Source: Minisyncoccia bacterium | Lineage (GTDB): Bacteria; Patescibacteriota; Minisyncoccia; Phycocordibacterales; Phycocordibacteraceae | DNA length: 64,000 bases | Direction of reading: 5' to 3' | Assembly (NCBI GenBank): GCA_038228545.1 | Contig: JBBRPE010000001.1 | Location: forward strand, 110,924 to 174,923 | Shown here: positions 1 through 64,000 of the stretch, piece after piece | Layout of the letters: the number at the start of each line of letters is the position of its first letter | Numbering within the stretch: position 1 is the first letter of the stretch | Made by a program: the position numbers and the translations under genes | Notes under the pieces: generated by a model | Seen by the model: the letters and a program-made list of their open reading frames with translations, nothing else | Database searches by the model: none | Told to the model about the DNA's origin: nothing

Positions 1-416
1 TCAGCTGCTGGTGCTTCTTCTACTGCGGGTACAGCAGCTTCTGCTTCTGCGGCAGCTTTCGCTGCAGCTTCAGCCTTTACTGCTTCCTCTGCTGCCTTTG
101 CGGCTGCAGCGGCGTCTTCAGCTGCCTTCTTCGCAATGTTCTTTCCGAGGTTAGCCTGCGAAACAACCTTAGAAGTCTTAGCGCCCTCGATTACGCCCTC
201 CTTTACGAGCAAGTTGTGAAGTGACGGAGAAACCTGAGCACCCTTAGAAATCCAGTCCTTGATAGCCTCAGGCTTCAGCGTTACCGCCTTGGTCTTTGGG
301 TTATAGGTACCAACAAGGTCGACATAGGAACCTGCCTTAGGGCCAGAGGCCTTCGGGAGTACAGCAATACGAAAGGCCGGGTCGTTCTTGCGGCCAATGC
401 GCTGGAATCGAATCAT
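1..416 (-). CDS. rpsP: 30S ribosomal protein S16 (partial; C-terminal low-complexity A/E/K-rich tail runs off the window start)
   Basis: Minus-strand translation from ATG at 414-416 gives MIRFQRIGRKNDPAFRIAVLPKASGPKAGSYVDLVGTYNP..., the S16 N-terminal signature; not in ORF track because it reaches the window edge. Confidence 0.8.
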   Translation of the reverse strand, partial: MIRFQRIGRKNDPAFRIAVLPKASGPKAGSYVDLVGTYNPKTKAVTLKPEAIKDWISKGAQVSPSLHNLLVKEGVIEGAKTSKVVSQANLGKNIAKKAAEDAAAAAKAAEEAVKAEAAAKAAAEAEAAVPAVEEAPAA

Positions 417-797
417 CAACATAGTGAGGGGAAATGTAACAAAATAGGGCGTTTTGGTCAAATATAAGGAAAATGCGGCGGGCCAGTGTAGGGGGACCCG
501 CCGCACCTTGCTGTTCCGAATGTGAAATTCCGGAAGGAGCGTTTAGTCGATAGACCAAACATTACGGCTTTCGCGAGCGGTGGCGCGCGACCCGAATGCC
601 TATCCGCGTGCTCAACCCACGGACTACGGCACTATACCAGAACCGGTTTCAAGGTAAACAGATCGGCGGTCCCCTTGTAGGGACCGCCGTAGCTCTGCTA
701 ATCAGTGCCTCTTCTCAGAGGTACAGAGCTGTCCGGTGCTAACCCCGGAACGTCGGCATCATAGCAGAAACAATCCTATCTGCTAAAGTAAGTACAA

Positions 798-2762
798 ATG
801 GCTGATGGCGCGACGTTCGAGGGACCCATAACTATTACCCGCACGGGTAAAGGTTTTTTTACCTATGATCCTGAACAGGAAGATGCATTCATTCCCGGAG
901 AAAATCTCGGAGGCGCTTTCCCTACTGACATAGTAAAAGTACAGCTGATGGGTAAAGAAAGTGACCCGCGTTCAGGAAAAATGCGCGAGATAGGAAAAGT
1001 AGTTGATATCGTCACACGCACGCGTGAATCATTCGTCGGCACACTCGTCGAAAATAAAGAGGACAACCTCACCATGCTTCAGCCCGATTGGAAGAAGATG
1101 TATGTGCCGTTTGTTGTTAAGGGAGACAGCCTTCCACTCGGACAGAAAGTACTTATCCGCTTTCAGGGGTGGGCAGCAAATCAGCCGTACCCGTGGGGCA
1201 CGCTCGAAGAAATCATCGGACCAGCCGGCGACCATGAGACCGAGATGCGCGCACTCGCGCTTTCACAAGGTTTCCATAGCAACTTCCCTCCTGGCGTTGT
1301 GAATCAGGCGGACGGTCTTGAAAAGACTGGCAAAGGACTTATTGCACAGGACGCCGAAGAAGGTATTCGCACCGGACGTCGGAAAGATTTCCGCGGTACT
1401 GTCACGTTCACTATTGACCCGTACGACGCGAAGGACTTCGACGACGCACTCTCAGTCAAGAAACTTGAGAACGGCAACACAGAAGTAGGTGTACACATTG
1501 CGGACGTTTCGTTCTTTGTGGTACCGGGAAGCTCGATAGATGACGAGGCGCGCAAGCGCGCAACGTCGGTCTACCTCGTCGACCGCACTATTCCCATGCT
1601 CCCTGAAGTGCTTTCTACCAATCTCTGCTCGCTCAATCCGAACGAGGACCGCCTTGCTGTGTCTGCAGTGTTCGAGCTGAACGACAACGGCGAGATAGTT
1701 TCTTCCTGGTTTGGCGAGAGTGTTATTCATTCCGACCGTCGCTTTACATATGAGGACGCTCAGGAAGTACTCGATACCGGCACGGGCGACTACCACGATG
1801 AGCTCGTCACCCTTCGCACGCTCGCATGGAAGATACGGGGACGACGCACCGACAAGGGTGCAATCGCATTTGATACACCTGAAGTAAAGGTAAAACTGAA
1901 TGACGAAGGCAAGCCTATTTCGATAGACCTAAAAGTACGCCAAGACACCAACATGTTGATTGAAGACTTCATGCTGCTCGCAAACGAAAACGTAGCGGCG
2001 ATGCTTACTGAAGCAGCAAAGAAAGCGCACCTCCAGAACTCAGTTATTTATCGTACGCATGACCTACCTGACGCAGAGCGTATTGAAAATCTTTCGCAGT
2101 TCCTCAAAGTCATGGGTTACCATCTCGAGACTACTGCGGGACGCGTGAAAGGTACCGACATCAATGCCCTGCTCGAGCAAGTAAAGGGAAAGCCGGAAGA
2201 ATATCTCATTAAGACGGCAACGCTTCGCTCGATGGCGAAGGCTGTCTACACGACGAAGAACGTCGGCCACTTCGGGCTCGCCTTTGAGTTCTACACGCAC
2301 TTCACGTCCCCCATTCGTCGCTACCCTGACCTCCTTATCCACCGCCTCGTGAAGCACACCAAGAACGGCGAGCCGTTCACGAGTGGACAGGTGGCAGAGC
2401 TTCCGGAACTTGCGACGCACTCAAGCGAACGTGAGCAAGCAGCAACCGAAGCTGAGCGCGATTCCATCAAGCTCAAGATTGTCGAATACATGGCAGACAA
2501 AGTGGGCGAGGAATTCGACGCGGTTATTTCCGGTGTGAACGACCGTGGCCTATACGTCGAACTCAACCTCACGCGTGCGGAAGGTATGATTCGCATCCGC
2601 GAGCTAGGCGACGATTATTTCATATACGACGAGAAGCATTACCGCATCGTCGGTGAACGTACCAAAAAGTCCTACGCACTCGGCGATCCTATCCGTGTGA
2701 AGCTGACAGAAGCGCGTCCGCTCGAACGTGAGCTCGACTTCGCACTCGTAGAAGCAACGTAA
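798..2762 (+). CDS. rnr: Ribonuclease R / VacB family 3'-5' exoribonuclease (RNB catalytic domain plus C-terminal S1 domain)
   Basis: 654-aa ORF; RNB motif FTIDPYDAKDFDDALSV, C-terminal S1-like GVISGVNDRGLYVEL. Confidence 0.9.
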   Translation: MADGATFEGPITITRTGKGFFTYDPEQEDAFIPGENLGGAFPTDIVKVQLMGKESDPRSGKMREIGKVVDIVTRTRESFVGTLVENKEDNLTMLQPDWKKMYVPFVVKGDSLPLGQKVLIRFQGWAANQPYPWGTLEEIIGPAGDHETEMRALALSQGFHSNFPPGVVNQADGLEKTGKGLIAQDAEEGIRTGRRKDFRGTVTFTIDPYDAKDFDDALSVKKLENGNTEVGVHIADVSFFVVPGSSIDDEARKRATSVYLVDRTIPMLPEVLSTNLCSLNPNEDRLAVSAVFELNDNGEIVSSWFGESVIHSDRRFTYEDAQEVLDTGTGDYHDELVTLRTLAWKIRGRRTDKGAIAFDTPEVKVKLNDEGKPISIDLKVRQDTNMLIEDFMLLANENVAAMLTEAAKKAHLQNSVIYRTHDLPDAERIENLSQFLKVMGYHLETTAGRVKGTDINALLEQVKGKPEEYLIKTATLRSMAKAVYTTKNVGHFGLAFEFYTHFTSPIRRYPDLLIHRLVKHTKNGEPFTSGQVAELPELATHSSEREQAATEAERDSIKLKIVEYMADKVGEEFDAVISGVNDRGLYVELNLTRAEGMIRIRELGDDYFIYDEKHYRIVGERTKKSYALGDPIRVKLTEARPLERELDFALVEAT

Positions 2763-2831
2763 GTATTGACTAGACGTGTAAATGTGGTACAGTGGTACAA
2801 ACCCCTGTACATCTCATTCGAAGGAGAACAT

Positions 2832-3458
2832 ATGCCCACCGAGGACCCAAAGTCTCGCGCAGAGCTCAATAAGCTCGCACGGATGCTCGATCGTCCGGGC
2901 TTCATACCACAGACGAAAGACCCATTCCTGTTCAGCTTCATTGTACGAACTGCCCTGGCAAACGGCGTGAGTCCGCAAGACATCGTGGCCCACGCGAATA
3001 CACGCATCGACGTCGCGATACTGCGAGCCGTTGCGCAAGGTGATGACGTCATGATTCTGCCGCTACTCTGTGTTGATATCGTCCGCAACGGCATCCGGCC
3101 GCTACTGACGGAGAGCGGAGACTCGGTAAAACGTCTCGCTGACAAAGAAGTCGAACTTCTCCGCTGGACGTTCCGCGACTATCTGGCCAAGGAAATCAGT
3201 TTCGTCAACGAAGTCGAGACTGATCACGGCTTCGTCCAGCTTGTGAACACCGCAGTGGAGGGTTGTAGGCTTGATCCTTGGCAACTCGCCGAGAAATCCC
3301 CTGCACGAGCAACTGTCCGTGGAGGCTTCACGTCCGGCCAAGATATCGGAGGCTGGTCGCGAGGCGAAGGCCCGCTTCTCCCCAAGAAATACCGGGTTCA
3401 GTTCTTTACGGAAGCGGTTCTTCCGGTTCTCGAGAAAGTGCTCAACATCACGGACTAA
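2832..3458 (+). CDS. Hypothetical protein (about 208 aa) immediately downstream of rnr
   Basis: ORF track 2766..3458; internal ATG at 2832 preceded by strong SD (GAAGGAGAACAT-ATG); no recognisable motif. Confidence 0.5.
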   Translation: MPTEDPKSRAELNKLARMLDRPGFIPQTKDPFLFSFIVRTALANGVSPQDIVAHANTRIDVAILRAVAQGDDVMILPLLCVDIVRNGIRPLLTESGDSVKRLADKEVELLRWTFRDYLAKEISFVNEVETDHGFVQLVNTAVEGCRLDPWQLAEKSPARATVRGGFTSGQDIGGWSRGEGPLLPKKYRVQFFTEAVLPVLEKVLNITD

Positions 3459-3461
3459 CAG

Positions 3462-3509
3462 TCCCACTGCCCTCTCTTTGGCTTGCCAGAGAGAGGGTGG
3501 ACTTTTTTA
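3462..3509. terminator. Bidirectional rho-independent terminator between convergent hypothetical gene and gdh
   Basis: GC-rich hairpin CCCTCTCT..AGAGAGGG(TGGAC) followed by TTTTTT. Confidence 0.5.
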
Positions 3510-4718
3510 GGCCTCGAGTATGCGGGTTACGGCAAGCGCATACGCAGCTTCGCGAAGCGTGATGTTTCGTTCTGCGGCGAAGTCCGCGACGTCGCGATAC
3601 GCATCTTCCATAGTGGTCTTTAGACGCTCTTCCACTTCTGCCCGCGTCCACGTTTCCCCTGACTTGTTTTGAAGCCATTCGAAATACGAAACGGTTACGC
3701 CACCGGCGTTCGCAAGCACATCAGGAATGACGATAATACCGTTCTCTGTGAGCGCCGCATCAGCTATAGGTGTCACCGGACCGTTCGCTATTTCAAGCAC
3801 GACGCCTGCCTGTACGCGCCCAACATTGTCGTCGCGTATCTGTTCCTCGAGTGCTGCAGGGATGATGATATCGGCCGGAATGGTGAAAATGGAATCGGCA
3901 GGAAGCTTCTCGCCTTCTGCTTCGTGTACGGAACCTTTTTCTTCTTTCACAGAAAGCACATGCTCAACATCAAGACCCTTCGGATTTGCGATTGTGCCGT
4001 GCGAATCCGCAATGGCAACAACGCGAGCGCCGCTTTGTGCAAGCAGGCGTGCTGCCTGTGCACCAGCATTCCCTGCTCCCTGAACACTTGCAGTGAGATT
4101 CTCGAGCGAACGATGCTGATCGCGCAGAAGTGCATCAAGTACTATGACTGCGCCGTCTGCTGTCGCTGTGTCGCGGCCTTCGCTTCCACCCTTATCAAGT
4201 GGCTTCCCCGTAATGAATGCGGGCGACGGCTTCCCGGTGATTTTTTCATATTCGTCGAGCATGACCGCCATGATTTCAGGAGTCGTGTACACATCAGGTG
4301 CAGGCACGTCTACGTCTGGTCCGAGGTGGTCGGCAAATGCTCGCACAAAAGCACGTGCCACTTCATGTATTTCATTCTTTGAATGCGTGCGTGGGTCAAA
4401 CGCAACACCGCCCTTCGCGCCACCGAATGGAATGTCTACAACGGCACACTTAATAGCCATCATCGCGGCAAGCGCCGAGACCTCGTCTTCGTCTGCGTCC
4501 GGATGGAAACGAATACCACCCTTGTAGGGTCCACGAGCATTATTAAACTGCACGCGATACGCAGGATACGTAGCGGTGCTTCCGTCGTCGCGCGTAATAG
4601 TCAGGTCTGCCTTGAGCACGCGGTCAGGTGTTTCAAGACGCGCACGGTCTTCTTCTGAAAGCCCGAGGAGCTCTGCTGCTCGGTCCATATTCTGCTTGAA
4701 GTATTCAAATGCGGCCAT
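3507..4718 (-). CDS. gdhA: Glutamate dehydrogenase (Glu/Leu/Phe/Val dehydrogenase family)
   Basis: 403 aa; GGIRFHPDADEDEV...VDIPFGGAKGG motifs and NAD(P) Rossmann GAGNAG. Confidence 0.9.
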   Translation of the reverse strand: MAAFEYFKQNMDRAAELLGLSEEDRARLETPDRVLKADLTITRDDGSTATYPAYRVQFNNARGPYKGGIRFHPDADEDEVSALAAMMAIKCAVVDIPFGGAKGGVAFDPRTHSKNEIHEVARAFVRAFADHLGPDVDVPAPDVYTTPEIMAVMLDEYEKITGKPSPAFITGKPLDKGGSEGRDTATADGAVIVLDALLRDQHRSLENLTASVQGAGNAGAQAARLLAQSGARVVAIADSHGTIANPKGLDVEHVLSVKEEKGSVHEAEGEKLPADSIFTIPADIIIPAALEEQIRDDNVGRVQAGVVLEIANGPVTPIADAALTENGIIVIPDVLANAGGVTVSYFEWLQNKSGETWTRAEVEERLKTTMEDAYRDVADFAAERNITLREAAYALAVTRILEA

Positions 4719-4980
4719 ATTCTTCTCTGGTGACTGCTATCAGAGAATCTTACGCCTCTCCAGGAATCGGTCTATGGGGATAGCTTCGCTCGGGGTAGTA
4801 AGAATCTCCGCAACTTCGACACTCACGTGTCGCACTTCACATAGTCCCCTCGTAGCGAAAACTCCCTAAAGCACTTCGTTAGTCGGGAGTTTTCTCCTCG
4901 GCTCATTGTGAAGTTGCTCTGCGTTCGGAATAGCGGATATTCTTTACTACCCATCGCTACGCGAGAAACGGAAGGAGTTT

Positions 4981-5147
4981 GTGTGGATGAAGGAAATTAA
5001 CTGGAAGCAGCCGAAGCGGAAAGAGTTTTGGAAAGAAATAGCCGACCGAGGTCCTCGAGTGGCGGTATTTCTTGAACGAAAGGACTATCCGCTTCGTGTC
5101 GCCCTGGAACGCCGGAGTTTTCCGTCATCCGCGCACACGAGTGTAGC
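4981..5147. repeat. Copy 1 of a duplicated ~150-170-nt non-coding element with terminal inverted repeats, starting 10 nt after the smc stop codon
   Basis: ~125-nt core (5001-5125, ctggaagcagccgaagc...ccggagttttcc) ~88% identical to 24750-24875; ends GTGTGGATGAAGG / CCGTCATCCGCGCACAC are inverted repeats; no conserved ORF. Confidence 0.7.
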
Positions 5148-7379
5148 CTATTTTGCGACCGCAGCAGCTTCTTCAAATTTAACTGAAAGTAGTTTACTGA
5201 TACCATCCGCGCCCATAGTGACGCCGTAGAGTATTCCGGCGCGCGACATAGTCTCGCGGTTGTGGGTGATGACGATGAGCTGGGATTTCTTGGCAAGCTC
5301 TTCAATCATGTCGCCGTAACGGCGCGAGTTTGCCTCGTCGAGTGCTGCGTCCGTCTCGTCGAGTATGAGGAACGGTGGCGGATTCACCTGACTCATAGCA
5401 AAAATAAGTGCGATAGACGTAAGTGCACGCTCACCGCCAGAAAGTTGCATGAGTGACTGCACGCGCTTCTTCGGCAAATGTACGGAAATTTCAATACCGG
5501 GCTTGCCCTGCTTCTTTGTTTTCTTCCCTGATATTTCTTCGTCTTCGTAGGTTTCGTCTTCATCGTCTTCCTCAATAGCATCCTGTTCCTCAAGGATGAG
5601 CTTTGCGCCACCGCCGCCAAACATAATGCCAAAGTATTCGCCGAAGGAATGATTTACCTGCGCGAGACCTTCAGCGAACGTTTTTGTAAGTTCGTCGTCG
5701 AGGTCAGTAATAAGTCCTGCCAAGCCCTCTGCAGACTTTGCGAGGTCTGCAAGCTCGCGTGCAAGAAATTCTTCGCGTTCGGTTGCTTCCGTGTATTCTC
5801 GCTTTACATCTTCACCAGTGCCGCCCGCTTCTTCCACACGAATCTTGAGACGTTCGAGAGTACGCTTTCGCATCTCCTGCACGGAACGCTCTTCGCTCGA
5901 TATTTCTTCCTGTTCATGATTAAACGCACTCGCTCCTGCAAGCGAGAGTACTTCCGCCCTATCGCGCTCAAGTTCGTCCGCGAGACTCTGGAGCTCGCGC
6001 ACACGGTAGTCTTCGCGAGCAACACTTCCTTCTTCACGGGCTTTCGTTTCTGCAAGTCCGAGGATGCGTCGCTTTTCTTCGCGGCCAGTCTCTTCATAGG
6101 CAAGTGCCGTCTCACGCGCTTTCATAAGCACGCTACGCGCCTTCTCGACAGCACCCTCGAGCTCGGCGTCCTTCTTCATGAGCTCGGTACGCTCGTTCTC
6201 GAGCTGATAGACCGTATTCTCCTCATCCTTGAGATAGTCGTCGTTTGGAGCCGCGTAACGGTCAAAGAAGGCAGCAACAGCAGCACGTAGTCCTTGGAGG
6301 GCTGCACGTATCGCGCCTGGTTCCGCCTGTTCCGTTTCGACAATCTTGGACTGTTTCTCCACTTCTTCGCGAAGCGTAGAGAGATCCTCACGGGTGACTT
6401 TCACGTACGGCTCGCGCGCGATAGCCGCCGTGCGTTTCTTTGCTTCATGGAGCCCGCCTTCGATGCGACCTATCTCGCGGGAAAGCGTGGAGCGTTCGCT
6501 CCCGATACGATCCACCTCACGCTCAGCCATTCGAATAGCTTCACTACGCTTCATACTCTCAGAGTCGCCGGTAACACCCTCGTCAAAGACTGCAAGTTCA
6601 GCGCTTGCGGTCGCGAGCTTCTCTGCTGCCACCATCTTGCGCTTAGCGGCATGCTCACGCTCCGACTCAATGTAGTTTTCCTCGACAGCGAAGTAGGTGC
6701 GAGCGAGCGATGCGAGCTCGTTCATGAGTTCTTCCGCGCGCTCTACCTTCTCTACTTGTTTCTGAAGGAAGCGGATGTGCGGAGCTATCTCTCGCCTAAG
6801 TGCTTCTACCTCACGGACATTATCCTGCGTGCGATCGAGTTTGCGTTCTGCTTCCTGTTTCTTGAATTCAAAAACTTTCAGACCAAGTGCATCTTCGAGC
6901 ATGGCGCGCCGCTCACGCGGATGTGCAAGCAAGATGCGGTCTGCCCCCCCCTGCGAGATGATGTGATGGCCTGTTTCGCCGATATTTGCTGACGCGAGAA
7001 GTTCCTGCACATCGCGCAAACGTACCTTCGAGCCGTTGATGAGGTATTCGGAAGACCCGTCTCGGAAAACAGCACGCTCAATCGTGACTTCCTCAAAGTC
7101 GAGCTTCGGGAATATGCGCTTGCGGTTATCGAATACGATAGCAACGGATGCGCGGTTGGAACGTGGTGTGGAATTAGACCCGCTCCATATAAGGTCTTCA
7201 CTGCGCTTGCCGCGCATGGATTTCATAGACTGTTCGCCAAGAGCAAAGCGGAACGCTTCAGCGACATTTGATTTACCCGAACCATTAGGCCCCACTATCG
7301 AAGTGGTTGCATTAGAAAAATCCAGAATCGTCTTTTTCGCGAACGATTTAAAGCCGACTATCTCGAGCCGTTTCAACAT
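5148..7379 (-). CDS. smc: SMC-family chromosome segregation ATPase (short, ~743 aa)
   Basis: N-terminal Walker A MLKRLEIVGFKSF...GPNGSGKSN, long coiled-coil middle, C-terminal signature LSGGERALTSIALIFA...LDETDAALD; start taken at ATG 7379 (ORF track extends to 7439). Confidence 0.8.
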   Translation of the reverse strand: MLKRLEIVGFKSFAKKTILDFSNATTSIVGPNGSGKSNVAEAFRFALGEQSMKSMRGKRSEDLIWSGSNSTPRSNRASVAIVFDNRKRIFPKLDFEEVTIERAVFRDGSSEYLINGSKVRLRDVQELLASANIGETGHHIISQGGADRILLAHPRERRAMLEDALGLKVFEFKKQEAERKLDRTQDNVREVEALRREIAPHIRFLQKQVEKVERAEELMNELASLARTYFAVEENYIESEREHAAKRKMVAAEKLATASAELAVFDEGVTGDSESMKRSEAIRMAEREVDRIGSERSTLSREIGRIEGGLHEAKKRTAAIAREPYVKVTREDLSTLREEVEKQSKIVETEQAEPGAIRAALQGLRAAVAAFFDRYAAPNDDYLKDEENTVYQLENERTELMKKDAELEGAVEKARSVLMKARETALAYEETGREEKRRILGLAETKAREEGSVAREDYRVRELQSLADELERDRAEVLSLAGASAFNHEQEEISSEERSVQEMRKRTLERLKIRVEEAGGTGEDVKREYTEATEREEFLARELADLAKSAEGLAGLITDLDDELTKTFAEGLAQVNHSFGEYFGIMFGGGGAKLILEEQDAIEEDDEDETYEDEEISGKKTKKQGKPGIEISVHLPKKRVQSLMQLSGGERALTSIALIFAMSQVNPPPFLILDETDAALDEANSRRYGDMIEELAKKSQLIVITHNRETMSRAGILYGVTMGADGISKLLSVKFEEAAAVAK

Positions 7380-7493
7380 TACGAAAAGTATACCGCATCG
7401 AACTCTCTCAGAGATAGCGCTGGAACGAGTATTTCCCAAATAAAAGAATTTCTAGAAATCGGAGGCTCTTGTATGTTGAAGATACAAGCGTAC

Positions 7494-8181
7494 CTACCAG
7501 CCCATCTTGTCGAGTGCAGCTTGTGCAGCATCCTGCTCTGCCTCTTGCTTACTCTTCCCTGCTCCGCGTGCGAATTCTTCTTCACCCAAAAATGCACCTA
7601 CCGTAAAGACTCGGTCATGATCCGGACCTTCTTCAGAAAGTGTCTTGTAGGACGGTGTGATGCTTTTCTTTTCCTGACCTGCTTCCTGGAAGCGGCTCTT
7701 TGCATCCTGGTACCCCTTGTTCTCGATTATGGAATCAATCTTTGGATAAAGCGTGCGTGCAACGAACGCTTCGGCCGCTTCGTAGCCCTGGTCCAAGTAG
7801 ATGCTTCCAAGTACTGCTTCAAAGGCATTCGCAAGGATAATGTCGCGTGCACGACCAGTGTCCTTCGCTTCACCTTTCGAAAGAAGGAGCATGTCGTTAA
7901 GACCAAGGAGCTTTGCACTTTCCGCGAGAGAGACGGTGTTCACAAGTGCGGCACGATACGCCGTGAGATCGCCCTCCGGCTTCATTGGAAATTTATTGAA
8001 AAGGTAGTGCGTGCTTGCGAGCTCGAGCACGGCATCACCGAGAAATTCGAGGCGTTCGTTGTGCGGTCCTGTCGCCTTATGCTCATTTAAATAGGAACGA
8101 TGCGTAAGCGCCTCGACCAGTAAGTCGAGGTTTTTGTAGCTAAGCCCCAGCTGGGCTGCGTATCCGCTGAATTCCGCCATA
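7494..8181 (-). CDS. rnc: Ribonuclease III
   Basis: RNase III signature HRSY...NERLEFLGDAVLEL plus C-terminal dsRBD; start at MAEFSG (ATG 8181; ORF track extends to 8240). Confidence 0.9.
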
Positions 8182-8230
8182 TGCCCGTAGATTATCGCAA
8201 AACGCTGTAAACGCCAGCGGGTCTTTTTTT

Positions 8231-8276
8231 CAACTATCACCTCTTTGTGACGACCGTCACAAAGAGGTGATAGTTG
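8231..8276 (-). promoter_or_regulatory. 21-bp perfect inverted repeat (hairpin) in the rnc 5' leader
   Basis: caactatcacctctttgtgac | gacc | gtcacaaagaggtgatagttg; 50-95 nt upstream of rnc start; T7 on one side only, so not a canonical terminator. Confidence 0.5.
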
Positions 8277-8369
8277 AAGGTTGCGTGAAGGTAGCGTGAG
8301 GGTCGCAGAAGTTGGTTGAAGCTGATTGAAATTGATTGAAATGAGGAGTGGCAGCCGTAAAGAATCCAG

Positions 8370-8405
8370 GCGCGAATACTATTCGCGCCTGGATTCTTTT
8401 AGACC
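8370..8405 (-). terminator. Probable terminator downstream of the NusB-NUDIX gene
   Basis: 16-bp GC-rich stem gaatccaggcgcgaat/attcgcgcctggattc with flanking A/T runs. Confidence 0.45.
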
Positions 8406-8428
8406 AACTCCGAGGTGTTGGTTTTAAA

Positions 8429-9331
8429 TTACGAGGAACGCGGTCGGTCGAGGAGTTTTTGGACGGCCGCAGTGACAATCGGAAGCATGTCGTCATAGAA
8501 GTTCAAATCGAGTATGTCGGGAAGACGGAACCACTTTGCATCATCGAGTCCACCGCTTTTTTTAAGCGTTAGCGTTTCAAACTCCGTCGAGACTAGGAAG
8601 AAATACACGTGCTTGCGTATCTTTCCCTTTTCCGGATGCGAGGCGACATATTCGTTCTCGCCAATCTGGTCTTCTACTTTGACGTTCATAAGCCCAAGCT
8701 CTTCGCCCACAACACGCGCCACGCCCACTTCCGGAGTTGGGTCTCCTTCTATATGACCCTTTGAGAGCGTCCAGCGCCCGAAGATGTCATGCACCAGCGC
8801 GAGGTAGTACTGGCCATCATGGAGTGCGTACACGATTGCGCCACCAAGCTTTTCAAGAGGAAGGTCTTCGCGCTTCACACGATCCTTCTTCCCTATCTCG
8901 TCTTTACCCGGTTCACCGAGCTCTTTGTAGACCGCACCGAGAACGCCGTTTACGAAACGACCCGAAGAGTCACCGCCGAATACCTTTGCAAGTTCAATTG
9001 CTTCGTTTATAGCTACCTTTGCCGGTACCTGCGTACGGTCAGCAAAAAGAAGTTCATAAAGCCCGATACGGAGTATGTTGCGATCAACTGGCGCAATCTT
9101 ATCGAGCGGCCAATCAGGCGCGGCTTTCTCAATGACCATATCAAGGTCGGGCTTTTTGGCGAGTACGCCATCGAGGAGAGTTTTCATAAAAGGCTGGTCG
9201 GTATCATCGCCGCCGAACTCGTCGACGTTGCGTGCGAGCATTTCTGCTGCACCTTTTGCGTCGGCACTAGTTGTGTCCCACTCAAAGAGTGTTTGCAAAA
9301 CTACCGAACGTGCTAGATGCCTGTTGGCCAT
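8429..9331 (-). CDS. nusB: NusB antitermination domain fused to a C-terminal NUDIX-like hydrolase domain
   Basis: N-terminus RHLARSVVLQTLFEWD...NRILRIGLYELLF...AINEAIELAKVFGG...FVNGVLGAVYKEL (NusB); C-terminus GHIEGDPTPEVGVARVVGEELGL (degenerate Nudix box); 300 aa versus ~140 for NusB alone. Confidence 0.75.
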   Translation of the reverse strand: MANRHLARSVVLQTLFEWDTTSADAKGAAEMLARNVDEFGGDDTDQPFMKTLLDGVLAKKPDLDMVIEKAAPDWPLDKIAPVDRNILRIGLYELLFADRTQVPAKVAINEAIELAKVFGGDSSGRFVNGVLGAVYKELGEPGKDEIGKKDRVKREDLPLEKLGGAIVYALHDGQYYLALVHDIFGRWTLSKGHIEGDPTPEVGVARVVGEELGLMNVKVEDQIGENEYVASHPEKGKIRKHVYFFLVSTEFETLTLKKSGGLDDAKWFRLPDILDLNFYDDMLPIVTAAVQKLLDRPRSS

Positions 9332-9554
9332 ATGAAAGAGCTGTATGAGTAGGATACCCTACTTTGGAAAAGTGCATTGCACTCATGCAATGCATCATGT
9401 GTATATCGAAAGGAAACAAAACGGAGAAAATCGAAACGGAACGAGTACTCCGCGAAAGCACGCTGTTCCGAAGACAGAGTAGTTTTGCGCAGAGTCGAGA
9501 AGAACTATCCCGACTACTGAAGCGCTTTAGGGATAGTTCGATATGAGACGACAA

Positions 9555-9582
9555 CGCAAAACCCGACATCTGAGTGTCGGGC
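9555..9582 (-). terminator. Rho-independent terminator after rpmF
   Basis: Minus strand: hairpin CCCGACACUCAGAUGUCGGG followed by UUUUG. Confidence 0.55.
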
Positions 9583-9612
9583 TGTGTGCTTTCTCGGAGT
9601 GCGAGTGGAGCG

Positions 9613-9975
9613 TTATACGCCCCCGCCGAAACCGGAACGTGACTTTGCCTTTCCGAGAGTCATGCGTCCGATAAGTCCCTGCTTCTTTTCACGTTCCTCT
9701 GTTGCCGTGTGCTTCTCGGGAGTCATGTTGGTGTTCGCTGCTTCTACCTTGTCGTGCTCCTTCTTTGCCTTGTCTTTCTTCTTCTGTTCAACTGCTTTCA
9801 CTTCCTTCTTGGAAACGATTTGAACGCCACGGTACATGCCCGTAGTCTCATCGATGCGGTGCGGAAGACGGAGTGCTCCGGACTCTTTGTCGACAACGAC
9901 GTTAGTCCCCGCAAGCGCATGGTGGCTGCGGCGGTTCTTGGTGTGCGAACTGGTGTGGCGCATTCGTACTGACAT
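9613..9975 (-). CDS. rpmF: 50S ribosomal protein L32 with long K/E-rich C-terminal extension
   Basis: From ATG 9975: MSVRMRHTSSHTKNRRSHHALAGTNVVVDKESGALRLPHRIDETTGMYRG matches L32 pattern (RRSHxAL...DK.SG...HR...GxYRG); ORF track N-terminal extension disregarded. Confidence 0.8.
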   Translation of the reverse strand: MSVRMRHTSSHTKNRRSHHALAGTNVVVDKESGALRLPHRIDETTGMYRGVQIVSKKEVKAVEQKKKDKAKKEHDKVEAANTNMTPEKHTATEEREKKQGLIGRMTLGKAKSRSGFGGGV

Positions 9976-9989
9976 AGTGGGAATACCGT

Positions 9990-10335
9990 ACCATATGGCC
10001 TTATATATGGCTAGAGCACCCCTTTTCCTTGTTATACGGCCCAGATAGTGCAAGGATTACTAGGTCGCCTTTGTGTGCTGAGCGGGACCTCAGCCGGGCG
10101 ATAATCCGAACGGTCTCTACGACCTTGTACCAATCCGGAATTTTTGGGAAATACCGGATGCACATCCAACAGAATTCCATGAACGTTTCTGCTGCTCGCC
10201 GCAAGGGGAGCAAACGAAAACGGGCCTGGCCGTACCGTCGAGATGGGTAGCTTAGCTCTATGAGCTGCCTCACAACCCGCGCCACCCAGGCGCACACACA
10301 GTCCTAATCTCGGAACATCTGTTCTTGACCCTGGA
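9990..10335 (+). ncRNA. Candidate non-coding RNA of unidentified family, ending in a strong terminator
   Basis: ~390 nt without convincing ORF between divergent rpmF start and rnhB stop; plus-strand intrinsic terminator at 10336-10370; internal hairpins such as ATCCGG..CCGGAT. Confidence 0.3.
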
Positions 10336-10370
10336 CGGGGCCGCCGCGCAATCGGCGGCCTTTCCCTTTT
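10336..10370 (+). terminator. Plus-strand rho-independent terminator
   Basis: GGCCGCCG-CGCAAT-CGGCGGCC followed by TTTCCCTTTTCGTTATT; no U-run in minus orientation. Confidence 0.5.
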
Positions 10371-10372
10371 CG

Positions 10373-10963
10373 TTATTCCTTTTCGTCCAGATGCAGAAAG
10401 GTCATACGATGTAGTTCACACGGGCCATGCTCACGGAGCGCTTCATAGTGCTTCTTGGTTCCGTATCCTTTATGTATATCGAATCCGTACAACGGATAGT
10501 CGAGTGCGAGTTTTTTCATAAGCCGGTCGCGCGTTACCTTGGCCGCGATAGATGCAAGCATAATGGCCGGAACGAGACCGTCGCCACCAATGATTGTTTC
10601 TTGTTCGTATTCCGGTGGAGCCTTGAGGGAACCGTCGAGATACACCTTTCCCTCTTCGGGATTCGGATGGAGTTTGCGTACACCGCGCCAAAGTGCACTT
10701 TTCACGGCAGGCGCAATGCCGCCCGCATCAATATCTTTCGCAGACACCAGTTGCACTACCGCCTGCACGGTTCCCTTTTTTATTTCTTCTTGAAGAAGCG
10801 CGAAGAGTACTTCGCGCTTCTTTTCTGAAAGCTTTTTCGAATCATTAAGGCCCGGAAACGCAGACTCAAAATCAAACTCTTTTGTGACGCGAATGACACC
10901 AACGGCAACCGGGCCAGCGAGCGGTCCACGACCAGCCTCATCAATTCCAATCAGGTACGACAT
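10373..10963 (-). CDS. rnhB: Ribonuclease HII
   Basis: MSYLIGIDEAGRGPLAGPVAVG...; start at ATG 10963 (ORF track extension to 11119 would overlap dnaE start region). Confidence 0.9.
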   Translation of the reverse strand: MSYLIGIDEAGRGPLAGPVAVGVIRVTKEFDFESAFPGLNDSKKLSEKKREVLFALLQEEIKKGTVQAVVQLVSAKDIDAGGIAPAVKSALWRGVRKLHPNPEEGKVYLDGSLKAPPEYEQETIIGGDGLVPAIMLASIAAKVTRDRLMKKLALDYPLYGFDIHKGYGTKKHYEALREHGPCELHRMTFLHLDEKE

Positions 10964-11015
10964 GGGCAAATCATAGCAGTTAGGGCTCTGGTACCAATTT
11001 GGTATCCTGTACGTA

Positions 11016-14000
11016 ATGACGAAGAGCGTACCAAATAGTCCCGAGATACTAGGCACGGGTGAGCTTGCGAGCGAGGCGTATAGCAATACGGTGAGCGAGA
11101 AAGCTGGGGCCCGCAACAACGTAGATGGGGTCGATTTGAAACGTTCTAAATTCGTACACCTCCATACGCATTCCCACTACTCCTTCCTTCAGGCACTACC
11201 GAAAGTGCCCGCTCTCGTGAAGGCGGCAGTAGCGGCTGATATGCCGGCACTTGCGCTTACGGACGTGGCGAATCTCCACGGTGCCGTGGAGTTCTACCAG
11301 GCGTGCGAGAAAGCGAAGTTAAAAGCGATTATCGGCGTGGATACCTATATTGCGCAACGTTCGCGTTTTGATAAGAATCCGGGAGACGAGGGAAAGCGTT
11401 CACATCTCGTTCTTCTTGCGGAAACGAATGAGGGCTATCGAAACCTTATGGTGCTCGTCACGAAAGCTTTCACCGAAGGCATGTTCGACAAGCCACGTAT
11501 CGATAAAGAGCTCTTACGCGAACACAAAGGCGGACTTATCGCTCTGATGCCGTCTTTCGCAGGAGAAGTCGCGCAGTATCTCAAAGCCGGAGACGTGAAG
11601 GGAGCCGGAGCCGCACTGGCTGAATACGTCAGCATCTTTGGAACAGAAAATGTGTTCCTTGAAATTACCCACCACCCGAAAGTCGATGGGCACGAAAAGC
11701 GCATGGAACAGATTAAAGAGCTTTCGTTACAGTCCGGTATTCCACTTGTCGCTCAACATGACGTGTACTACCTGAAGCCCTCCGACCGCGAAGCAACTGA
11801 GGTCATGCGTCGTATTGCGCACGGCTCAGAAGGTCGTAACGAGGAAGAGGATTTCTCATTTGTAAGTGAGGAACAGATGCGAAAGTGGTTCAAGGACATA
11901 CCCGACGCGGTTGACCGTTCCGGAGAAATTGCTGAGCGCTGTACCGTCACTATGGAGCTCGGGAGCTGGAACTTCCCCGCTGTTGAAACGGAGCCCGGCA
12001 AAACGCATGAGCAGATGCTCCGTGAACGCACGTATGGAGGACTCAGCATGCGCGGTATGGAAAAGACGGACGTTGTTGAAAAACGCATCGAATACGAGCT
12101 CGATGTCATCATCGGTAAGGGCTTCGCTCCCTACTTCCTCGCCGTGTCTGACCTACTCACCTTTGCGAAGAGCGAGGGTATTTTGACGACAACTCGCGGC
12201 TCAGCGGCTGGTTCGTTGGTGTCGTATCTCACGGGTATCACAAACGTTGACCCGCTTTTCTACAAGCTTCCATTCGAACGCTTCCTCAACCCCGAGCGCC
12301 CCAAAGCGCCTGATATCGACATGGACTTCGCTGACAACAGACGCGACGAGATGATTGCGTATGCAAAGCGTAAATATGGCGAGGATAAGGTTGCGCAGAT
12401 AGGCACCTTCGGCACCATGATGGCGCGTGCCGCCGTGCGCGACGTCGCGCGAGCTCTCGGGCATGCGTATAGGACCGGCGACCAAATTGCGAAACTCATA
12501 CCACTCGGTAGTCAGGGTTTCCCGATGACCATTGAACGCGCGCTTGAACTTGAGCCAGAGTTAAAACTTCTCTATGACCAGGATGACGACGCACGCCAAG
12601 TCATCGACCTTGCTCGTCAAATGGAAGGCTGTGTTCGCCATACCGGTGTGCACGCCGCGGGTGTCGTAATTGCACCGACGCCACTCACTGACTGGACACC
12701 GCTTCAGGTGGACCCGAAGACCGGCAAACTTATTACGCAGTACGACATGCATGCGGTGGAAGATGCGGGTCTTCTTAAGTTCGATTTCCTCGGCATTAAG
12801 AACCTCGCCATTCTCTCGGACGCCATTGCGCGCGTACAAAAAGACCGCGGCATCTTTATTGATATTGAAAACATTCCGATAGACGACGCAAAAACGTTTG
12901 CCATGCTCGCGCGCGGTGAGACGGAAGGTACATTCCAACTCAATGGCTCCGGCATGACGCGCTATCTGAAAGAACTACAGCCGACTTCGATTCATGATAT
13001 CAACGCGATGGTGGCGCTCTATCGCCCTGGTCCGATGGAAACGATTCCGCAATATATTGAGCGCAAGAAAAATCCGAAGCTTATCCGCTTCCTGGACCCA
13101 CGCATGGAAGACTACCTCGATGCATCCTACGGGCTCTTGGTGTATCAGGACGATGTGCTCCTGACTGCCATCAAACTTGGAGGCTACTCGTGGCTTGAAG
13201 CCGACACACTCCGTAAGGCTATGGGTAAGAAGATTCCGGCGGAGATGGAAGCGCAGAGAGAAAAACTTCTAAAAGGGTTCCAGGAGTTCGGAAAGATTTC
13301 AAAGGAGAAGGGCGATGCACTCTGGAAGCTCATTGAGCCGTTCGCTGCGTACGGATTTAATAAGGCCCACGCTGCCTGCTACGGCAAGGTTGCCTACCAA
13401 ACCGCCTACATGAAGGCTAATTACCCAGTCGAGTATATGGCGGCGGTGCTTACTGCGGATGCCGGTGACACGGAAAGCATCGCGACATTTGTTGCCGAGT
13501 GCGAACGTATGAAGATTCCCGTGCTTCCGCCAGACGTAAACGAAAGCGGTAGCGATTTCACGGTGGCAGGAGAAAAAGGCGACACGATTCGTTTCGGACT
13601 CACGACGATTAAGAACTTCGGCGAGGGAATCTCCGAAGCACTCCAGACCGAACGGACAAAGAACGGTCCCTTCACCGACCTGTCTGATTTCCTTTCGCGT
13701 ATTTCGTCCCGTAACCTCAATCGCAAATCACTCGAGTGTCTTATAAAATCAGGGGCGCTCGACCGATTTGCGGACCCGACGGGCGGACGCTCGCACCTTA
13801 TGAGTCACATCGAAACACTACTCACCTTCCACAAGGACGCCACAGTAGAAGCCCCACAAGATTCGCTGTTCGGTGCAGGGCTCTTTGCAGCTCCGAAGCT
13901 CACACTTCCTGCGGCAGATGTTTCGACAACACTATCCGACAAACTCGCGTGGGAAAAGGAGTTGCTTGGTATTTACGTATCCGGCCATCCACTCGATAGC

Positions 14001-14309
14001 CATACTGAAACGATAAGTAAAGCATCAACCACCATCGGTGCTATACGCACCGAGCCGCAAATAGGCCTTCCCGTTATTATCCCCGTACTTGTCCAGGAAG
14101 TACGTACAGTACTGACCAAAACCGGCGAAAAAATGGCATTTGTTAAGTTCGAAGACAAGTCTTCCTCCATCGAAGGTGTTATCTTCCCAAAGATTTATAA
14201 AGAACGCGGTGCGCTCGTGCAGGTAGGACAATGCCTTCTCCTTAAAGCGACCGTTAGTAATCGCAATGGCGAATTGTCGTTGGCAATCGAAAATCTCAAG
14301 GCACTCTAG
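11016..14309 (+). CDS. dnaE: DNA polymerase III alpha subunit
   Basis: 1097 aa; PHP domain FVHLHTHSHYSFLQA, polymerase core and C-terminal OB region; true start could be in-frame TTG at 11136 (MKRSKFVHLH). Confidence 0.9.
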   Translation: MTKSVPNSPEILGTGELASEAYSNTVSEKAGARNNVDGVDLKRSKFVHLHTHSHYSFLQALPKVPALVKAAVAADMPALALTDVANLHGAVEFYQACEKAKLKAIIGVDTYIAQRSRFDKNPGDEGKRSHLVLLAETNEGYRNLMVLVTKAFTEGMFDKPRIDKELLREHKGGLIALMPSFAGEVAQYLKAGDVKGAGAALAEYVSIFGTENVFLEITHHPKVDGHEKRMEQIKELSLQSGIPLVAQHDVYYLKPSDREATEVMRRIAHGSEGRNEEEDFSFVSEEQMRKWFKDIPDAVDRSGEIAERCTVTMELGSWNFPAVETEPGKTHEQMLRERTYGGLSMRGMEKTDVVEKRIEYELDVIIGKGFAPYFLAVSDLLTFAKSEGILTTTRGSAAGSLVSYLTGITNVDPLFYKLPFERFLNPERPKAPDIDMDFADNRRDEMIAYAKRKYGEDKVAQIGTFGTMMARAAVRDVARALGHAYRTGDQIAKLIPLGSQGFPMTIERALELEPELKLLYDQDDDARQVIDLARQMEGCVRHTGVHAAGVVIAPTPLTDWTPLQVDPKTGKLITQYDMHAVEDAGLLKFDFLGIKNLAILSDAIARVQKDRGIFIDIENIPIDDAKTFAMLARGETEGTFQLNGSGMTRYLKELQPTSIHDINAMVALYRPGPMETIPQYIERKKNPKLIRFLDPRMEDYLDASYGLLVYQDDVLLTAIKLGGYSWLEADTLRKAMGKKIPAEMEAQREKLLKGFQEFGKISKEKGDALWKLIEPFAAYGFNKAHAACYGKVAYQTAYMKANYPVEYMAAVLTADAGDTESIATFVAECERMKIPVLPPDVNESGSDFTVAGEKGDTIRFGLTTIKNFGEGISEALQTERTKNGPFTDLSDFLSRISSRNLNRKSLECLIKSGALDRFADPTGGRSHLMSHIETLLTFHKDATVEAPQDSLFGAGLFAAPKLTLPAADVSTTLSDKLAWEKELLGIYVSGHPLDSHTETISKASTTIGAIRTEPQIGLPVIIPVLVQEVRTVLTKTGEKMAFVKFEDKSSSIEGVIFPKIYKERGALVQVGQCLLLKATVSNRNGELSLAIENLKAL

Positions 14310-14369
14310 TTTTCTGCGACCCTTGTGTTATAACGCCTTCAGGCCGAGCACAGAACAAAGGAGGTTACC

Positions 14370-14627
14370 GTGGCAGCCAGCTTCAGCATGCGCGCTACGC
14401 TCCACTATCGATGGATAGAGGGCCTGCTCGAGATAGAGTACGTGATACCCGTCCGCAAATGGATTAACTTCAACGTGGTCAGCAAAGGGGGTCGCCTCAT
14501 TCTCCTTCCACCAGGAGTCGATATCGACGGCCCACTCGCGCACTTCCTCGCAACGAGCGAGCCCGTCTGGGACAACCCGCTCAAGCATGTCGACCGCATC
14601 ACCAGAGTTCGAAATAGGCCCCGCTAG
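14370..14627 (+). CDS. Hypothetical small protein (85 aa) with GTG start
   Basis: Strong SD AAGGAGG 7 nt upstream of GTG; overlapped on the opposite strand by an 86-aa ORF (14328..14588). Confidence 0.4.
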   Translation: MAASFSMRATLHYRWIEGLLEIEYVIPVRKWINFNVVSKGGRLILLPPGVDIDGPLAHFLATSEPVWDNPLKHVDRITRVRNRPR

Positions 14628-14643
14628 GTCTTCATAGTACGGC

Positions 14644-14680
14644 GGCTCTCCGGAGCCGCCGTTATCCTTTTATGCTATTC
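14644..14680 (+). terminator. Possible terminator/attenuator hairpin before thrS
   Basis: GGCGGCTC-TCCG-GAGCCGCC followed by GTTATCCTTTTATG. Confidence 0.35.
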
Positions 14681-16435
14681 TCAGAGAGATATATGGCCTC
14701 CCTCGAGGAAAAACGACACACCCTGGCACATCTGCTCGCAGCGGCTGTAGCTGAACGCTACCCACACGCAAAGGCCACTATTGGCCCCGCTATAGATAAC
14801 GGCTTTTACTACGATTTCGACTTCTCAGGAGGACCTCCTCCGAAGGAAGGCGACCTTCCGCTTATAGAAGAAGCTATGCGCGAACTCCTTCCATCGTGGG
14901 CAGACATGAACGGCACGGAAGTATCCGAGAAGGATGCTCGCGACCGCTTTGCCGGAAATCCATTCAAGCTCGAGATTATTGACGGCATCGTAACCGCCAA
15001 CGAACCAATCACCATTTACACAGCCGAAAACTTCACTGACCTCTGTCGCGGTGGCCACAGCGACACCCCGGCGCGTGATATTAAGTCCGACTCATTCGCA
15101 ATCGATCGCATTGCCGGAGCCTATTGGCGTGGCGACGAGAAGAATCCACAGCTTACCCGCATCTACGGACTCGCGTTTGAAACCAAGGAAGAGCTCGATA
15201 CATACCGCGAGCAGATGGAAGAGGCAAAGAAGCGTGACCACAAGAAGCTCGGGAAAGAACTCGACCTCTTCGTGTTTTCTGATTTGGTCGGTCCTGGTCT
15301 TCCGCTCTTTACCCCAAAGGGCACCATGGTGCGCAACTTGCTCGACGAATTCGTGTGGGAGCTCCGTCAGGCTGCCGGATATGAAAAGGTAGAAATTCCT
15401 CACATTACAAAGAAAGCCCTCTACGAGACATCCGGTCACTGGGAGAAATTCAAGGATGAGCTATTCAGAATTACGACCCGCGAGGGACACGAATTCGCAA
15501 TGAAGCCGATGAACTGCCCGCATCACACCCAGATATACGACCGCAAACAATGGAGCTACCGCGAGCTACCGCAACGCTACTGCAATACGACCGCCTGCTA
15601 CCGCGATGAGCAGACTGGTGAGCTATCCGGTCTTTCGCGTGTCCGTGCGTTCTGGCAGGATGATGCGCATGTCTTCTGTCGCACTGACCAGGTAAAGGAA
15701 GAATTCCTTAAGGTGTGGGACATTATTCATTCGTTCTACGGTACATTCGGTTTCGAGCTCAAGGTTCGTCTTTCTACCCACGACCCGGAACATCCGGAGA
15801 ACTACCTCGGAGGACCTGAAGTATGGGCAAAGACCGAAGGCGTACTACGAGACATCATTGCGGAAAAGAATGTGGACGCTATGGATGGTGTTGGCGAGGC
15901 TGCTTTCTACGGTCCAAAACTCGACTTCATTGCGAACGATTCTATCGGCCGAGAATGGCAGGTGGCTACTATCCAGCTCGACATGAGCCAGCCAGAGAGC
16001 TTCAATCTAACGTGCATTAACGAGGAGGGTCAGAAGGAGCGCATCGTTATGATTCACGCGGCTATCATGGGCTCCATAGAGCGTTTTCTTTCCATATACA
16101 TTGAGCACTGCGCAGGCGCCTTCCCTACCTGGCTTTCGCCAGTACAGGCACGTGTCCTTCCCGTATCCGATAAGCATGCTGAGTACGCCACACAGGTAGC
16201 GAATGAGCTCAAGGCAGCGGGTATACGTGCGGACGTGGATGGTGCAAACGAATCACTCGGCAAGAAAATCCGCGCGGCTAAGGGAGAAAAGATTCCCTAC
16301 CTACTCGTCGTCGGCGATAAGGAAATAGAGGAGAAGTCGGCAAGTGTCGAAGCGCGTGGCGATGAGAAACTGGGAGCTCTCAGTATTCCTGATTTCATTA
16401 CGCGTGTAGTGAGCGAAATTCAGTCACGCTCCTAA
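14672..16435 (+). CDS. thrS: Threonyl-tRNA synthetase (short form lacking N-terminal TGS domain)
   Basis: HTLAHLLAAAV...NGFYYDFDF editing-domain start, class II aaRS motifs, C-terminal anticodon-binding domain; likely start at second ATG (MASLEEK, ~14693). Confidence 0.9.
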   Translation: MLFSERYMASLEEKRHTLAHLLAAAVAERYPHAKATIGPAIDNGFYYDFDFSGGPPPKEGDLPLIEEAMRELLPSWADMNGTEVSEKDARDRFAGNPFKLEIIDGIVTANEPITIYTAENFTDLCRGGHSDTPARDIKSDSFAIDRIAGAYWRGDEKNPQLTRIYGLAFETKEELDTYREQMEEAKKRDHKKLGKELDLFVFSDLVGPGLPLFTPKGTMVRNLLDEFVWELRQAAGYEKVEIPHITKKALYETSGHWEKFKDELFRITTREGHEFAMKPMNCPHHTQIYDRKQWSYRELPQRYCNTTACYRDEQTGELSGLSRVRAFWQDDAHVFCRTDQVKEEFLKVWDIIHSFYGTFGFELKVRLSTHDPEHPENYLGGPEVWAKTEGVLRDIIAEKNVDAMDGVGEAAFYGPKLDFIANDSIGREWQVATIQLDMSQPESFNLTCINEEGQKERIVMIHAAIMGSIERFLSIYIEHCAGAFPTWLSPVQARVLPVSDKHAEYATQVANELKAAGIRADVDGANESLGKKIRAAKGEKIPYLLVVGDKEIEEKSASVEARGDEKLGALSIPDFITRVVSEIQSRS

Positions 16436-16448
16436 GGAATCAATAATG

Positions 16449-16487
16449 AGAAAAGGGCCTGGCGCTAACGCGCAAGGCCCTTTTGCC
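16449..16487. terminator. Bidirectional terminator between thrS and convergent small gene
   Basis: AAAAGGGCCTGGCGC-TAA-CGCGCAAGGCCCTTTTG hairpin flanked by A and T runs. Confidence 0.5.
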
Positions 16488-16505
16488 ACGTCCGCACTCT
16501 CTCCG

Positions 16506-16721
16506 CTACCTGATGAGCGGAAGTGGCACCCCGAACACGGTGTGTGCCAGGATGAAGACGATGGAGACGAGGGCGGTACCCGCTCCAAGGACGGTCATCC
16601 ATCCACCTGAAAGGAACCACGAGGACTCCTTCTTGGACGGGGGTTTTTGCTTTGTAAGCGGCGAACGGCGTCCGGAACGGTGATTGAACTTTCCGGAACC
16701 ACCACCGTGGTCATAGGCCAT
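16506..16721 (-). CDS. Hypothetical small membrane protein (71 aa, C-terminal TM helix)
   Basis: AGGAG SD 8 nt upstream of ATG; hydrophobic C-terminus WMTVLGAGTALVSIVFILAHTVFGVPLPL; flanked by two terminators. Confidence 0.45.
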   Translation of the reverse strand: MAYDHGGGSGKFNHRSGRRSPLTKQKPPSKKESSWFLSGGWMTVLGAGTALVSIVFILAHTVFGVPLPLIR

Positions 16722-16769
16722 GGGTTGTGCTCCTATTGCTGCCCCGCGAGAGTATGCGCCTCATGGAGG

Positions 16770-16812
16770 TAAATGCAAAAGCCGCAGACCAGAGGTCTGC
16801 GGCTTTTGCATT
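16770..16812 (-). terminator. Strong terminator hairpin after the giant surface protein gene
   Basis: 20-bp perfect stem aaatgcaaaagccgcagacc-aga-ggtctgcggcttttgcattt. Confidence 0.6.
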
Positions 16813-16822
16813 TAGTAAGAGA

Positions 16823-19800
16823 TTAACCCTCGACTACCTGGAGTGCACGAGTCACCGCCATCTTCACTCCGGTAACGCCAGCTGAGTAGCTAGAGTCAAC
16901 TGCAGTTGAGAGCGAGGATACGAGGCGCTCAAGGAAGCTTGGTGCGCAGCCGGCAGTTGCCTGTGCAATTTCCGGATGTACAGCCGTTCCGTCAGTGTGT
17001 GCACGGAATGCATCATCGAGTGCAACAACTACATGGGTGAGGAACGCCTGTGCGTCGCCGCCTGTCTTGTTGATATCGCGAATGATTGCAAATACCGTTT
17101 CCTTTTCACCGGCGACAAGCGCCTTAATGAAGGAAGGTACGTCCTGAGAAATTACCTTCGCGACTGGTACTTCTACAGTATGAGCCACCGGAGCGGTCAT
17201 GACGGTTATCTGTTCTACCACATTAGCGATAGGAGTTGCATGTTGCGTCGGTGCGACGTAGCTGTGAGTCTCCGTCTCACGAGAGAGTCCCTTCACGATG
17301 TCGTCTACCGTAAGAGTGCCGTTGTCAGCGAGGGCCTTGAAACCTTCGTACGACGAGTAGGTACGAGATGCTACCGGACGAACTGGAGCAGCTACTGAGT
17401 GCATAGCGGGTACGTATGCGACCTGTGTGTGAGCAACTGGTGCGTGCGCTATAGGCGCATAGACCGGCTCGTTTACCGCGTAGCTCATTTCGCCACCGAA
17501 GATTCCCATGCGACGGAGTGCGAACGGAAGTGCGTTACCAAGAACGAGGTACGCAATCGCAAGGCTCCAGAGCACGAGCATGAGCCAGTAGAGCGCCGTG
17601 CCAACAGGACCCAGGTCGAGACCGGTGTACGGAAGGTCAGCGAGGTACACGTACGAGACTGGGTTTCCTGTTACCGGAAGCGAGTCGAGTACGATGTGCG
17701 GCTGAGTAGTATCGACACGGAGTGTTGCAGAACACGTGATGACGTTACCGTTCGTTCCATAGAACGTACCTACGTAGGTGTAGACTCCCTGGCCGTTTGG
17801 AGAGACAGAGCGAGAGCCGCTCGCGTTCACGTCCCCGATACCCTGGTCAAGATGAACGTTATTCGTGTTCGTACTGTTCCAGTAGATGCGTGCGCTGTCA
17901 CCACTGCTGATGTTCGACGGCGATACGCTGAGGGTACACGACGGTCCTGGATTGTACGTATTCGTCGAGACGGTTGTTGCACACGTTACTGTGCCACCTG
18001 CGCCGGTAGCTGTACCAGTGTAGGTACGAGAACCTCCCGGAGTAACGGTGACTGCACCGCCCGTAACGGGACTCATAGAACCGACACCCTGGTCAATGAC
18101 GAATGACGTTGCGTTTGTGGTATTCCACGTAAGCGTCGTCTGGCCATTGCTGTTGATGCTTCCCGGGTTAGCAGAGAGCGTACAGGTCGGGCTTGGCGTC
18201 ACGACAACAACCGTTGCAGGACACGTAATCGTACCGCCTGCACCGGACGCTGTAAGAGCGTAGTTAGTGGTATGCGTCGGCGTTATGTTGCCACTGCCTG
18301 AGGTTGCTACGTTCGAAGAATTCGTTCCGTCCGCAAGCGTTACAGTCGTAGCGTTCGCAGTCGTCCAAATGAGGGTAGAAGAACCACCATAGTTCACGCT
18401 TGCTGGGCTAGCCGAGAGCGTACAGGTAGGAGCAGGTGGTGGCTGCGTTACCGTAACGGTAATCGGAGCAGGACATACGACCGTTCCACCAGGGCCAGTA
18501 GCCGTGAGTGTATAGGTCGTGGTCTGAGTAGGAGCTACGTTGCGGGAAGCCGCCGTTGCTACCGCTCCGATGCCCTGATTAATCGATACGCTCGTAGCGT
18601 TGTTGGTCGTCCACGAAAGCGTGGATGCACCTCCCTGCTGAATAACCTGTGGCGTTGCCGTAAGAGTACAGGTTGGAGCCTCTGGTGTTACAACGACGAT
18701 AGTCGTTGAACAATTTACCGAGGTGCTATTCGCACCCGTAGCCGTGAGGGTGTACGTCGTGGTTACGCTTGGCGCAACTGCAACTGAACCGTTTACAGAG
18801 ACAGTACCAACGCTTGAGATGCTTACTGCAGATGCGTTGCTCGTCGTCCAGGAAAGCGTTGCCGCTGAGCCCTGGGTGATTGAGGTCGGAACTGCAGAGA
18901 GCGTACAGCTTGGGTTCGATGGTGGAACCACATAGATGATGGTCTGACAGGTAGCAGTGCCGCCTGCACCCGAAACTGTAAGCGTGTAGGTTGAGCTCGC
19001 ACCAGGGGAGACAACTGTTGACCCGCCTGATACTGGTGAGATTGAACCGACACCCGAGAGTGAACCCGAAGTAGCGTTCACGCTCGTCCACGTAATGGTC
19101 GAACTACCTCCCTGCTGGATTGAGTTTGGCGAAGCGGTGAGCGTACAGGAAGGAGTTGGAGGAACGATGGTTACGACTACTGTTGTAGAACAGTGCGCAA
19201 CGCCACCAGGACCAACTGCCGTACCGGTGTAGGTCGTGGTCTGACTTGGCCACACACCGATGGAACCGCCCTGTACTGACTGAACATTTCCGATACCCTG
19301 GTCAACCGAGAAACTCGTTGCGCCAGACGTTGTCCATGAAAGATTCGATGAACCTCCCTGCTGGATGTTGTTTGGAGATGCGTTAAGCGTACAAATCGGA
19401 GGATTTGGCTGAACAACGGTTACCGTTGCCTGACAATTCACCGTACCGTTTGCACCAGTTGCCGTAAGTCCGTAGGTTGTCGTTTGTGATGGAGATACCA
19501 GTACCGAGCCGCCGAGCGATACGCTTCCGAGAGTCGAAATAGTAACGCTGTTTGCGTTCGTGGTTGACCATGAAAGTGTTGCGCTGTTTCCAGCAAGTAC
19601 GGACGTCGGACTAGCCGAGAGCGTACAGGTTGGTGGCTGTGGTGGCTGATTCACCGTAATGGTGGTCTGACAATTAACGCTACCGCCATTACCAGTTGCA
19701 GTAAGGGTGTAGGTTGTCGTGCCCCACGGGGTCACGTTCATTGAGCCGCCTGGAGAAACCGCACCGATGCCCTGATTAATCGATACGCTCGTTGCGTTAG

Positions 19801-21340
19801 AGGTCGTCCAAGAAAGAGTGGACGCACCACCGGTCGTAATCGATGTTGGGTTCGCATTAAGCGTACAGGTTGGTGGCTGTGGTGGCTGATTCACCGTAAC
19901 GCTGGTGTAACAACGGACCGTGCCGCCTGCACCTGTTGCAGTGAGTGTGTAATTCGTCGTCTGTGCAGGTGCCACAGTACGGGAACCGAATGTGCCAACT
20001 GATCCGACACCCTGGTCGATAGTTACTGACGTAGCGTTCGTCGTTCCCCAGTTGAGGGTGGACGCGCCGCCGGTCGTAATAGACGAAGGACTTGCGGAGA
20101 GCGTACAGGTTGGTGGCTGTGGAGCCTGCGTTACGACAACCGTCGTGTTGCAGTTTGCCGTGCCTCCAGGACCCGTAACCGTAAGGGTGTAGGTTGTCGT
20201 TTGTGTTGGGGAAACCTGCACGGAACCGCCAGTCGAGACTGCGCCGAAGCCGGTAAGGCTTGCAGAGGTCGCGTTGTTCGATGTCCAAGAGACTACCGAA
20301 GACTGACCATTCTGAATCGAGGTTGGATTTGCAGAGATGGTACAGCTTGGAGCCTGTGGTGGCTGATTCACGGTAACGGTCGTGTAACAGTGGACAGTTC
20401 CACCATTGCCGCTAGCAGTAAGGTCGTACGTCGTCGTCTGTGTCGGGCTAACGTTGCGTGAGCCGTTCGAAGCAACTGCGCCTACTGTTGGTGAAATCGA
20501 AATGCTTGCTGCATTTGTCGTTCCCCAGTTGAGGGTAGATGCACCACCCGTCGTTATGGAAGCAGGGCTCGCCGTAAGCGTACATGTTGGGGAAGGAATC
20601 TGAGTCACCGTTACGGTTGCGTAACAATGGATAGTACCGCCGTTACCGATAGCCGTAAGGTCGTAAGACGTCGTCTGGGACGGCGACACGTTGCGTGAGC
20701 CGGACGTATTTACCGAACCAATGCTCTGATTAATAGAAACGCTGTTTGCGTTCGTGGTATTCCACGAAAGCGTCGAGCTTCCGCCATTCTGTATGGACGT
20801 CGGGTTTGCTGAGAGCGTACAGGTCGGAGCTGGCGTCGGAATGGTTACCGTAACGGTGGTCGTACAATGTACGGTTGTGCCGTTACTAGTAGCCGTAAGG
20901 TCATAGGTCGTCGTCTGTGACGGATTTACCGTACGTGAACCTGAGGTTCCAACTCCACCGATGCCCTGATCGATACTAACGGTATCAGCATTCTGCGTGG
21001 ACCATGAAAGATTTGAAGAATAGCCCTGAGTTATCGTCGACGGATTTGCGTCGAAGTTACAGGTAGGAGGAGGCAGGGGAGCCGGTGCTGGAGTCACGGG
21101 TGCCGGAGCTGGCGCCGGTGCTGGAGCAGGAGGTGGTGGTGGGGGTGGTGGGGGTGGTGGGGCCGGAGCAGGGGGCGGAGTACAGCACGGTGGAAGAACC
21201 TGCGCCATAACCTGCGTAGGTGTTACGAGTCCGGTTGCAAAAGCAATACCGACGCCTGCTGAGAAAACGGTAAGTACGGTAACGACACCGATAAGAATCG
21301 GGCGCTGCTTTGCGTAGGACATTGAAGTTTCGATGCTCAT
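16823..21340 (-). CDS. Giant cell-surface protein (1505 aa): N-terminal TM/signal anchor, Pro-rich linker, ~17 tandem ~80-aa Cys-bounded Ig-like repeats, LPVTG/LPYTG sorting-signal-like segment with TM helix and RR, then ~255-aa C-terminal domain
   Basis: Repeats of form CTLSASPxSIxxGGSSTLxWxTTNATSVxIDQGIGxVxxSGSRxVSPxQTTTYTLTAxGxGGTVxC; 240-nt periodicity at DNA level; LPVTGNPVSYVYLADLPYTGLDLGPVGTALYWLMLVLWSLAIAYLVLGNALPFALRR. Confidence 0.8.
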   Translation of the reverse strand: MSIETSMSYAKQRPILIGVVTVLTVFSAGVGIAFATGLVTPTQVMAQVLPPCCTPPPAPAPPPPPPPPPPPAPAPAPAPAPVTPAPAPLPPPTCNFDANPSTITQGYSSNLSWSTQNADTVSIDQGIGGVGTSGSRTVNPSQTTTYDLTATSNGTTVHCTTTVTVTIPTPAPTCTLSANPTSIQNGGSSTLSWNTTNANSVSINQSIGSVNTSGSRNVSPSQTTSYDLTAIGNGGTIHCYATVTVTQIPSPTCTLTASPASITTGGASTLNWGTTNAASISISPTVGAVASNGSRNVSPTQTTTYDLTASGNGGTVHCYTTVTVNQPPQAPSCTISANPTSIQNGQSSVVSWTSNNATSASLTGFGAVSTGGSVQVSPTQTTTYTLTVTGPGGTANCNTTVVVTQAPQPPTCTLSASPSSITTGGASTLNWGTTNATSVTIDQGVGSVGTFGSRTVAPAQTTNYTLTATGAGGTVRCYTSVTVNQPPQPPTCTLNANPTSITTGGASTLSWTTSNATSVSINQGIGAVSPGGSMNVTPWGTTTYTLTATGNGGSVNCQTTITVNQPPQPPTCTLSASPTSVLAGNSATLSWSTTNANSVTISTLGSVSLGGSVLVSPSQTTTYGLTATGANGTVNCQATVTVVQPNPPICTLNASPNNIQQGGSSNLSWTTSGATSFSVDQGIGNVQSVQGGSIGVWPSQTTTYTGTAVGPGGVAHCSTTVVVTIVPPTPSCTLTASPNSIQQGGSSTITWTSVNATSGSLSGVGSISPVSGGSTVVSPGASSTYTLTVSGAGGTATCQTIIYVVPPSNPSCTLSAVPTSITQGSAATLSWTTSNASAVSISSVGTVSVNGSVAVAPSVTTTYTLTATGANSTSVNCSTTIVVVTPEAPTCTLTATPQVIQQGGASTLSWTTNNATSVSINQGIGAVATAASRNVAPTQTTTYTLTATGPGGTVVCPAPITVTVTQPPPAPTCTLSASPASVNYGGSSTLIWTTANATTVTLADGTNSSNVATSGSGNITPTHTTNYALTASGAGGTITCPATVVVVTPSPTCTLSANPGSINSNGQTTLTWNTTNATSFVIDQGVGSMSPVTGGAVTVTPGGSRTYTGTATGAGGTVTCATTVSTNTYNPGPSCTLSVSPSNISSGDSARIYWNSTNTNNVHLDQGIGDVNASGSRSVSPNGQGVYTYVGTFYGTNGNVITCSATLRVDTTQPHIVLDSLPVTGNPVSYVYLADLPYTGLDLGPVGTALYWLMLVLWSLAIAYLVLGNALPFALRRMGIFGGEMSYAVNEPVYAPIAHAPVAHTQVAYVPAMHSVAAPVRPVASRTYSSYEGFKALADNGTLTVDDIVKGLSRETETHSYVAPTQHATPIANVVEQITVMTAPVAHTVEVPVAKVISQDVPSFIKALVAGEKETVFAIIRDINKTGGDAQAFLTHVVVALDDAFRAHTDGTAVHPEIAQATAGCAPSFLERLVSSLSTAVDSSYSAGVTGVKMAVTRALQVVEG

Positions 21341-21431
21341 GATTGTTTGGTTGAATGCTTGGTAATTTCGATAATAAATTGGTTCCCTGCCACCGAGGTG
21401 GCGTACAAAAAAAGAGAGAAGAGGGTGGTTG

Positions 21432-21458
21432 GGAGGTCGTCTGGGGACGACCTCCCTT
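21432..21458 (-). terminator. Probable terminator after the GC-rich secreted-protein gene
   Basis: GGGAGGTCGTC-TGGGG-ACGACCTCCC hairpin, CU-rich tract downstream on minus strand. Confidence 0.4.
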
Positions 21459-21469
21459 CCTGAAGCGTT

Positions 21470-22471
21470 CTACTGCGGACAGTCTTCGAAGCGGAACCAC
21501 AAGTTGGTCCGCACGGAGCTGGCCCGAGCTTCTGCCTCGGAATTCCACACGATAGCCACTTCCTTGCGGTCGCGCTGTGCGTGGTATTCCGGAGGTTCGA
21601 CACCCATGCCACACGACGTCGTGCCGTCGTGCTCGGTCTTGCACAGCACGAGCCGGAGGCTCGCATCGTGCGCAAACCGAACCGGAACACGTACCGAGTA
21701 CCAGCCCGGAGTAACCCGGAGACAGCCACGGGAGTGAACCCGCATCTGCAGTGCGCTGGCGACGGCTGCAAAGTCGCAGTCTTCGTCACGCACCTGGTCG
21801 AGTGGCCGGTAGGCCCGTTCGGTGAAGGCGCCGTTTTGAAGCGGACCTTGAACGCCGATCGGGCACGCCGCTTCTTCTTGCGGCGTGATGTCTGTGGCGG
21901 CCATGGCCCCCACGTTCACCACATCGTCGTCGGCCGTTGTCCGAAACACCACGAACGCGCAGGGCGGCGGAGCGACAGGCGAGAGGCCCGGGTTGACGCA
22001 GTCAAGCTTCACGACGATGCGTCCGGTGATGCGGTCCCGAAAGACCTGCACGCCGGCAGCAATCCGCTGTGGCTGACACTGCATGAACACGTCGTCGGCT
22101 TCGCGGCTGTGACCGCGAACGCACGACGAGTAGTATTCGATGGAGTGGTCGACTTCGAAGCGCTCGACATCTTCCCGAAGGAAGCGAAGCATCTGGGCGA
22201 AGTCGCCGAGATGTTCGGATTCAGGATCCCCTTGGCGGAAAGCCGCGAGGAACTGAATCGGGTTAGCCACGCATCCGCGGAGCGGACGATGACCGGTCGA
22301 GTCGAGTCGAAGTGACTCCGTCATCCTGGTGGTGAGCTCCCCAATCGAGGGAAGTCCACCCGGACAGAAGGCGTGGTACGGATGTGTCGTTGCCTCTGCC
22401 GTTCCCGGCGCTCCCACCAAAGGCGGCAGCGCAAGAACGACTGAGGCGAGTAGCGCGGTGATGCGCTTCAT
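21470..22471 (-). CDS. Hypothetical secreted Cys-rich protein (333 aa) in a GC-rich island
   Basis: Signal peptide MKRITALLASVVLALPPLVGAPGTAEA after AGGGAG SD; ~10 Cys; local GC visibly higher (~60%+) than flanks; ORF track N-terminal extension (to 22588) disregarded. Confidence 0.55.
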   Translation of the reverse strand: MKRITALLASVVLALPPLVGAPGTAEATTHPYHAFCPGGLPSIGELTTRMTESLRLDSTGHRPLRGCVANPIQFLAAFRQGDPESEHLGDFAQMLRFLREDVERFEVDHSIEYYSSCVRGHSREADDVFMQCQPQRIAAGVQVFRDRITGRIVVKLDCVNPGLSPVAPPPCAFVVFRTTADDDVVNVGAMAATDITPQEEAACPIGVQGPLQNGAFTERAYRPLDQVRDEDCDFAAVASALQMRVHSRGCLRVTPGWYSVRVPVRFAHDASLRLVLCKTEHDGTTSCGMGVEPPEYHAQRDRKEVAIVWNSEAEARASSVRTNLWFRFEDCPQ

Positions 22472-22607
22472 TTTCTCAATCTCCCTTATAGCGCCGCCCC
22501 GGAATGGGACGGCATTGGTTGAACGAACGTAATTCCCCTCTTTGCTGTTGCAAAGTGGTATCTGTGCATGAGACGAGCTCATGAACAAATACCACTCAAC
22601 ACTCTTT

Positions 22608-23270
22608 TTACTGAATACTCACCAAGTGAGCAATAACAACGAAACGGTCTGACTTGGTAGCGAACGAATCGCAGGTGACAAGCGTAAGCTTGCTTCCCTC
22701 TACCGTAAGCGGCACACCGTCGTTCTGTGTATTCGCCTGTGCAACCGTCTCGATTTCGTAGACGTACGTCTTCCCTGCTCCTGTCACCAGAATCTGGTCA
22801 CCATGCGCAAGAGTCTGAATACCGTCGAATGCTTTGTAGGCCTGATTGTGGACGACGGGTAGGTAACTCGAGTGTCCGAAGATAACGACGTTCTTGCCGT
22901 TCTCACCAAGCGAGCCTGACGTTGGATAGCGCACAGCTCCATAGAGAAGATCGTTATCCAACACCTGTGCATTGGTACTCGTCGGATTAGCGACCGTTAC
23001 CGAAAGATTAATCTTTGGAATCGAAATCTTTTCCGGAAGCACTGCGGCTCCAGCAACTTCTGATTGCTGCTGTTGCTCGGTTAGCACCGGCGCCTGTGTG
23101 CCAGTCTTTGATGTGTCAGGGAGCAAGTCGAGTCCGGAAAGCGCAAGTACCGTGGTACCGAATATCACAAAGGCGAACGCAAGGAAGCTCCACTTCTTTG
23201 CGATAATGAGTGATATTCCGCCTTTCGGCTTGGCTGTGGTTGGGTTTGTGGACATATCGGTCTTATACAT
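22608..23270 (-). CDS. srt: Sortase family transpeptidase
   Basis: N-terminal TM anchor, catalytic His context VVIFGHSSY, TLxTC signature LTLVTC, conserved Arg near C-terminus. Confidence 0.8.
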   Translation of the reverse strand: MYKTDMSTNPTTAKPKGGISLIIAKKWSFLAFAFVIFGTTVLALSGLDLLPDTSKTGTQAPVLTEQQQQSEVAGAAVLPEKISIPKINLSVTVANPTSTNAQVLDNDLLYGAVRYPTSGSLGENGKNVVIFGHSSYLPVVHNQAYKAFDGIQTLAHGDQILVTGAGKTYVYEIETVAQANTQNDGVPLTVEGSKLTLVTCDSFATKSDRFVVIAHLVSIQ

Positions 23271-23359
23271 AAATACACTATAAAACAGGTAATGTCAAGT
23301 CCTCCCCATCCCCTACCTATTTTGACCCTGGGCGCTCGGTTTGACAAAGAATTGCGAGT

Positions 23360-24613
23360 GTGGTAATAAGTACGCATATGGAAACGACCCAGAATCACCC
23401 CCAGGTACAGACGACTAAGCGCGCTGCCGTAGGCGGCCTCGCAGTCGTCGGCTTTGTAGCGCTTATTCTTATTGGCATTGCAACTGCAATTTACGCAGCA
23501 TCCTTCCTTCCGAAGGCGTTCTCGAAGCTCTCTTCGGCAAACGTGTTCCTTTCGGGAATTGCCCAGCCAAACGACAACAATCAGCTCCAGGTGGTACAGC
23601 CAACAAACACCACGCCGGCTCCGACCTCTATTGTGCTTTCACCAGCAACCACGACCAACACTGTTATCACTCCTATCTATACACCTCCAGCACCGACCCC
23701 GACGTACACTGCTCCAGCGCCAAAGCCGACCTATACCGCTCCAGCAACACCGACGTACCATGTTGTCGCAGTTCCTGCTTCAACCAACTACACCGGACTT
23801 CCTGATCTTACGACGTCCATCATGTCGGTTGGGTACCTCCGCAACAACGGAGACACCAATTCCTTCGTCGCGGCTAATACCGTGCCAACGGGGCTTCAGG
23901 GTGCTGTTCGCTTCTCTATAGCTAACCGCGGAACAAACGTCTCTGCTCCATTTATCTTTGAGGCAAACATTCCAAGCGGCAACAGCTCAACGGTCTATCG
24001 TTCCCCATCTGAGCGTGCGCTCAATCCAGGCGATAGCGTTATCTTTACGCTCGGCTTCGACTCTACTCAGAGCGGAAGTCAGAACCTTCGTGTGACTGTT
24101 GATCCAAGCAACTACATTGCTGAATCAAACGAAAGCAACAACACTGGTACCGCTACTATTTACCTCAGTGGCAACTACAACAACTCGAATAACAATTCGA
24201 ACAACAACTCAAGTCAGTACGACAGCAACGGTACCTACTGTACGTACGGAACGTACTACTCAAATAGTCGTTACTACTGCAACTCAAGCTACAACGGTAA
24301 CAACAATTCGAATTCGAACACCAGCTCGTACGACAGCAATGGTCAGTATTGTACCTACGGGACGTACTCCTCAAGCGGTCGTTACTACTGCAACTCAAGC
24401 TACAACAGTAACGGTAACAACAATTCGAATCAGAACGATATCAACGGTCGCAATTGCCTCTACGGTACTTCCTACAGCAACGGTCAGTACTACTGCAACG
24501 CAAATACATACACTAATACTAATACCAACACCGGCAACAGTCAGTACGACAGCAACGGTCAGTATTGTGCCTACGGGACGTACTACTCGAACAATCGCTA
24601 TTACTGCTCCTAA
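23360..24613 (+). CDS. Membrane-anchored surface protein: N-terminal TM, Pro/Thr-rich linker, CARDB-like domain, C-terminal N/S/Y-rich tandem repeats
   Basis: CARDB-like ending ...NLRVTVDPSNYIAESNESNN; 4x repeat YDSNGxYCxYGTYYSNxRYYCNSSYN. Confidence 0.75.
   Translation: MVISTHMETTQNHPQVQTTKRAAVGGLAVVGFVALILIGIATAIYAASFLPKAFSKLSSANVFLSGIAQPNDNNQLQVVQPTNTTPAPTSIVLSPATTTNTVITPIYTPPAPTPTYTAPAPKPTYTAPATPTYHVVAVPASTNYTGLPDLTTSIMSVGYLRNNGDTNSFVAANTVPTGLQGAVRFSIANRGTNVSAPFIFEANIPSGNSSTVYRSPSERALNPGDSVIFTLGFDSTQSGSQNLRVTVDPSNYIAESNESNNTGTATIYLSGNYNNSNNNSNNNSSQYDSNGTYCTYGTYYSNSRYYCNSSYNGNNNSNSNTSSYDSNGQYCTYGTYSSSGRYYCNSSYNSNGNNNSNQNDINGRNCLYGTSYSNGQYYCNANTYTNTNTNTGNSQYDSNGQYCAYGTYYSNNRYYCS
24212..24610 (+). 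repeat. Tandem direct repeats (~108-111 nt, 4 copies) encoding the N/S/Y/C-rich C-terminal repeats
   Basis: agtcagtacgacagcaacggt...cgttactactgcaactcaagctacaac recurring at 24212, 24323, ~24430, 24539. Confidence 0.7.
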
Positions 24614-24667
24614 TTGGCAACGAGCTCCGCTCTTATAAAGTGATAGCCTTATTGACCTAAACTATTC

Positions 24668-24702
24668 ATGAAGAAGCCCCGCATACCGCAGGGCTTCTTC
24701 AT
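24668..24702. terminator. Terminator hairpin after the CARDB/NSY-repeat gene
   Basis: atgaagaagccc-cgcataccgcag-ggcttcttcat (11-bp stem) followed by TTT. Confidence 0.5.
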
Positions 24703-24726
24703 TTCACCCCCCTATCATGGAGTGAG

Positions 24727-24897
24727 TGTGTGTGAATACCAGGAATAAGCTGAAAGCAGCCGAAGCATAACGAGTTGAGGAAAGAAATATCCGACCGAGG
24801 TCCTCGAGTGGCGGTATTTCTTGAACGAAACGACTATATGCTTCGTGCGCCCTGGAACGCCGGAGTCTTCCTGGCATTCACACACACGAACGAAACC
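24727..24897. repeat. Copy 2 of the duplicated non-coding element with terminal inverted repeats, starting 10 nt after the gyrB stop codon
   Basis: Core 24750-24875 ~88% identical to 5001-5125; flanking inverted repeats GTGTGTGTGAATACC / GGCATTCACACACAC. Confidence 0.7.
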
Positions 24898-26994
24898 TTA
24901 AATATCCAGATTCGCCATCCGCGCGTTCGATTGAATGAACGACTTACGACTAGCAACGTCCGTACCCATGAGTACATCGAAGATGCGGTCCGCCTCCGCG
25001 GCATCATCCACCGTAACGCGCTTCAGTATGCGCTTACTCGGGTCCATGGTGGTCTCCCAGAGCTCGGACGGATTCATCTCTCCAAGACCTTTGTAACGCT
25101 GAATGGTTATCTTTTGCGACTTTGCAGGCTTCCCTTTTGTGTTTGTTTCCGCTTCAGCCGCCGCTTCTTCGGCTTCTACTTCTTCATCGGTCGCATCCGC
25201 TTCATTTACCACAAGGTCTGCGTCTTTGCCGAGAATCTGAGCCTTTTCTTCATCCGTATAGGCATACAGGATTTCCTTACCGCGCTTAATCTTGTAGAGC
25301 GGTGGCTGTGCAATATACACAAACCCTCCATCAATAACCTGACGGAAGTGACGGAAGAAGAGTGTGAGCAGGAGCGTGCGAATATGGGCTCCGTCCACGT
25401 CGGCGTCAGTTGCAATAATCACTTTGTGATAGCGAAGCTTCGTAATATCAAAGATGTCCCCGATAGCAGTACCCATGGCAATAACGAGATTCTTAATCTG
25501 TTCAGACGCAAGCATCTTATCAAGGCGAGCGCGTTCAATATTTAAAATCTTGCCGCGAAGCGGAAGAATGGCCTGCGTACGTCGGTCACGTCCCATTTTC
25601 GATGAGCCACCTGCCGAGTCTCCCTCCACAATGAAAAGTTCGCTCTCAGATGCATCCTTGGTCTGACAGTCAGCCAGCTTACCCGGAAGGGTCATGCCCT
25701 CAAGGGCACCCTTACGGAGCACCGAGTCTTTTGCAGCCTTTGCGGCCTTACGAGCCTTAAGGGCGAGCAGGACTTTATTTACAATTGCCTTGGCGTCGTC
25801 CGGATTCTCTTCAAGGAACGAGGAGAATGCGGTGCCGAAGACTGTCGCGGTTGCACCCTGCGCTTCGGTTGAGCCGAGTTTACCCTTGGTCTGACCTTCG
25901 AACTGAATCTCCGGCATCTTTATAGAAATAACTGCTGTGATACCTTCGAGGACATCATCACCCGTGAAGTTCTCCTCGCTTTCTTTGAGGATACCTGCGG
26001 AACGACCGTAGGAATTGAGCGTACGCGTGAGCGCTGTCTTGAAGCCGGTTACGTGCGTACCTTGTTCCGGATTGTAAATATTATTGGCGAATGCGAGCAG
26101 GCGCGGTGACAAATCATCCGTGTATTGAAGTGCGACTTCGACCGCGACATCATTCTCGCTCGAATCAACGTAGAAAATATTCTTGTGGGCGACCGTCTGG
26201 TGCTTGTTGTAAAACCCAATGAGCGAGCGCAGACCACCTTCAAAGAAGAAGGTCATGGACGGCACCTCAAGGCCGAGGTTGCGTGCGTAGAACTCGTTCT
26301 CAGAGTCCACCATGCCCGCTTCGCGTGCATCGATAACGGTAATACGCGTACCCTTCACGAGGTAGGCCTGCTGACGCAGATGCGAGACAATCTTGTCCCA
26401 ATTCCAAGTGATGCCTTCCTTGAAGATAGTGACGTCCGGCTTGAAAAAGACGATGGAGCCCTGGTGCGACGTCTTTCCAATCGGCTTAACCTTCGCAAGC
26501 GCTTTACCTATCTTGTATTCCTGCATGTGCATGACGCCGTCTTTGTGCACAATGACTTTCGTGTGCTCAGAGAGCGCGTTCACCACAGATGCGCCCACAC
26601 CGTGAAGACCACCCGAGACTTTGTACCCGGAATCTTCCCCGCCGAACTTACCGCCGGCATGCAGCGTGGTCATGATGGTCTCGAGTGCTGAGACTTTGGT
26701 CTTTGGGTGGATACCGACCGGAATACCGCGACCGTTATCCGTGACGCGTACGTAGCCGCCCGGAAGCAACACTACTTCGATATCATCCGCGAACCCACCC
26801 ATCGCTTCGTCGCGAGAGTTATCGAAGATTTCCCAGATGAGATGGTGAAGACCATCGGGTCCGGTAGTACCGATGTACATGCCCGGGCGCTTGCGGACCG
26901 GTTCGAGGCCCTCGAGGACGGTGATGCTAGAGGCATCATATTCGCCGCCTTTTGAGGCAGCTTTTTTCGCTATAGGAGCCACTTTCTTAGCCAT
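24898..26994 (-). CDS. gyrB: DNA gyrase subunit B
   Basis: GHKL ATPase motifs (LHHLIWEIFDNSRDEAMGG, DNGRGIP), TOPRIM, C-terminal ...SNARMANLDI; start at MAKKVAP (ATG 26994). Confidence 0.95.
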   Translation of the reverse strand: MAKKVAPIAKKAASKGGEYDASSITVLEGLEPVRKRPGMYIGTTGPDGLHHLIWEIFDNSRDEAMGGFADDIEVVLLPGGYVRVTDNGRGIPVGIHPKTKVSALETIMTTLHAGGKFGGEDSGYKVSGGLHGVGASVVNALSEHTKVIVHKDGVMHMQEYKIGKALAKVKPIGKTSHQGSIVFFKPDVTIFKEGITWNWDKIVSHLRQQAYLVKGTRITVIDAREAGMVDSENEFYARNLGLEVPSMTFFFEGGLRSLIGFYNKHQTVAHKNIFYVDSSENDVAVEVALQYTDDLSPRLLAFANNIYNPEQGTHVTGFKTALTRTLNSYGRSAGILKESEENFTGDDVLEGITAVISIKMPEIQFEGQTKGKLGSTEAQGATATVFGTAFSSFLEENPDDAKAIVNKVLLALKARKAAKAAKDSVLRKGALEGMTLPGKLADCQTKDASESELFIVEGDSAGGSSKMGRDRRTQAILPLRGKILNIERARLDKMLASEQIKNLVIAMGTAIGDIFDITKLRYHKVIIATDADVDGAHIRTLLLTLFFRHFRQVIDGGFVYIAQPPLYKIKRGKEILYAYTDEEKAQILGKDADLVVNEADATDEEVEAEEAAAEAETNTKGKPAKSQKITIQRYKGLGEMNPSELWETTMDPSKRILKRVTVDDAAEADRIFDVLMGTDVASRKSFIQSNARMANLDI

Positions 26995-27075
26995 ATTCGT
27001 AGATAGAGTATACCACAATTCAAACCCGTGCGGAGCCGACATTAAGCGACTTTTCTGACGCGCTACAATAGGCCT

Positions 27076-27888
27076 ATGCGTTACCCGCGTTTCCTTCTTG
27101 CAACACTCCTTACCGTGGCCGTTATTGGGGGGTCAATAGTTGCCTACCCAGAAGTAGCGCTTGCAGGTCCTTGCGGCGCCGCCTCTGCTCCTAATCCTCC
27201 TTACTTTATAACCCCCCCTGCCCCCTCAAGTGCGAGTTCTATAAGCATGGTCTCCGTGACCGTTATCCCTGGCCCGTGTAATACCGTGACCTTCACGTTT
27301 GCCCACGCCGCCTGTGGAGTAAATGACGGCACGGGCGGTTCTGACATAAGTCAGTCTTCGACTTCTTACACGGATACCGGAATGCAACCAAATAAATGCT
27401 ACGCATACACCCTTCAAGACATTAACGGCGGCGGGTATACGAGTACGCTCTCGACAGCATCTACAACGTATACTTTCGCGAACACTCCAGGCACTCCTAC
27501 CCTCGGCACGCCAACGGCAACCACGCTCACGCTCACGAACGCCGAGAACAGCAATCCGAGCGCAAGTCCCACCACCAACTTCGCCGTGCAGATAACAGTG
27601 ACGGCAGGAAGCGACGCCACCTGGAATAACAAGTGGGTAGATGGTTCCGGCAATCCATCAGCGTCTGCGGTGTGGCTTTCGGACGCGCAACTCGATAACC
27701 TCGTCATCACCGGGCTTCAAAGCAGTGTGACCTACGCGGCTGCTTCGAAGGCACGGAACACCGACACGGTGGAGACTTCTCTCTCCTCAACAGGAAGCAA
27801 CACAACGAGTGCAGGTGGCGGTGGCGCGACACGCATCATTCGAATTCGTGGCGGAACACGATTCCGTGGTGGAGTACGCTTGAAATAA
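27076..27888 (+). CDS. Secreted protein with two fibronectin-III-like beta domains
   Basis: Signal peptide MRYPRFLLATLLTVAVIGGSIVAYPEVALA; FN3-like ...LVITGLQSSVTYAAASKARN. Confidence 0.65.
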   Translation: MRYPRFLLATLLTVAVIGGSIVAYPEVALAGPCGAASAPNPPYFITPPAPSSASSISMVSVTVIPGPCNTVTFTFAHAACGVNDGTGGSDISQSSTSYTDTGMQPNKCYAYTLQDINGGGYTSTLSTASTTYTFANTPGTPTLGTPTATTLTLTNAENSNPSASPTTNFAVQITVTAGSDATWNNKWVDGSGNPSASAVWLSDAQLDNLVITGLQSSVTYAAASKARNTDTVETSLSSTGSNTTSAGGGGATRIIRIRGGTRFRGGVRLK

Positions 27889-27891
27889 TAT

Positions 27892-28455
27892 ATGAAACCC
27901 GTCCACATTTTCGGAAGCGTGGTCGCCATCGTACTTCTGGGTGCTGGTATTTGGTTTGCCGTTACACATCCCCTTCCTCATGCTCCCTTCAAGAGGGTGG
28001 CAACCACCCTGCCCTCGGCCGTCACCCCTTCCCTTCCGGAGCGCACGCCACCGACAGGAATGAAGCTCTATCGCAGTACGCTCTACCATTTCTCGTTCTT
28101 CTACCCTGACACGCTTACCGCGACCGAATTCAAAGAAAAAGGCACGGCGCTCACTGTTACCTTTGAGTCCGCTAGCGACCCAAAGCAGAGCTTCCAAATA
28201 TTCATTGTCCCCTACGGCCTCGAGCAGATAACTCCAGAGCGTTTCAAGCAGGACGACCCGTCAGGAGTACTTAACGACCAGCAGCAGATAACACTCGACG
28301 GCAAACAGGCAACCGTCTTCTTTAGCACAAATCCTTCACTTGGTGACACCCGAGAGATATGGTTCATCAATCACGGCTTTCTCTACGAAGTGACGACGTA
28401 CAAAGAACTCGACAGTTGGTTGGCCCAAATAATGGGCACGTGGAAGTTCGAGTAA
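27892..28455 (+). CDS. Membrane-anchored protein of unknown function (paralog of 56768..57355)
   Basis: N-terminal TM; shared blocks GMK(L/E)YRS..YHFS(F/L)FYP, FQIFIVPY, LGDTRE(I/V)WF..G(F/Y)LYE(V/I)TT.K.LDSWL....WKF. Confidence 0.7.
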   Translation: MKPVHIFGSVVAIVLLGAGIWFAVTHPLPHAPFKRVATTLPSAVTPSLPERTPPTGMKLYRSTLYHFSFFYPDTLTATEFKEKGTALTVTFESASDPKQSFQIFIVPYGLEQITPERFKQDDPSGVLNDQQQITLDGKQATVFFSTNPSLGDTREIWFINHGFLYEVTTYKELDSWLAQIMGTWKFE

Positions 28456-28456
28456 G

Positions 28457-28819
28457 TTACGCGCGACGCGTAACGACGACACCAGGCACACCATTGTCCC
28501 AGACCTGGGTCTTTTTGATGGTCACTCGTACTTCAAGGGCCGGAGTCTCGGTTAAAATCCGCTCCGCTATGGTGTTCGCGAGCGACTCGATAAGGTAACG
28601 GCTTTCACGCGAGAATGTCTCGTTCACAATCCGCTTTAGTGCATCGTAATCAATAGTATCTATGAGCGAATCAGACTGCCCTGCCCGGAGGAGGTGCGCA
28701 CCAACACGAAGACATACAACGAACTCCTGCTCCTTCGTGCGTTCGTGCTCGTAATGACCGTGTGCGCCCTGCACCAGTAGGCCGTCGACGGTGAGGTAAT
28801 CCATACTAACGAACTTCAA
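28457..28819 (-). CDS. folB: Dihydroneopterin aldolase family protein (FolB-like)
   Basis: 120 aa; FolB-like pattern ...DGLLVQGAHGHYEHE...FVVCLRV......DTIDY; overlaps pheT end by 14 nt. Confidence 0.55.
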   Translation of the reverse strand: MKFVSMDYLTVDGLLVQGAHGHYEHERTKEQEFVVCLRVGAHLLRAGQSDSLIDTIDYDALKRIVNETFSRESRYLIESLANTIAERILTETPALEVRVTIKKTQVWDNGVPGVVVTRRA

Positions 28820-30704
28820 ACCCGTCCCTATCGTTTAAGGCCTTCGTTACAGCCTCCATGACGGGAACCAACTCAGTATCGGAAAGCGTCTTGAGAGGAG
28901 ATTCAAATACAAGACGGAAGGCGTAGGATATACGTCCGTCTTTCTCGAACGTATCAAAACTGTCAGAGCGAACGAGCAGACTTCCTGCCGCATCAGTTAT
29001 TAATTTTTCTATCAAGTCTGGTGGTGTTCCGGCCGGCGTCCACACCGCGATGTCACGTAGCGCGAACGGATATAGGGAAAATGGTTCATACGGGCCAAGC
29101 TTCACTTTATTCGGCTCGTACCCTTCACCAAGACGAATAAGCTGTTCAGGCGACACCAAGAACTCGACAACCGATCCTTCAAGGGAGAACCGTGCTGCCC
29201 CCGGCGTCTGGAGCAGTTCTTGCTCAATAGTTGCGGCGTATTCTTTCAATACCGATTCGGACTCTTTTCCATCAACTGCATGCACCGCAAGCACGACCGC
29301 TAGCGTCTCTCCATCGTGTTTAAAAATAGTTCCTGCTTCGAAGAGTTTGACGATGGGTTCAGTACCGAGAGCACGCGGAGCGACGGCGACGGCGCGCGCA
29401 AGCGCTTCTTTCATATTCGGAACCAGTGATGCGCGCAACCAGGGCTTATCCTGCTGTAGCGCATTTGCAAGAGCTATATCGCCGTGCGTACCGAATGCCT
29501 GTAACGACACTTCGCTAAAGCCGCGCTCGGTAAGAAAGTCCTTAATATGCTCTGTGCCACGAAACTGCGTCTGCGAAGGTAACGACGGAAGTCCCGGTAA
29601 TTCCTCACCGGTAATCCGGTCGTATCCCAATATGCGCCCTACTTCTTCCGCTACGTTTTCTGGAATAACGACATCACTTCGTTCAAAGGGTGGCAGTATG
29701 GTGTACACCCCTTCGGCTTCGGTGTAGGTGAAGCCAAGACGGTCGAACACGCCACGAACCTCAGTGTCGCTAAACACTGCGCCGAGAATACCGTTCAGCT
29801 TCTCAAGCGACACTGTAACCGGGACAATTTCAGGAGCTCCGGCATACAGATCGGTTACCCCGACGAGCTCTCCTCCAGCAATTTTTTGTATGCAGGCAAG
29901 AACGTCTCGCATGGCGTAGGCAACAAGCGCTGGCGACGGCCTGTTCTGGAAACGTAAACTTGCATCAGTAAAGAGTTTGAGCGCCTGAGCGGACGTACGC
30001 ACACTCCTGCCGTCAAAGTGTGCCGACTCTATGATAATGTCGGTCGTCGTGTTCGTAATAGCTGCGGCTTTCCCGCCCTTAATACCGGCAATGCCAATAG
30101 GAAGGTCAACGTGTGCGTCCGTAATCAAAAGCGTGCCTTCCGGAAGCTCGTACACTTCATCGGTAAGTGTCGTTATTTTTTCTTCTGGACGAGCGCCACG
30201 TACACCAATCGCGTATGTACCTGCATCATTTGTAAGAAGTTTTGCATCGAAGGCATGCAACGGCTGGCCGATAGTAAGCATGACGTAGTTTGTAGCGTCA
30301 ACGACATTGTTTATGGAACGTTGTCCGACCGACTCCAGGGCCTCCTTGAGCCACGCTGGTGAAGGGCCAATTTGCACACCTTCCACGAGAGCGGCCATGT
30401 AGCGCGAACACATCTCCGGATTTTCTACGGAAACAGTCACCCGGTCTGTCGAGGGAAATTCGGGCACCTCCTCGCGCAGAGGATCCTGCTTCAGAGGAAG
30501 TTCAAGAATTGCAGAAAGCTCGTGGGCCACACCACGATGGGAAAGCATATAAGCCGCGCGGTCAGGTAGTACCTTCACCTCAAGGTAGTCGGGTGTTATC
30601 TCTTCAACTTCAGCAACGTGAAAGGTAAGCGCTTCGGACAGGGCGTTCGAGTCCGGAAGCGGTGAGGCGAAGAAGGTCTGCAGCCAGGCTGGTGATATTT
30701 TCAT
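28806..30704 (-). CDS. pheT: Phenylalanyl-tRNA synthetase beta subunit (short form)
   Basis: 632 aa; B3/4 and B5 domains; directly downstream (1-nt gap) of pheS. Confidence 0.85.
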   Translation of the reverse strand: MKISPAWLQTFFASPLPDSNALSEALTFHVAEVEEITPDYLEVKVLPDRAAYMLSHRGVAHELSAILELPLKQDPLREEVPEFPSTDRVTVSVENPEMCSRYMAALVEGVQIGPSPAWLKEALESVGQRSINNVVDATNYVMLTIGQPLHAFDAKLLTNDAGTYAIGVRGARPEEKITTLTDEVYELPEGTLLITDAHVDLPIGIAGIKGGKAAAITNTTTDIIIESAHFDGRSVRTSAQALKLFTDASLRFQNRPSPALVAYAMRDVLACIQKIAGGELVGVTDLYAGAPEIVPVTVSLEKLNGILGAVFSDTEVRGVFDRLGFTYTEAEGVYTILPPFERSDVVIPENVAEEVGRILGYDRITGEELPGLPSLPSQTQFRGTEHIKDFLTERGFSEVSLQAFGTHGDIALANALQQDKPWLRASLVPNMKEALARAVAVAPRALGTEPIVKLFEAGTIFKHDGETLAVVLAVHAVDGKESESVLKEYAATIEQELLQTPGAARFSLEGSVVEFLVSPEQLIRLGEGYEPNKVKLGPYEPFSLYPFALRDIAVWTPAGTPPDLIEKLITDAAGSLLVRSDSFDTFEKDGRISYAFRLVFESPLKTLSDTELVPVMEAVTKALNDRDGFEVR

Positions 30705-30705
30705 A

Positions 30706-31458
30706 TTATTCGGTCGTGTACGGAAGTGCGTTCACGAAACGTGTATCGCCGGAATGAAAAAGACGTACATCCGGAATGCCGTACTTAATCATGAGCAGAC
30801 GCTCAATTCCGCCACCAAATGCAAAGCCTTGATACACCTCCGGATCAACCCCTGCATTCCGAAGTACGTCCGGATGCACCATACCCCCTCCCATAACCTC
30901 AAGCCATTTTCCTTTTCCTCCATCACCTTGCGGGAACCACACGTCTATTTCTACCGATGGCTCGGTGAAGGGGAAATAACTCGGACGAAAACGTACTCGA
31001 GCACCTTCTCCCAGATATTCCGCAAAGAATCGGTCGAGCGTCCCTTTTAGGTGTGCGAGTGTGATGCCTTCGCCGACGACTAGTCCTTCGTTCTGATAGA
31101 ACTGCGCTTCGTGCGTGGCATCCGTTGCTTCGTTACGAAACACCTTACCGGGCACGATGATGCGATAGGGTGGAAGAATTCCCTGTTCCATCTGTGCCTT
31201 CATAAAACGAATCTGCACCGGAGACGTATGTGTGCGCAGCACCTTTCCCTCTTTCTGGTCCACCCAGAGCGTGTCCTGCATATCGCGAGCAGGGTGGTCC
31301 ATGGGCACACCAAGCGCAGTAAAGTTATGCCATTCGTCTTCAAGCTCAGGGCCGTATGCAATACCGAATCCCATGCGGCCGAATATGTCCGCGAACTCGC
31401 GTGTGGCCACGCTTATGGGGTGCAGTCGGCCCTCTGACATATACAGCCCAGTATACAC
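30706..31458 (-). CDS. pheS: Phenylalanyl-tRNA synthetase alpha subunit (catalytic core only)
   Basis: Class II motifs FRPSYFPFTEPS, GFAFGGGIERL. Confidence 0.85.
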   Translation of the reverse strand: MYTGLYMSEGRLHPISVATREFADIFGRMGFGIAYGPELEDEWHNFTALGVPMDHPARDMQDTLWVDQKEGKVLRTHTSPVQIRFMKAQMEQGILPPYRIIVPGKVFRNEATDATHEAQFYQNEGLVVGEGITLAHLKGTLDRFFAEYLGEGARVRFRPSYFPFTEPSVEIDVWFPQGDGGKGKWLEVMGGGMVHPDVLRNAGVDPEVYQGFAFGGGIERLLMIKYGIPDVRLFHSGDTRFVNALPYTTE

Positions 31459-31525
31459 GCGCCTGATGGAAAAAATAGCCTTTATTTGCTAGTATTCAGG
31501 AGTTAGGGCGCTCGAAATACTATCT

Positions 31526-32764
31526 ATGCATCTAGCGGTATTCGCTTATCCGTTCATCTTTACCGGCCTCTATTTTGAGGTGTTCATGCTCCTTACCTTT
31601 CTTTCGGCACCCGCTAAAGAGCGCCGTGCTCGTCCACCAGTAACCGTATACCCCAAAGTGGGTCTTATCGTTCCCTGCTGGAACGAAGAGACGACTATCG
31701 ACGGAACCGTGCAGTCCCTTTTGAATCTGGATTACCCGAAGGACCGGCTTCGCATCATTCTTGTAAACGACGGCTCGACTGACAACACAAAAACTGTCAT
31801 GGATTCCTATACCGGTAATCCGCAGATTACGGTTGTCCATAAGGAGAACGGTGGTAAGCACACCGCAATAAATCTCGGTATAGAAATCGTTAGTGATTGT
31901 GAATTCGTGGGCTGTCTTGATGCGGATTCATTCGTAGCAACGGACGCACTTCGCGAAATGATGTCAGCGTTCGGCGACCCGCAGGTTGGTGCCTCGACAC
32001 CGGCCATGTCCGTCTTCCAGCCGAAGAACATACTCGAACAGATGCAGAATGCTGAATACATTTTCGGTATTGCATTGCGTCACGCCCTTTCTGCAGTCAA
32101 CGGCATCTACGTTACACCCGGACCCTTCTCGGTCTATCGACGCTCCGTTATTGAGAAGATAGGCGGTTTCCGCCACGCACACCAGGCTGAAGACATGGAA
32201 ATGGCGCTCCGTATGCAACGTGCCGGCTACCAAATTGAAAACTCTCCGCGTGCCCGTGTATACACGAAGGTCCCACGTACCGTTGCAAAACTCGTAAAGC
32301 AGCGCACACGTTGGACAACCGGCTTCCTCAGAAACGTCATGAAAGACTACCGCGACATGGTCGGTAACCCGAAGTACGGAGTACTGGGGCTCGTGGTCCT
32401 CCCTCTTGGTTTCGCTGCTGTTATCGGAGGTGTTGCTTTGTTTGCACTTGCGATTGGACAGCTTGGTAGCGAGATATACCACGCGGTCGCTGTGACCTCG
32501 GGTGTACCGTTCTGGTATATCATTACGCCACGATTCTCGCTCGAGTGGTTTTATGCGCCAGTTACCTTTGTGACCGTCATTAGTATTGTCGTGCTGTGTA
32601 TTTCTACGTCGTTCATTGTCATCGGTAGGAATGTATCAAAGACGAAGACAACTCTTACGGTCAGTATTTTGGGTTACGCCTTCCTCTATGGCTTCATAGC
32701 TCCGTTTTGGCTACTACGAGCACTTGCAGACGTTGCCACGGGCACGCGCCGCGCATGGAGGTAA
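31526..32764 (+). CDS. Family 2 processive glycosyltransferase (PgaC/IcaA/cellulose-synthase-like)
   Basis: D, DxD and QxxRW motifs: IVPCWNEE, LVNDGSTD, CLDADS, VKQRTRWTTGF; multiple TM helices. Confidence 0.85.
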   Translation: MHLAVFAYPFIFTGLYFEVFMLLTFLSAPAKERRARPPVTVYPKVGLIVPCWNEETTIDGTVQSLLNLDYPKDRLRIILVNDGSTDNTKTVMDSYTGNPQITVVHKENGGKHTAINLGIEIVSDCEFVGCLDADSFVATDALREMMSAFGDPQVGASTPAMSVFQPKNILEQMQNAEYIFGIALRHALSAVNGIYVTPGPFSVYRRSVIEKIGGFRHAHQAEDMEMALRMQRAGYQIENSPRARVYTKVPRTVAKLVKQRTRWTTGFLRNVMKDYRDMVGNPKYGVLGLVVLPLGFAAVIGGVALFALAIGQLGSEIYHAVAVTSGVPFWYIITPRFSLEWFYAPVTFVTVISIVVLCISTSFIVIGRNVSKTKTTLTVSILGYAFLYGFIAPFWLLRALADVATGTRRAWR

Positions 32765-32786
32765 TCTCTGCTACTATACGAAAATC

Positions 32787-33470
32787 ATGCCTCTACCCCT
32801 TCGCAACGCTCTCATAGCCCTCGGTATCACGGCCGTCATTATTGGTACGGTTATCTACGCCATAAACTATCTCGATCGCCAACGTCTAGCGGAACTAACC
32901 GGTATCCAGACCCAGCTTGCTACCGATACCCTCAACCTCGAGACGCAGTACGCGCTTCTTGAAAATGCGCCATGCGAAGACATAACGGGTGGCAATGAGC
33001 TTTCTCAGGAAGTAAGTTCACTTGGCGACCGGCTTGCGGGTGCCGAAGAGCGCCTTGGCAACAAGAACGCACAGGTTATCGACCTGAAGAAGCAGTACAC
33101 CCTTTTACAGATTCGCGATTATCTTCTCACGCAGCAGCTTTCAAAGACGTGCCATCTCACACCGACGGTTGCGTTATATTTTTACTCAAACACTCCGGGT
33201 ACCTGCGAGAATTGTGACCGTGCCGGTTACGCGCTTTCCTATCTTCGTCAGACCTATCCTGCACTTCGAGTGTACTCATTTGATTACGATCTCGAACTTG
33301 GTGCTCTAAAGACGCTGATTGCCGTTGAGAAAATCCAGCCGCAGTTCCCTGCCTTCATCATAAACGGGAAGAAGAATTACGGCTTTACGTCGCTCAATGA
33401 CTTCGAAAAGCTTTTCCCCAAGACTCTTTTTGCTACGTCTACGGCGACCTCGACTACAACGAAAAAATAA
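32787..33470 (+). CDS. Hypothetical membrane-anchored protein with coiled coil and a C-terminal CxxC (thioredoxin-like?) region
   Basis: TM MPLPLRNALIALGITAVIIGTVIY, heptad region, FYSNTPGTCENCDRAGYALSY; start taken at ATG 32787 just after GT2 stop. Confidence 0.55.
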   Translation: MPLPLRNALIALGITAVIIGTVIYAINYLDRQRLAELTGIQTQLATDTLNLETQYALLENAPCEDITGGNELSQEVSSLGDRLAGAEERLGNKNAQVIDLKKQYTLLQIRDYLLTQQLSKTCHLTPTVALYFYSNTPGTCENCDRAGYALSYLRQTYPALRVYSFDYDLELGALKTLIAVEKIQPQFPAFIINGKKNYGFTSLNDFEKLFPKTLFATSTATSTTTKK

Positions 33471-33515
33471 GTTAGGTTAGTACAAACGTGCTGTCAGGAA
33501 AAGACAGTCCCATAT

Positions 33516-33591
33516 GCCGCCTTAGCTCAGTTGGTAGAGCAACACTTTTGTAAAGTGAAGGTCCCCAGTTCGAGCCTGGGAGGCGGCTCCA
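33516..33591 (+). tRNA. tRNA-Thr (anticodon UGU), CCA encoded
   Basis: Cloverleaf by hand: acceptor GCCGCCT/AGGCGGC, D-arm GCTCAGTTGGTAGAGC, anticodon loop TTTGTAA, T-arm CCCAGTTCGAGCCTGGG, discriminator T, CCA. Confidence 0.85.
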
Positions 33592-33593
33592 AT

Positions 33594-33632
33594 AAACGTA
33601 CAAGCGCTCCTCACGGAGCGCTTGTACGTTTA
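33594..33632. terminator. Bidirectional terminator shared by tRNA-Thr and the convergent rpsB-tsf operon
   Basis: 17-bp stem aaacgtacaagcgctcc-tcac-ggagcgcttgtacgttt. Confidence 0.6.
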
Positions 33633-34040
33633 TGTGGCATCGGGACCCGGTGTGCCCTTCCGAAGGGTTTTACGGAAACGAACGATGGTCGCTATAAGGG
33701 GAGAGCCTTCGGGCTCAGGGGCCGTGTCTCCACGCTCGGCAACTCGTTCACGAAGCGTACGGATAATACGCGTGAGAGCGCGTTCTGAGGCACGCACAGC
33801 GAGTAGAGTGGTATGTACAGCGTCATGAGCAACACGCTCACTAGTCGTTTTAACCATATGAGCAAAAAAAGCCGTCCAGTCTATGTGGCGAGCCACATAG
33901 ACTGCCCGAGCAACCTGTTTATCGAGGCGAGCGCGTGTACCGGAGAACAACCGTACTCCTTGCTTTGTCTCGAACCAGGAAAGGAATACGAAAGCCACCA
34001 GCAGAAAAAAAGTAATACAGATGGCAATAAGGTAGCTCAT
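33630..34040 (-). CDS. Hypothetical membrane protein (136 aa) downstream of tsf
   Basis: TM MSYLIAICITFFLLVAFVFLSWF then charged tail; no SD; start chosen internally (ORF track 33630..34154). Confidence 0.35.
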   Translation of the reverse strand: MSYLIAICITFFLLVAFVFLSWFETKQGVRLFSGTRARLDKQVARAVYVARHIDWTAFFAHMVKTTSERVAHDAVHTTLLAVRASERALTRIIRTLRERVAERGDTAPEPEGSPLIATIVRFRKTLRKGTPGPDAT

Positions 34041-34080
34041 AGGGTGTGCTGGTACACACGAGGGAACGCGTATGATTGCG

Positions 34081-34665
34081 TTATCCGCGGGCGGAGAAGC
34101 GGGAGAATTTAGATACTTCAATCCTCTCTCCAAACTTCTGAGAGGCCTCATCAATAAGCTGCTTCATGGTCTTGCTCTCGTCTTTGATGTAGGGCTGGTT
34201 CAAAAGAACGGTATCGCGGAAATAGCTATCCATCTTGCCGGCAAGAATCTTCTCCTGCATCTCGGCAGGCTTGTCCTTCACTTCTTCTTTAAATACGGCC
34301 ATAGCAGCGTCCTTTGCTTCGGGAGCGATTTCCGCATCCGTAAGATACTGCGGATTGGTTGCCGCCACCTGCATAGCAACCTCGCGTGCAAGTGTTTCAA
34401 AGTCAGGATTCTTCGACACGAAGTCAGTCTCAGACGAAAGAAGTACCATCGCGCCAATAGCCTTATCGTGGAGGTACATACCGACAGCACCCGCACCTAT
34501 TTCTCGGTCTGATTTCTTGTCTGCCGCTTCCGAGCTTCGCTTGCGCAAAATAACCTCTGCCTTCTCGATGTCGCCGTCTGCTTCCTCAAGTGCTTTCTTG
34601 CACTGCATTACTGAGAGGCCGGTTGCCTCACGAAGTTGCTTAACGATGTCTATTGAAATTTCCAT
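34081..34665 (-). CDS. tsf: Elongation factor Ts (short form)
   Basis: N-terminal UBA-like MEISIDIVKQLREATGLSVMQCKKALEEADGDIEKAEVILRK; downstream of rpsB. Confidence 0.85.
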   Translation of the reverse strand: MEISIDIVKQLREATGLSVMQCKKALEEADGDIEKAEVILRKRSSEAADKKSDREIGAGAVGMYLHDKAIGAMVLLSSETDFVSKNPDFETLAREVAMQVAATNPQYLTDAEIAPEAKDAAMAVFKEEVKDKPAEMQEKILAGKMDSYFRDTVLLNQPYIKDESKTMKQLIDEASQKFGERIEVSKFSRFSARG

Positions 34666-34820
34666 GGTGTGTATGTTTATTGTACTAAGTCTGTTCCTTC
34701 GTCTCCAGAGTGCGTTCAAAAGTTTCGGATACGAGGCGCGGGAGTGAGTTTTCTGGAGCGTACTAGCACGACGAAAGAAAACGAATGAACCGTAACGCGG
34801 TAGCTGGGACTTTTGAGTGC

Positions 34821-35531
34821 TTACGCCTTGATGCCGGACTCGAAGGCGGAAGCAAGCTCACCGAGCATAAGAGCAATATTTGCACGAGATGCGTCGTTCG
34901 TAACGATAGGATATGTAGCATCCTTAAGGTCGCAGTCAGAGCTGATGATGGCGATGATTGGAATACCAGCGTCGCGAGCCTCCTTCGTTGCGTGAGCATC
35001 ATGCTTGGTGTCTACGATAACGAGAGCGTCAGGACGCTTTGCAAGTGTCTTGATTCCTTCAAGGCGCTCCTCAAGTCGATCGATTTCGCGGTCAATGCGA
35101 ACGCGCTCAAGTTTCGTGTAGAGCTTTGAAAGTTCACCGCTTTCGCGCTTGGCTGAAAGGTCAGCAAGGCGGTCAATACGCTTCTTGATTTCCGTAAAGT
35201 TGGAGATGGTTCCACCGAGCCAGCGACTAGCTACAAACGGCTGCATGAGGCGCTTTGCGGCTTCACGAATGCCATCAGATGCTTCGCGCTTACCGCCAAC
35301 GAAGAGTACGGTCTTGCCATCGCGGGCGAGCGCTGCGATAGCGGTCTTAGCAGCAATAAGCTGTTGGTCGGTCTTCTCCAAATCGAATATTTCGAGCTTA
35401 CCCTTAGCGCCGAGCACAAAGGAGCGCATGGTCGGGTGGCGACGGCTCTTTACCTGGGCAAAATGAGCACCAGCGCCGAAGAGACGCTCGATTCCAGCAC
35501 CGGTCTGGCCGGAGGTAGTTGTTTCAGTCAT
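34821..35531 (-). CDS. rpsB: 30S ribosomal protein S2
   Basis: S2 family pattern (KGKLEIFDLEKT..., VLFVGGKRE, ALVIVD...EAR.AGIPIIAI). Confidence 0.9.
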   Translation of the reverse strand: MTETTTSGQTGAGIERLFGAGAHFAQVKSRRHPTMRSFVLGAKGKLEIFDLEKTDQQLIAAKTAIAALARDGKTVLFVGGKREASDGIREAAKRLMQPFVASRWLGGTISNFTEIKKRIDRLADLSAKRESGELSKLYTKLERVRIDREIDRLEERLEGIKTLAKRPDALVIVDTKHDAHATKEARDAGIPIIAIISSDCDLKDATYPIVTNDASRANIALMLGELASAFESGIKA

Positions 35532-35585
35532 GTAATACGTACCTTACCATAAGCCTTTTATGGCTTCAATAGGGCGTACGTGGTC

Positions 35586-36539
35586 TTATTCATCGTCCTC
35601 GGCGGGCCCTACTCCCCCGCTTTCCGCAGCCGCTTGAAGGGCTTCAACAATGGGGTCAATGTTCCCCAGCATGATTTTAGGCAGATTATGCCACGACTCC
35701 TTCAGACGATGGTCCGTAATGCGGTCCTGGAGAAAGTTATAGGTGCGAATCTTCTCAGAACGGTCACCGGTACCTATTTGGCCGGCGCGCAGGTCTGAGT
35801 GTTTTTTTGCCTCTTCTTCCACCGCAAGTGCTTCGAGCTTAGCGGCGAGAATCTGCATCGCTTTTGCGCGGTTACCCAACTGCGTGCGATCGCTCGACGA
35901 GCGTACATCGATACCAGTCGGACGGTGAATAAGGCGTACGGCAGATTCTACCTTGTTCACGTTTTGGCCACCGGCGCCTCCCGAGCGCGTAAACTCCATA
36001 TCTATATCTGCCAGATTGATTTCCACCACCGGCTTCACGCGTATCGGAAGCGCAGCTACGGACGCTGTGGACGTATGAATACGTCCTGATTTCTCCGTCT
36101 CCGGTACGCGCTGAACACGATGCACGCCCGTCTCATAGCGAAGCGCATCATATGCAGCGGCGTTATCAATTTCAAGTGTCATATCATCCACGCTACGCAC
36201 TTTCCAGCCCTTACCTTCGGCGTATTTCATATACATTTCGCGAAGCTCTTTCGCAAAATGCGACGCCTCGTCGCCACCGGCGGCAGCGCGAAATTCGAGT
36301 ACAACAGCCTTTGGCTTACTCTCCTCTTCTTTCTCTTTCTCAGTGATACGCTCTATATCATCAAGTATTTCTTTCTGGCGGGCCGTGATGCGCTCTTCGT
36401 CTTCCGCAGCCATTTCGAGTAAGAGAGCGTCTTCCCCTGCAGCTTCACGGCTTGATACCCGTTCTTGTTCGAGACGCTCATATTCCTCCGCGAGGTAGCG
36501 GGTTTCGTGATTGTTTTTAAATTCGGAGGAATATTCCAT
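35586..36539 (-). CDS. prfA: Peptide chain release factor 1
   Basis: GGQ motif [11 protein letters not shown]; RF1-type tripeptide PET in [20 protein letters not shown]. Confidence 0.85.
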
Positions 36540-36589
36540 AGGTATAGAGTATCACCGCTAACGCACAGGGAATAAGAAAACGGACCTGG

Positions 36590-36680
36590 ATGCAAGGCGT
36601 GGGAAGTTAGTTTCTGTAGACGTACTTCGGTACGACGAAAGAAACTAACGGGACCCGCAACGACGCAGATGGGCCCGTTT
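36590..36680 (-). terminator. Tandem hairpins (terminator/structured spacer) between rpmE and prfA
   Basis: Hairpin acgggaccc...gggcccgt, then gttagtttct-[cgtac-TTCG-gtacg]-agaaactaac with UUCG tetraloop and U-rich flank. Confidence 0.4.
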
Positions 36681-36682
36681 TG

Positions 36683-36934
36683 TTATTTCTTAGCTTGTGC
36701 GGCGCGTTGCTTGAAGCGCTCTACTCGTCCCGTCTTATCGAGGGTACGGTCCTCCCCCGTATAGAACGGATGAGAAGCACTTGAGATTTCGACCGTGAAT
36801 TTGTCGTATTCAGTACCTTTCACAGTGCCCTTCTCAGTCGTGCGAATAGTGGAGCCGATAAGGAACTGTTCCCCTGAGGAGATATCCTCAAAGAGTACAG
36901 TACGGTAATCGGCTGGATGTGTGTCCTTTTTCAT
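36683..36934 (-). CDS. rpmE: 50S ribosomal protein L31
   Basis: MKKDTHPADYRTV...HPFYTGEDRTLDKTGRVERFKQR. Confidence 0.9.
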   Translation of the reverse strand: MKKDTHPADYRTVLFEDISSGEQFLIGSTIRTTEKGTVKGTEYDKFTVEISSASHPFYTGEDRTLDKTGRVERFKQRAAQAKK

Positions 36935-37038
36935 TGCCTAGGGACTATAGCAAAATCGACCGTTCAAAGCAAACCGTATTCCGCCGAGTCAGCACAGGAC
37001 ACCAGTATCGACAGCTCTGAACGCTAGAGAGTGAGGAG

Positions 37039-40000
37039 CTAGAACTCGTTGAACTTCGGGAGGACATTCACCGTCACCGACCTCGAAACTCCCTCACACG
37101 TAACGGTGTAGGTAGACTGGGTGGTCACATTCAGGATGGTTGTCGTGTTTGTGCTTGCAGCATTCGTAATATCGCACGATGTGTCCGAAAGGGTTGAGTT
37201 GGTGGTGTTAAAGCCTGGACCACCGATATTCGTTCCGGTAAGGGTACACGCCACGCCTGTAGTTACACCGGTTGCACTCCATGAGACGACTACCGAACCG
37301 CCCGAAACGACGCGCGACGGTGTCGCCGTAATAGTTGGGGTGTCTCCAGCTCCACAGGTGTAGGGGTTACCAGTGATAGTAACTGGTGTGCAGGAGGTCG
37401 GGCCTGCATTCTGCGTGCCATTGGTTGCGCTCACCGTCGGTGAGTAGCTACCCCCGCCTGCGTACTTGTTTATAAACGTTGTTGCAGAACTGGTTTGTGA
37501 CGATGGATTACCGCCGACGGCGCTCCACGTGTAGCTGTTTGCTGCTGGCGCGAAGTTGGCTGCGACCACGGTCCACGTCACGTTCTGATTCGGTGCAGCA
37601 CTAGCGGGTGATGGCGTACAGGAAGATATAACTGGAGAAGCCGGAGCCGTCACAGTCACGGCTGTCCAGGCACTGCAGTTGTCGACTTCACTTGACTCCG
37701 TAATAGTACCCGTGCCTGCGGACGAGTTCTTGTCGGCGCAGACGCGCATGTACTTCGTTGTGCCGGCGTCTGCAAGCGGGTAGGTATAGGAAATGGTCGC
37801 CGGTTCCGTATTGCCGTTCGCAAGAGTAGCCGTAACAATCGTGCCTGCATCAATCACGTTGATGGTGCCCGCTGCATTATCGGCACGCTGGAGCAAGTTA
37901 GTGAACGTAGCTCCCGTCGAAGCATTACCAGTGTTTGAAATCGTAGAAGTAAACGCTACCGAAGAATTTGCTTGAGCGGTGCTCGGTGTTACGACGCCCG
38001 CGGTAAGATTCGGCTGGTTGAGCGACACAAGTGTAAGGGTGACGCCACAGAACGGACTTCCCCACGTGTTAGTAGTTATGCCATTTGCGGTTGAGCCAGG
38101 GAAGGTGCTTACATAACCCGCGCTTTGCTTATGGATGACGGCAGACTGTCCAACGGTGATAAGTCCGCGATGTACGGCAGCAGCGCCTATGTCCGAGTCT
38201 TGCGTATATGGACTACTTCCCCACACACTACCGCCATTTGCACCGCCCGTAACGCTGACGTCGCCGGTGTACGCGGAACACTGGTCGGTTACGGTAACAG
38301 CTGTCCAAGCTCCACAATTATTTACCTCATTTGATTCCGCTATGGTGCCGGTGCCTGCAGCAGAGTTTTTATCGGCACAAATACGCATGTACTTGGTCTT
38401 TCCCGCATCATTCGCAGGGAATGTGTAGAAAATAGTAGCTGCCTCCGTACTACCGTTAGCAAGGGTCGCTGTCACAACCGTACCTGCATCAACCACGTTG
38501 ACGGTGCCCGCTGCATCGTCCGCTTTTTGGAGCAGGTTTGTGAAGGTTGCGCCGGTAGATATAGTACCGGTGTTCGATATGGTCGAAGAGAAGCTTGTGG
38601 CGTTTCCTTGCACAGCTGTCGTCGGAGATACTGCTCCGGCTGAAAGGTCGGACGCAGCGCCCGCGATACTTACACTGTTACTGCAAGCAAAGCTTGTACT
38701 CTGGCTACCAGACGTAACCAATACCGATGCGGTCTTGCTTCCCGGTGAAGCATAGGAAGGAGATATCGATATGCTTGACCCCGAGATTCCGTCCGTACCA
38801 CTCCAAGAATACGTGTACGCGCCGGTTCCACCTGATGGAACTGCGGTCCAAGTAACAGCTGCACCAGTGATAGCAGATGTCGGTGACACCGAACACGTTG
38901 CGGAAAGTGTTGGGTATACCGTGACCGCAGTCCAAACGCTACAGTTATCCGCCTCATTCGATTCAGTAATGACGCCTGTACCGACGGCTGATTGCTTATC
39001 TGCACAGGCACGCAAGTACCAGGTGCCAGCCGTAAGTGAGACGGTTGGTGTGAATGTTGCGGTGTTCGATGCTGGCGAAGCGCCAAGTGTTGGATTTGCA
39101 TAGGTGGCGACGTCCGTTGCGCCGGTTCCACCTGAGTCAGTAGCGCGCTGAAGCAGGTCGGTAAATCCAGCGCCTGAGCTAAGACTGCCTGTATTGCTTA
39201 TGGTCGCGGTATACGTCTGTGCGATACCATTCACTGCCGTTGCAGGAGTTGGTCCACTCGCTGTGAGGTTTGGTTGTGCTGCTGCAGTTACGGTGACCGT
39301 CTGGTATGCGCTGCAGTTATTGCCCTCGTTTGATTCGTTTACGGAACCTACAAAGGAAGAATTATTGTCGGCGCATGCACGTACCTGGAAGGTGCCGGTA
39401 GACCCGAAGGTAACGCTCGCACTCGCCGTGCCTGAAGTACCGGAAGTAAGATTTCCAATCGTGTTGGCTGCGTAGATGGAGCCACCCGAGACCTGAATAA
39501 TGTTATTGAAATTACCACCTGATGGATTGGTTGGTCCGAGTCCGCTATTGGTTACTGTAGAATTTATAGTCACTGCGACATTCACAGTAGCGGACGTCGG
39601 CGAGACGAGACCGGCGGCCAAGTCCGGCAAGTTGACCGTAACGACAGAGGTGCCCGTTGCTGTTCCTGTACCGGTACAGGTAAGTGTGTACGTAGTACTC
39701 GTTGATGGTGTGACGACGACCGTATGGGAGCTTCCGTCCGCAGTTATTGCTCCAACACCATTATTGATAGAGCCTGACGAAGAGTTTGCACAGGTATAGG
39801 TAAGTGTCTGACTACTGCCCACGTTTATGGTCGCTGCAGCTGGTGTAAATGTTGCTACCGGAGCTGCAGGAGCTGCAATAGCAACTGAAGTCCATGGTCC
39901 GCAGTTATTTGCCTCGTTCGATTCAGCGACAGCATTAGAGGTGTCCGCGCAGAGACGCACTTGATACGTTCCTGCCGCACCGAATGAGTAGGTGCTTCCG

Positions 40001-42003
40001 GCGGTCACGCCACTCGAACCGCTCGCGGCTATAGCGATGGCCGGAGATGTACCCACAGTTGTGACTCCTTGTATCTCGAAGTATGACGTGAAGGCCGGGA
40101 ACGCGACCGCATTTCCGATGTTTTGAACGGTGCCCGTGAACGTGAGCGGTGTGCCAGCAGTTCCTGAAACCGGCGCAACATTTGCCGTCACTGTAAGATC
40201 CGGCTGTAGGCCGGTTATTGATACCGTGGTGCTACATGCCAGTGCAGACGTGGTTTGCACGCCATCTGAAATAGTAACCGTACCGGTCTTTGAGCCCGCT
40301 GATGGATAGGTTACCGGTGCACTCGGTCCAGTTGCGCCAGCAAGCGGAGCAGTCCCTCCCCAAGAGTAGGTATAGCCACTTCCCGTTCCGCCCGAACCAC
40401 TCGCGGTCCAGGTTATGGTCGTTGCTGTTGTACCAGATGACGGCGATGCGGAGCAGGAGCCGGTCAGTACTGGGTAGGCAGTAATGTTGGAGAACGCCTG
40501 AGTTGAACCCGTACCAGTACATGTAAGTGTGTACGTGGTAACACCGCTTGATCCAGGAGTGACACTCATGGTGTGTGCCGACCCGTCTGCAGTTATTGCC
40601 GTTCCGTTAATAGTTCCGCTCGATGAATTAGTACAGGTGTACGTCAGGGTCTGGCTTGCGCCAAGAATTATAGTCGCCGAAGTCGGCGTTAATGTCGCCA
40701 CAGGAGCTGGTGGAGTTGTAATAGTAACGGTTTTCGAAGTCCAACCTGATAACCCGCCACGACTGTCTTGTGTCTGTGCCTCGAATGTATAGGTACCCGC
40801 AGAGCCCCAGGAGTGATTGCTCGTGCCTTGTGTTCCGGACGAGATATAGCCCGACGCAGGAATAAGCTCGTCTACGGTGCCGTTATTGTCCCAATCGACT
40901 CCGTAACGGATAGTGTCTCCGTCAGGGTCAGTCGCTGTGAATCCGTAGCCGTAGCTGGTGCTTGTAAGACCGGACGCTGGACCGGTGATGGTCGGCGCAT
41001 TGGGGTTATTGTTCGAGGCAATGCCGACCAGTGCGTACGGAATGACCATCGCACCTACGTTTAGCACATAGGGACTTTTTATGATGGTGTTGCTGTTCCA
41101 TGCAGCAGCTCCTCCGCTCACCGTCGGTTGACCGAAACCGGATATGGCACCGCCCGTCATGGGGAGATTGTTTCCATAACAGCCTGCAACATAGCTATAC
41201 CCGTCTTGACTTGAATTGCGATAGTCGTAATACCGGTAATAGAATTTGCCTGTCGTTGCCCCGTAATTAAATGTAGGGGTGAGGGGTCCGGTTCCAGTAA
41301 TAGTGCACTGTTGCTTAAGAGAACCATCTCCTTGCACTACCGGACCTCCACAGCTCATGCCAGTCGTCCCCGTAAGAGAGCGTGCTGGCGGAGCGACACG
41401 GAGCGGTACGTAGACGTCGAAGTTAAGGTTTAGACCAGCGCTCGCGTCTTGATAATTATAATTGACGATAAAGTCGTTCGGATTACAGGTGATTGAAGAC
41501 GGCGCACTTGCCTGCCAGTCACCATAGGGTGAGTCTGCAGAATACCCCGTTCCGAACCACGTTATATTCTGTGGTGTCCATGCAGGGAACACAAAATTAA
41601 CAACGGTTCCGGTAGGAACACTAGCTCCGCTCGATATGATTTGTCCGTTCGAAGCGTTCGTTACAGATACGTCATAGCCGATAGTGATGTCCGGATTTGA
41701 TAGTCCGTCTACCCATCCTTCAGTGCTGCTTTCGCCACCACCTATCCACCGGTTCCAGGCATACCAAAGGTCATCATTCACCGTTATGTGCTGCGTATAG
41801 CTTCCGCTATTAGGAACCGATGCAGCAACAGTTAGAGTTTCAGTACTACTACTTGGAGATGGGTCGGTTTCCGGAGGAATGGCATTATTACCAACATTGT
41901 ACGTACAGGTACCGCTACACCCCGCCCAGGCACCATGTGCAAGCAACAAGACCGCACCGAGTGCGAACGTGAGCAGCACAGCTGTTTTAAGTGTTTTCAT
42001 CAT
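37039..42003 (-). CDS. Giant secreted surface protein (1654 aa) with multiple CARDB-like repeats, a PKD/Ca-binding-like segment and an LCCL domain
   Basis: Signal peptide MMKTLKTAVLLTFALGAVLLLAHGAWA; CARDB repeats ending ESNE(A/V)NNC; TDPDGDTIRYGVDWDNNGTVDE; LCCL-like CSAYTGDV...VWGSSPYTQDSDIGAAAVHRGLITVGQ...; start overlaps upstream stop (ATGA). Confidence 0.8.
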   Translation of the reverse strand: MMKTLKTAVLLTFALGAVLLLAHGAWAGCSGTCTYNVGNNAIPPETDPSPSSSTETLTVAASVPNSGSYTQHITVNDDLWYAWNRWIGGGESSTEGWVDGLSNPDITIGYDVSVTNASNGQIISSGASVPTGTVVNFVFPAWTPQNITWFGTGYSADSPYGDWQASAPSSITCNPNDFIVNYNYQDASAGLNLNFDVYVPLRVAPPARSLTGTTGMSCGGPVVQGDGSLKQQCTITGTGPLTPTFNYGATTGKFYYRYYDYRNSSQDGYSYVAGCYGNNLPMTGGAISGFGQPTVSGGAAAWNSNTIIKSPYVLNVGAMVIPYALVGIASNNNPNAPTITGPASGLTSTSYGYGFTATDPDGDTIRYGVDWDNNGTVDELIPASGYISSGTQGTSNHSWGSAGTYTFEAQTQDSRGGLSGWTSKTVTITTPPAPVATLTPTSATIILGASQTLTYTCTNSSSGTINGTAITADGSAHTMSVTPGSSGVTTYTLTCTGTGSTQAFSNITAYPVLTGSCSASPSSGTTATTITWTASGSGGTGSGYTYSWGGTAPLAGATGPSAPVTYPSAGSKTGTVTISDGVQTTSALACSTTVSITGLQPDLTVTANVAPVSGTAGTPLTFTGTVQNIGNAVAFPAFTSYFEIQGVTTVGTSPAIAIAASGSSGVTAGSTYSFGAAGTYQVRLCADTSNAVAESNEANNCGPWTSVAIAAPAAPVATFTPAAATINVGSSQTLTYTCANSSSGSINNGVGAITADGSSHTVVVTPSTSTTYTLTCTGTGTATGTSVVTVNLPDLAAGLVSPTSATVNVAVTINSTVTNSGLGPTNPSGGNFNNIIQVSGGSIYAANTIGNLTSGTSGTASASVTFGSTGTFQVRACADNNSSFVGSVNESNEGNNCSAYQTVTVTAAAQPNLTASGPTPATAVNGIAQTYTATISNTGSLSSGAGFTDLLQRATDSGGTGATDVATYANPTLGASPASNTATFTPTVSLTAGTWYLRACADKQSAVGTGVITESNEADNCSVWTAVTVYPTLSATCSVSPTSAITGAAVTWTAVPSGGTGAYTYSWSGTDGISGSSISISPSYASPGSKTASVLVTSGSQSTSFACSNSVSIAGAASDLSAGAVSPTTAVQGNATSFSSTISNTGTISTGATFTNLLQKADDAAGTVNVVDAGTVVTATLANGSTEAATIFYTFPANDAGKTKYMRICADKNSAAGTGTIAESNEVNNCGAWTAVTVTDQCSAYTGDVSVTGGANGGSVWGSSPYTQDSDIGAAAVHRGLITVGQSAVIHKQSAGYVSTFPGSTANGITTNTWGSPFCGVTLTLVSLNQPNLTAGVVTPSTAQANSSVAFTSTISNTGNASTGATFTNLLQRADNAAGTINVIDAGTIVTATLANGNTEPATISYTYPLADAGTTKYMRVCADKNSSAGTGTITESSEVDNCSAWTAVTVTAPASPVISSCTPSPASAAPNQNVTWTVVAANFAPAANSYTWSAVGGNPSSQTSSATTFINKYAGGGSYSPTVSATNGTQNAGPTSCTPVTITGNPYTCGAGDTPTITATPSRVVSGGSVVVSWSATGVTTGVACTLTGTNIGGPGFNTTNSTLSDTSCDITNAASTNTTTILNVTTQSTYTVTCEGVSRSVTVNVLPKFNEF

Positions 42004-43490
42004 GTTGTGGGTGGGCCAAGTGACGTGTGGTGCGGCACGGTAAGTGTGGTTGCTTTACGACGTGCGACGACTGCCCGCCAAATAAGGAACGCGAGAAGGA
42101 GTAGCGCAAGGACTGATCCAATTATAAAGAGTAGTGTGGTATTCGAGCAGTTCTTGCCGAGAGCTTCACAGGTGTACGGGACCGTTACTTGATCAACAAG
42201 TTTTCCGTGCTGATACAGTTTTGCAACAACTTCGAACGAATCCGAACGTTGTGTAAGAGGTACGGTAATGGCAACGAGATTGCCAGGAATACTGCCTGAG
42301 TAGGATGTGTGTCCAAGCGGTAAGAAGGAGAATGCATCACCTATCACCGGTAGAAGTGCTTTCACCGACACATCAACACGAGCGTCATCGGCTACACCAT
42401 AGCCAGTGCTATGGAAACATACAAAGGCCTTATTTACTCCTCCCAGAGGATAGCCGGTGACGTCTACGGAGCTGAGTCGTGCTTCATAGGAACCGCCGAA
42501 ACGCACGAACCGGAAACCTACGATAGACTTTGCCCCCTTGGAGGTCGTCAGCTCTGCCGTCGTGTAGTAAACCGTGTGATGGGTATCAGTCACGACATGA
42601 CTCACGGTAGTGGAAGCATTCGAAGAAAGTGAAATATGTTGAACCGAGGTTTCGAGCAACGTACTTGGTCTCAAACCATCCCAAACGTACGTCTTCCAGG
42701 TCACATCTCCGACGTAGGATGTTTTGAGCGTATTTGCGACAGTGACTCGAATCGGCACGTCATGAATCTCTTGGGAGACAGCTGGTGCGTACGCAGCAAA
42801 GCGATATTGCTTACCGACAAGCATTCCTGATGTCTTGTCGAAACGGACGGCGCCCGTCTGCGAGTTTATTATTGAAAAATTATAGGAACCGCCGGTAACA
42901 TCATCCGTAAAGGTAAGGCCCTCGAAATTAAAACGATCGTCCTGTACCGCATACGTGCTGATGCGGTACAGGCCCGGCTCCATATCGCCCGGCACTTTCC
43001 AAATAACCTGTACCTGCTTCGTCTCGCCTGGCTGCAACGTTATATTTTGTGCTATCGGAAAGAAATCTACGACGTCCGGTCCGTTCACATTCTTAGTGAG
43101 GTCTGCTGACTGTTGGTGGAATATCTTTACGTACACCGTCGTATCAACCACTGGATAGGCGTTTGTGTTCTTGACCTTAGCAGTAAGCGCCATAGGCGCT
43201 CCTGCAGCAACGCTCAGGAGTTGAGCATCAATGGAAACCTGCACCGAACCGAATTGATAGTAATCAAAACAGGACTTAAGTTCGCCCGTCGGTTTAATGG
43301 ATGAACCGGGAGCAATATATCCCCGAGTTGGTTCAGAAGGGGGTCCTTTATGCGCAGGCGTTGTCGTTGCAGACACAAGCGTCGGAAAAGTACCGACAAG
43401 TGCAAGTAGGAGTAGAGATGAAAACAGTCGCGAAGCGATTTTCATGGGTACCAAAAGTATACCAGTCAAAACATCACACGTCGCACACAT
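42000..43490 (-). CDS. Surface protein with signal peptide and C-terminal TM anchor, translationally coupled to the giant CARDB protein
   Basis: MKIASRLFSSLLLLALVGTFPTLVSA (probable start ATG 43445); C-terminal LLFIIGSVLALLLLAFLIWRAVVARRK. Confidence 0.7.
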   Translation of the reverse strand: MCATCDVLTGILLVPMKIASRLFSSLLLLALVGTFPTLVSATTTPAHKGPPSEPTRGYIAPGSSIKPTGELKSCFDYYQFGSVQVSIDAQLLSVAAGAPMALTAKVKNTNAYPVVDTTVYVKIFHQQSADLTKNVNGPDVVDFFPIAQNITLQPGETKQVQVIWKVPGDMEPGLYRISTYAVQDDRFNFEGLTFTDDVTGGSYNFSIINSQTGAVRFDKTSGMLVGKQYRFAAYAPAVSQEIHDVPIRVTVANTLKTSYVGDVTWKTYVWDGLRPSTLLETSVQHISLSSNASTTVSHVVTDTHHTVYYTTAELTTSKGAKSIVGFRFVRFGGSYEARLSSVDVTGYPLGGVNKAFVCFHSTGYGVADDARVDVSVKALLPVIGDAFSFLPLGHTSYSGSIPGNLVAITVPLTQRSDSFEVVAKLYQHGKLVDQVTVPYTCEALGKNCSNTTLLFIIGSVLALLLLAFLIWRAVVARRKATTLTVPHHTSLGPPTT

Positions 43491-43494
43491 TACG

Positions 43495-44994
43495 TTACTT
43501 AGTGGGGATGACGGGAACAGTCACGAGTGTCTCCGTCGTTACGCCGGGAGTATTTATGCTCGTAATGAGTCGTCCATACTTATCCATTGCGAACGCAGGA
43601 CCGTGTATAACCGAGCTTGCGAGAGGAAGCCCTGATTCAACTGCCTGAAGCTGAGAGAATCGTATGATGTCGTGCTCAAGTGAGACCGAAGGTTGGAACC
43701 AGCCATGTGAAGCCGGGACGAGGAGAATATTTGCACCCTGTTCTTTCTTAACCGAAACACCAAGGCGCGGCATCATCACCTCGAGACAAAAGAGTACGGA
43801 TGCACGCGCATTCCCTGCTGTGGCAATGCTTCCATGCCCGATGCCGTTGCCGTAGTTACGATTGGTCGTGAACCGCTCTTCTTCTTTGGTTGCGCCTAAT
43901 GTCTGCAAAAGAAGCTTGAAAAAGAACGGCAGGTACTCACCTTGCGGTGTCAGCACGAGTTTATCGCGTAATCCATAGTCGCCTGTAATTGTATCGGCGT
44001 ATGCACGTACAAAGCGCAAACCACCCGAAGTCTTGATGAGGCCTGAATCTATAAATACGGAGTTGGTCGTCGTGCCCGTGAAGGAACCCAGAGTATCAAG
44101 CGAAAACGGTGTTAAGAGGTGCGAGTCTTCTGGCATAAGCACAATATCAGCGTGTTCTGTGACCGCATGCCGTACAAACTGTCCATTCGTAATGGTGAGC
44201 GCATCATCCTGAAGTGTGCGTCCACCGGTATCGGGTGCCCACGAAGAAAGGAGTGCTACAGTCACCGGCGCCTCCTTGCTACGATTGGGATCCATCATCT
44301 GACGGAGTGCAACCGTCGGTAGTACGGATACGATGATCAGCACTGCACAGATTCCAGCGAGCTGGAAAGAGCTCAAGCGCTGCTGTTTGGTACGTAGTGC
44401 ACCGTAGATGAGCACGTTCGCAAGAGCAAGGAGAAACGCGAGCATAGGGAGTCCGCCATACGCGACAACCTGACGCCAGCTTTCGTTATCTATAAGCGGT
44501 ACTGCACTGAAACCAGCGGTGAAAAAGAGTGGATTGTGTATACCCTGGGCAAACGTAAGTGCGTTAAACGTGAACATGCGCAGATATTCAAATGCAGGCC
44601 ACAACACGGCCACGGCAAGGCCATCAAGTACGTATTCGAGGCGTAGTAGACGAACCAGCATCATCCAAAACCCAACACATACGGCAGTTGAGAGCGTAAC
44701 TAATGTCCAACTAAATATGATGAACGTAAGACCAAACAACGAATTTGTGACGCCAAAGACGGTTGGTAGCGGATACGCGGCGAAGAACCAGGAGCATCCT
44801 GTGCCCATAATGGCGATACCGGCGAGCGTACCGGCAAAAAATGCCTCGCGTGCACTCCTCACTTCCCTGCTCGCCATCAGTAGCGGGATGAGTGCGACGA
44901 AGCTTACGAACCAGGCGCCTGGCACCCGGTACGCAAGGGCGAACAGCGCGCCACCTAACAATGCCAGCAAATACGGATTTTTTGTAAACATCAT
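43495..44994 (-). CDS. lnt: Apolipoprotein N-acyltransferase-like protein (polytopic N-terminal membrane domain plus CN-hydrolase domain)
   Basis: N-terminal multi-TM region; CN-hydrolase Glu/Lys/Cys contexts resemble E. coli Lnt: IVLMPEDS, DKLVLTPQGEYLP, VLFCLEVMMP. Confidence 0.7.
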   Translation of the reverse strand: MMFTKNPYLLALLGGALFALAYRVPGAWFVSFVALIPLLMASREVRSAREAFFAGTLAGIAIMGTGCSWFFAAYPLPTVFGVTNSLFGLTFIIFSWTLVTLSTAVCVGFWMMLVRLLRLEYVLDGLAVAVLWPAFEYLRMFTFNALTFAQGIHNPLFFTAGFSAVPLIDNESWRQVVAYGGLPMLAFLLALANVLIYGALRTKQQRLSSFQLAGICAVLIIVSVLPTVALRQMMDPNRSKEAPVTVALLSSWAPDTGGRTLQDDALTITNGQFVRHAVTEHADIVLMPEDSHLLTPFSLDTLGSFTGTTTNSVFIDSGLIKTSGGLRFVRAYADTITGDYGLRDKLVLTPQGEYLPFFFKLLLQTLGATKEEERFTTNRNYGNGIGHGSIATAGNARASVLFCLEVMMPRLGVSVKKEQGANILLVPASHGWFQPSVSLEHDIIRFSQLQAVESGLPLASSVIHGPAFAMDKYGRLITSINTPGVTTETLVTVPVIPTK

Positions 44995-45899
44995 TGAATT
45001 CTGAATAGGTCACGCAGCTCTTTTGGGCGTATCGAAGAGAAACCGTGCATCAGTGTCCATACATTGAAAGCACCCACCCCGAAGAGTAGATCGAGTAGTG
45101 GAATGACATTCAGGAGGTAGAGAACGGCAAGGAACACGAGCGCGAGATTGAGGGCGACCACGCGCCAGATATATTCAGTTCGCTGGGGTTTCTGTTCGGT
45201 GCGTTCTGATAATTTAAACCAGTATACCGCATACCAGATGAGGTAGTGCACGAGTATTAGGCCCCAGAACCACATAATCGCGTACCCTGGAACAAATTTC
45301 TGGGCAAGGAAATACAAGATGATACTGAGTACCGCCCAGCTAAAAAATGCGTACGACGTCGTCGTAGGTGCCCGCTTGTTTCGAACACACAACACGACGT
45401 AGCATATGATTGCAAGCACGGAAAGTCCTGCCATGTACGGAAGTATATGCAGAGAAAGGTACCCTTCCGCAATCATGGCTCCGTAGATGAGCATGAACGG
45501 TAACGCTTCAAGTGCGGTATACACGGAGTGTTTCTTATTGAGAAGTCGTCCCTCATCGAGTGCGAAATGAAGAAGGAAACCGGCACCCGTAATGAAGTTA
45601 TAGTAGGAAACCGGAACAAGGAGAACAAGCCAAAGCAAAAACGAAAAGCCGCCGGAGAGTAGTGCTATTTTCCGTCCATCAAGTTTTCCGGCTTCTGCCT
45701 GATACCAATACGCAAGCAAGAAGTGTCCTTGGCCGAGCACAATAACGGTAAAGGCCATGAGCTTGAACGGCAGAATAAGCGCCACAGCGATCGTAATAAT
45801 CACCGATATAACTCGGACCAGAATTACTTCGACGAACATGGTGCGCGACATGAAGGTAGTATAGCCGACTCTACAGATTGAGCGGTGTTTTCGTACCAC
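44991..45899 (-). CDS. Polytopic membrane protein, unknown function (paralog of next gene)
   Basis: ~8 hydrophobic segments; shared motif V(I/F)VLGQ(G/S)HF..(Y/M)(W/I)YQ and FxLHFA(L/V)DE with 45871..46734. Confidence 0.6.
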   Translation of the reverse strand: MVRKHRSICRVGYTTFMSRTMFVEVILVRVISVIITIAVALILPFKLMAFTVIVLGQGHFLLAYWYQAEAGKLDGRKIALLSGGFSFLLWLVLLVPVSYYNFITGAGFLLHFALDEGRLLNKKHSVYTALEALPFMLIYGAMIAEGYLSLHILPYMAGLSVLAIICYVVLCVRNKRAPTTTSYAFFSWAVLSIILYFLAQKFVPGYAIMWFWGLILVHYLIWYAVYWFKLSERTEQKPQRTEYIWRVVALNLALVFLAVLYLLNVIPLLDLLFGVGAFNVWTLMHGFSSIRPKELRDLFRIQ

Positions 45900-46734
45900 T
45901 TACCCATCGAGACGCAAAGATGAAATGCGCAAAGGTCCACGCGTAATAGTAGGCGGGAGCGAATACGTATTTCAATCCGCTTACGCCCCCGTACACGAAC
46001 AAGAGGAACCCACCCAGAGATGCCGTAAAGGTAATGAGGTTATCCATCCAATATTGGCGTGCACGCGGCGTGCCCTGCACCTTCGCGGCATAACCGATGA
46101 ACCAATTGAAATAATGAAGGAGAATTATAAGCGCGAGCACTTGACCGGGCACATGGAATGCGAACGCGGCCACGCAGGCAAGCGCCTCTACCAGCCAGAG
46201 ATAGCGCTCGGTAGCCGACGGCGCAAGCGACGGCACCAGGAGGCGAATAATTGCTACGAGCGCAAGGACGACGACCAGCGCCTCGGAAGCAATTTGGTAC
46301 TGCGGGAAAAAAGCATTCAAAGAAAGGGTGAAATAGAGGAGGACAAAACCGGCGATGCTGACGAGGCTCGTTCGCGTTATTTTTTCTCCCTGCAGGTAGA
46401 ACTCGTCTACCGCGAAATGGAGGCCAAAAAAGAACGGCATTGCGAGGAGGAGCGGTGTAAAGCTTCCCCACAGCATGAAATACGCAACCGTAACGGCGAG
46501 CGCGAGTATGATGGTCACCCCATACCGCTTGGTCTTCATGCGACCGCCGCGATATTGGTAGATATACATCATCACGAAATGTGATTGCCCGAGCACAACG
46601 AACGTGGAGACTATTAGATTCGGCGACAGCAACACCGCAGCGACGGTGACCAGTACCGGTAGGCCAATGTTGCGCACGAATACAAGCGGGGATGTTGCGT
46701 CCAATAGACGGGGTTGTTCGCCGGCGGAAGTCAT
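45871..46734 (-). CDS. Polytopic membrane protein, unknown function (paralog of previous gene)
   Basis: 287 aa, multi-TM; 29-nt overlap with downstream paralog. Confidence 0.6.
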   Translation of the reverse strand: MTSAGEQPRLLDATSPLVFVRNIGLPVLVTVAAVLLSPNLIVSTFVVLGQSHFVMMYIYQYRGGRMKTKRYGVTIILALAVTVAYFMLWGSFTPLLLAMPFFFGLHFAVDEFYLQGEKITRTSLVSIAGFVLLYFTLSLNAFFPQYQIASEALVVVLALVAIIRLLVPSLAPSATERYLWLVEALACVAAFAFHVPGQVLALIILLHYFNWFIGYAAKVQGTPRARQYWMDNLITFTASLGGFLLFVYGGVSGLKYVFAPAYYYAWTFAHFIFASRWVSGTKTPLNL

Positions 46735-46758
46735 AGCTCCAGTATAACAAGAGAGGAA

Positions 46759-48117
46759 TTAGTGTCCTGACACCGTATCAATATCTGCCTGGAAATCTGA
46801 CGCATAGCTCATAACACTATTCGCGTACGCCTGCGCAGCGCCGGAGGCCCAACCACCTCCAGCATAGTATTTGGCAGCGGCCGTGTGTTCTGCGGTTATG
46901 TTTCCGCCCACACCTCCTACGTCTTGTAGGTAGAAGCCGGTTGCGACAATGGCATGGAGAGCGTTCCAGGGATCAGTCGCGGAAACGTTCAGTGCTGACT
47001 TTATACGTGACTGGTAGAGCACCCACGTAGAAGGAATAAACTGAGTTGGGCCCATAGCTCCTCCGTAGCCTCCGGATTGTGGACACGATACGGCAGTGGT
47101 GGACCAATCCCGACCAAGTGCATCCATGAGACTTTTGAAGACAGTAGTATCGCGGGGTGCTTTCATAACGCCGGAGAACGGTGTACCGGTATTCTTTCCT
47201 TTCCCGTCGCCTGTCACAAGATCAGTCACGAGACACTGTCCGGTATTCTTTCCCAAATTCGATTCCTGTCTAAGAATAGCGAGGATGAACGCCGGACGGA
47301 CTCCCGTTAACTTCGAGGCAATAGTTGCGTCGTCAATTGCGGTACCGAGCGGTATCGCTCCCCCGCCACCAGCCAAACCGAACAGTTCTGCACGTATCTG
47401 CGTCGCAGTTTTTTGCTGAGATGCCACAATCTCCTGATATTTCGACTCTTGACCCTTTGTCGCTGCGAGAAGCTGCTGCTTTTGGGTTTGTTGATCCACA
47501 ACCTGTTTCTTTGCCTGAAGTTGGAGCTGTGCAATCTGTTCCTGCTGTGTGAGCTGTGTCTCAAGCGCGTCCTTTTCTGTCTGAGCCTTCAGCTTTATGC
47601 CCGTTATTTGTGTATAGGAATCTCCAAGCGATTTTTTTAGGAACACATAGGAATCAAGATCCCCAAACAGTTTTGAGAGGTCTTGCGCGGAAAAGGCCAC
47701 CTCTACTATGGAGTAGTGATCTATCTCATCGGTTTTTCTAAGTATTTGAGCCAACGACTCTTTTTCGCTGTCTAGCTTGTTTGAAAGCGTTGAAATAGTC
47801 TTCTGATGTATGGTGATGTTCGTCCCGAGCTGTGAGATGGCGACTTGCGTAGCTTTCACCTGCAACTGTGCCGCTTTAATCTTTGCATTCAATGTCTGGA
47901 CTTCAGTTGAGAGTGACTTTCCTTGTGCATCGAGTGTGTCTACCACTGCTTGATTCTGGGCTATCTGCTTATTGAGGTCATCGAGTTGCGCTTGGAGCTG
48001 TGCGCGTCTGTCGTCAGTAGTCTGGGCATAAAGTGCCTGTGGTAGAACTGCCCCGGTGAGAGCAACGAGTAGGAGAATGCCGACGAGCACGGCTTGTACG
48101 AAGAACCGAGAACGCAT
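46759..48117 (-). CDS. Secreted coiled-coil protein with C-terminal lytic-transglycosylase/lysozyme-like domain
   Basis: Signal/TM, ~250 aa Q/L-rich coiled coil, then RPAFILAILRQESNLGKNTGQC (SLT-like E-S motif). Confidence 0.6.
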   Translation of the reverse strand: MRSRFFVQAVLVGILLLVALTGAVLPQALYAQTTDDRRAQLQAQLDDLNKQIAQNQAVVDTLDAQGKSLSTEVQTLNAKIKAAQLQVKATQVAISQLGTNITIHQKTISTLSNKLDSEKESLAQILRKTDEIDHYSIVEVAFSAQDLSKLFGDLDSYVFLKKSLGDSYTQITGIKLKAQTEKDALETQLTQQEQIAQLQLQAKKQVVDQQTQKQQLLAATKGQESKYQEIVASQQKTATQIRAELFGLAGGGGAIPLGTAIDDATIASKLTGVRPAFILAILRQESNLGKNTGQCLVTDLVTGDGKGKNTGTPFSGVMKAPRDTTVFKSLMDALGRDWSTTAVSCPQSGGYGGAMGPTQFIPSTWVLYQSRIKSALNVSATDPWNALHAIVATGFYLQDVGGVGGNITAEHTAAAKYYAGGGWASGAAQAYANSVMSYASDFQADIDTVSGH

Positions 48118-48145
48118 ATCGTGATGTAGTATAGCAGACGCAAGA

Positions 48146-48182
48146 AACGCCGATTCCTGTACGGAATCGGCGTTTCTTCATG
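48146..48182. terminator. Terminator hairpin downstream of rplY
   Basis: agaaacgccgattcc-tgtac-ggaatcggcgtttct (15-bp stem) with A/T flanks. Confidence 0.5.
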
Positions 48183-48191
48183 TAAAACTAG

Positions 48192-48833
48192 TTACTCGGC
48201 TTCTGCGGAATCATCAGCTGCCTTACCCTTCGATTCAACTTCGATGGAATCCATATCAGGGCCGGTTGATTCGGTTTCAACCTCAATTTCAACTGCTTGT
48301 ATAAGCGCGACGACTTCTTCACCGTCAACCATCACCGTAACGCCATGGGGAATCGAGAGATCGCTCACGTGAATCTGGTCGCCTTCGGCGGCAAGTTTCG
48401 AAATATCTACCTCAATTTCGTGTGGAAGGTTTGCCGCATCAGCTTCGATTTCGAGCTCATGCATAACCTTCACGAGGTTGAACCCGGCCTTCACGGCTGC
48501 CGACTCACCGACGAATTCAAGCGGCACGGCGATTTCAACCTTCGCACCCTTCACAAGAGCAAGCAGGTCGGTGTGGCGAGGTACGCTCGTTACTGGATCG
48601 TAGTCCACATCATGGATGAGCACCTGCAGGTCCTTGCCGATTCCCGTAAGCGAAAGCACGGATGATTCGCCCGCATCGCGGAGGATTTTCTTGAAATCAT
48701 GCAGATCAAGGGAGATGGAGATTGGCTCCTGTTTTGGTCCGTATACAACCGCAGGAATACGGCCCTCCTTTACGAGAGCGCGAGCGGCTTCCTTGCCGGT
48801 TAGTTCACGAGTCTGTGCATTCAAAGTGACCAT
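48192..48833 (-). CDS. rplY: 50S ribosomal protein L25 / general stress protein Ctc, acidic C-terminal tail
   Basis: MVTLNAQTRELTGKEAARALVKEGRIPAVVYG... L25 N-terminal pattern plus Ctc beta-barrel. Confidence 0.85.
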   Translation of the reverse strand: MVTLNAQTRELTGKEAARALVKEGRIPAVVYGPKQEPISISLDLHDFKKILRDAGESSVLSLTGIGKDLQVLIHDVDYDPVTSVPRHTDLLALVKGAKVEIAVPLEFVGESAAVKAGFNLVKVMHELEIEADAANLPHEIEVDISKLAAEGDQIHVSDLSIPHGVTVMVDGEEVVALIQAVEIEVETESTGPDMDSIEVESKGKAADDSAEAE

Positions 48834-48901
48834 ATATATGTATCTATTTACCTGGCGAGTATGCCTGAAAACAATCGGAATGGCAAGATACGAGGCCTTT
48901 T

Positions 48902-49900
48902 CTAGCCCTTAAGGGCATCAGTCACCTTCTCAAGGCGCTCAAGAAAAACTACTCGAGCTGCCTTCACGTTCTTCGGGTCTCCTTTCCAGACATCAAGCGC
49001 TTCTTCCTGAAGAGCACGGGCATAGGAGTACGTTAGTGGCCAGGGAGCTCCCTTTTCCCTTGCTACTTTGCAAATTGCGCGAAGATTTTCTGTTGCCTGA
49101 TCGGGGGTCTGTCCACCAGAAAGAAACACGATGCCGGCTAGGTTTGGCGGTACGTGCGCCATAAGTACCTCAACGGTGTCGTTCGCCACTTCCTCGGGCG
49201 TGTCCATACGCCCGCTTTCCTTTCCGGACAACACCATCGATGTTTTCAAAATAGCCCCGGACATATCGACCGCATGGTCAGTAAGCGCATCAAACACGGT
49301 GCGGAGTGTTGCTTCGAGGACCTGTTTCGTGCGCACACGGCTATGCTTCCCTTCATAGAGGACTTCTGGCTCTATGAGCGGCACCATGGACACTTCCTGT
49401 GCATCACGTGCGTAGGTCGCAAGACGGCGTGCGTTTTCTACCAAAGCTTGGGCCGTTGGAAGTGTATCTCCTTCGATGCGCACTACCGCGCGCCACTTCG
49501 TAAAGCCAGTCTCGTATTCCTTATGATACTCAATCAATCGGTCGCAGAGTCCAATGACACCTTTTGTAATGAGCTCATCCGGACTTTCTGAGAATGGTTC
49601 GGTACCTTCATCTACTTTAATACCAGGAATGATGCCGCGCTCAGCAAGCGACTTCGGAAACAACTTCTTATCGTTTCCCTTTTCGGCAAGTGTTTCTTTG
49701 TAGAGGATGACGCCGGAAAGGTACTTTTCAATACCGGGAGCGCCAAGGAATAGATCGCGGAATGCGCGACGGTTTTCATCGGTTCCTGCGACTCCATACA
49801 GAGCGAGGCGTTTATCCGCGCTCGCTGTGCTTTCGTCTGCCGCGAGTATCCCCTTGCCTGGCGCAAGAAGTTTGTGTGCAGTATCGAAAAGATCAGTCAT
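48902..49900 (-). CDS. fba: Fructose-bisphosphate aldolase, class I
   Basis: GKGILAADES... class I FBA signature; 332 aa. Confidence 0.9.
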   Translation of the reverse strand: MTDLFDTAHKLLAPGKGILAADESTASADKRLALYGVAGTDENRRAFRDLFLGAPGIEKYLSGVILYKETLAEKGNDKKLFPKSLAERGIIPGIKVDEGTEPFSESPDELITKGVIGLCDRLIEYHKEYETGFTKWRAVVRIEGDTLPTAQALVENARRLATYARDAQEVSMVPLIEPEVLYEGKHSRVRTKQVLEATLRTVFDALTDHAVDMSGAILKTSMVLSGKESGRMDTPEEVANDTVEVLMAHVPPNLAGIVFLSGGQTPDQATENLRAICKVAREKGAPWPLTYSYARALQEEALDVWKGDPKNVKAARVVFLERLEKVTDALKG

Positions 49901-49939
49901 ACGAAAAGTGTAGCATGCAGGCCGTGGTAAACTGGCCCT

Positions 49940-50932
49940 ATGTCACAGATTGATTTTCTCGCCATAGGCGACATTGTTACCGAACCGTTTATTCGATTGA
50001 AAGAAGCTGAAATTCTCGACCGCGATGGCGCGGAGCCGAAGCTCGCCATGCGCTGGGGCGACAAAATTCCCTACGAATCAGCTACGGTGTGTGCTGCCGT
50101 CGGTAATGCTTCAAACGCTGCTGTCTCTGCAGCACGTCTCGGACTCAATTCCGCACTTCGTGCGTATGTAGGCGATGACACCTACGGTCGTGAAGATATC
50201 GATGTTCTTACACACGAGAACGTTTCGACGGAGTTCATTGTCACTGAGGCAGGAAAGAAATCAAACTATCACTATGTGCTCTGGTACGAGCAAGACCGTA
50301 CTATTCTGGTGAAGCACGAGGAGTTCAGTTACTCGGTTCCGGAAATTGCAGAGTCACCAAAGTGGCTCTATCTTTCCTCCCTTGCCGATCATTCGCTTCC
50401 GTACCATCAGGCATGGGGCACTTGGCTCAAAGAGCATCCAGAAACCAAGCTCGCGTTTCAGCCGGGCACCTTCCAGATGAAGCTGGGCATTGAAGCACTT
50501 AAAGACCTCTACGAAAGCACCGAGGTGTTCGTCGTAAACCGCGATGAAGCAGCGCGTATTCTGTCAGGCGATCGAGATGACATTCCAGCGCTCCTCACAG
50601 GACTGCACGCACTCGGACCGAAGACGGTTATTGTGACCGATAACACAAACGGTGCCTACGCGTCTGACGGTACGAAGAGCTACCACGTGCCGATGTATCC
50701 TGACCAACCAATGGCGTATGAACGCACAGGTGCAGGGGATGCGTTTGCGTCTACATTCGTGTCGGCACTAGCACTCGGTCTTAGTTTTGAAGATGCGCTT
50801 TTGTGGGCTCCCATTAACTCAATGGCCGTTGTACAGAAAATAGGCGCACAGGCTGGCTTACTCACGCGTGAGGAACTCGAGAAGTTCCTTGCAGACGCAC
50901 CACCGAGCTACAAGATCGAGTCGATAGCGTAA
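49940..50932 (+). CDS. PfkB-family carbohydrate kinase (possible 6-phosphofructokinase / ribokinase-like)
   Basis: PfkB signature ...ERTGAGDAFASTFV; divergent from fba. Confidence 0.8.
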   Translation: MSQIDFLAIGDIVTEPFIRLKEAEILDRDGAEPKLAMRWGDKIPYESATVCAAVGNASNAAVSAARLGLNSALRAYVGDDTYGREDIDVLTHENVSTEFIVTEAGKKSNYHYVLWYEQDRTILVKHEEFSYSVPEIAESPKWLYLSSLADHSLPYHQAWGTWLKEHPETKLAFQPGTFQMKLGIEALKDLYESTEVFVVNRDEAARILSGDRDDIPALLTGLHALGPKTVIVTDNTNGAYASDGTKSYHVPMYPDQPMAYERTGAGDAFASTFVSALALGLSFEDALLWAPINSMAVVQKIGAQAGLLTREELEKFLADAPPSYKIESIA

Positions 50933-51078
50933 GTCTGGGGTACGAGGAACGCTTTTAGTGGCACATCGTTAATGATGTGTACGATAATGAGTGTCGCAAA
51001 GCCACCAACAAGCGTTATGGCAAGGACGCCAAGATATGAATTAATCGCTAGATTTCGTGTTCGTAGATTTGTTTTCAT
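50908..51078 (-). CDS. Candidate 56-aa small membrane protein translationally coupled to transketolase C-subunit (ATGA overlap)
   Basis: Hand translation MKTNLRTRNLAINSYLGVLAITLVGGFATLIIVHIINDVPLKAFLVPQTYAIDSIL; below the 60-aa ORF-track cutoff. Confidence 0.3.
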   Translation of the reverse strand: MKTNLRTRNLAINSYLGVLAITLVGGFATLIIVHIINDVPLKAFLVPQTYAIDSIL

Positions 51079-52058
51079 GAAATAAAAGTACGCACAGCAT
51101 CTGTAATGTGAGTAGAACCGAGACCATAGTGCTCGATGAGTTCATCCGGCTCTCCGGATTGCCCAAACACATCCTGTATACCCATTCGTACAACTGGCAC
51201 GGGGTATTTTTCGGATAGCATCTCGGCAACGGCACTTCCCATACCTCCAGCTGCCTGATGCTCTTCAATAGTTATCACACGGCCAGTTTTCCTTGCAGCC
51301 GCGATAATAGTGTCGCTATCGAGCGGTTTAATCGTATGTAGGTTAATAACTATGGTGCCGATACCGTCACTTTCGAGTGCGCGGGCAGCAAGGAGTGCGT
51401 TGTAGCAAAGTGAGCCGGTAGCAATCAAGGTGACCTTCGCCTTATCGCTTTCCCAAAGTGTAATTGCCTTCCCTATTTCAAACGGTGTCTCCGGGGTCGT
51501 AAACACCGGTGTTGCCGCCCTCCCGAACCTAATATAAGTAGGGTCGGCAGTCTTCGCTGCCGCAACAATTGCCTTCCTTCCCTCCTCGGCATCAGCCGGA
51601 TTAATAACAACCATATTCGGCAGCATGCGCATAAGTCCTATATCTTCGAGCATTTGGTGCGTCGCTCCATCGGGGCCCACCGACACGCCTGCATGCATAC
51701 CTCCTATCTTCACCGGTGTTTCGTTAAGAGCGATGGTTGTGCGTATCTGTTCGTAATTACGTCCTGGACTAAACGCTGCGTAACTCGCAATGAACGGTAT
51801 CTTCCCGACAGCTGCCATACCCGCTGCTGTTGCGGCCATGTTCTGCTCAGCAACACCCATCTCGATAAAGCGGTCTGGAAATTCTTTCTGGAACCACTCC
51901 GCACGTGTACTTTCAGCGAGGTCGGCACACAGTACAACCACGTTCCCGTTCGCCTTTCCGGCTTCAACCGTACCAAGTCCGAAGCCATCACGTGTCGGCT
52001 TCTTCTCGATGTCTTTATCGAAAAGATTCTCCTTCAGTTTTGTGTCGGGTTTAATCAT
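51075..52058 (-). CDS. tkt: Transketolase, C-terminal subunit (pyrimidine-binding and C-terminal domains)
   Basis: ...FIEMGVAEQNMAATAAGMA...; 4-nt overlap with N-terminal subunit gene. Confidence 0.9.
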   Translation of the reverse strand: MIKPDTKLKENLFDKDIEKKPTRDGFGLGTVEAGKANGNVVVLCADLAESTRAEWFQKEFPDRFIEMGVAEQNMAATAAGMAAVGKIPFIASYAAFSPGRNYEQIRTTIALNETPVKIGGMHAGVSVGPDGATHQMLEDIGLMRMLPNMVVINPADAEEGRKAIVAAAKTADPTYIRFGRAATPVFTTPETPFEIGKAITLWESDKAKVTLIATGSLCYNALLAARALESDGIGTIVINLHTIKPLDSDTIIAAARKTGRVITIEEHQAAGGMGSAVAEMLSEKYPVPVVRMGIQDVFGQSGEPDELIEHYGLGSTHITDAVRTFIS

Positions 52059-52912
52059 GAATATTCGTGTGGAACTTTGCCGGCCATGGTGCGGATTTCT
52101 TTGAGGAACTTCTTTGCCTCTTCCTTGTTTGGTGCCTTTCCATGCCAGTGGTAGTCAAACTCGATATCAGGTACGCCCTTTCCTGGGATAGTGTGTGCAA
52201 TGATGACGGTCGGTTTTTCGTATATGGCTTTTGCCTCATCAACGGCTTCGATGAACTGACGAATGTTGTGTCCATCTACTTCAAGGACATGCCAGTTGAA
52301 GGCTTCATACTTCGCCTTGAGCGAATCAAGAGGCATGATGTCTTCCGTCATTCCGTCTATCTGGATATTATTGCGGTCTATGATGGCCGTGAGGTTCGAG
52401 AGCTTGTTCTTACCAATCCACATAACCGCCTCCCAGATTATTCCCTCGTCCTGCTCGCCATCACCCATGACGACATACGTGTGATTTTTCTTACCATCCA
52501 TACGAAGTGCGTACGCAATTCCGCCTGCCTGCGGAAGGCCCTCGCCAAGAGGTCCTGAGGTGGTTTCAAGTCCCGGAAGTTTGAGACGCTCCGGGTGACC
52601 TTGAAGCCGGGTACCAAATTTGCGAAGCGTGAGACATTCCTCTACCGGGAAATAGCCTGCGTGTGCCATTGCGGAGTAACGTACCGGCACAATGTGTCCA
52701 TTACTAAGTATCAAACGGTCGCGTTCTTCCCAGTCAGGTTTCTTTGGGTCGTGCTTGAGTACATGAAAGTAGAGTGCAGCGAATATATCTGCCATACCAA
52801 GCGGACCAGCGGTGTGACCGCTTCCGGCCGCAACCAACATGTTGATTATGGTCTCGCGAATATTTTCCGCCTTCTCTTCTATATTTTGAACTTGCTCATC
52901 CGTCAGCGACAT
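52055..52912 (-). CDS. tkt: Transketolase, N-terminal (TPP-binding) subunit
   Basis: GSGHTAGPLGMADIFAALY...GDGEQDEG; split-gene arrangement. Confidence 0.9.
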   Translation of the reverse strand: MSLTDEQVQNIEEKAENIRETIINMLVAAGSGHTAGPLGMADIFAALYFHVLKHDPKKPDWEERDRLILSNGHIVPVRYSAMAHAGYFPVEECLTLRKFGTRLQGHPERLKLPGLETTSGPLGEGLPQAGGIAYALRMDGKKNHTYVVMGDGEQDEGIIWEAVMWIGKNKLSNLTAIIDRNNIQIDGMTEDIMPLDSLKAKYEAFNWHVLEVDGHNIRQFIEAVDEAKAIYEKPTVIIAHTIPGKGVPDIEFDYHWHGKAPNKEEAKKFLKEIRTMAGKVPHEYS

Positions 52913-52967
52913 ATTTTTAGAATATCACGCGTCCGGGTACAGAAACGGAATGAGGGCGTATGAAGGT

Positions 52968-53690
52968 CTACTCGTATAGACCGTGAGTGTCAGTTAATTC
53001 TGCGAACTCTGCAAACGCCGCCTTAATATCGTTCGAGCGCCAGATGCCGGAACCGACGACAAGGCGAGAGACGCCAGCGTTCAGGAGGAGACGTGCTGAC
53101 TCTAGATTCACTCCCCCGTCTACCTGTATCGGCATATCAGGATGCTTACTTCTGAATATTGCAATTTTGTTCAAGACTTCCGTTGCAAAGGGTTGTCCCT
53201 GCTTACCAATATTCTGTATTCCCATGAACTGCACGTAATCAATGTCACCGAGATACGGCTCGAGCAATTCTGAATTGGTATTAATGTTAATGGCGAGACC
53301 AAAAGAGAGTGATTCGGTTGCAAAACCCTTCTCATGTCCATATTTAACTTTTAAGTCCGTAATGAGACGCGGCATATACGTTGTTGATTCGAGGTGAGCC
53401 AGTATGCGTGTCGCTCCGGCAGCAATCCAGGTTCCAGTGATTTGCTCGGGGTCGCGTACCATTAAATCGACTTCTACATGCAAATTATCAATCTGTGGAA
53501 GCGTTCCTCCATTCGCAGACATGCGTGCAAATTCATCAGTGCCATTCGAGTATGGCCAAGAAGCTGGTTCAGCAAATACACCATCGACAATATCAACTTG
53601 CACGTCAGTCGCTATGCCTACTAAGCGAGCAAGCTTCTCGTCCAAATCAAGCTTTGATGTTGGAAGTATGGCAGGAACGATTATACCCAT
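52968..53690 (-). CDS. rpe: Ribulose-phosphate 3-epimerase-like (TIM barrel)
   Basis: IVPAILP...DIVDGVFA...VDLMV.DP...QFMGIQNIGKQGQPF...IQVDGGVN. Confidence 0.7.
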   Translation of the reverse strand: MGIIVPAILPTSKLDLDEKLARLVGIATDVQVDIVDGVFAEPASWPYSNGTDEFARMSANGGTLPQIDNLHVEVDLMVRDPEQITGTWIAAGATRILAHLESTTYMPRLITDLKVKYGHEKGFATESLSFGLAININTNSELLEPYLGDIDYVQFMGIQNIGKQGQPFATEVLNKIAIFRSKHPDMPIQVDGGVNLESARLLLNAGVSRLVVGSGIWRSNDIKAAFAEFAELTDTHGLYE

Positions 53691-53745
53691 ACGCTAAGTA
53701 TAGTGGGGCGGTTGTAGTGCTGATTCACGTAGGTGGATAAGCCCG

Positions 53746-53790
53746 ACCTAGAATTTTGAAAGTCCGCGCATGTGACGTGACGAAGGTGCT
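53746..53790 (-). pseudogene. Remnant of a duplicated rpiB 3' end downstream of pilin gene 1
   Basis: Minus-strand reading ...SSRHMRGLSKF* mirrors rpiB C-terminus ...SPRHMRRLSKF*; ~80% nt identity over ~45 nt with 54358-54400. Confidence 0.5.
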
Positions 53791-53810
53791 CGGTGAAATA
53801 ACAGACCTGA

Positions 53811-54329
53811 CTAGGGATTCGCCCAACATCCTACTTCGCTCCAGGTCGTTCCGTCTGAAATACTGGTTCGCCCGCTACTGCCATAGCAAAGATAGCGCGC
53901 ACTACCAGCCTTCGCGCTTTCATAGGGAAGATATGCCAGGATAGTAAATTTGTCCGGACTGTCAGGATAGGTGTTAACAAAAAAGAGGCAGTACGTCCCA
54001 CAGGTTGTGCCACTCGATTGGAGGAGTTGATTACACACAGCAGAGGCTGACCCGGCATAATTACCGCCAAAGGAAATATAGCTACAGTGACTACTCTGTC
54101 CTATCCACCCAGTGTCTCCATTTTTTATTGCGGTATAACTTCCTGTTTCGCTGTATTCACTATTCATAATGAGGCGAAATTGCTGTGCCTCTTCTCGCAC
54201 CGCAGTATCAGCAGCGCGCAATCGTGCCATATGTAAATTCGCAAGTACCACTGAGGAAAGAAGTCCTATGATAGCGATAACAACGAGAAGTTCGATGAGG
54301 GTGAACCCGCGTGGTACTTCTCTTTTCAT
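53811..54329 (-). CDS. Type IV pilin / pseudopilin-like protein (prepilin N-terminal methylation motif)
   Basis: MKREVPRGFTLIELLVVIAIIGLL..., C-terminal Cys pair; start at ATG 54329 (ORF-track extension overlaps rpiB). Confidence 0.8.
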   Translation of the reverse strand: MKREVPRGFTLIELLVVIAIIGLLSSVVLANLHMARLRAADTAVREEAQQFRLIMNSEYSETGSYTAIKNGDTGWIGQSSHCSYISFGGNYAGSASAVCNQLLQSSGTTCGTYCLFFVNTYPDSPDKFTILAYLPYESAKAGSARYLCYGSSGRTSISDGTTWSEVGCWANP

Positions 54330-54357
54330 ATTTTTAGGGCTGTAGAGGGGTTTTAAA

Positions 54358-54840
54358 CTAAAACTTAGAAAGTCTGCGCATGTGTCGCGGTGACGCCGCA
54401 TCAAACGCGGTACTGAGGAAAATACGCACGGCTTCGTCTGCATCATCAGGTGAGACAAACCGAGCACCGATAGAGAGCACGTTCGCATTATTGTGCTTAC
54501 GAGAAAGTCGTATGACATCAAATCCATCTTCGGAATGTCCTCCTTCGACATCAAGAGCGTCGAGTGCCGGCTCTTTACCGTAAAAAACCGCCGCACGAAT
54601 GGCCGGAACTCGGTTCGCGCACATTGCCTCGCCCTGCCCGCTTCCGGCAACGATAATACCGAAGGCATCCTCCGATGCGATTTTGTGAGCAAAGGGCGTT
54701 ACGTAATCCGGATAATCGTCTTCGGGATCAAGCGTAGCTGGGCCAAGGTCTTCCACTTCATAGCCAAGTACTTGTAGATGGTCAAACAATGCAGTTTTAA
54801 GTCTGAAGCCAGCATGGTCGCCCGTAAGATATATTTTCAT
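54358..54840 (-). CDS. rpiB: Ribose-5-phosphate isomerase B (RpiB/LacAB family)
   Basis: MKIYLTGDHAGF...GIIVAGSGQGEAMCANR; start at ATG 54840. Confidence 0.85.
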   Translation of the reverse strand: MKIYLTGDHAGFRLKTALFDHLQVLGYEVEDLGPATLDPEDDYPDYVTPFAHKIASEDAFGIIVAGSGQGEAMCANRVPAIRAAVFYGKEPALDALDVEGGHSEDGFDVIRLSRKHNNANVLSIGARFVSPDDADEAVRIFLSTAFDAASPRHMRRLSKF

Positions 54841-54883
54841 ATTTTGAGTATCAGCCACACCAGATGTAGTTCAGGTGAAGTAA

Positions 54884-55393
54884 TTATGGATTTGAATAAC
54901 AGCCCGGGTCAGTCCATCCAGCACTGTTGCTATCAGTAATGCTATATTTTCCGCCACTTCCGTAACATAGCCAACGCGCGCTACCCGCCAAGGCGCTGGC
55001 ATACGGCAGATATGCCATGATGGTGAACTTATCAGGCGAGTCAGGATTCGTTGCGGCAAACCAGACACAGTTTCCACCACATGTAGCACCAGCAGCTTTC
55101 ACGAGTGCAGTACAAATACTCGCAGCTTGCGTAGCGTAGTTTCCTCCGAAGCCGCTGCAACTCTGGCCGGCAGTGAGCCATGATCCGCCAGCACCCGATT
55201 TAATCACAGCGTACGAGCCCACATCCGAGTACTGCAATTGCATGATATTTCTGAACTGTTCGGCTTCAGAGCGGACGGTAGCGTCTGCCGCCTTCGCACG
55301 CGTAGTGTTCAGGCTTGCAAGGGCAACGGATGCAATAACACCGATAATAGCGATAACGACGAGAAGTTCGATAAGGGTAAACCCGCGTTGCAT
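54884..55393 (-). CDS. Type IV pilin / pseudopilin-like protein, paralog of 53811..54329
   Basis: MQRGFTLIELLVVIAIIGVIASVALA...; shares PDSPDKFTI(M/L)AYLPY..A.AGSAR(W/Y)LCYGSGG with paralog. Confidence 0.85.
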   Translation of the reverse strand: MQRGFTLIELLVVIAIIGVIASVALASLNTTRAKAADATVRSEAEQFRNIMQLQYSDVGSYAVIKSGAGGSWLTAGQSCSGFGGNYATQAASICTALVKAAGATCGGNCVWFAATNPDSPDKFTIMAYLPYASALAGSARWLCYGSGGKYSITDSNSAGWTDPGCYSNP

Positions 55394-55396
55394 ACC

Positions 55397-55663
55397 CTAG
55401 TTTGTTGGTCTATTCATAGTCTGGAATTGCTGTTGCTGAAATCGTGTCGGTCCAACTGGTTTGCGAGAATTTATAACCATCGCCGTAGCAATGGCAGCGA
55501 ACGAGAAAATGATAACCACAAGCAGGACATAGTTTGCCTGAAACGGACTTTTTACCGCTTTCACACGAATAAGCCACTCAATGAGACTTTCCTCCTTGGC
55601 ACGGACGAACGTCCGTCGCACCGGGACTTCTTCTTCTTCAAATTCGACTCCGTTTACTTCCAT
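55397..55663 (-). CDS. Hypothetical small single-pass membrane protein (88 aa) immediately upstream of pilin 2
   Basis: Acidic N-terminus, TM YVLLVVIIFSFAAIATAMVI; 3-nt gap to pilin start, 5-nt gap after gap gene. Confidence 0.45.
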   Translation of the reverse strand: MEVNGVEFEEEEVPVRRTFVRAKEESLIEWLIRVKAVKSPFQANYVLLVVIIFSFAAIATAMVINSRKPVGPTRFQQQQFQTMNRPTN

Positions 55664-55668
55664 AGGGT

Positions 55669-56682
55669 TTAGAGGTTACCAGCCTTTATGACGTGTTCGA
55701 CTAAGGTGTGGGTGTACCCTGCTTCGTTGTCATACCACGCGAGTACTTTCACCAGATTGCCATCAACAACGCGCGTCATACCAAGGTCAGCGATAGATGC
55801 GAAGCGCTCGCCGATAATGTCACTCGACACAAGTTCCTCATCCGTCGTCTTGAAGATTCCAGCCCAGCGCGCATCCGTCCCTGCCGTGCGCAGAATGTCG
55901 TTCACTTCGTCCACAGTTGTTGGTCGCTTCGCAATAAACGTAATGTCTGCAATGGAGCCTGCGGGCACCGGCACTCGAAGACTGATGCCGTCAAACTTTC
56001 CAGCAAGAGCCGGATACGCCTTCGTGACCGCAATCGCGGCACCGGTCGACGTGGGTACAATATTCTGTGCCGCTGCCCTTCCTTCTTTCATATCCTTTTT
56101 GGACGGTCCGTCGACAATGGACTGACTCGCTGTGTACGCGTGCGTAGTGGAGAGAATAGCTTTCTCAATACCGAGAGCTTCATCAAGTATCGCAATGACA
56201 GGACTCGCGGAGTTCGTTGTGCACGATGCATTACTCGTAATCGGGCATGTGCCGAGTTTGCTCTCGTCGAGCCCCATGAGCACGGTCGCGCCGAGTGGGT
56301 TCTCTTCCTTTACTGGGCCCGTGATGACGACATGACGTGCGCCGGCAGTAACGTGCGCATGTGCCTTTTCGTAGTCCGTAAAGAATCCCGTTGCTTCAAC
56401 CACAACATCAATGGCAAGGTCTTTCCATGGGAGAAGTAGAGGGTCCTTTTCAGAAAGAAAAGTTACGGGCTTTCCGTTAATCACCAGCTTTCCGTCCACT
56501 GCTTCAACAGGAAATGGGGCATGGCCGTAGACCGTGTCGTGTGAGAGCAAATAAGCAAAGTCCTCAAGCGAACCGAGGTCATTTATGGCTACAAGTTCCA
56601 CTTCCGGCCTATCAAACGTTTGACGCACGAACGCTCGTCCTATCCTTCCAAATCCATTAATGGCGACACGTACTGGTTTCAT
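55669..56682 (-). CDS. gap: Glyceraldehyde-3-phosphate dehydrogenase
   Basis: MKPVRVAINGFGRIGR..., catalytic ASCTTNS, 337 aa. Confidence 0.95.
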   Translation of the reverse strand: MKPVRVAINGFGRIGRAFVRQTFDRPEVELVAINDLGSLEDFAYLLSHDTVYGHAPFPVEAVDGKLVINGKPVTFLSEKDPLLLPWKDLAIDVVVEATGFFTDYEKAHAHVTAGARHVVITGPVKEENPLGATVLMGLDESKLGTCPITSNASCTTNSASPVIAILDEALGIEKAILSTTHAYTASQSIVDGPSKKDMKEGRAAAQNIVPTSTGAAIAVTKAYPALAGKFDGISLRVPVPAGSIADITFIAKRPTTVDEVNDILRTAGTDARWAGIFKTTDEELVSSDIIGERFASIADLGMTRVVDGNLVKVLAWYDNEAGYTHTLVEHVIKAGNL

Positions 56683-56767
56683 AGATAGATTTCGTATATA
56701 GGTGTTTGTCCGTACAGTGTAGCATCGTCAATTTCCGCTTTCCCCATCTATATATAGGTATGATTTC

Positions 56768-57355
56768 TTAAAATATGAGGAATTTCCAGCTTGAAATAAC
56801 GGGGTCGAGCCAGGAATCGAGCGCTTTAAGGGTCGTGATTTCATAGAGATAGCCATCATGCACAAACCACACTTCTCGTGTATCACCCAGAGCCTGATTG
56901 GTGCTGTAAAAACTTGAAGCAACAGCACTATCGACCGTACGGTCAGTTGCATTCAAACGCACACCTGATGGTTCATCTTTTTTAAAACGTGCAGCGGATA
57001 CTTGAGCGTCCGTATACGGAACGATGAATATTTGAAATCCCTCTATCGATTTGAGATTCTGAAAGGTGATGGTACGTGCCCCGCCACCCTCGTCACGTTC
57101 TGACACACTCAATGCTTCGGGATAGAAAAGTGAGAAGTGATACGGAATGCTTCGGTACTCCTTCATGCCTGCTGGCGGTGTTCTTGGTGCTGGTGGTAGC
57201 GACGGTTTCGCTGGGCCAGAACTAAACACTCCGGTACTCGGTGTCATAGGAACGTCCCATGCTCCAAACTTTTTATGCTGTGTTACGACAACGATGATAA
57301 GTACAAGACACACAAGTGCTATGGCGACTCCGGTAAGTAAGGTACTTCGCTTCAT
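56768..57355 (-). CDS. Membrane-anchored protein of unknown function (paralog of 27892..28455)
   Basis: Shared motifs with 27892..28455 (see that entry); 4-nt gap downstream of Gly-rich surface protein gene. Confidence 0.7.
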   Translation of the reverse strand: MKRSTLLTGVAIALVCLVLIIVVVTQHKKFGAWDVPMTPSTGVFSSGPAKPSLPPAPRTPPAGMKEYRSIPYHFSLFYPEALSVSERDEGGGARTITFQNLKSIEGFQIFIVPYTDAQVSAARFKKDEPSGVRLNATDRTVDSAVASSFYSTNQALGDTREVWFVHDGYLYEITTLKALDSWLDPVISSWKFLIF

Positions 57356-57359
57356 AGCA

Positions 57360-59531
57360 TTACTGCTGTCTGAGAATCAGGCGACCACTCACGAGTTTGA
57401 GCCGGAATCCTTCAAAGAGGCGCATATTGCGGGAGGTTGAACCTCCACCCGAGGAACTTTCTGCTCCTATGGTGTAGAAGGTCGATGGCGAGCTGTAATT
57501 GTTGTATTCGGTTGCTATGTAATCAGACGAGCGAGCACTACTCGAAATACGTATTTCATCAAGACCTCCACTATAGGCACTCGAGTTACCGGCGTTCGTT
57601 ACTTCTGAATTACCAAATGAGTAATACGCGAGCGGTCCGGGTGTAGGAGATTGTTTCGTGACGGTACTTGGAGAACTGGCGACCCCGTTCATGAAACCGA
57701 TAAGCTGTGTACCAGACACGTTGTAACGCATCACTACTTGGTACCAGCCACTAGCGTACACAATACCTGAGCCGGCCGTCACACACGAAAGTGACCCTAT
57801 CCAAATGCATGCCTTCACGGTGTTGTTCGTCTCGACTTCTATCTGGTTATCATGCCAGCCTCCGCCTGGAGCGACCTGACCGAGCTCGTCGAACACGCCG
57901 CCGCCGGCCGAGTTCGGCTTTATCCATGCTTCGAGCGTTATGCTCGATGGTTCAGTGAATCCGGGCGTTTCGAGATACTGTGTGGTTCCATTCATGCTCG
58001 CTCCGCCGCCAAAAAGGCCGGTAATCGCAGTAACACTGTTGTTGTTACTCGCGGCGTTTCCATTGGTCGTTGAGTCGTTGGTCGTGAGCGACGAACCGTT
58101 TGGAAGGTGGTACACCGCCACGTAGTTACTATCCCAGACATCCGTCGGATTTGATGGGTCAAAGGTAATCGAGCTGTTGCCGTAGCACATATAAAAAACG
58201 GAGTCAGTGGTAGCCGAGACTGTCGGTACTTTCACCCAGTAATTTACGACTCCTGTGGAGGCTGAGTACGATTCCACCTCCCAGGACATGAGACCCGTAC
58301 AGTTGCTACTCGTATAAAAATTAATATCGTAGCCGGAACTACTCTGCGCCTTACCTCCATTACCCGTAGAGCGAAGATCGGCAATACCGCCAGAGCCGTT
58401 ATACGTCCCGCTAACGAGCACCGGAAAATTCGTCTGGTCGGTGTTTGGAACTTTGGTGTGATCTATCGTGATAGCTCGCGAGTAGTTATAGGTACCGCTT
58501 ACGGTAAGTGGTGTATAAGTTATGATAATAAGTCCCTGTCCCCCAACACCGCCTGCAGGGAATGCTGACGTACCTCCACCACCACCACCACCACCACCAC
58601 CATACGTTCCTCCCGCACCACCAACGCCACCACCTGCGCCTGAGGAGCCGGACCCGCCGGCACCTCCTCCGCCTGCCCCGTGTGTAGCGTCCCATTCCTT
58701 ACCGGCACCACCGGCACCACCTGCTCCCGTACTCACGGCGCTTCCTCCTCCTCCTCCACCACCTGCGCCACCCGCTCCCGTACCCGCAGTACCTGCGTTT
58801 CCTGCCGCTCCCCCAGATGCACCTCCCGTACCACCGGTCGTACCATCTGAACCGGAACCCCCGGTACCTCCTACGCCAGCACTCGGCGAAGCTCCTGCAG
58901 TAGATGAACCTCCGTCCGCGCCTCCACCACCACCACCACCGCCACCAGCAACGGCATCACCGCCGTTCTTACCAGCTCCGCTTGGTCCTGCTGCACCACC
59001 GCCACCCATACTCGCTCGAAAGTTTCCTACACCGTTACCGCCACCAGCTCCCCCACTGAATTTTGTCGTACCAACACCAGATCCTGATGCACCGCCAGTG
59101 GCACCTGTTATTGGCGTTGTCGCTGGATTAGGCGCCACACCACCAGAACCTCCTTTTGCTCCGACGGAAGAAGCACCCAGACTTGCACCATTGAAGTACG
59201 TATCGCCGCCAGCAGTACCTACGGCCCCTGCCGCACCAACGCTATAGGTAACCGTGCCGGAAAGAGAAAGATTACTTACTTTGGAATAAGCACCACCACC
59301 ACCACCGCCTGTTCCCGCTCCATTAATTGTCGTAGCGCCACCGCCACCGATTACCTCAACCGAATTCGAGGAACTGTTCCAGTTTCCTGGCACCGTCCAA
59401 CTTGATCCTGCCGTGAGATAAATGGTTGTTACTGCCGCATGAGCAACCGGAAGTGGCGAAACGGAAAATACGAGAGCAATGATGAGCACCAGGCTCATCA
59501 TTCGTACTCCGGTAGATAGATAGCGACTCAT
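57360..59531 (-). CDS. Secreted Gly-rich surface protein with DUF2341-like and concanavalin-A/LamG-like domains
   Basis: Signal peptide; ~280-aa GGxGG low-complexity; ...RAITIDHTKVPNTDQTNFPVLVS...FYMCYGN (DUF2341-like); ...VAVYHL...TLEAWIKPNS... (LamG-like). Confidence 0.65.
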   Translation of the reverse strand: MSRYLSTGVRMMSLVLIIALVFSVSPLPVAHAAVTTIYLTAGSSWTVPGNWNSSSNSVEVIGGGGATTINGAGTGGGGGGAYSKVSNLSLSGTVTYSVGAAGAVGTAGGDTYFNGASLGASSVGAKGGSGGVAPNPATTPITGATGGASGSGVGTTKFSGGAGGGNGVGNFRASMGGGGAAGPSGAGKNGGDAVAGGGGGGGGGADGGSSTAGASPSAGVGGTGGSGSDGTTGGTGGASGGAAGNAGTAGTGAGGAGGGGGGGSAVSTGAGGAGGAGKEWDATHGAGGGGAGGSGSSGAGGGVGGAGGTYGGGGGGGGGGTSAFPAGGVGGQGLIIITYTPLTVSGTYNYSRAITIDHTKVPNTDQTNFPVLVSGTYNGSGGIADLRSTGNGGKAQSSSGYDINFYTSSNCTGLMSWEVESYSASTGVVNYWVKVPTVSATTDSVFYMCYGNSSITFDPSNPTDVWDSNYVAVYHLPNGSSLTTNDSTTNGNAASNNNSVTAITGLFGGGASMNGTTQYLETPGFTEPSSITLEAWIKPNSAGGGVFDELGQVAPGGGWHDNQIEVETNNTVKACIWIGSLSCVTAGSGIVYASGWYQVVMRYNVSGTQLIGFMNGVASSPSTVTKQSPTPGPLAYYSFGNSEVTNAGNSSAYSGGLDEIRISSSARSSDYIATEYNNYSSPSTFYTIGAESSSGGGSTSRNMRLFEGFRLKLVSGRLILRQQ

Positions 59532-59554
59532 GGTCTTATGTTACTCTATCGCCG

Positions 59555-62500
59555 TTATGCCCCCGTCACCGGTGCTCCTGCGTTTGCAGTCGTTCCCCCG
59601 TCAGAAGGAGGAGTATCGACAACGGACGTTACTGCGATGGCCGTGACAGCGACACTCCTGGTGACCATCGTGCTGTTCCCTGCCGCGTCAGTCACGGTGT
59701 AGGAAATGGTGTAGGAACCGACAGTAGCAGTGTCGACCGTCCCGGTGGTCTGAATGTGAGAGGTAATGTCACCATCTATATTGTCAGAGGCCGTCGCTCC
59801 CTGCTCGGTGTAGATCGAGCCCTGGGTCACCGTCATCGACGCCATACCGTTAAGCGTGATTGTCGGTGCAACTGTATCGCCAGTTGGAGTAGTGGTTCCT
59901 GTCGTTGGTGCTGGTGTCGGAGCTGGAACAGGTGTTGGTGTAGGAGTTGGAGTTGGAGTTGGAGTCGGCGGCGTCTGACTCTGATTGAAACCGGTCGTTA
60001 CAGCTGCTGGAAGATTCTGGGTTTGCACGATGAAGTAGTCAAATGGCGTATCAGTAGCTTGACCCTGAGAGAGCGTCACGGTGAACTTCCCTTCTATCTT
60101 GCTTGAGATGTACCACGAGCCTGCTACCGGTCCATTGAAGGTGACGAAGACCTTGCTTGATGCGTGCGCAAGTGGGCTGATAACGTCCACCGTCGTTGTG
60201 CCGGTTGCAAGAACACCGTTGCCCGCTGAAGACGAGCCGTCGGTCGCGGTCGTTGCAATGAACTGGTGCGCAGCAAGCGTATCGAACTGTGCGAAGCCGT
60301 TCGAAATGATGACGCCGAGGTCGGCGAGGGCGGAAACGAGCGTCTGTGTTGAGAAGAGAGAAGTAGTAGTTGATGTTGCGTTCTGGGCCGCCGCGAGCTG
60401 AGCAAGTGTTTCTTCGATAGAGGTGACGCGGATGGTAAGCGCGTCTACACGCGCGTTTACGTCGGCAAGTCCGGCAAGCGTGAAGGTTGCAAGCTTGAGT
60501 ATGTCTACGCCAGTTCCATCTGCAGAAAGTACAGAGCTTGCGCTATTACCCGCAAGGACGAGATTGCCGAACTGTGCGGAGAAGTTCGAGCCCGCGCTTT
60601 TTGCAACAAAGGAATTTGCTTCGACATTTCCGTTAATCGTGAGATTGGTGGTGGTGGCACTACCGATTCCGACGCCAACATTACCGTTATCGTCCACCGT
60701 AATTGCGGCAACAGCTGTGCCCTTGTATGTCGATTTAACCGTTGACGTTCCGGTAAGTGCGCCTGAGATATTTACTGCGCCATTGAACTGCTTCATTGCA
60801 GAAACAATGTAGGGAGTGAAGTTGGCGTAATTGAGCTGAAGCTTGCCATTCATGTCCGTCGTTACGAGGTCAGGGAATACCTTCTGAACGTCCTGGGCAA
60901 TAAAGCCGGTGTGTACCGGGTCACCGTCTGCTTCAGCATTCCAGTTGTACGTGACTGCATCGAGCGATAGTACGGAAGTGAGGTCTGGTGCAAGTGTCGC
61001 TATGTTCTTTTTGAGCGTACGGTCGGACGAACAACCGATACCGGCGTTGGTGATGGTACACACGCCACCCGCGTTGCCGAAGGTCGCGATACCGGCACCA
61101 GTTGCGATGGTCGCATTACCGACAACGAGCATGGTAGATGTCGCCGTAGTCGTAGTGCCGATACCGACACGACCGTTAGCATTAGCGCTACCAATGAAGA
61201 ACGATGGTGTCGTACTGCCGGCAGCTCCGATGTAGACCGCGGAGGTGGTCGAAGCAATAGACACAGAGAACGTACCCGCAGGTGTCGTTGTGCCGATACC
61301 GATATTTCCGCCAGACGCATTCAAGGTAATATTTCGAGCGGCAGTACCTTGCTGGATAGCCTGTATATCGACGCGGTTGTTTGTGTTATCCAGAGTAATC
61401 GTAAACTCTTTGCGTGAGCTACCGTTTACCGAGTCCGCCAAACGGAAACTGCCGTTACCGCTTGTGGTAATGACGTTCAGGGTAGCTGATCCGCCTTCTA
61501 CGTCCAAGACTGATGCGGGGGTAGTAGTACCAATACCTACGCTACCGGTGTTGAGCACCGTTAAGAGTGTCGATGTTGCACTCGCAGTTGAGGAACCGAT
61601 GGCGAAGAGAGTTGTGTTAGTGGAGCCGTTGTTTGCCTGTATGGACAGAAGAGCAAATGGCGATGTGGAAGCGATACCGACTGTACCGGTCGTCGGCAGT
61701 GAGTAGCTTGACGCGGAGGAAGTTGCCACAAGCGTACCGTAAATAAGGTTACCGATGTTGAGCTGATTGTTTCCAGTTGCGCTTGGGAAAAGCGTATTGA
61801 AACCAATGCCGATGTTGTTAGCACCGGTGGTGATATACCCAGTACCGCTAGTGTTTAACTGAACACCAAGGAAAATATTGTTGTAACCGCTCGTATTGTT
61901 GTAACCCGACTGATGACCAATAAAGGTGTTGTAGTGCGAGCCGGTTCCATTATTGTAGCCGGAAGCGTAACCGATATAGGTACTGCCAATAGTTAACTGA
62001 GTAAAATTACCTAAACCGGCGTTGGTACCTATAGCCACAGTGCTCGAGGCGGCAGCATTTCCAAGGGCCTGATATCCGACAGCGACGTTACCCGAGTTGC
62101 CGAGTACGCCTCCAAGTGAGGCGCTACCGATAGCGACGTTAAAGCTTCCGGCAGTAAGGTTAGTTGCCGCAGATGCACCAATACCGACGTTATTCTTACC
62201 GGAAGTGATGGCTGGGAAAGCATTCATGCCTATGGCAGTGTTTTGGCTACCACTCGTGGTGAGAGCAAGCGCGTTGAGACCGAGACTTACATTGCTTCCC
62301 GTCGAGGAAGCGGTAACGAATGTCGCGCCTCCGAACGTGAAGAGTGTAGACGTAGCGGCATTAAGGTTGGTATTTATCGTGCCCGTGTTACTGACGCTAA
62401 AGAGTGTCGTCGTTGCGCTCGCTGTGGAGGAACCAATGGCGAAGAGCGTCTTGTTGGTATCGACCGCATTCGCCTGGATAGAGAACTTCGCATACGGAGA

Positions 62501-64000
62501 GGTGGAGCCTACACCGACATTACCACCGTTCGCCACGCGGAAGCGTTCAACACCGTTTGTACCAATACCAATGTAGTTAGAAGCACCACTCACATCGAGG
62601 TAGGCGTACGGGATACCATATCCAGCTGTAGCGATGTACTGACCGACGTTCAGTGACCCGTTGACATCAAGTCCGTTTTCAAAGATCGAGTTACCGAAGA
62701 CATCAAGAGCTTTTCCTGCCGCAGGAGCAGCCGTACCAATACCAACCTGACCGCTACCGGTAACAACAAAGTGCGTTGCTGAAGTGGAACCGATTATAAA
62801 CTCAGGTATACCTGAGCCAATACCATCTGGATTTACAGAGAGAAGTCCTGCTGGTGTTGAAGTTCCAATACCAATTCTTCCGTCAGCGGTAATAATCATC
62901 CGAGGGAACAATATTCCTCCAAAGTTGCCTGTCTGGAAGTTAAGCTGACCACCATTCGATTCTAATGTCGCACCAAAGCTTGCCCAGAAGTTCTCAGCGC
63001 CTGCAACCCTTCCACGGAAGGAGAAATCACCAAGAGTGTCACCATTATTCACATCAGCTGGAGCATCCAAAGTTCCACGTGTTCGCATAAAGTCGATGTC
63101 AGGACCACAACCTGCACATACCGTCGACGCTCGACGGAATTCGTTAAGACCTCCCAAAGTCGTCTGTATGACAGCGCCCGACGCAGCGTTACGTACAACG
63201 AAGTTGCCGTTCGGAGTTGCGGTGTTGATTCCTACGTTCCCTGCACCCGTCACTATGAGGTGAGTCGCAGTTGAGGAACCGATGACAAATTCAGGTACGC
63301 CGGAACCGAGGGCATTCGGATTCACTGAAAGCTGACCCCACGGTGTTGTGGTGCCGATACCGACGAAGCCACCGGATGCGATGATCACCTGACTCGTGCC
63401 GTTATTTTCGCGGAAGTTAATAGCAGCACCCGTCGGGCGGTTCAGATACAGATCTTTGTCGACTCCCTGCGAGCTCAAGATGTTGTAATTACCCGTTGCG
63501 ACCGAACCGTTCAAACTGATTGCGCCGTAAGCTCCTGAACCTGCCCACTGGCCGATATTCACGGAGCCGGTGCCCGCAGCTCCTCCGACAGCGAGCAGTG
63601 CTGCAGGCGACGTGGTTCCGATACCGACGTTTCCTCCCGAGGGATTAAGGAGGAGATTCGTCGTCGCTACCGCATTCTCATTGGTATATGCCTGGATGAA
63701 GGGGCTGGTAGCACTAAGGGAACCGAGACCGAGTGCTGCACCACCATTACCCTGGAAGATACCAGCGATTGTTGAACCAGTGGTGTTGACGTCAAGTTTG
63801 AAAGCGGGTGAGGTCGTACCGATACCGACGTTAGTACCGGTGTTGTTGTAGATATTTCCACCCAAGCTGGTCCAGAAGTTTGCACCGCCTGTAGAAAGAC
63901 ACGTGCCGTTCACTGCGTAACAGCCTGCGGTAATGTTGAAACCATTCGCTGCAGTGGTGGAACCGGTGTTGTCGATGGAGAAGAGTGTCGTAGTTGCACT
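59555..64000 (-). CDS. Giant tail-fibre-like repeat protein (partial, N-terminus beyond window) with internal peptidase-S74 intramolecular-chaperone domain, coiled coil and C-terminal Ig-like (DUF5011-like) domain
   Basis: Reading frame open to window end; repeats ...GGNVGIGTTSP...; S74-like SSDRTLKKNIATLAPDLTSVLSLDAVTYNWNAEADGDPVHTGFIAQDVQKVFPDLV; Pro/Thr linker then TITLNGMASMTVTQGSIYTEQGATASDNIDGDIT. Confidence 0.75.
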   Translation of the reverse strand, partial: SATTTLFSIDNTGSTTAANGFNITAGCYAVNGTCLSTGGANFWTSLGGNIYNNTGTNVGIGTTSPAFKLDVNTTGSTIAGIFQGNGGAALGLGSLSATSPFIQAYTNENAVATTNLLLNPSGGNVGIGTTSPAALLAVGGAAGTGSVNIGQWAGSGAYGAISLNGSVATGNYNILSSQGVDKDLYLNRPTGAAINFRENNGTSQVIIASGGFVGIGTTTPWGQLSVNPNALGSGVPEFVIGSSTATHLIVTGAGNVGINTATPNGNFVVRNAASGAVIQTTLGGLNEFRRASTVCAGCGPDIDFMRTRGTLDAPADVNNGDTLGDFSFRGRVAGAENFWASFGATLESNGGQLNFQTGNFGGILFPRMIITADGRIGIGTSTPAGLLSVNPDGIGSGIPEFIIGSTSATHFVVTGSGQVGIGTAAPAAGKALDVFGNSIFENGLDVNGSLNVGQYIATAGYGIPYAYLDVSGASNYIGIGTNGVERFRVANGGNVGVGSTSPYAKFSIQANAVDTNKTLFAIGSSTASATTTLFSVSNTGTINTNLNAATSTLFTFGGATFVTASSTGSNVSLGLNALALTTSGSQNTAIGMNAFPAITSGKNNVGIGASAATNLTAGSFNVAIGSASLGGVLGNSGNVAVGYQALGNAAASSTVAIGTNAGLGNFTQLTIGSTYIGYASGYNNGTGSHYNTFIGHQSGYNNTSGYNNIFLGVQLNTSGTGYITTGANNIGIGFNTLFPSATGNNQLNIGNLIYGTLVATSSASSYSLPTTGTVGIASTSPFALLSIQANNGSTNTTLFAIGSSTASATSTLLTVLNTGSVGIGTTTPASVLDVEGGSATLNVITTSGNGSFRLADSVNGSSRKEFTITLDNTNNRVDIQAIQQGTAARNITLNASGGNIGIGTTTPAGTFSVSIASTTSAVYIGAAGSTTPSFFIGSANANGRVGIGTTTTATSTMLVVGNATIATGAGIATFGNAGGVCTITNAGIGCSSDRTLKKNIATLAPDLTSVLSLDAVTYNWNAEADGDPVHTGFIAQDVQKVFPDLVTTDMNGKLQLNYANFTPYIVSAMKQFNGAVNISGALTGTSTVKSTYKGTAVAAITVDDNGNVGVGIGSATTTNLTINGNVEANSFVAKSAGSNFSAQFGNLVLAGNSASSVLSADGTGVDILKLATFTLAGLADVNARVDALTIRVTSIEETLAQLAAAQNATSTTTSLFSTQTLVSALADLGVIISNGFAQFDTLAAHQFIATTATDGSSSAGNGVLATGTTTVDVISPLAHASSKVFVTFNGPVAGSWYISSKIEGKFTVTLSQGQATDTPFDYFIVQTQNLPAAVTTGFNQSQTPPTPTPTPTPTPTPVPAPTPAPTTGTTTPTGDTVAPTITLNGMASMTVTQGSIYTEQGATASDNIDGDITSHIQTTGTVDTATVGSYTISYTVTDAAGNSTMVTRSVAVTAIAVTSVVDTPPSDGGTTANAGAPVTGA

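Follow-up and report, generated by a model that had tools for sequence, protein, structure and literature searches.

Four genes lie at this locus of the window (the whole 64-kb stretch of DNA that was analysed). All four ORFs were confirmed in the window sequence at the coordinates given by the initial annotation, and the giant protein, Cys-rich protein, sortase and CARDB protein it had described are indeed encoded there. The genes and the elements between them are as follows:

16823..21340, minus strand: giant surface protein gene, 1505 aa, probable dedicated sortase substrate (ORF, relatives of the C-terminal module, synteny)
21407..21456, minus strand: terminator-like element between the Cys-rich and giant genes, consisting of a T-rich run (21407-21420, from the sequence) beside a hairpin with an 11-bp GC-rich stem (21431-21456, dG -24.9 kcal/mol, z -3.7)
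21470..22471, minus strand: GC-rich gene of a Cys-rich secreted protein, 333 aa from ATG 22471 (GC/GC3 outlier and family)
22608..23270, minus strand: sortase gene, 220 aa, with N-terminal membrane anchor and His133/Cys200/Arg209 (PF04203 and catalytic motifs)
23271..23359, no strand: divergent intergenic region between the sortase and CARDB genes
23360..24613, plus strand: gene of a membrane-anchored CARDB-domain protein (PF07705)
23885-24148, plus strand: CARDB domain, aa 176-263 (PF07705, 37.8 bits, cutoff 22.7)
24218-24610, plus strand: four 21-aa two-Cys Y/N/S-rich units at the C-terminus of the CARDB protein, aa 287-417 (from the sequence)

This layout was compared among 52 loci, comprising the distinct related species loci with enough upstream sequence. 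The gene order CARDB gene (in opposite orientation), sortase gene, Cys-rich gene, giant gene is the same in 52/52, the CARDB gene being always divergent from the sortase gene and the giant gene always downstream of it. The cassette is embedded in a conserved block PheST-GyrB-cassette-ThrRS-DnaE, with GyrB upstream and ThrRS/DnaE downstream in about 47–50 of 51 loci. Named relatives are MAGs of the Parcubacteria group, Paceibacterota and Kaiserbacteria. The host lineage is of the Parcubacteria/Paceibacteria type (Kaiserbacteria-like) and not demonstrably Saccharibacteria; the earlier framing of the envelope after Saccharibacteria is doubtful.

The CARDB protein is present in all 52 loci, and it shares 55–59% identity with the divergently encoded sortase neighbours of L003–L005. 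With the PF07705 match and the four 21-aa units, it agrees with its earlier description as a divergent CARDB protein with N/S/Y/C-rich repeats. In the intergenic region upstream of it, the minus strand has a single weak sigma-70-like match (23347->23319), which does not exceed shuffle expectation. In 51/51 other loci, an equivalent of the terminator-like hairpin (dG -15 to -35) follows the Cys-rich gene at about 0–32 nt from its stop codon; it is accompanied by a run of at least four T in 48 of the 51, and the stem sequences differ between loci.

The sortase and the giant protein

The initial annotation had made its call of a sortase dependent on an HMM match. The protein matches Pfam PF04203 with 77.9 bits (cutoff 26.6) over profile positions 1–125 of 125, and the sortase gene is real. 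Its GHS (His133), TLVTC (Cys200) and DRF (Arg209) motifs align with GHS, TLITC and HRL of PDB 5k9a; alignments with homologs begin at M6 (nt 23255). Among 1929 relatives found, those with an organism name are mostly Parcubacteria/Paceibacterota. None of the NCBIfam class A–F models (NF033745–NF033748 and related) reaches its curated cutoff, the best class scores being 45.8 vs 160 for class C and 39.0 vs 160 for class E, and TIGR01076 sortase_fam gives 38.1 against a cutoff of 39.35.

Of the sortases with a solved structure, pilus-specific ones of class C are the closest (5k9a, E 1.7e-7; Ebp sortase, 7.4e-7). Together with the class C model as best NCBIfam score, this would fit a sortase-polymerised, class C pilus-like fibre, in which the Thr of the giant protein is joined to a Lys or amine of the giant, Cys-rich or CARDB protein and not to peptidoglycan. 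Class C pilus clusters such as Corynebacterium diphtheriae SpaA/SrtA and Enterococcus faecalis Ebp likewise hold a dedicated sortase beside its substrate and accessory secreted proteins. We nevertheless regard such a fibre as quite improbable: the class C score is far below cutoff, a DP[WFY] lid motif is not seen on inspection of the 220-aa sequence, the xPxTG signal occurs in one cassette protein only, and a pilin motif was not identified.

The giant protein is divided into the following parts:

21230..21304, minus strand: N-terminal hydrophobic segment (aa ~13-37), signal peptide or signal anchor (read from the sequence)
21062..21193, minus strand: PPCC motif, then polyproline linker (aa 50-93; motif in homologs, codon repeats)
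17732..21061, minus strand: fourteen tandem ~80-aa two-cysteine units (Cys spacing)
17666..17680, minus strand: LPVTG (aa 1221-1225), probably a chance motif (not conserved)
17621..17635, minus strand: LPYTG (aa 1236-1240), conserved sortase-type motif (alignment A1 and census)
17516..17599, minus strand: transmembrane helix (aa ~1248-1275), then RR (hydrophobic stretch and AlphaFold helix)
16826..17509, minus strand: cytoplasmic tail (aa 1278-1505; homolog tails and model)
16826-17149, minus strand: six-helix bundle, last ~108 aa of the tail (model, pLDDT ~95)

Homologs share the layout with the N-terminal hydrophobic segment, 46 of 52 homologous giants contain the '..PPCC..PPPP' motif, and codon repeats in the polyproline-linker stretch were detected by TRF and a repeat search. 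The cysteines are spaced 64–68 residues apart within a unit and 13–17 between units; the number of units in homologs ranges from 1 to 15 with a median of 3.5. The units are presumed to be beta-sandwich domains. Profile searches yielded no Pfam or NCBIfam match for the giant protein apart from a sub-threshold one to I-set (E 0.011). Of its earlier description as a giant LPxTG Ig-repeat protein, the tandem repeats as well as LPVTG and LPYTG are present; the Ig assignment has no HMM backing and the motifs lie ~265 residues from the C-terminus.

A search of 1.84 billion cluster representatives with the C-terminal module gave 682 relatives at E<=1e-3, and the module is located at the C-terminus of every full-length protein inspected. 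In alignment A1 of the module P, Y, T and G of LPYTG are invariant. A census over the loci counted IPYTG 51, VPYTG 12, LPYTG 10, MPYTG 4, IPQTG 1 and LPVTG 1 times, corresponding to [ILVM]PYTG in 77/79 homologous modules. Where the upstream LPVTG stands, homologs carry unrelated residues, which marks it as probably a chance motif. The stretch of motif, helix and basic residues reads GTALYWLMLVLWSLAIAYLVLGNALPFALRR. In the model LPYTG is of low pLDDT (unstructured) and lies just outside the membrane helix, which spans module positions 37–81 with pLDDT 85–95 over its hydrophobic core.

The giant protein shows an LPXTG-like pentapeptide directly followed by a membrane-spanning segment and then basic residues, as in a canonical sorting signal. 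The signal is however not at the extreme C-terminus with a short charged tail: 265 residues follow the motif, and all 52 homologs have 242–317 aa after the membrane helix. To our knowledge there is no precedent among sortase substrates for a folded extension of 265 aa after the sorting signal. The proposed LPxTG protein is atypical in its long tail and in that [ILVM]PYTG is conserved and LPVTG is not.

Conservation extends well beyond the pentapeptide (YLSQ.PYTGLDLGP), with flanks more conserved than in ordinary sorting signals, and PYTG could therefore have a structural role instead. The giant would then be a stable two-anchor membrane protein, and the sortase would act on proteins encoded elsewhere. 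The long cytoplasmic tail of all homologs, the confidently folded bundle and a sortase that fits no class model are in line with this. We consider it improbable, however, since the xPxTG+TM module strictly adjoins this sortase in 52/52 comparable species loci, the motif fits the xPxTG consensus at the canonical place directly before the helix and RR, and no other ORF with xPxTG and a TM helix was found in the 64-kb window or in ~1 Mb of related loci. The same adjacency upholds the earlier placement of a sortase beside its probable substrate.

A Foldseek comparison of the terminal bundle with the PDB returned bacterial clamp-loader subunits as all of the best 34 matches, nearly all of them E. 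coli DnaX gamma. The matches have a probability of 1.0 and mostly an rmsd of 2–3 A over ~113 residues at 19–20% identity, with weak E-values of 1.6e-3 to 0.1. For the tail, no Pfam match at E<=10 was obtained for any of 13 members and no PDB sequence match was found. The modelled bundle is thus similar in fold, and not in sequence profile, to the collar domain of clamp loaders (DnaX domain III, Pfam DNA_pol3_gamma3). The fold of the last ~110 residues is shared with domain III of DnaX gamma/tau, delta and delta' (PDB 1jr3, 3glf, 8var); unlike clamp loaders, the giant protein has no detectable sequence homology to them and no AAA+ modules, and its bundle is fused to the membrane helix of a surface protein. 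The conserved nearness of a cassette with a collar-like fold to dnaE and gyrB may be coincidence.

The GC-rich gene between sortase and giant protein

The ORF of the GC-rich gene is open up to 22588. AAGGGAG is found 8 nt upstream of ATG 22471, which is probably the true start. The 333-aa product starts with a signal-peptide-like N-terminus and is rich in Cys (12) and Arg (30, 9%) but poor in Lys (4). It has no Pfam or NCBIfam match. In the model the C-terminal half is a beta-sandwich with pLDDT 80–90 (overall 63.6), for which no significant fold match was obtained.

GC in 300-nt windows reaches 0.60–0.67 at about 21400–22500 compared to 0.46–0.56 around it. The gene has a GC of 0.618 vs 0.524 for 43 window ORFs (+3.8 SD), and its GC3 of 0.702 vs 0.547 (+2.8 SD) is the highest of the 43. 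Sliding-window GC and codon usage thus confirm the ~1-kb stretch of elevated GC and Arg-rich codons noted before. The property is shared by the genes that occupy the same slot elsewhere: slot-gene GC exceeds locus GC in 52/52 loci, by 6.3 points on average, and mean GC3 is 0.723 (sd 0.07) against a background of 0.574, with a median z of 3.2 and an excess in 48/52 species. Set against 371 housekeeping genes, 17 of 18 amino-acid families have a larger share of GC-ending codons in the slot genes.

To the initial annotation the gene, wedged between its neighbours, had looked horizontally acquired. A recent foreign island from a GC-richer donor, inserted between sortase and substrate, would account for the strongest compositional outlier of the window, Arg-rich and Lys-poor, and for just three matches to the protein in a word-indexed search of 5.8 billion proteins. 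We find this origin barely credible, however. The slot is filled by a homolog in 52/52 related species, and the GC excess is common to all of them whatever the genome GC. The slot genes of all loci form one homology network with about 10 conserved Cys, and no member of the family was found outside this cassette. For the window's copy, the best matches are those from its nearest relatives (L011, 39%; L003, 36%). Of the marks of a genomic island, atypical composition is present; absence from the syntenic site is not observed, nor are mobility signatures: integrase and transposase genes, bracketing direct repeats and an adjacent tRNA are all lacking, the sole tRNA of the window lying at 33516.

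The slot gene is instead a permanent, hypervariable and fast-evolving member of the cassette, and its phylogeny conflicts with that of the neighbouring genes. Mean pairwise identity is 0.21 for the Cys-rich gene, 0.51 for the sortase, 0.43 for the CARDB protein and 0.50 for the C-terminal module, and slot-gene dN/dS is about 2–3 times higher than that of the neighbours in most species pairs compared. Its distances hardly follow those of the other three genes (Spearman 0.10–0.17, vs 0.51–0.64 among the three), and its nearest neighbour has a median rank of 7 in sortase similarity, compared with rank 1 for the C-terminal module as control.

The part of the claim that concerns lateral transfer does apply among relatives. 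In the pair L016/L020 slot-gene dS is 0.157 vs 0.69–0.85 for the flanking genes, and a tract of 95–100% identity coincides with the slot gene, while the flanks are 75–89% identical. The L004 allele is closest to alleles of distant lineages outside its own clade. The slot is therefore a hot spot for the lateral exchange of alleles among lineages of the group. For the window's own copy a direct sign of recent exchange was not found.

Proposed surface display and comparison with known systems

We assign a probability of roughly 60% to the following reading: the region is an ancestral, core-genome four-gene surface cassette of Parcubacteria/Paceibacteria-type CPR bacteria, whose sortase displays the giant protein and whose Cys-rich gene is a hypervariable resident member with exchanged alleles. 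The sortase (His133/Cys200/Arg209) would cleave the giant protein after Thr of PYTG, the predicted substrate peptide being YLSQIPYTGLDLG, and would transfer the ectodomain, which consists of the PPCC-polyPro tip and the 14 two-Cys domains, onto the cell wall or a partner. A long stalk would thereby be shown on the surface, and the membrane helix with a ~230-aa cytoplasmic remnant would be left behind. The collar domain of clamp loaders mediates oligomerisation; as the terminal bundle resembles it in fold, the remnant may bring precursors together or inform the interior of the cell about assembly. For the Cys-rich protein, an exposed role in specificity or adhesion alongside the stalk is the most likely function, judged only by its position, its signal peptide, its cysteines and its variability.

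The cassette resembles the LPXTG/sortase surface proteins of Gram-positives (Staphylococcus aureus SrtA, protein A) in the export signal, the repetitive beta-rich ectodomain, the order of xPxTG, helix and basic residues, and a membrane-anchored Cys/His/Arg sortase. In contrast to these systems, Tyr is fixed at X within the wider conserved context, the signal is followed by 242–317 residues, with the window's tail ending in a helical bundle, the sortase fits no class A–F model, and the pair is part of an obligate four-gene cassette. The streptococcal 'C-pep', the membrane peptide left after sortase cleavage, is reportedly monitored by a two-component system (Hall et al., Sci Signal 2019), and here too the C-terminal remnant in the membrane could pass information inward to the cytoplasm. 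The C-pep has ~30 aa, whereas the remnant of the cassette would have ~265 aa with its own folded domain, and the cassette encodes no kinase or regulator.

Sortases (CPR family fam000526) were described in more than half of CPR genomes, beside extracytoplasmic disulfide machinery (Meheust et al. 2019, PMC6744442). The work also deals with CPR-enriched disulfide- and pilus-linked families, and the disulfide machinery is consistent with the many Cys-paired domains in the cassette. Our literature search found nothing in PMC6744442 on this cassette, on its PYTG signal and cytoplasmic tail, or on a GC-rich hypervariable gene.

Cause of the GC3 excess

GC-biased gene conversion, tied to recombination at the exchange hot spot, is the most likely cause of the persistently high GC3 in the slot gene, and not the composition of a donor. 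Two points count against gene conversion: alleles can be replaced wholesale without heteroduplex repair, and the Glu, Gln and His codons of the slot gene show no GC shift.

Alternatively, the excess might be kept by selection on the gene, acting on mRNA structure or stability, on the translation kinetics of a disulfide-rich secreted protein, or on an antisense overlap. Such selection, which we judge somewhat unlikely, would agree with an excess in nearly all species at a roughly constant target GC3 of 0.72, with the strong SD sequence and own terminator of the slot gene, and with a codon-aligned antisense frame that is open over a median 76% of its length. The antisense-stop codons TCA and CTA, however, are depleted (0.38x) no more than CCA (0.36x), ACA (0.40x) and GTA (0.24x), and the open antisense frame is therefore a by-product. 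Highly expressed genes of the window are not GC3-rich either, including those for ribosomal proteins and EF-Ts, and recombination confined to the slot gene is documented directly in L016/L020.

Gene order and genomic setting of the cassette

The four genes listed in the initial annotation were all found in the window, where a hairpin lies next to the Cys-rich gene in the middle, hereafter called the slot gene:

16823-21340, minus strand: giant protein, 1505 aa
21407-21456, minus strand: hairpin with T-run directly after the slot-gene stop (GC-rich 11-bp stem, dG -24.9 kcal/mol, z -3.7)
21470-22471, minus strand: slot gene, Cys-rich protein
22608-23270, minus strand: sortase (Pfam 77.9 bits, cutoff 26.6)
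23360-24613, plus strand: CARDB protein (CARDB domain 37.8 bits, cutoff 22.7)

Among 1.84 billion cluster representatives, 682 are related to the C-terminal module of the giant protein (aa 1209-1505), which is C-terminal in every full-length protein fetched (541-1378 aa). With the module profile 193 species-level genomes were matched, of which 80 loci were fetched; 52 distinct loci had sufficient upstream sequence. An HMM scan of the ORFs, which were called mechanically in the related loci, gave the order CARDB (-), sortase, slot gene and module-bearing giant, in the reading direction of the giant gene, in 52/52 loci. In about 47-50 of 51 loci the cassette is preceded by GyrB and followed by ThrRS/DnaE. 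On three long contigs the arrangement reads GyrB, CARDB (-), sortase, an unannotated gene of about 400 aa, a large protein, ThrRS and DnaE. Nearly all of the 51 related loci share the larger block PheS/PheT-GyrB-cassette-ThrRS-DnaE (window 10000-32000). Every species sampled from this large lineage has the cassette at the same core-genome position, and by sequence comparison it is ancestral there.

Among 1929 relatives of the sortase, those with a named source are mostly from Parcubacteria, Paceibacterota or Patescibacteria. Loci bearing the cassette carry the names Parcubacteria group, Candidatus Paceibacterota, Candidatus Kaiserbacteria (Parcubacteria group in NCBI taxonomy) and Patescibacteria. 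One large TPA series labelled "uncultured Candidatus Saccharibacteria" also carries it, with about two dozen such MAGs including the loci L007, L011, L012 and L015; these labels look like a taxonomic mapping issue at the level of submission. The comparison with Saccharibacteria in the initial annotation is therefore not supported by most of the carriers that were named independently.

Hairpins as strong as that of the window were found 3' of the slot gene in 51/51 other loci, 48 of them with a T-run, and their stem sequences are unrelated. Since a hairpin is present in 52/52 loci with differing stems, it is the structure and not the sequence that is conserved. The hairpin probably represents an intrinsic terminator parting sortase and slot gene from the giant gene. 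The likely transcription units therefore are sortase plus slot gene on the one hand and the giant gene, separate or reached by read-through, on the other.

Sortase, giant protein and sorting signal

The sortase assignment was confirmed in the HMM comparison, and His133, Cys200 and Arg209 fall on the catalytic motifs when the protein is aligned with a sortase of known structure. None of the models for sortase classes A-F came near its cutoff, the best being class C with 45.8 against 160 bits. Sortases and extracytoplasmic disulfide machinery are reported to be enriched in CPR genomes (PMC6744442), which fits the Cys-paired proteins of the cassette.

The giant protein starts with a hydrophobic segment, followed first by PPCC and then by a polyproline linker. 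Its ectodomain consists of 14 tandem units of about 80 aa with two Cys each, spaced 64-68 residues apart; among homologs the number of these two-Cys domains ranges from 1 to 15. The repeats of the supposed "giant Ig-repeat protein" are thus real; their Ig identity stays conjectural because no part of the protein matches a Pfam or NCBIfam model. The vicinal cysteines of PPCC (window 21062-21193, minus strand), placed between the N-terminal hydrophobic segment and the polyproline, are found in 46/52 homologous giants, some of which carry 2-3 copies; they might serve for attachment through a disulfide or thioester.

Towards the C-terminus the protein shows LPVTG (aa 1221), LPYTG (aa 1236), a hydrophobic helix, RR and about 230 further residues. 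Its annotation as an LPxTG protein is correct as to the motif, but the long stretch after RR departs from the textbook sorting signal. LPVTG is not conserved among homologs and was ruled out as the sorting motif. P, Y, T and G of the second motif are invariant in the module alignment, within the context [FY][VL]YLS[QE][ILVM]PYTG[LF][DE]LGP; over the loci we counted IPYTG 51, VPYTG 12, LPYTG 10 and MPYTG 4 times, and other variants twice. The tail following the motif measures 242-317 aa in 52/52 homologs. No second ORF with xPxTG and a following hydrophobic helix was found in the window or in the related loci.

An AlphaFold model of the tail (13-sequence alignment, mean pLDDT 70.6) places the motif in an unstructured stretch directly before a confident TM helix, which is followed by disordered linkers and a six-helix bundle with pLDDT of about 95. 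In a Foldseek search against PDB the top 34 matches were all bacterial clamp-loader subunits, almost all of them E. coli DnaX gamma, with probability 1.0, mostly an rmsd of 2-3 Å over about 113 residues, 19-20% identity and modest E-values from 1.6e-3 upward. At the sequence level a search for homology to DnaX gave no match. The model, made for the window's protein only, thus predicts a collar-like bundle. The cytoplasmic domain of the cassette is always encoded beside replication genes, which is possibly coincidental.

Genetic linkage is obligate, the catalytic triad is intact, the juxtamembrane xPxTG is invariant and the long tail universal. Sortase and substrate fall outside the known scheme in two respects: the enzyme cannot be placed in any of classes A-F, and the signal of the giant lies away from the C-terminus. 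The textbook tripartite signal is C-terminal, whereas here a large, predictedly folded cytoplasmic domain comes after it. Judged by sequence, sortase and giant act like an enzyme and its dedicated substrate, outside classes A-F.

The CARDB protein consists of a membrane anchor, a Pro/Thr linker, the CARDB domain and four C-terminal 21-aa Y/N/S-rich units with two Cys each. These units (window 24218-24610, plus strand) accompany the long CARDB versions of 350-430 aa in the window's clade. They look like a clade-specific extension because the gene encodes only about 260 aa in most distant loci.

Composition and exchange of the slot gene

The start of the slot gene at ATG 22471, preceded by an AAGGGAG Shine-Dalgarno sequence 8 nt 5', agrees with homolog alignments. 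The protein has 333 aa with a signal-peptide-like N-terminus, 12 Cys, 30 Arg and 4 Lys. Pfam, NCBIfam and Foldseek against PDB and BFVD gave no significant match to a known domain; the structural model, built from nine sequences, is of middling quality (pLDDT 63.6).

The initial annotation took this gene for a horizontally acquired GC-rich island. Its composition is indeed deviant: the 300-nt GC profile lies at 0.60-0.67 across about 21400-22500, its GC of 0.618 is 3.8 SD above the 43 ORFs of the window, and its GC3 (GC at third codon positions) of 0.702 is the highest among them. A foreign origin is rejected, since homologs are found at the same position in 52/52 loci and the window's copy is nearest to its own relatives (L011 0.39, L003 0.36). 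These comparisons gave no indication of a recent import of this copy, and synteny and the absence of mobility signatures rule out a recent island.

A word-indexed search detected only two relatives of the Cys-rich protein, both on short contigs and flanked by the same sortase and giant-protein N-terminus. The 52 slot genes form one homology network, most with about 10 Cys, in whose alignment the Cys scaffold is retained and little else. Mean pairwise identity is 0.21 for the slot gene versus 0.51 for sortase, 0.43 for CARDB and 0.50 for the tail, with identity matrices being noisy near 20%. Distances of the slot gene correlate with those of the others at a Spearman coefficient of 0.10-0.17, those of the other three with each other at 0.51-0.64. 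The nearest neighbour of a slot gene has a median rank of 7 by sortase similarity; with the tail as control the rank is 1.

The window, L003, L011, L004, L005 and L030 form a coherent clade for sortase, CARDB and tail. The slot gene of L004 is nearest to L020, L016, L044 and L062 from outside this clade (0.39-0.44, versus 0.16-0.20 for clade members), and that of L005 is a singleton. L016 (7583-8480) and L020 share 95-100% nucleotide identity exactly over the slot gene and 75-89% on either side; dS is 0.157 for the slot gene versus 0.69 for sortase, 0.85 for CARDB and 0.72 for the tail. The tract is direct evidence of lateral exchange and marks a clean event of recombination or transfer between the two species-level genomes. 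In most of seven species pairs the gene-wide dN/dS of the slot gene is about 2-3 times that of its neighbours (0.12-0.32), and it never exceeds 1. The slot gene is a permanent, hypervariable and laterally exchanged member of the cassette.

Its GC exceeds that of the locus in 52/52 species, by 6.3 points on average, with values of 0.50-0.66 (mostly 0.55-0.66) across loci of 0.46-0.64. Mean GC3 is 0.723 versus 0.574 for the remaining genes of these loci (median z 3.2, positive in 48/52), and regression across loci yields slot-gene GC3 = 0.53 + 0.34 x background. Amino-acid composition is not the sole cause, as GC3 itself is raised and the fraction of GC-ending codons lies above that of 371 housekeeping genes in 17/18 amino-acid families. 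Translational selection was discarded since the genes for S2, L25, L32, EF-Ts, GAPDH and aldolase are ordinary (GC3 0.51-0.60). An antisense ORF of 244 aa lies within the gene (21581-22315, plus strand), and in 52 homologs the antisense frame in register with the codons stays open for a median 76% of the length of the slot gene. Depletion of TCA and CTA does not go beyond that of other A-ending four-fold codons, which indicates that the open frame is a by-product of A/T3 depletion and not a gene. Transfer from relatives does not account for the excess either, because the mean cannot exceed the donor-genome pool. With these explanations excluded, GC-biased gene conversion (gBGC) or a further selective constraint on the slot gene remain. 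We favour recombination-associated gBGC at this documented exchange hot spot.

A compositional outlier need not be foreign DNA. The gene-confined, lineage-wide GC3 excess offers a clean natural system to part biased gene conversion from selection; if gBGC is the cause, the slot gene would be a natural bacterial case of its strong, gene-confined action.

Proposed function and further putative surface proteins

To our knowledge, experiments have revealed almost nothing about surface construction or partner recognition in CPR bacteria of the Parcubacteria type. Pfam, NCBIfam and an incomplete literature search yielded no account of the cassette, its PYTG context, the domain in the tail or the GC-rich slot gene. 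We propose that the sortase cleaves PYTG between T and G, the peptide predicted to be cut after Thr being YLSQIPYTGLDLG. The stalk, with its PPCC-polyproline tip and two-Cys domains, would then be anchored to the wall or to a partner, while TM helix and cytoplasmic bundle would stay in the membrane as a remnant that may oligomerise or signal. The Cys-rich and CARDB proteins would be extracellular partners of the stalk, the former as an exposed, diversifying specificity element. Three testable predictions are made: a dedicated sortase with the new recognition context YLSQ[ILVM]PYTG, a substrate in which a large folded domain in the cytoplasm comes after the sorting signal, and a hypervariable, laterally exchanged component as likely specificity determinant. 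The second would challenge the textbook notion of a tripartite signal and suggests coupling between the inside and the outside of the cell.

A more far-reaching reading sees the cassette as a partner-recognition organelle of presumably episymbiotic bacteria. The hypervariable Cys-rich protein, mounted on the sortase-anchored stalk, would be the specificity determinant. PYTG cleavage would free a membrane-tethered cytoplasmic domain of clamp-loader-collar fold, whose oligomerisation would provide a built-in reporter linking surface assembly or attachment to the cell interior; its intracellular target could conceivably be the replication machinery encoded next door. Specificity protein, liberated collar reporter and gene-confined gBGC taken jointly we consider improbable, at roughly one chance in eight.

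The window codes for further putative secreted or surface proteins:

27076-27888, plus strand: secreted Thr/Ser/Gly-rich protein
37039-42003, minus strand: second giant secreted protein, 1654 aa, with five CARDB domains and an LCCL domain
53811-55393, minus strand: two adjacent type IV pilin-like genes
57360-59531, minus strand: secreted Thr/Ser/Gly-rich protein, 723 aa, Gly-rich, with DUF2341
59555-63913, minus strand: 1452-aa protein with Peptidase_S74 (chaperone of endosialidase, phage tail-fibre-type) and a bacterial surface Ig-like domain

An Rfam scan of the window returned one tRNA only. The xPxTG and TM signal is absent from the 1654-aa protein. The Gly-rich protein adjoins the Peptidase_S74 protein, and its Gly codons account for the local peak in GC and for a GC skew of -0.23 at 58001-59000. 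Both Thr/Ser/Gly-rich proteins end in similar Gly-run and Arg-rich C-termini (...GGGGATRIIRIRGGTRFRGGVRLK and ...GGGSTSRNMRLFEGFRLKLVSGRLILRQQ), which may represent a different, undescribed C-terminal anchoring signal. The pilin-like genes carry the N-terminal methylation motif GFTLIELLVVIAIIG, with a PF07963 match for 54884-55393.

Follow-up and report, generated by a model that had tools for sequence, protein, structure and literature searches.

The flagged sequence lies directly beyond the stop codon of gyrB in a 64-kb stretch of DNA (the window, meaning the whole stretch that was analyzed), where it is bounded on its other side by a terminator-type hairpin. The window GyrB protein finds its closest annotated matches among Patescibacteria or Paceibacterota, at no more than 87% identity, and nearly all of the window genes that were scanned with Pfam are housekeeping genes. 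The neighbors of the elements described here are the following:

24898-27042, minus strand: gyrB, a 714-codon ORF convergent with copy 2 (Pfam, homologues)
24668-24702, no strand assigned: terminator-type hairpin between a CARDB-domain gene and copy 2 (sequence; orthologous gap in the relative L023)
5148-7439, minus strand: smc-like ATPase gene, convergent with copy 1 (Pfam SMC_N, homologues)
9613-10053, minus strand: rpmF, encoding ribosomal protein L32, convergent with element C (Pfam L32p)

The flagged sequence, copy 2, is one of at least four copies in the window of a previously undescribed folded element. Scores from covariance models (CM), minimum free energies (MFE) and folding z-scores are given where available:

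24717-24897, plus strand: copy 2 (A2), a whole A-type element from leader to tail (CM 142-202 bits, MFE -74.7 kcal/mol)
4965-5147, plus strand: copy 1 (A1), A-type, with a tail that ends at the smc stop codon
4783-4967, minus strand: element B, B-type, head-to-head with copy 1 (CM matches, z = -5.2)
9433-9612, plus strand: element C, B-like, with a tail that ends at the rpmF (L32) stop codon (CM matches, z = -6.1)

About 24 nt separate the 5' end of element B from that of copy 1, and B lies 66 nt upstream of a glutamate dehydrogenase gene. Only copies 1 and 2 are similar to each other. Both lie on the plus strand and share about 90% mean column identity (80% when leader and tail are counted), a near-invariant core, and an exact match of 24 nucleotides (CCGACCGAGGTCCTCGAGTGGCGG). 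A preliminary description had pointed out that the end sequences differ between these two copies and yet remain complementary within each, and this is indeed the case. Copy 2 starts with GTGTGTGTGAATACC at 24727 and ends with GGCATTCACACACAC at 24873-24887, whereas copy 1 starts with GTGTGGATGAAGG at 4981 and ends with CCGTCATCCGCGCACAC at 5122-5138. The proposal that the ends pair into a closing stem likewise holds, since they form the outermost helix of a conserved four-helix fold that exhibits strong covariation across the ten members of the family.

Each element is about 165-180 nt long, and one of its strands, the plus strand for copy 2, folds into four helices termed P1 through P4. The parts of copy 2, all on the plus strand, are as follows:

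24717-24725: 5' leader AUGGAGUGA (family consensus AACGRAGCGA)
24726-24744: 5' strand of the closing stem P1 (the left terminal inverted repeat of the preliminary description)
24745-24760: junction J1/2, here CUGAAAGCAG, with the motif C-Y-G-N-A-N-G-C-A-G
24761-24769: 5' strand of P2, CGAAGCAUA, whose partner UAUGCUUCG is at 24837-24845
24770-24781: 5' side of the internal loop, ACGAGUUGAGGA, which faces 24823-24836
24782-24792 with 24811-24822: P3 stem, with 10 of its 16 pairs changed on both sides
24793-24810: apical part GACCGAGGUCCUCGAGUG, which carries an invariant CCGAC...GG
24850-24866: small hairpin P4, CCCUGGAACGCCGGAGU
24869-24887: 3' strand of P1 (the right terminal inverted repeat of the preliminary description)
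24888-24897: 3' tail GAACGAAACC, up to the gyrB stop codon

P1 is formed by the two ends of the element and comprises approximately 20 base pairs. In the MFE structure of copy 2, GU and GA of the leader are opposite GA and AC of the tail, which yields a tandem motif of sheared G.A pairs and two Watson-Crick pairs that prolong P1. These Watson-Crick pairs covary, with GC/GC in most copies, GU/AC in copy 2, and AC/GU in C. The family consensus of the tail is GCGAGCGNA (also given as GAGCGNA or CGARYGNA) plus an additional 2-4 nt, for 9-11 nt in total. A second tandem G.A motif is present in the internal loop, where copy 2 has GUU-GA-G facing C-GA-AAC and B-type copies have GCC-GA-G facing C-GA-GGC, such that the exchange of GUU/AAC in A2 for GCC/GGC in the B-type is again covariation. 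Neither G.A motif carries the 3-nt bulge of a K-turn, and a K-turn reading was rejected. The C, G, A and CAG of junction J1/2 are invariant in all nine copies compared, as are a U.G pair in P4 and the G-C pair beside it (9/9 each). The apical loop distinguishes the subtypes, in that A-type copies form a small covarying hairpin and B-type copies carry GACUAGCGAAGCGCUUUA. A role as a CsrA sponge was considered as well and was set aside, as copy 1 is rich in GGA motifs and none of this is kept in other copies.

When copies 1 and 2 are aligned with structure annotation (RNAalifold), the consensus has 53 pairs, of which five carry double changes, three carry single-sided changes (G.U to A-U type), and none is broken. 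Two of the double changes are in the closing stem, two are in P2 (CGAAGCGGA/UCCGCUUCG in copy 1 versus CGAAGCAUA/UAUGCUUCG in copy 2), and one is further in. Both copies also fold far better than shuffled sequences (z = -6.7 for copy 2 and -5.2 for copy 1; 0/200 equally stable shuffles). The differences between the two reside mainly in the covarying stems, with a core that is about 96% identical, a pattern that is a signature of constraint rather than of recent copying. An 82-amino-acid ORF spans copy 1, but a protein-coding reading fails because copy 2 contains an indel that shifts the frame and, a short way upstream in that frame, a TGA, and because the substitutions between the copies preserve pairs in a pattern that is not codon-like.

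The family extends beyond these two copies. Specifically, a covariance model made from copies 1 and 2 matches B at 4785-4953 on the minus strand (27 bits, E about 1e-4) and C at 9445-9609 on the plus strand (24.9 bits, E about 1e-4), neither of which was in the model. B and C score 133 and 127 bits, respectively, with the final model, of which they are training members. A model of A1, B and C, devoid of sequence from any relative, identifies two copies in the gap that separates gyrB from its neighbor in L029, one of the related contigs reached via GyrB homologues, namely the B-type E1 (111 bits) and the A-type E2 (71 bits). L030 carries a pair in the same arrangement (F1 and F2), L031 carries a single B-type copy (G), and a metagenome scan with a B/C loop pattern yields the 3' half of one copy beside recA (L026, a metagenome contig). 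In this manner, the search of other contigs returns six members from related Paceibacteria and brings the sample to 10 copies from about five genomes, nine of which are full-length. The two subtypes often occur as head-to-head pairs (window 4783-5147, L029 and L030), and solo copies also exist (A2, C and G).

Other searches define the limits of this sample. The final nine-sequence model reveals no further copies in 257 kb of window and relatives, and one match in L023 was discarded when it turned out to be a tRNA. A scan of genome contigs with a 19-mer from the A-type core gave 22 matches, all attributable to chance (19-27 nt, in unrelated GC-rich genomes), and scans of viral contigs gave no family member. 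At the gathering threshold, Rfam 15 recognizes only one tRNA in the whole window, and three element regions examined at E values up to 5-10 produce chance-level matches only. With no score near a gathering threshold, membership in any Rfam 15 family was rejected. Similarly, the literature searched on structured RNAs and MITEs of CPR bacteria holds no description of such elements. The elements do display what is generally expected of structured RNAs, namely a conserved fold backed by compensatory changes, and they constitute a structured family of at least 10 members that is absent from Rfam and from the literature searched.

The closing stem noticed in two copies belongs to a structure that is conserved across homologues. 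Among the nine full-length copies, 88.3% of cells are paired, compared with 35-48% when the partners are slid by 1-3 columns. Double-sided changes occur in 36 of the 53 pairs, and 500 column shuffles yield no values as high as those observed. All 13 pairs of P1 have changed on both sides (97% of cells paired), and all nine pairs of P2 covary. The nine-copy alignment was fitted to the model, which is counterbalanced by the fact that B, C and the L029 copies were found by models that did not include them; the structure statistics were also run as a six-copy version. The fold is real and strand-biased, with conserved loops and stem-foot motifs and with stems that covary.

The strand bias is apparent from two measures. 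In eight of nine copies the MFE of the modelled strand is below that of its reverse complement, with a mean gap of about 5 kcal/mol and the largest gaps in copy 1 (14.6 kcal/mol) and C (9.1 kcal/mol). Moreover, P1 through P3 contain about 10 G.U cells and only one A.C cell. Because of this lower MFE and the excess of G.U pairs, selection acts on the fold of the modelled strand, be it RNA or single-stranded DNA, and not on that of its complement, the strand that the smc and rpmF mRNAs contain.

These data bear most directly on the possibility that the element functions on the mRNA strand as a 3'-UTR hairpin, located about 10 nt past the stop codon, that protects the mRNA 3' end or affects translation termination. 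E. coli REPs close to stop codons reportedly have such an effect on the mRNA 3' end or on translation termination. Nothing separates the element from the stop codon, and therefore its reverse complement is necessarily included in the smc, gyrB, rpmF and recA transcripts, where it lies upstream of the terminator hairpin and still folds at -53 to -78 kcal/mol. Nevertheless, we consider a 3'-UTR function very improbable. It is the opposite strand that folds better, and the largest deficits of the mRNA strand are in A1 and C, the clearest 3'-UTR cases. The G.U pairs, each of which becomes an A.C mismatch in the mRNA, outnumber A.C about 10 to 1, and B, E2, F2 and G are not in the required orientation or position. 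Furthermore, the conserved asymmetric loops suggest more than a hairpin that confers stability.

The strand bias does not distinguish RNA from DNA. GCGAAGC-type motifs are known to be very stable in DNA, and with these and the tandem G.A motifs in view a folded single-stranded DNA is equally compatible with the data.

Comparisons between relatives indicate that orthologous copies are under purifying selection. One and the same head-to-head pair is shared by L029 and L030, with an identical location in both. Their GyrB proteins are 95% identical, the four-fold sites of gyrB are 58% identical, and the spacer between the two elements is 59% identical. The elements themselves are 92% (E1/F1) and 91% (E2/F2) identical, and they differ by changes in internal loops, by G.U to G-C changes, or by a single-base deletion. 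Likewise, E1 and G are 80% identical, compared with 55% at four-fold sites, and three of the pairs in P1 have changed between them in a compensatory manner. If the insertions were selfish and in decay, they would be expected to diverge at the neutral rate, and the orthologous copies do not.

The preliminary description had also allowed that the complementary ends could be the terminal inverted repeats of a miniature transposable element. The evidence contradicts a classical (DDE-derived) MITE, given that the P1 sequences are nearly all different between A, B, C and E-type copies with every pair covarying, that orthologues are conserved beyond neutral expectation, and that no target-site duplication is evident. 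On this last point its observation was correct, as no direct repeat flanks any of the 10 copies. GAGCG-like motifs are present on both flanks, and because these are conserved between loci they are part of the element rather than a duplication. Of the choice between structured RNA and MITE that had been posed, the classical MITE falls, and yet the family retains a behavior typical of dispersed repeats.

This behavior is evident in the genomic placement of the elements. Family members fill the largest intergenic gaps of a very compact genome, where they occupy either a short gap between a stop codon and a terminator or the gap between convergent genes. A stop codon lies at a distance of 0-4 nt from the tail or the leader of six of the 10 copies, three times that of gyrB and once each that of smc, rpmF and recA. 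The stem of copy 1 ends at 5138, 9 nt from the convergent smc stop (CTA, 5148-5150), and that of copy 2 ends at 24887, 10 nt from the convergent gyrB stop (TTA, 24898-24900). A conserved 10-nt offset from the stop codon had been taken to argue for selection on position. The spacing is as described, but selection on position is not needed to account for it, because the offset is the conserved tail of the element itself, and the very short stop-to-terminator gap either received the element by insertion or was compacted.

The site after gyrB is particularly variable. In L023 and L024 it holds only a 62-nt gap with the terminator hairpin, whereas L025 has an unrelated ORF there. An A-type copy antisense to gyrB occupies the site in the window and a pair of B- and A-type copies does so in L029 and L030, and in L031 it is the leader of G, rather than its tail, that directly follows the gyrB TAG, in an orientation opposite to that of E1. 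The GyrB C-terminus (...ANLDI*/V*) matches residue for residue in relatives without the element, and hence the element sits past the original stop codon. Four relatives of the same clade, one of which is the L031 genome, have SMC proteins 82-84% identical to that of the window and carry no family member at their smc and rpmF sites. Family members are absent from L023, from L025 and, in L056 through L059, from the smc and rpmF regions, which are the regions covered in L057 through L059. The gap between rpmF and nusB is about 45-120 nt in three of the four relatives, and a terminator-like hairpin after rpmF is common to all four; C lies between the rpmF stop codon and that hairpin. In L056 this post-rpmF slot is taken by another, different hairpin element, approximately 117 nt in length.

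Related genomes vary in how many copies they have and in where these sit, and copies are found in either orientation. With respect to the smc and rpmF mRNAs the folded strand of A1 and C is antisense, but that of G is sense after gyrB in L031, and no single transcript context fits all copies. A comparison of GC skew with element orientation, as a link to replication, gave no signal.

The main rival to an RNA element is in keeping with this dispersed and variable distribution. It holds that the family is a non-autonomous mobile element of the REPIN/BIME kind, whose single-stranded DNA fold and foot motifs (GCGA / GAGCG) would be recognized by an enzyme encoded elsewhere. An HUH/Y1-type or similar enzyme would cut about 10 nt beyond the stem and re-insert the element without duplication, and any RNA would be a by-product. 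REP, BIME and REPIN sequences of Proteobacteria, which are mobilized by RAYT proteins, are likewise extragenic, multi-copy, hairpin-forming sequences found at gene 3' ends or between convergent genes and close to stop codons, and they also lack target-site duplications. BIMEs contain Y and Z REPs that alternate in orientation, much as the two sequence types here alternate head-to-head. The REPIN hypothesis would also fit the covarying stem of variable sequence above short conserved foot motifs, the sharp boundaries approximately 10 nt from the foot, the strand-specific fold with its GCGAAGC-type motifs, the variation in sites and copy number among genomes of conserved gene order, the hot spot after gyrB with its differing subtypes and orientations, and the use of the post-rpmF slot by another hairpin element in L056. 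The hairpins of REPINs are likewise reported to undergo compensatory changes commonly (PMC3116915).

Several observations weigh against this mobile element hypothesis. Pfam searches and locus tables reveal no transposase, RAYT (Y1_Tnp), reverse transcriptase or integrase gene in the 64-kb window or the fetched loci (about 320 kb), and hence no candidate for the mobilizing enzyme there. The sequences 5' of the leader (GTAG, GCAC, GCAT, AATG, TCGA, GAGA, AAAT, TATC) share no conserved target tetranucleotide of the IS200/IS605 kind, and the family has no GTAG-type tetranucleotide as in REPs. Copies are few, old and divergent, rather than hundreds of near-identical ones, and even the closest pair within one genome is only 80-90% identical, with differences mostly in the covarying stems. 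Orthologous copies are kept and conserved well beyond neutral divergence. Finally, a REP is a simple palindrome of 20-40 nt, whereas the present element is five times longer and has a more complex make-up, in which conserved loops, both internal and apical, and tandem G.A motifs accompany a four-helix junction, and its foot motifs differ in kind from those of REPs. Membership in the REP/REPIN type proper was rejected on these last grounds, and we regard a REPIN/BIME-like mobile element as possible but somewhat unlikely. The family also differs from REPs in its host, which is a CPR bacterium.

Other known systems resemble the family in part. Like integron attC sites, the elements conserve structure over sequence, fold in a strand-specific manner and begin right after the preceding stop codon, and long attC sites have branched tips. 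Unlike attC sites, they are flanked by core housekeeping genes (gyrB, smc, rpmF, recA) rather than cassettes, form no array, and retain extensive conserved internal sequence. Moreover, their ends (AACGRAGCGA ... GCGAGCGNA) contain no RYYYAAC/GTTRRRY core sites and there is no integrase, and on this basis attC was rejected. PATEs derived from IS200/IS605 share the strand-specific fold, the absence of target-site duplication and boundaries fixed a short distance from the hairpin foot. In PATEs, however, the left and right ends each have a hairpin of their own, and a fixed tetra- or pentanucleotide lies 5' of the insertion. Here the ends pair with each other and there is no fixed 5' target, and an IS200/IS605-type element was rejected on these grounds. 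ERIC/IRU sequences, the Correia elements of Neisseria, Rickettsia RPEs and pneumococcal BOX/RUP are intergenic repeats of 100-200 nt that form long hairpins and are co-transcribed with their neighbors. Their copies are alike in sequence and have conserved terminal inverted repeats, and Correia elements also have TA duplications. The present family differs in that its terminal stem varies, no duplication occurs, and orthologues are under purifying selection.

Among RNAs, the nearest resemblance is to 6S RNA, which is also about 170-185 nt in length, has a long stem formed by its ends and, in its center, a single-stranded 5' segment that faces a small 3' hairpin, and conserves structure with low sequence conservation. 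Unlike 6S RNA, the elements do not match the Rfam 6S models, are present in at least four copies in 64 kb, and are absent from orthologous sites of close relatives. 6S RNA, hammerhead and twister-sister ribozymes, SRP RNA, Y RNA, retron msr-msd, bridge RNA and omega-RNA were all rejected because a core motif or partner gene is missing and there is no Rfam match. An intrinsic terminator was also rejected, as the tail on the folded strand is GCGAGCGNA and has no U-tract.

The manner in which the elements might be transcribed is relevant to another rival, in which they are an independently transcribed family of trans-acting or antisense sRNAs that modulate the convergent smc, gyrB, rpmF and recA genes through pairing and RNase III cleavage. 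The conserved loops, covarying stems and purifying selection are as expected for bona fide sRNAs. The folded strand is antisense to the adjoining gene in A1, A2, C, E1, F1 and D, with a tail that ends at the stop codon, and the window encodes RNase III. Still, the sequence upstream of the leader holds no conserved sigma-70-like promoter, the closing stem is not followed by a U-tract, and on the folded strand a terminator scan gives no match at any element. The spacer between paired heads is poorly conserved and, at only 24-46 nt, too short to accommodate two promoters. B and G have the sense orientation, and most of the antisense cases are between convergent genes, where either orientation is antisense to something. 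We therefore view an sRNA family as distinctly unlikely.

The explanation that we tentatively favor, with a likelihood that we place slightly below even, is a new family of structured elements in one Paceibacteria (Patescibacteria/CPR) clade that operates as a folded single strand, most likely RNA, at gene 3' ends. The members are, in other words, single-strand-folded elements, probably RNA, with a genomic behavior like that of REPs and BIMEs. The folded RNA may be carried within the transcripts of neighboring genes rather than made from its own promoter. We favor this because there is no conserved promoter or U-tract terminator and because paired heads are so close together. Its action would be local to gene 3' ends, for example in processing, in stability, or as a barrier to read-through that faces incoming transcription. 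In convergent gaps, each forward-folded copy would be on the transcript of the opposite gene and would end at the stop codon of the gene that it faces, an arrangement that would suit a barrier or processing module directed against invading transcription. For copies 1 and C, a gene that lies upstream on the same strand is not obvious.

New copies may arise when, on rare occasions, an element is duplicated or inserted into a stop-to-terminator gap, with no involvement of a cut-and-paste transposase that recognizes terminal repeats. As a speculative model for the gyrB site, recombination between outward-facing tails could invert a [B<-][->A] pair, and the subsequent loss of one partner could generate the arrangements seen in the window and in L031. 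Counted against this favored explanation are the missing conserved promoter and U-tract, the mixed sense and antisense orientations, the compatibility of the data with single-stranded DNA, and the small sample of 10 copies.

A broader formulation leaves the nucleic acid unspecified. The elements could be modules of strand-specifically folded RNA or single-stranded DNA that are specific to the Paceibacteria clade, maintained by the host at the 3' ends of core genes, and bound by a factor through the tandem G.A and loop motifs. Such modules, which would often be invertible head-to-head A/B pairs, are possible barriers to, or processing sites for, transcription that might otherwise run into the adjacent gene, or possible substrates of an undescribed recombinase that reads structure. 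We consider this proposal to be possible but rather doubtful.

Regardless of which explanation is correct, the family is of consequence for genomes about whose non-coding elements almost nothing is known. CPR/Patescibacteria genomes are tiny and tightly packed, and in the window the family takes up about 0.7 kb of roughly 4 kb of intergenic DNA, which is a large share for such genomes. Textbook covariation, together with conservation well above neutral, suggests that the cell, or the element itself, pays to keep the family. Gene callers place spurious ORFs across the elements, and thus a covariance model would clean up annotation. If the elements function as RNA, they would represent a new structured-RNA class with two recognizable motifs for protein or tertiary contacts. 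If instead they function as single-stranded DNA, the REP/REPIN phenomenon would reach into a distant phylum, in a form whose fold is far more elaborate.

Within copy 1 of the folded element family, the inner tandem G.A motif (5021-5032 with 5074-5087) is replaced, such that GA becomes UU and forms U-A and U.G pairs. Thus, either the motif is not an absolute requirement or copy 1 is degenerating.

Open reading frames drawn mechanically across the window elements span 57-95 codons and may appear as hypothetical proteins in gene-caller annotation.

Mechanical ORFs across elements of the window
4981-5229, + strand: copy 1 region
9282-9569, - strand: element C region
24704-24877, - strand: copy 2 region

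A 24-codon ORF (4709-4783, + strand; MRPYSSLVTAIRESYASPGIGLWG, then stop) terminates at a TAG that is a single base away from the element B tail. It overlaps the 5′ end of the glutamate dehydrogenase gene, which is on the opposite strand. This ORF is probably due to chance. In the related contigs L057-L059, small called genes (69-79 aa) immediately follow smc. Among relatives, the gap between smc and GDH is a hot spot of variation: it holds a small UPF0150-like ORF in L057, and a 79-aa ORF together with 446 nt of non-coding sequence in L058, where a Mu Gam-like gene also lies upstream of smc.

Variable smc region loci in relatives
L057:12257-12991
L058:9294-9908
L058:12278-12963

The CARDB-domain gene of the window (23360-24613, + strand) ends at its 3′ side in near-repeated DNA segments that encode N/S/Y/C/G-rich repeats.

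Examples of near-repeated CARDB-domain gene segments
around 24340-24370, + strand
around 24550-24590, + strand

A tRNA in the gyrB-locus contig L023 (6132-6235, - strand) yields a weak score with the element covariance model because of its four-way shape. Its leader and trailer pair as a perfect 10-bp helix that prolongs the acceptor stem (UUUUGCGUGA / UCACGCAAAA); the tRNA-Thr of the window (33516-33591) lacks an extension of this type.

Other hairpins occupy gaps in these genomes. One of them, ACACACGAnGC...GUGUGU followed by U's, lies between rpmF and nusB in 5/5 genomes (the window and L056-L059), and probably represents either the terminator of rpmF or a leader of nusB.

Conserved rpmF-nusB hairpin
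about 9368-9408, - strand: window
upstream of nusB: L056-L059

In L030, an additional insertion of ~58 nt (12095-12152) separates the gyrB stop from F1, a B-type family copy, and forms a hairpin whose loop, GAGCGAAGCGAA, is a GCGAAGC-type motif as found in the family leader, tail and B-type apical loop. A ~120-nt hairpin element in L025 (6480-6601; z = -5), flanked by the CARDB gene and an ORF of 174 aa, carries GAACGAAA and GAGCGAAG in its loops, which are reminiscent of the family leader and tail; the family covariance models do not detect it.

A rod-like hairpin element of ~117 nt (L056:7476-7592) begins directly 3′ of the rpmF stop codon and is devoid of the family leader, tail and loop motifs. 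This non-family element fills the slot matching that of window element C, which suggests that the stop-to-terminator gaps of these genomes are used by several hairpin-element families.

Follow-up and report, generated by a model that had tools for sequence, protein, structure and literature searches.

We found that a central-metabolism gene cluster of a Minisyncoccia bacterium, lying within a 64,000-nucleotide stretch of DNA (hereafter the window), houses two divergent type IV prepilin genes on either side of rpiB, and that the second of these genes appears to be the surviving part of a second pilin–rpiB unit whose rpiB has been cut down to its last codons. This second unit is most likely not a recent copy of the first. 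We tentatively favor, with somewhat less than even confidence, the reading that a fairly close relative supplied it, as a divergent pilin "allele" imported along with its neighboring rpiB, and that the redundant rpiB was then deleted.

Organization of the locus

On the minus strand, the genes run in the order gap, an 88-aa membrane protein, pilin 1, rpiB, pilin 2, the rpiB stub, rpe and a split tkt (Table 1). The two prepilin genes flanking rpiB, which had been recognized in an earlier note on this DNA, are thus recovered, with the PF07963 domain in both. The surrounding genes are well-conserved members of their families: Gap shows 84–87% amino acid identity to its counterparts at loci L001, L003, L081 and L084, and RpiB shows 63–79% identity to the RpiB proteins of syntenic loci. 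The latter has a full-length domain, scores 113.6 bits against TIGR00689 (cutoff 88.3), carries the C-terminal RHxRRLxKF motif that is kept across 36 homologs and begins at the same ATG as its homologs and the database call P0001. Homologs of the 88-aa membrane protein are found directly upstream of a pilin at L003, L081, L084, L010, L032 and L006; hence, the membrane protein and the pilin travel together as a two-gene module. We rejected as spurious a 293-aa ORF with a TTG start (53811–54692), which overlaps rpiB in another frame, since the ATG at 54329 is the start in the pilin 2 homologs as well as in the database call. The pilin 1–rpiB–pilin 2 junction is confirmed by an independent Logan assembly (L090, from SRR19962015), which is 100% identical to the window over 54258–55218.

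Table 1. Features of the gap–tkt cluster, in order along the minus strand (coordinates are positions in the window)
Feature	Coordinates	Strand	Evidence and remarks
gap (glyceraldehyde-3-phosphate dehydrogenase)	55669–56682	−	PF00044/PF02800; first gene of the conserved backbone
88-aa single-pass (single-TM) membrane protein	55397–55663	−	Without Pfam or NCBIfam family
Pilin 1 (type IV prepilin)	54884–55393	−	PF07963, E = 9e-9; TIGR02532
Pilin 1–rpiB spacer	54841–54883	−	Promoter-like (predicted function): CTTCAC 54875–54880; GATACT 54847–54852, 6 nt before the rpiB ATG
rpiB, intact, 160 aa	54358–54840	−	PF02502, E = 8e-36; 100% match to database call P0001
3′ end of intact rpiB (SPRHMRRLSKF and stop)	54358–54393	−	Left-hand member of the direct-repeat pair around pilin 2
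rpiB–pilin 2 spacer, 28 nt	54330–54357	−	Junction of units 1 and 2; without promoter-like box
Pilin 2 (intact type IV prepilin)	53811–54329	−	PF07963, E = 6e-8; same gene call in NCBI (P0253)
Putative relic of a pilin–rpiB spacer	53784–53810	−	−35-like TTTCAC 53793–53798; probable deletion junction within 53784–53792
rpiB 3′ stub, 36 nt, 11 codons and stop (SSRHMRGLSKF)	53748–53783	−	In frame; alignment with rpiB
Native rpiB–rpe spacer	53691–53747	−	Conserved TATACT 53697–53702, 6 nt before the rpe ATG
rpe (ribulose-phosphate 3-epimerase)	52968–53690	−	PF00834
tktN (split transketolase)	52055–52912	−	PF00456; 4-nt overlap with tktC
tktC (split transketolase)	51075–52058	−	PF02779/PF02780

The two pilins and their relatives

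Both pilins display a class III signal peptide, i.e., a short basic leader ending in Gly (MQRG in pilin 1 and MKREVPRG in pilin 2, each followed by FTLIELLVVIAIIG), F at +1, E at +5 and then a hydrophobic segment; TIGR02532 scores above its cutoff, and the prepilin motif is found in these two ORFs alone across the window. The AlphaFold2 model of pilin 1 (pLDDT 93.3) has the "lollipop" form of a 52-residue N-terminal helix (residues 7–58) and a compact head, and its best match in a Foldseek search of the PDB is the gonococcal pilin 1ay2, with weak similarity (E = 0.16, TM 0.36–0.38). Four cysteines of the pilin (Cys79, Cys94, Cys143 and Cys165) are kept without exception across 61 homologs.

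Pilins 1 and 2 align collinearly from end to end, with 59% amino acid identity and a 5′ segment of 72 nt that is 81% identical; their third-codon-position identity of 0.33 denotes saturation at synonymous sites. Although the earlier note derived them from a tandem duplication, they are not each other's closest relatives: in neighbor-joining bootstrap trees (n = 200; 167 columns, with possible long-branch effects on pilin 2), they were sisters in 0/200 replicates, pilin 2 joined the lone L003 pilin in 100% and pilin 1 joined the L081 pilin in 70%. The L081 pilin is also the nearest relative of pilin 1 by identity (70%), and pilin 1 nests among pilins from about a dozen other genomes. Pilin 2 and the L003 pilin share 87–90% amino acid identity, depending on the alignment; their codon-position identities of 0.91/0.93/0.55, with dN far below dS, indicate purifying selection on pilin 2. 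In searches covering 5.8 billion proteins, and in two scans of metagenomes, pilin-2-type genes were found only in the window and at L003, and no donor lineage was found. Both scans of metagenome contigs (exact 21-mer and protein pattern) were empty, and a look-up of P0253 returned no contig on record.

Comparison with related genomes recovers the single-unit arrangement gap–TM–pilin–rpiB–rpe at L003, L081/82 and L084/85. More generally, pilins occupy at least one slot of this cluster at 14 of the 51 related loci, the slots varying between them, so that their presence here is no peculiarity of this genome. Compared with its counterpart in the window, pilin 2, the L003 pilin reaches about 88% identity, as against 71–85% for the flanking genes, and the corresponding third-position identities are 0.55 and 0.30–0.41. 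With a GC3 of 0.49 versus 0.60–0.67 for its neighbors, this pilin is compositionally foreign in L003. By these sequence measures, the L003 case indicates that units of this kind move laterally, and the low-GC3 TM–pilin insert at L010, a locus lacking a pilin unit upstream, is in line with this.

A remnant of rpiB downstream of pilin 2

A repeat search pairs 53748–53777 with 54358–54387 at 83% identity. The local alignment of the pilin 2–rpe spacer with rpiB scores 36, which is reached in 0/2000 shuffles (17.0 ± 2.2; maximum 29); accordingly, the C-terminal rpiB remnant that the earlier note had described after pilin 2 stands, with a length of 36 nt. Aligned in frame and without gaps, the stub and the rpiB tail match at 28/36 nt (SSRHMRGLSKF versus SPRHMRRLSKF) and both terminate exactly on TAG. 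The matches are concentrated at codon positions 1 and 2 (22/24), as opposed to position 3 (6/12; Fisher p = 0.009), a pattern of divergence shaped mainly by coding constraint, which suggests that the source rpiB of the stub was functional until shortly before the deletion. The combination of Met and Ser in the stub is found in this genome's rpiB and in none other of 119 rpiB homologs, pointing to a source in this lineage or a near relative; the stub also carries Gly at the otherwise invariant Arg162. Nucleotide identity is uninformative for assigning the source, since the rpiB tail is conserved clade-wide and the resident gene ties with that of L022 (28/36 each; L034 and L029, 27). The stub thus derives from an rpiB gene, of which its 11 codons are a non-functional fragment.

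We regard it as very improbable that the 36-nt similarity is due to chance or to a conserved regulatory or RNA element instead of a gene remnant. The stretch is indeed short, and the rpiB tail is highly conserved in the clade, such that many tails match the stub at 70–78%; however, neither possibility sits well with the shuffle result or with the in-frame match, the terminal stop codon and the codon-position asymmetry of the stub. Moreover, the region has no Rfam match and folds no more stably than shuffles (z = +0.97), the stub, situated 58–95 nt upstream of rpe, does not overlap the conserved TATACT region, and it is absent from most other loci with an occupied rpiB–rpe slot. We also considered whether translation might continue past the pilin 2 TAG into the stub, which is in the same frame; this is unsupported, as the downstream frame in L003 is unrelated.

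The short segment between pilin 2 and the stub is itself likely to be a relic of a pilin–rpiB spacer. In a comparison anchored at the pilin stop codon, it matches the L003 pilin–rpiB spacer at 10/15 positions past the stop, and its YTTCAY motif is common to the spacers of pilin 1, L003 and L081; in unanchored tests, the similarity is weak (p = 0.16 versus L003 and p = 0.03 versus the pilin 1 spacer). Together, the rpiB-derived stub and the spacer relic imply that a second pilin–rpiB unit was once present, and the repeat spacings (1076 and 610 nt) and stop-to-stop distances (526 and 63 nt) translate into a net loss of about 463 nt from it. This loss is best explained by one internal deletion, which began directly behind the −35-like box of the rpiB promoter, ended 36 nt short of the stop codon and left the spacer relic and 11 codons joined to the native rpiB–rpe spacer. 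At the other end, the 28-nt rpiB–pilin 2 spacer has no significant similarity to the rpiB–rpe spacer of which it might have been a shortened copy (p about 0.5), which makes the left junction uninformative.

Origin of the second unit

The tandem duplication with subsequent deletion of the second rpiB, as proposed in the earlier note, survives in part: there are two collinear direct units, with one rpiB reduced to 11 codons and a stop, as well as a spacer relic. What does not survive is simple in-place paralogy, given the saturated third positions and the affinity of pilin 2 to L003. As the pilins are never sisters in the trees, the second unit may have been imported instead of being duplicated in place. 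It would have entered by DNA uptake and recombination beside the resident rpiB, and its redundant rpiB would have been deleted soon after entry, leaving an intact, selectively maintained pilin 2 next to an intact unit 1 (membrane protein, pilin 1, spacer and rpiB). A source rpiB that was functional until shortly before its deletion is easily accommodated by an imported copy and is hard to reconcile with a duplicate long kept in a streamlined genome. The GC3 of pilin 2, which resembles that of the genes around it, agrees with this account too. L003 itself was rejected as the donor, since its rpiB tail matches the stub worse (22/36), its pilin is foreign there and its long rpiB–rpe spacer has no stub.

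Two other routes to the present arrangement have to be weighed against import. An ancient in-place tandem duplication of pilin–rpiB in the ancestor of the lineage, with later export of the pilin-2 type to the L003 lineage, carries appreciable, if minority, probability in our estimate; both rpiB copies would have been functional for long or homogenized by gene conversion, the pilins would have been under diversifying selection and the second rpiB would have been deleted recently. The collinearity of the units and the rare Met and Ser state common to only the stub and the resident rpiB speak for it, as does the composition of pilin 2, whose GC3 of 0.43 is in keeping with its neighbors: alongside the foreign character of the L003 pilin, this points to transfer out of a window-like lineage. 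Furthermore, the starts of pilin 1 and rpe, with TAGGGTATG and TAGCGTATG, respectively, share an 8/9 microhomology that could have served unequal exchange. However, the absence of a sister relationship and the place of pilin 1 among pilins of other genomes run against this account; synonymous saturation would require a duplication predating the splits from the single-unit relatives, with loss in all of them, and the coding-type divergence of the stub would demand that a reduced genome kept two functional rpiB genes for a long time. Less probable still, though well above the chance explanation, is the insertion of pilin 2 into the rpiB–rpe junction with only a short rpiB 3′ fragment, without there ever having been a complete second rpiB, through illegitimate joining of a truncated imported linear fragment or a single crossover of a small circle in the rpiB 3′ end. 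Pilin 2 does lie between direct repeats of this 3′ end, and coding-type divergence is to be expected from a donor's functional gene. An insert followed by a 3′ stub of the upstream core gene is also seen at four other loci, L010 and L032 (rpiB) and L054 and L059 (gap; z = 9.8 and 23.6); the first of these has the order gap–rpiB–(TM–pilin)–rpiB stub–rpe, with a low-GC3 insert and no upstream pilin unit. Nevertheless, the spacer relic with its −35-like box implies a pilin–spacer–rpiB precursor and an internal deletion at some time, the 610-nt insert shows no integrase, transposase or terminal repeats and an anchor of 36 nt with 78% identity is a poor one for homologous recombination.

Promoter-like boxes within the cluster

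The genes from gap to tkt lie on one strand, with gaps of 3–120 nt, and a generic scan for sigma-70 promoters and terminators returned nothing above chance. Most relatives with a 20–200-nt rpiB–rpe spacer have a TATACT box 6–9 nt before the rpe ATG (L002, L003, L004, L011, L020, L021, L041, L081 and L086, among others). Similarly, a positionally conserved YTTCAY(−40)/NATACT(−13) pair precedes rpiB in the window and about six relatives: YTTCAY occurs at −39/−40 in the window, L002, L003, L008 and L081/82, with GTTCAT at this place in L001, and a NATACT-type box occurs at about −13 in L001, L002, L003 and L081/82. The conservation of these boxes at fixed distances across genomes suggests that they are internal leaderless-type promoters, and the cluster is probably not the single constitutive operon that the earlier note took it to be. 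No promoter-like box precedes pilin 2 itself, which lies 28 nt behind rpiB and is probably expressed from the rpiB promoter.

Comparison with known systems and implications

Tandem segmental duplication followed by pseudogenization or deletion of the redundant copy is a general pattern of genome evolution. The locus resembles it in its two direct, adjacent and collinear units, one of which has a member cut to a 3′ stub, and differs from a recent in-place duplication in the separate affinities of its pilins. The silent pilin cassettes of Neisseria (pilS), which are promoterless and 5′-truncated, serve antigenic variation. The locus shares with them the presence of more than one pilin sequence with a conserved 5′ segment (the 72 nt at 81% noted above) and variable regions, but we rejected pilin 2 as a silent cassette of this type, as it is a full-length gene under purifying selection, in which the ATG, the leader and the entire N-terminal helix are present.

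A closer parallel is offered by the "pilin island" of Pseudomonas aeruginosa, where five pilin groups with group-specific accessory genes occupy one conserved locus (PMC11841053). In both cases, divergent pilin alleles with a small partner gene are found at the same position between conserved genes, and here the alleles appear to be exchanged between lineages, as in the L003 case. Unlike in P. aeruginosa, where the partner is a downstream glycosyltransferase or TfpY-like protein, the partner here is a small upstream membrane protein, and the setting is a glycolysis/pentose-phosphate cluster with two alleles in tandem in a Patescibacterium. Homology-facilitated illegitimate recombination during natural transformation, as described in naturally competent bacteria (PMC3240628), places a foreign segment beside a homologous anchor and leaves core genes cut short at the illegitimate end, which is reminiscent of the stubs in the window and at L010, L054 and L059; in contrast to that process, no donor was found here, and competence is presumed from the presence of pilins alone. 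In Patescibacteria, type IV pili are considered the likely means of attaching to hosts and taking up DNA (PMC9763046, PMC11623550).

It is conceivable, although we consider it less likely than not, that the conserved gap–rpiB–rpe–tktN–tktC backbone of Paceibacteria is a recurrent landing pad, which pilin modules (small membrane protein and pilin) exchanged between lineages enter with a piece of the neighboring core gene, leaving 3′ stubs as scars and using the short leaderless-type promoters of the core genes. Were this true, the attachment-pilus repertoire of these episymbionts would diversify by "allele capture" at a housekeeping cluster, and the window would represent one capture shortly after the deletion of the redundant rpiB. 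Should the pattern of pilins in 14/51 clusters and stubs at four loci hold, the cluster would stand out as a favored place for surface-variation genes to insert and be expressed. On its own, the case is a modest and fairly ordinary evolutionary footprint of pilin shuffling in the group, with no new mechanism. It nonetheless offers a dated snapshot of a second, very different pilin being added to a reduced genome, with pilin alleles moving between lineages at a fixed chromosomal address, and the rearrangement can be retraced to within 9 nt from the stub and the spacer relic.

Organization of the pilin-bearing locus

We found only two ORFs with a prepilin leader and a GFTLIE motif in the 64-kb window, pilin 1 and pilin 2, which are embedded in a gap-rpiB-rpe-tktN-tktC backbone kept across the clade of related loci (table). 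By its best database matches, the organism would be placed among the Paceibacteria/Kaiserbacteria-like Patescibacteria. The predicted model of pilin 1 (pLDDT 93) has an N-terminal helix of 52 residues and a compact, high-confidence head, for which a Foldseek search of the PDB gave no significant match (top hit, gonococcal pilin, E = 0.16); four Cys residues are invariant in the pilin across 61 homologues. An independent Logan assembly (L090) matches window positions 54258-55218 exactly, and the pilin 1-rpiB-pilin 2 junction is thus not specific to one assembly. L090 takes in the first 72 nt of pilin 2 and stops where a 5' segment common to both pilins finishes (54241-54312); within pilin 1 it stops about 100 nt before reaching the copy of that segment there (55317-55388). 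The break in pilin 2 fits an assembly-graph break at a repeat, the one in pilin 1 does not.

Features of the window and of related loci (L numbers)
Feature	Locus	Coordinates	Strand	Remarks
gap	window	55669-56682	minus	first in transcription order
88-aa single-pass membrane protein	window	55397-55663	minus	between gap and pilin 1
Pilin 1	window	54884-55393	minus	
rpiB	window	54358-54840	minus	between the two pilins
Pilin 2	window	53811-54329	minus	3' of rpiB
Non-coding stretch	window		minus	120 nt, between pilin 2 and rpe
rpe	window	52968-53690	minus	
tktN	window	52055-52912	minus	split transketolase
tktC	window	51075-52058	minus	split transketolase
Membrane protein family	L003	4176-4442		
Membrane protein family	L081	4735-4995		
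Membrane protein family	L084	4720-5004		
Membrane protein family	L010	2520-2780		
Membrane protein family	L032	2427-2693		
Membrane protein family	L006	5562-5759		
Pilin	L003	4441-4959		similarity to pilin 2 spans 4458-4964
rpiB stub	L010	3384-3405		22 nt, 20/22 identical, ends at stop codon, z = 6.9
rpiB stub	L032	3226-3259		decayed form of the L010-type stub
gap stub	L054	1797-1864		z = 9.8
gap stub	L059	2624-2673		z = 23.6
810-aa beta-helix protein	L086	5384-7816		rpe-tktN slot
118-aa 23S_rRNA_IVP/bAvd-like protein	L087	3598-3954		gap-rpiB slot
327-aa Beta-lactamase2-family protein	L088	3010-3993		gap-rpiB slot
TATACT before rpe	L002, L003, L004, L011, L020, L021, L041, L081, L086			rpiB-rpe spacers

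A deleted second rpiB

The spacer between pilin 2 and rpe contains a genuine rpiB-derived piece, a 36-nt stub. A repeat search paired 53748-53777 with 54358-54387 at 83% identity, and local alignment of the whole spacer with rpiB scored 36, compared with 17.0 +/- 2.2 for shuffled sequences (max 29, n = 2000). The stub reads SSRHMRGLSKF-stop in frame with SPRHMRRLSKF-stop of rpiB (28/36 nt identical), with TAG terminating both copies, which upholds the proposal of the earlier note that a second pilin is followed by an rpiB C-terminal remnant. The clade's conserved rpiB C-terminus is RH.RRL.KF, and the sole invariant residue changed in the stub is Arg162, to Gly, consistent with loss of function. 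Stub and rpiB differ at 2/24 first and second codon positions and at 6/12 third positions (Fisher p = 0.009), an asymmetry indicating that most of the divergence arose while the stub was still coding and that, measured against the separation of the two rpiB copies, the deletion is a recent event. At two variable residues of the tail the stub displays Met and Ser, which occur in 3 and 9 of 119 homologues, respectively, and in combination only in this genome's rpiB, pointing to this lineage or a near relative as the source; raw nucleotide identity does not decide between these, as the rpiB tails of three related loci (L022, L034 and L029) resemble the stub to a similar degree (27-28/36 nt). From the TAG stop of pilin 2 the same frame continues for 20 codons and closes with the rpiB-derived residues (53748-53813), a relation that is probably coincidental; read-through of this TAG into the stub gained no support from a comparison with L003.

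Between the stop codon of pilin 2 and the stub are 27 nt similar to the spacer that separates related pilins from a following rpiB. When this stretch and the L003 spacer are anchored on the pilin stop codon, 10 of the first 15 nt agree, and a YTTCAY hexamer (TTTCAC, 53793-53798) comes next; unanchored alignment tests are weak (p = 0.03-0.16), and the evidence for a relic of the pilin-rpiB spacer is supportive rather than proven. The second unit appears to have been formerly complete, with pilin, spacer and rpiB, and one deletion with its junction within 53784-53792 would have removed the -10 box and, from its start codon on, rpiB up to the final 36 nt. Stop-to-stop distances (526 versus 63 nt) and repeat spacings (1076 versus 610 nt) put the net loss at about 463 nt, and the native rpiB-rpe spacer lies 3' of the stub.

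Origin of the second unit

Pilins 1 and 2 are 59% identical, with third-position identity saturated at 0.33. A neighbour-joining tree built from 34 members of the family placed them as sisters in 0 of 200 bootstraps: pilin 1 clusters with the L081 pilin (70%), within a clade of pilins from about a dozen other genomes, and pilin 2 with the L003 pilin (100% bootstrap). Thus, of the tandem pilin-rpiB duplication and deletion envisaged in the earlier note, the second unit with its deleted rpiB stands, and simple recent in-place paralogy of the pilins does not. Among the related genomes compared, a single unit (gap, membrane protein, pilin, rpiB, rpe) is seen in L003, L081/82 and L084/85; of the relatives nearest by rpiB, L001, L004 and L089 are without a pilin there and L086-L088 hold other cargo (table).

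Pilin 2 and the L003 pilin share 87-90% amino acid identity, depending on the alignment used, and 81% nucleotide identity, versus 85, 71 and 71% amino acid identity for gap, rpiB and rpe on either side; at third codon positions the pilins have an identity of 0.55, and these genes 0.41, 0.30 and 0.32. The GC3 of the L003 pilin (0.49) is well under that of its neighbours (0.60-0.67), whereas pilin 2 (0.43) is in line with its own (0.44-0.45); in L081, L084 and L017 pilin GC3 likewise agrees with the neighbours. The mismatch in L003 and the fit in the window suggest that the pilin-2 type moved into the L003 lineage, not out of it. Composition and identity together point to a lateral allelic replacement in L003 whose limits nearly coincide with the pilin ORF, and this case shows alleles of pilin-2-type pilins apparently undergoing lateral transfer at a constant chromosomal position, without itself identifying where the second unit came from.

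For that origin, we tentatively prefer a scenario in which a fairly close relative supplied a pilin-rpiB unit, whose redundant rpiB was then rapidly deleted. The non-sister pilins, the coding-type divergence of the stub, the shared Met and Ser, a composition in line with the window and the other cases of transfer would all fit it without strain; the unit could plausibly have entered by homology-facilitated illegitimate recombination (PMC3240628). Ancient in-place duplication of pilin-rpiB is possible but more doubtful, requiring both that a reduced genome kept two working rpiB genes for a long time and that every sampled single-unit relative lost the second unit. Entry of a short cassette that never carried a full rpiB is unlikely, given that the spacer relic indicates a full unit somewhere in its history. 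We hold it very improbable that the stub similarity reflects chance or a functional element: it exceeds all 2000 shuffles, and the stub region gave no match in an Rfam search and folds no better than shuffled sequence.

Pilins and core-gene stubs across the clade

Of 51 loci that were selected by rpiB and have a gap gene close by, 14 have one or more prepilin genes in one or more slots, making pilins in this cluster a clade-wide habit and not a peculiarity of this genome. Slot counts across all 59 loci fetched are rpiB-rpe 10, gap-rpiB 7, rpe-tktN 4 and tktN-tktC 4. A homologue of the 88-aa membrane protein is often found directly 5' of the pilin, so the mobile unit is likely a two-gene module. 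Members of this family (65-95 aa, single-pass) adjoin the pilin upstream whichever slot it occupies and feature an M..V.FEEE N-terminus, a QANYVLL-type TM helix and often KPVGPT; none of the Pfam and NCBIfam families matched, and they may be pilin accessory proteins. Stubs of upstream core genes recur 3' of inserted genes at four other loci (table), which suggests a recurrent insertion mode; L010 has no pilin unit 5' of rpiB, and its insert is low in GC3. A full-text literature search found nothing on pilins within a gap/pentose-phosphate cluster or on such scars; pilin clusters and pili in Patescibacteria have been treated (PMC9763046, PMC11623550), and of published concepts the pilin-accessory cassette of Pseudomonas aeruginosa comes closest (PMC11841053). 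We regard the locus as a fresh example of known processes.

Promoter-like elements

A YTTCAY hexamer at -39/-40 from the rpiB ATG is found in the window (54875-54880), L002, L003, L008 and L081/82 (near-match GTTCAT in L001), and a NATACT-type box accompanies it at about -13 in the window (54847-54852), L001, L002, L003 and L081/82; their distance of about 20 nt is unusually long for a sigma-70 promoter. In the window, 6 nt separate a TATACT box (53697-53702) from the rpe start codon, and most related loci whose rpiB-rpe spacer measures 20-200 nt have the box as well, 6-9 nt ahead of the ATG (table). It looks like a conserved -10 element of a leaderless or near-leaderless rpe transcript. Several of these spacers hold palindromes (e.g., L002, L086, L027) and the CTATCCCC motif, and TGATATTCT lies 6 nt before the tktN ATG (about 52919-52927). 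The conserved boxes in front of rpiB, rpe and tktN point to several short transcripts and not to the single constitutive operon of the earlier note. With gaps of 5 and 3 nt, gap, the membrane protein and pilin 1 appear closely coupled; pilin 2 has no promoter-like box of this type in front and probably relies on the rpiB promoter for its expression.

Two genes upstream of gap, a 723-aa ORF (57360-59531, minus strand) displays very long Gly-rich low-complexity tracts and an Asn-, Ser- and Thr-rich C-terminal half; the opposite strand yields a spurious Pro-rich ORF.
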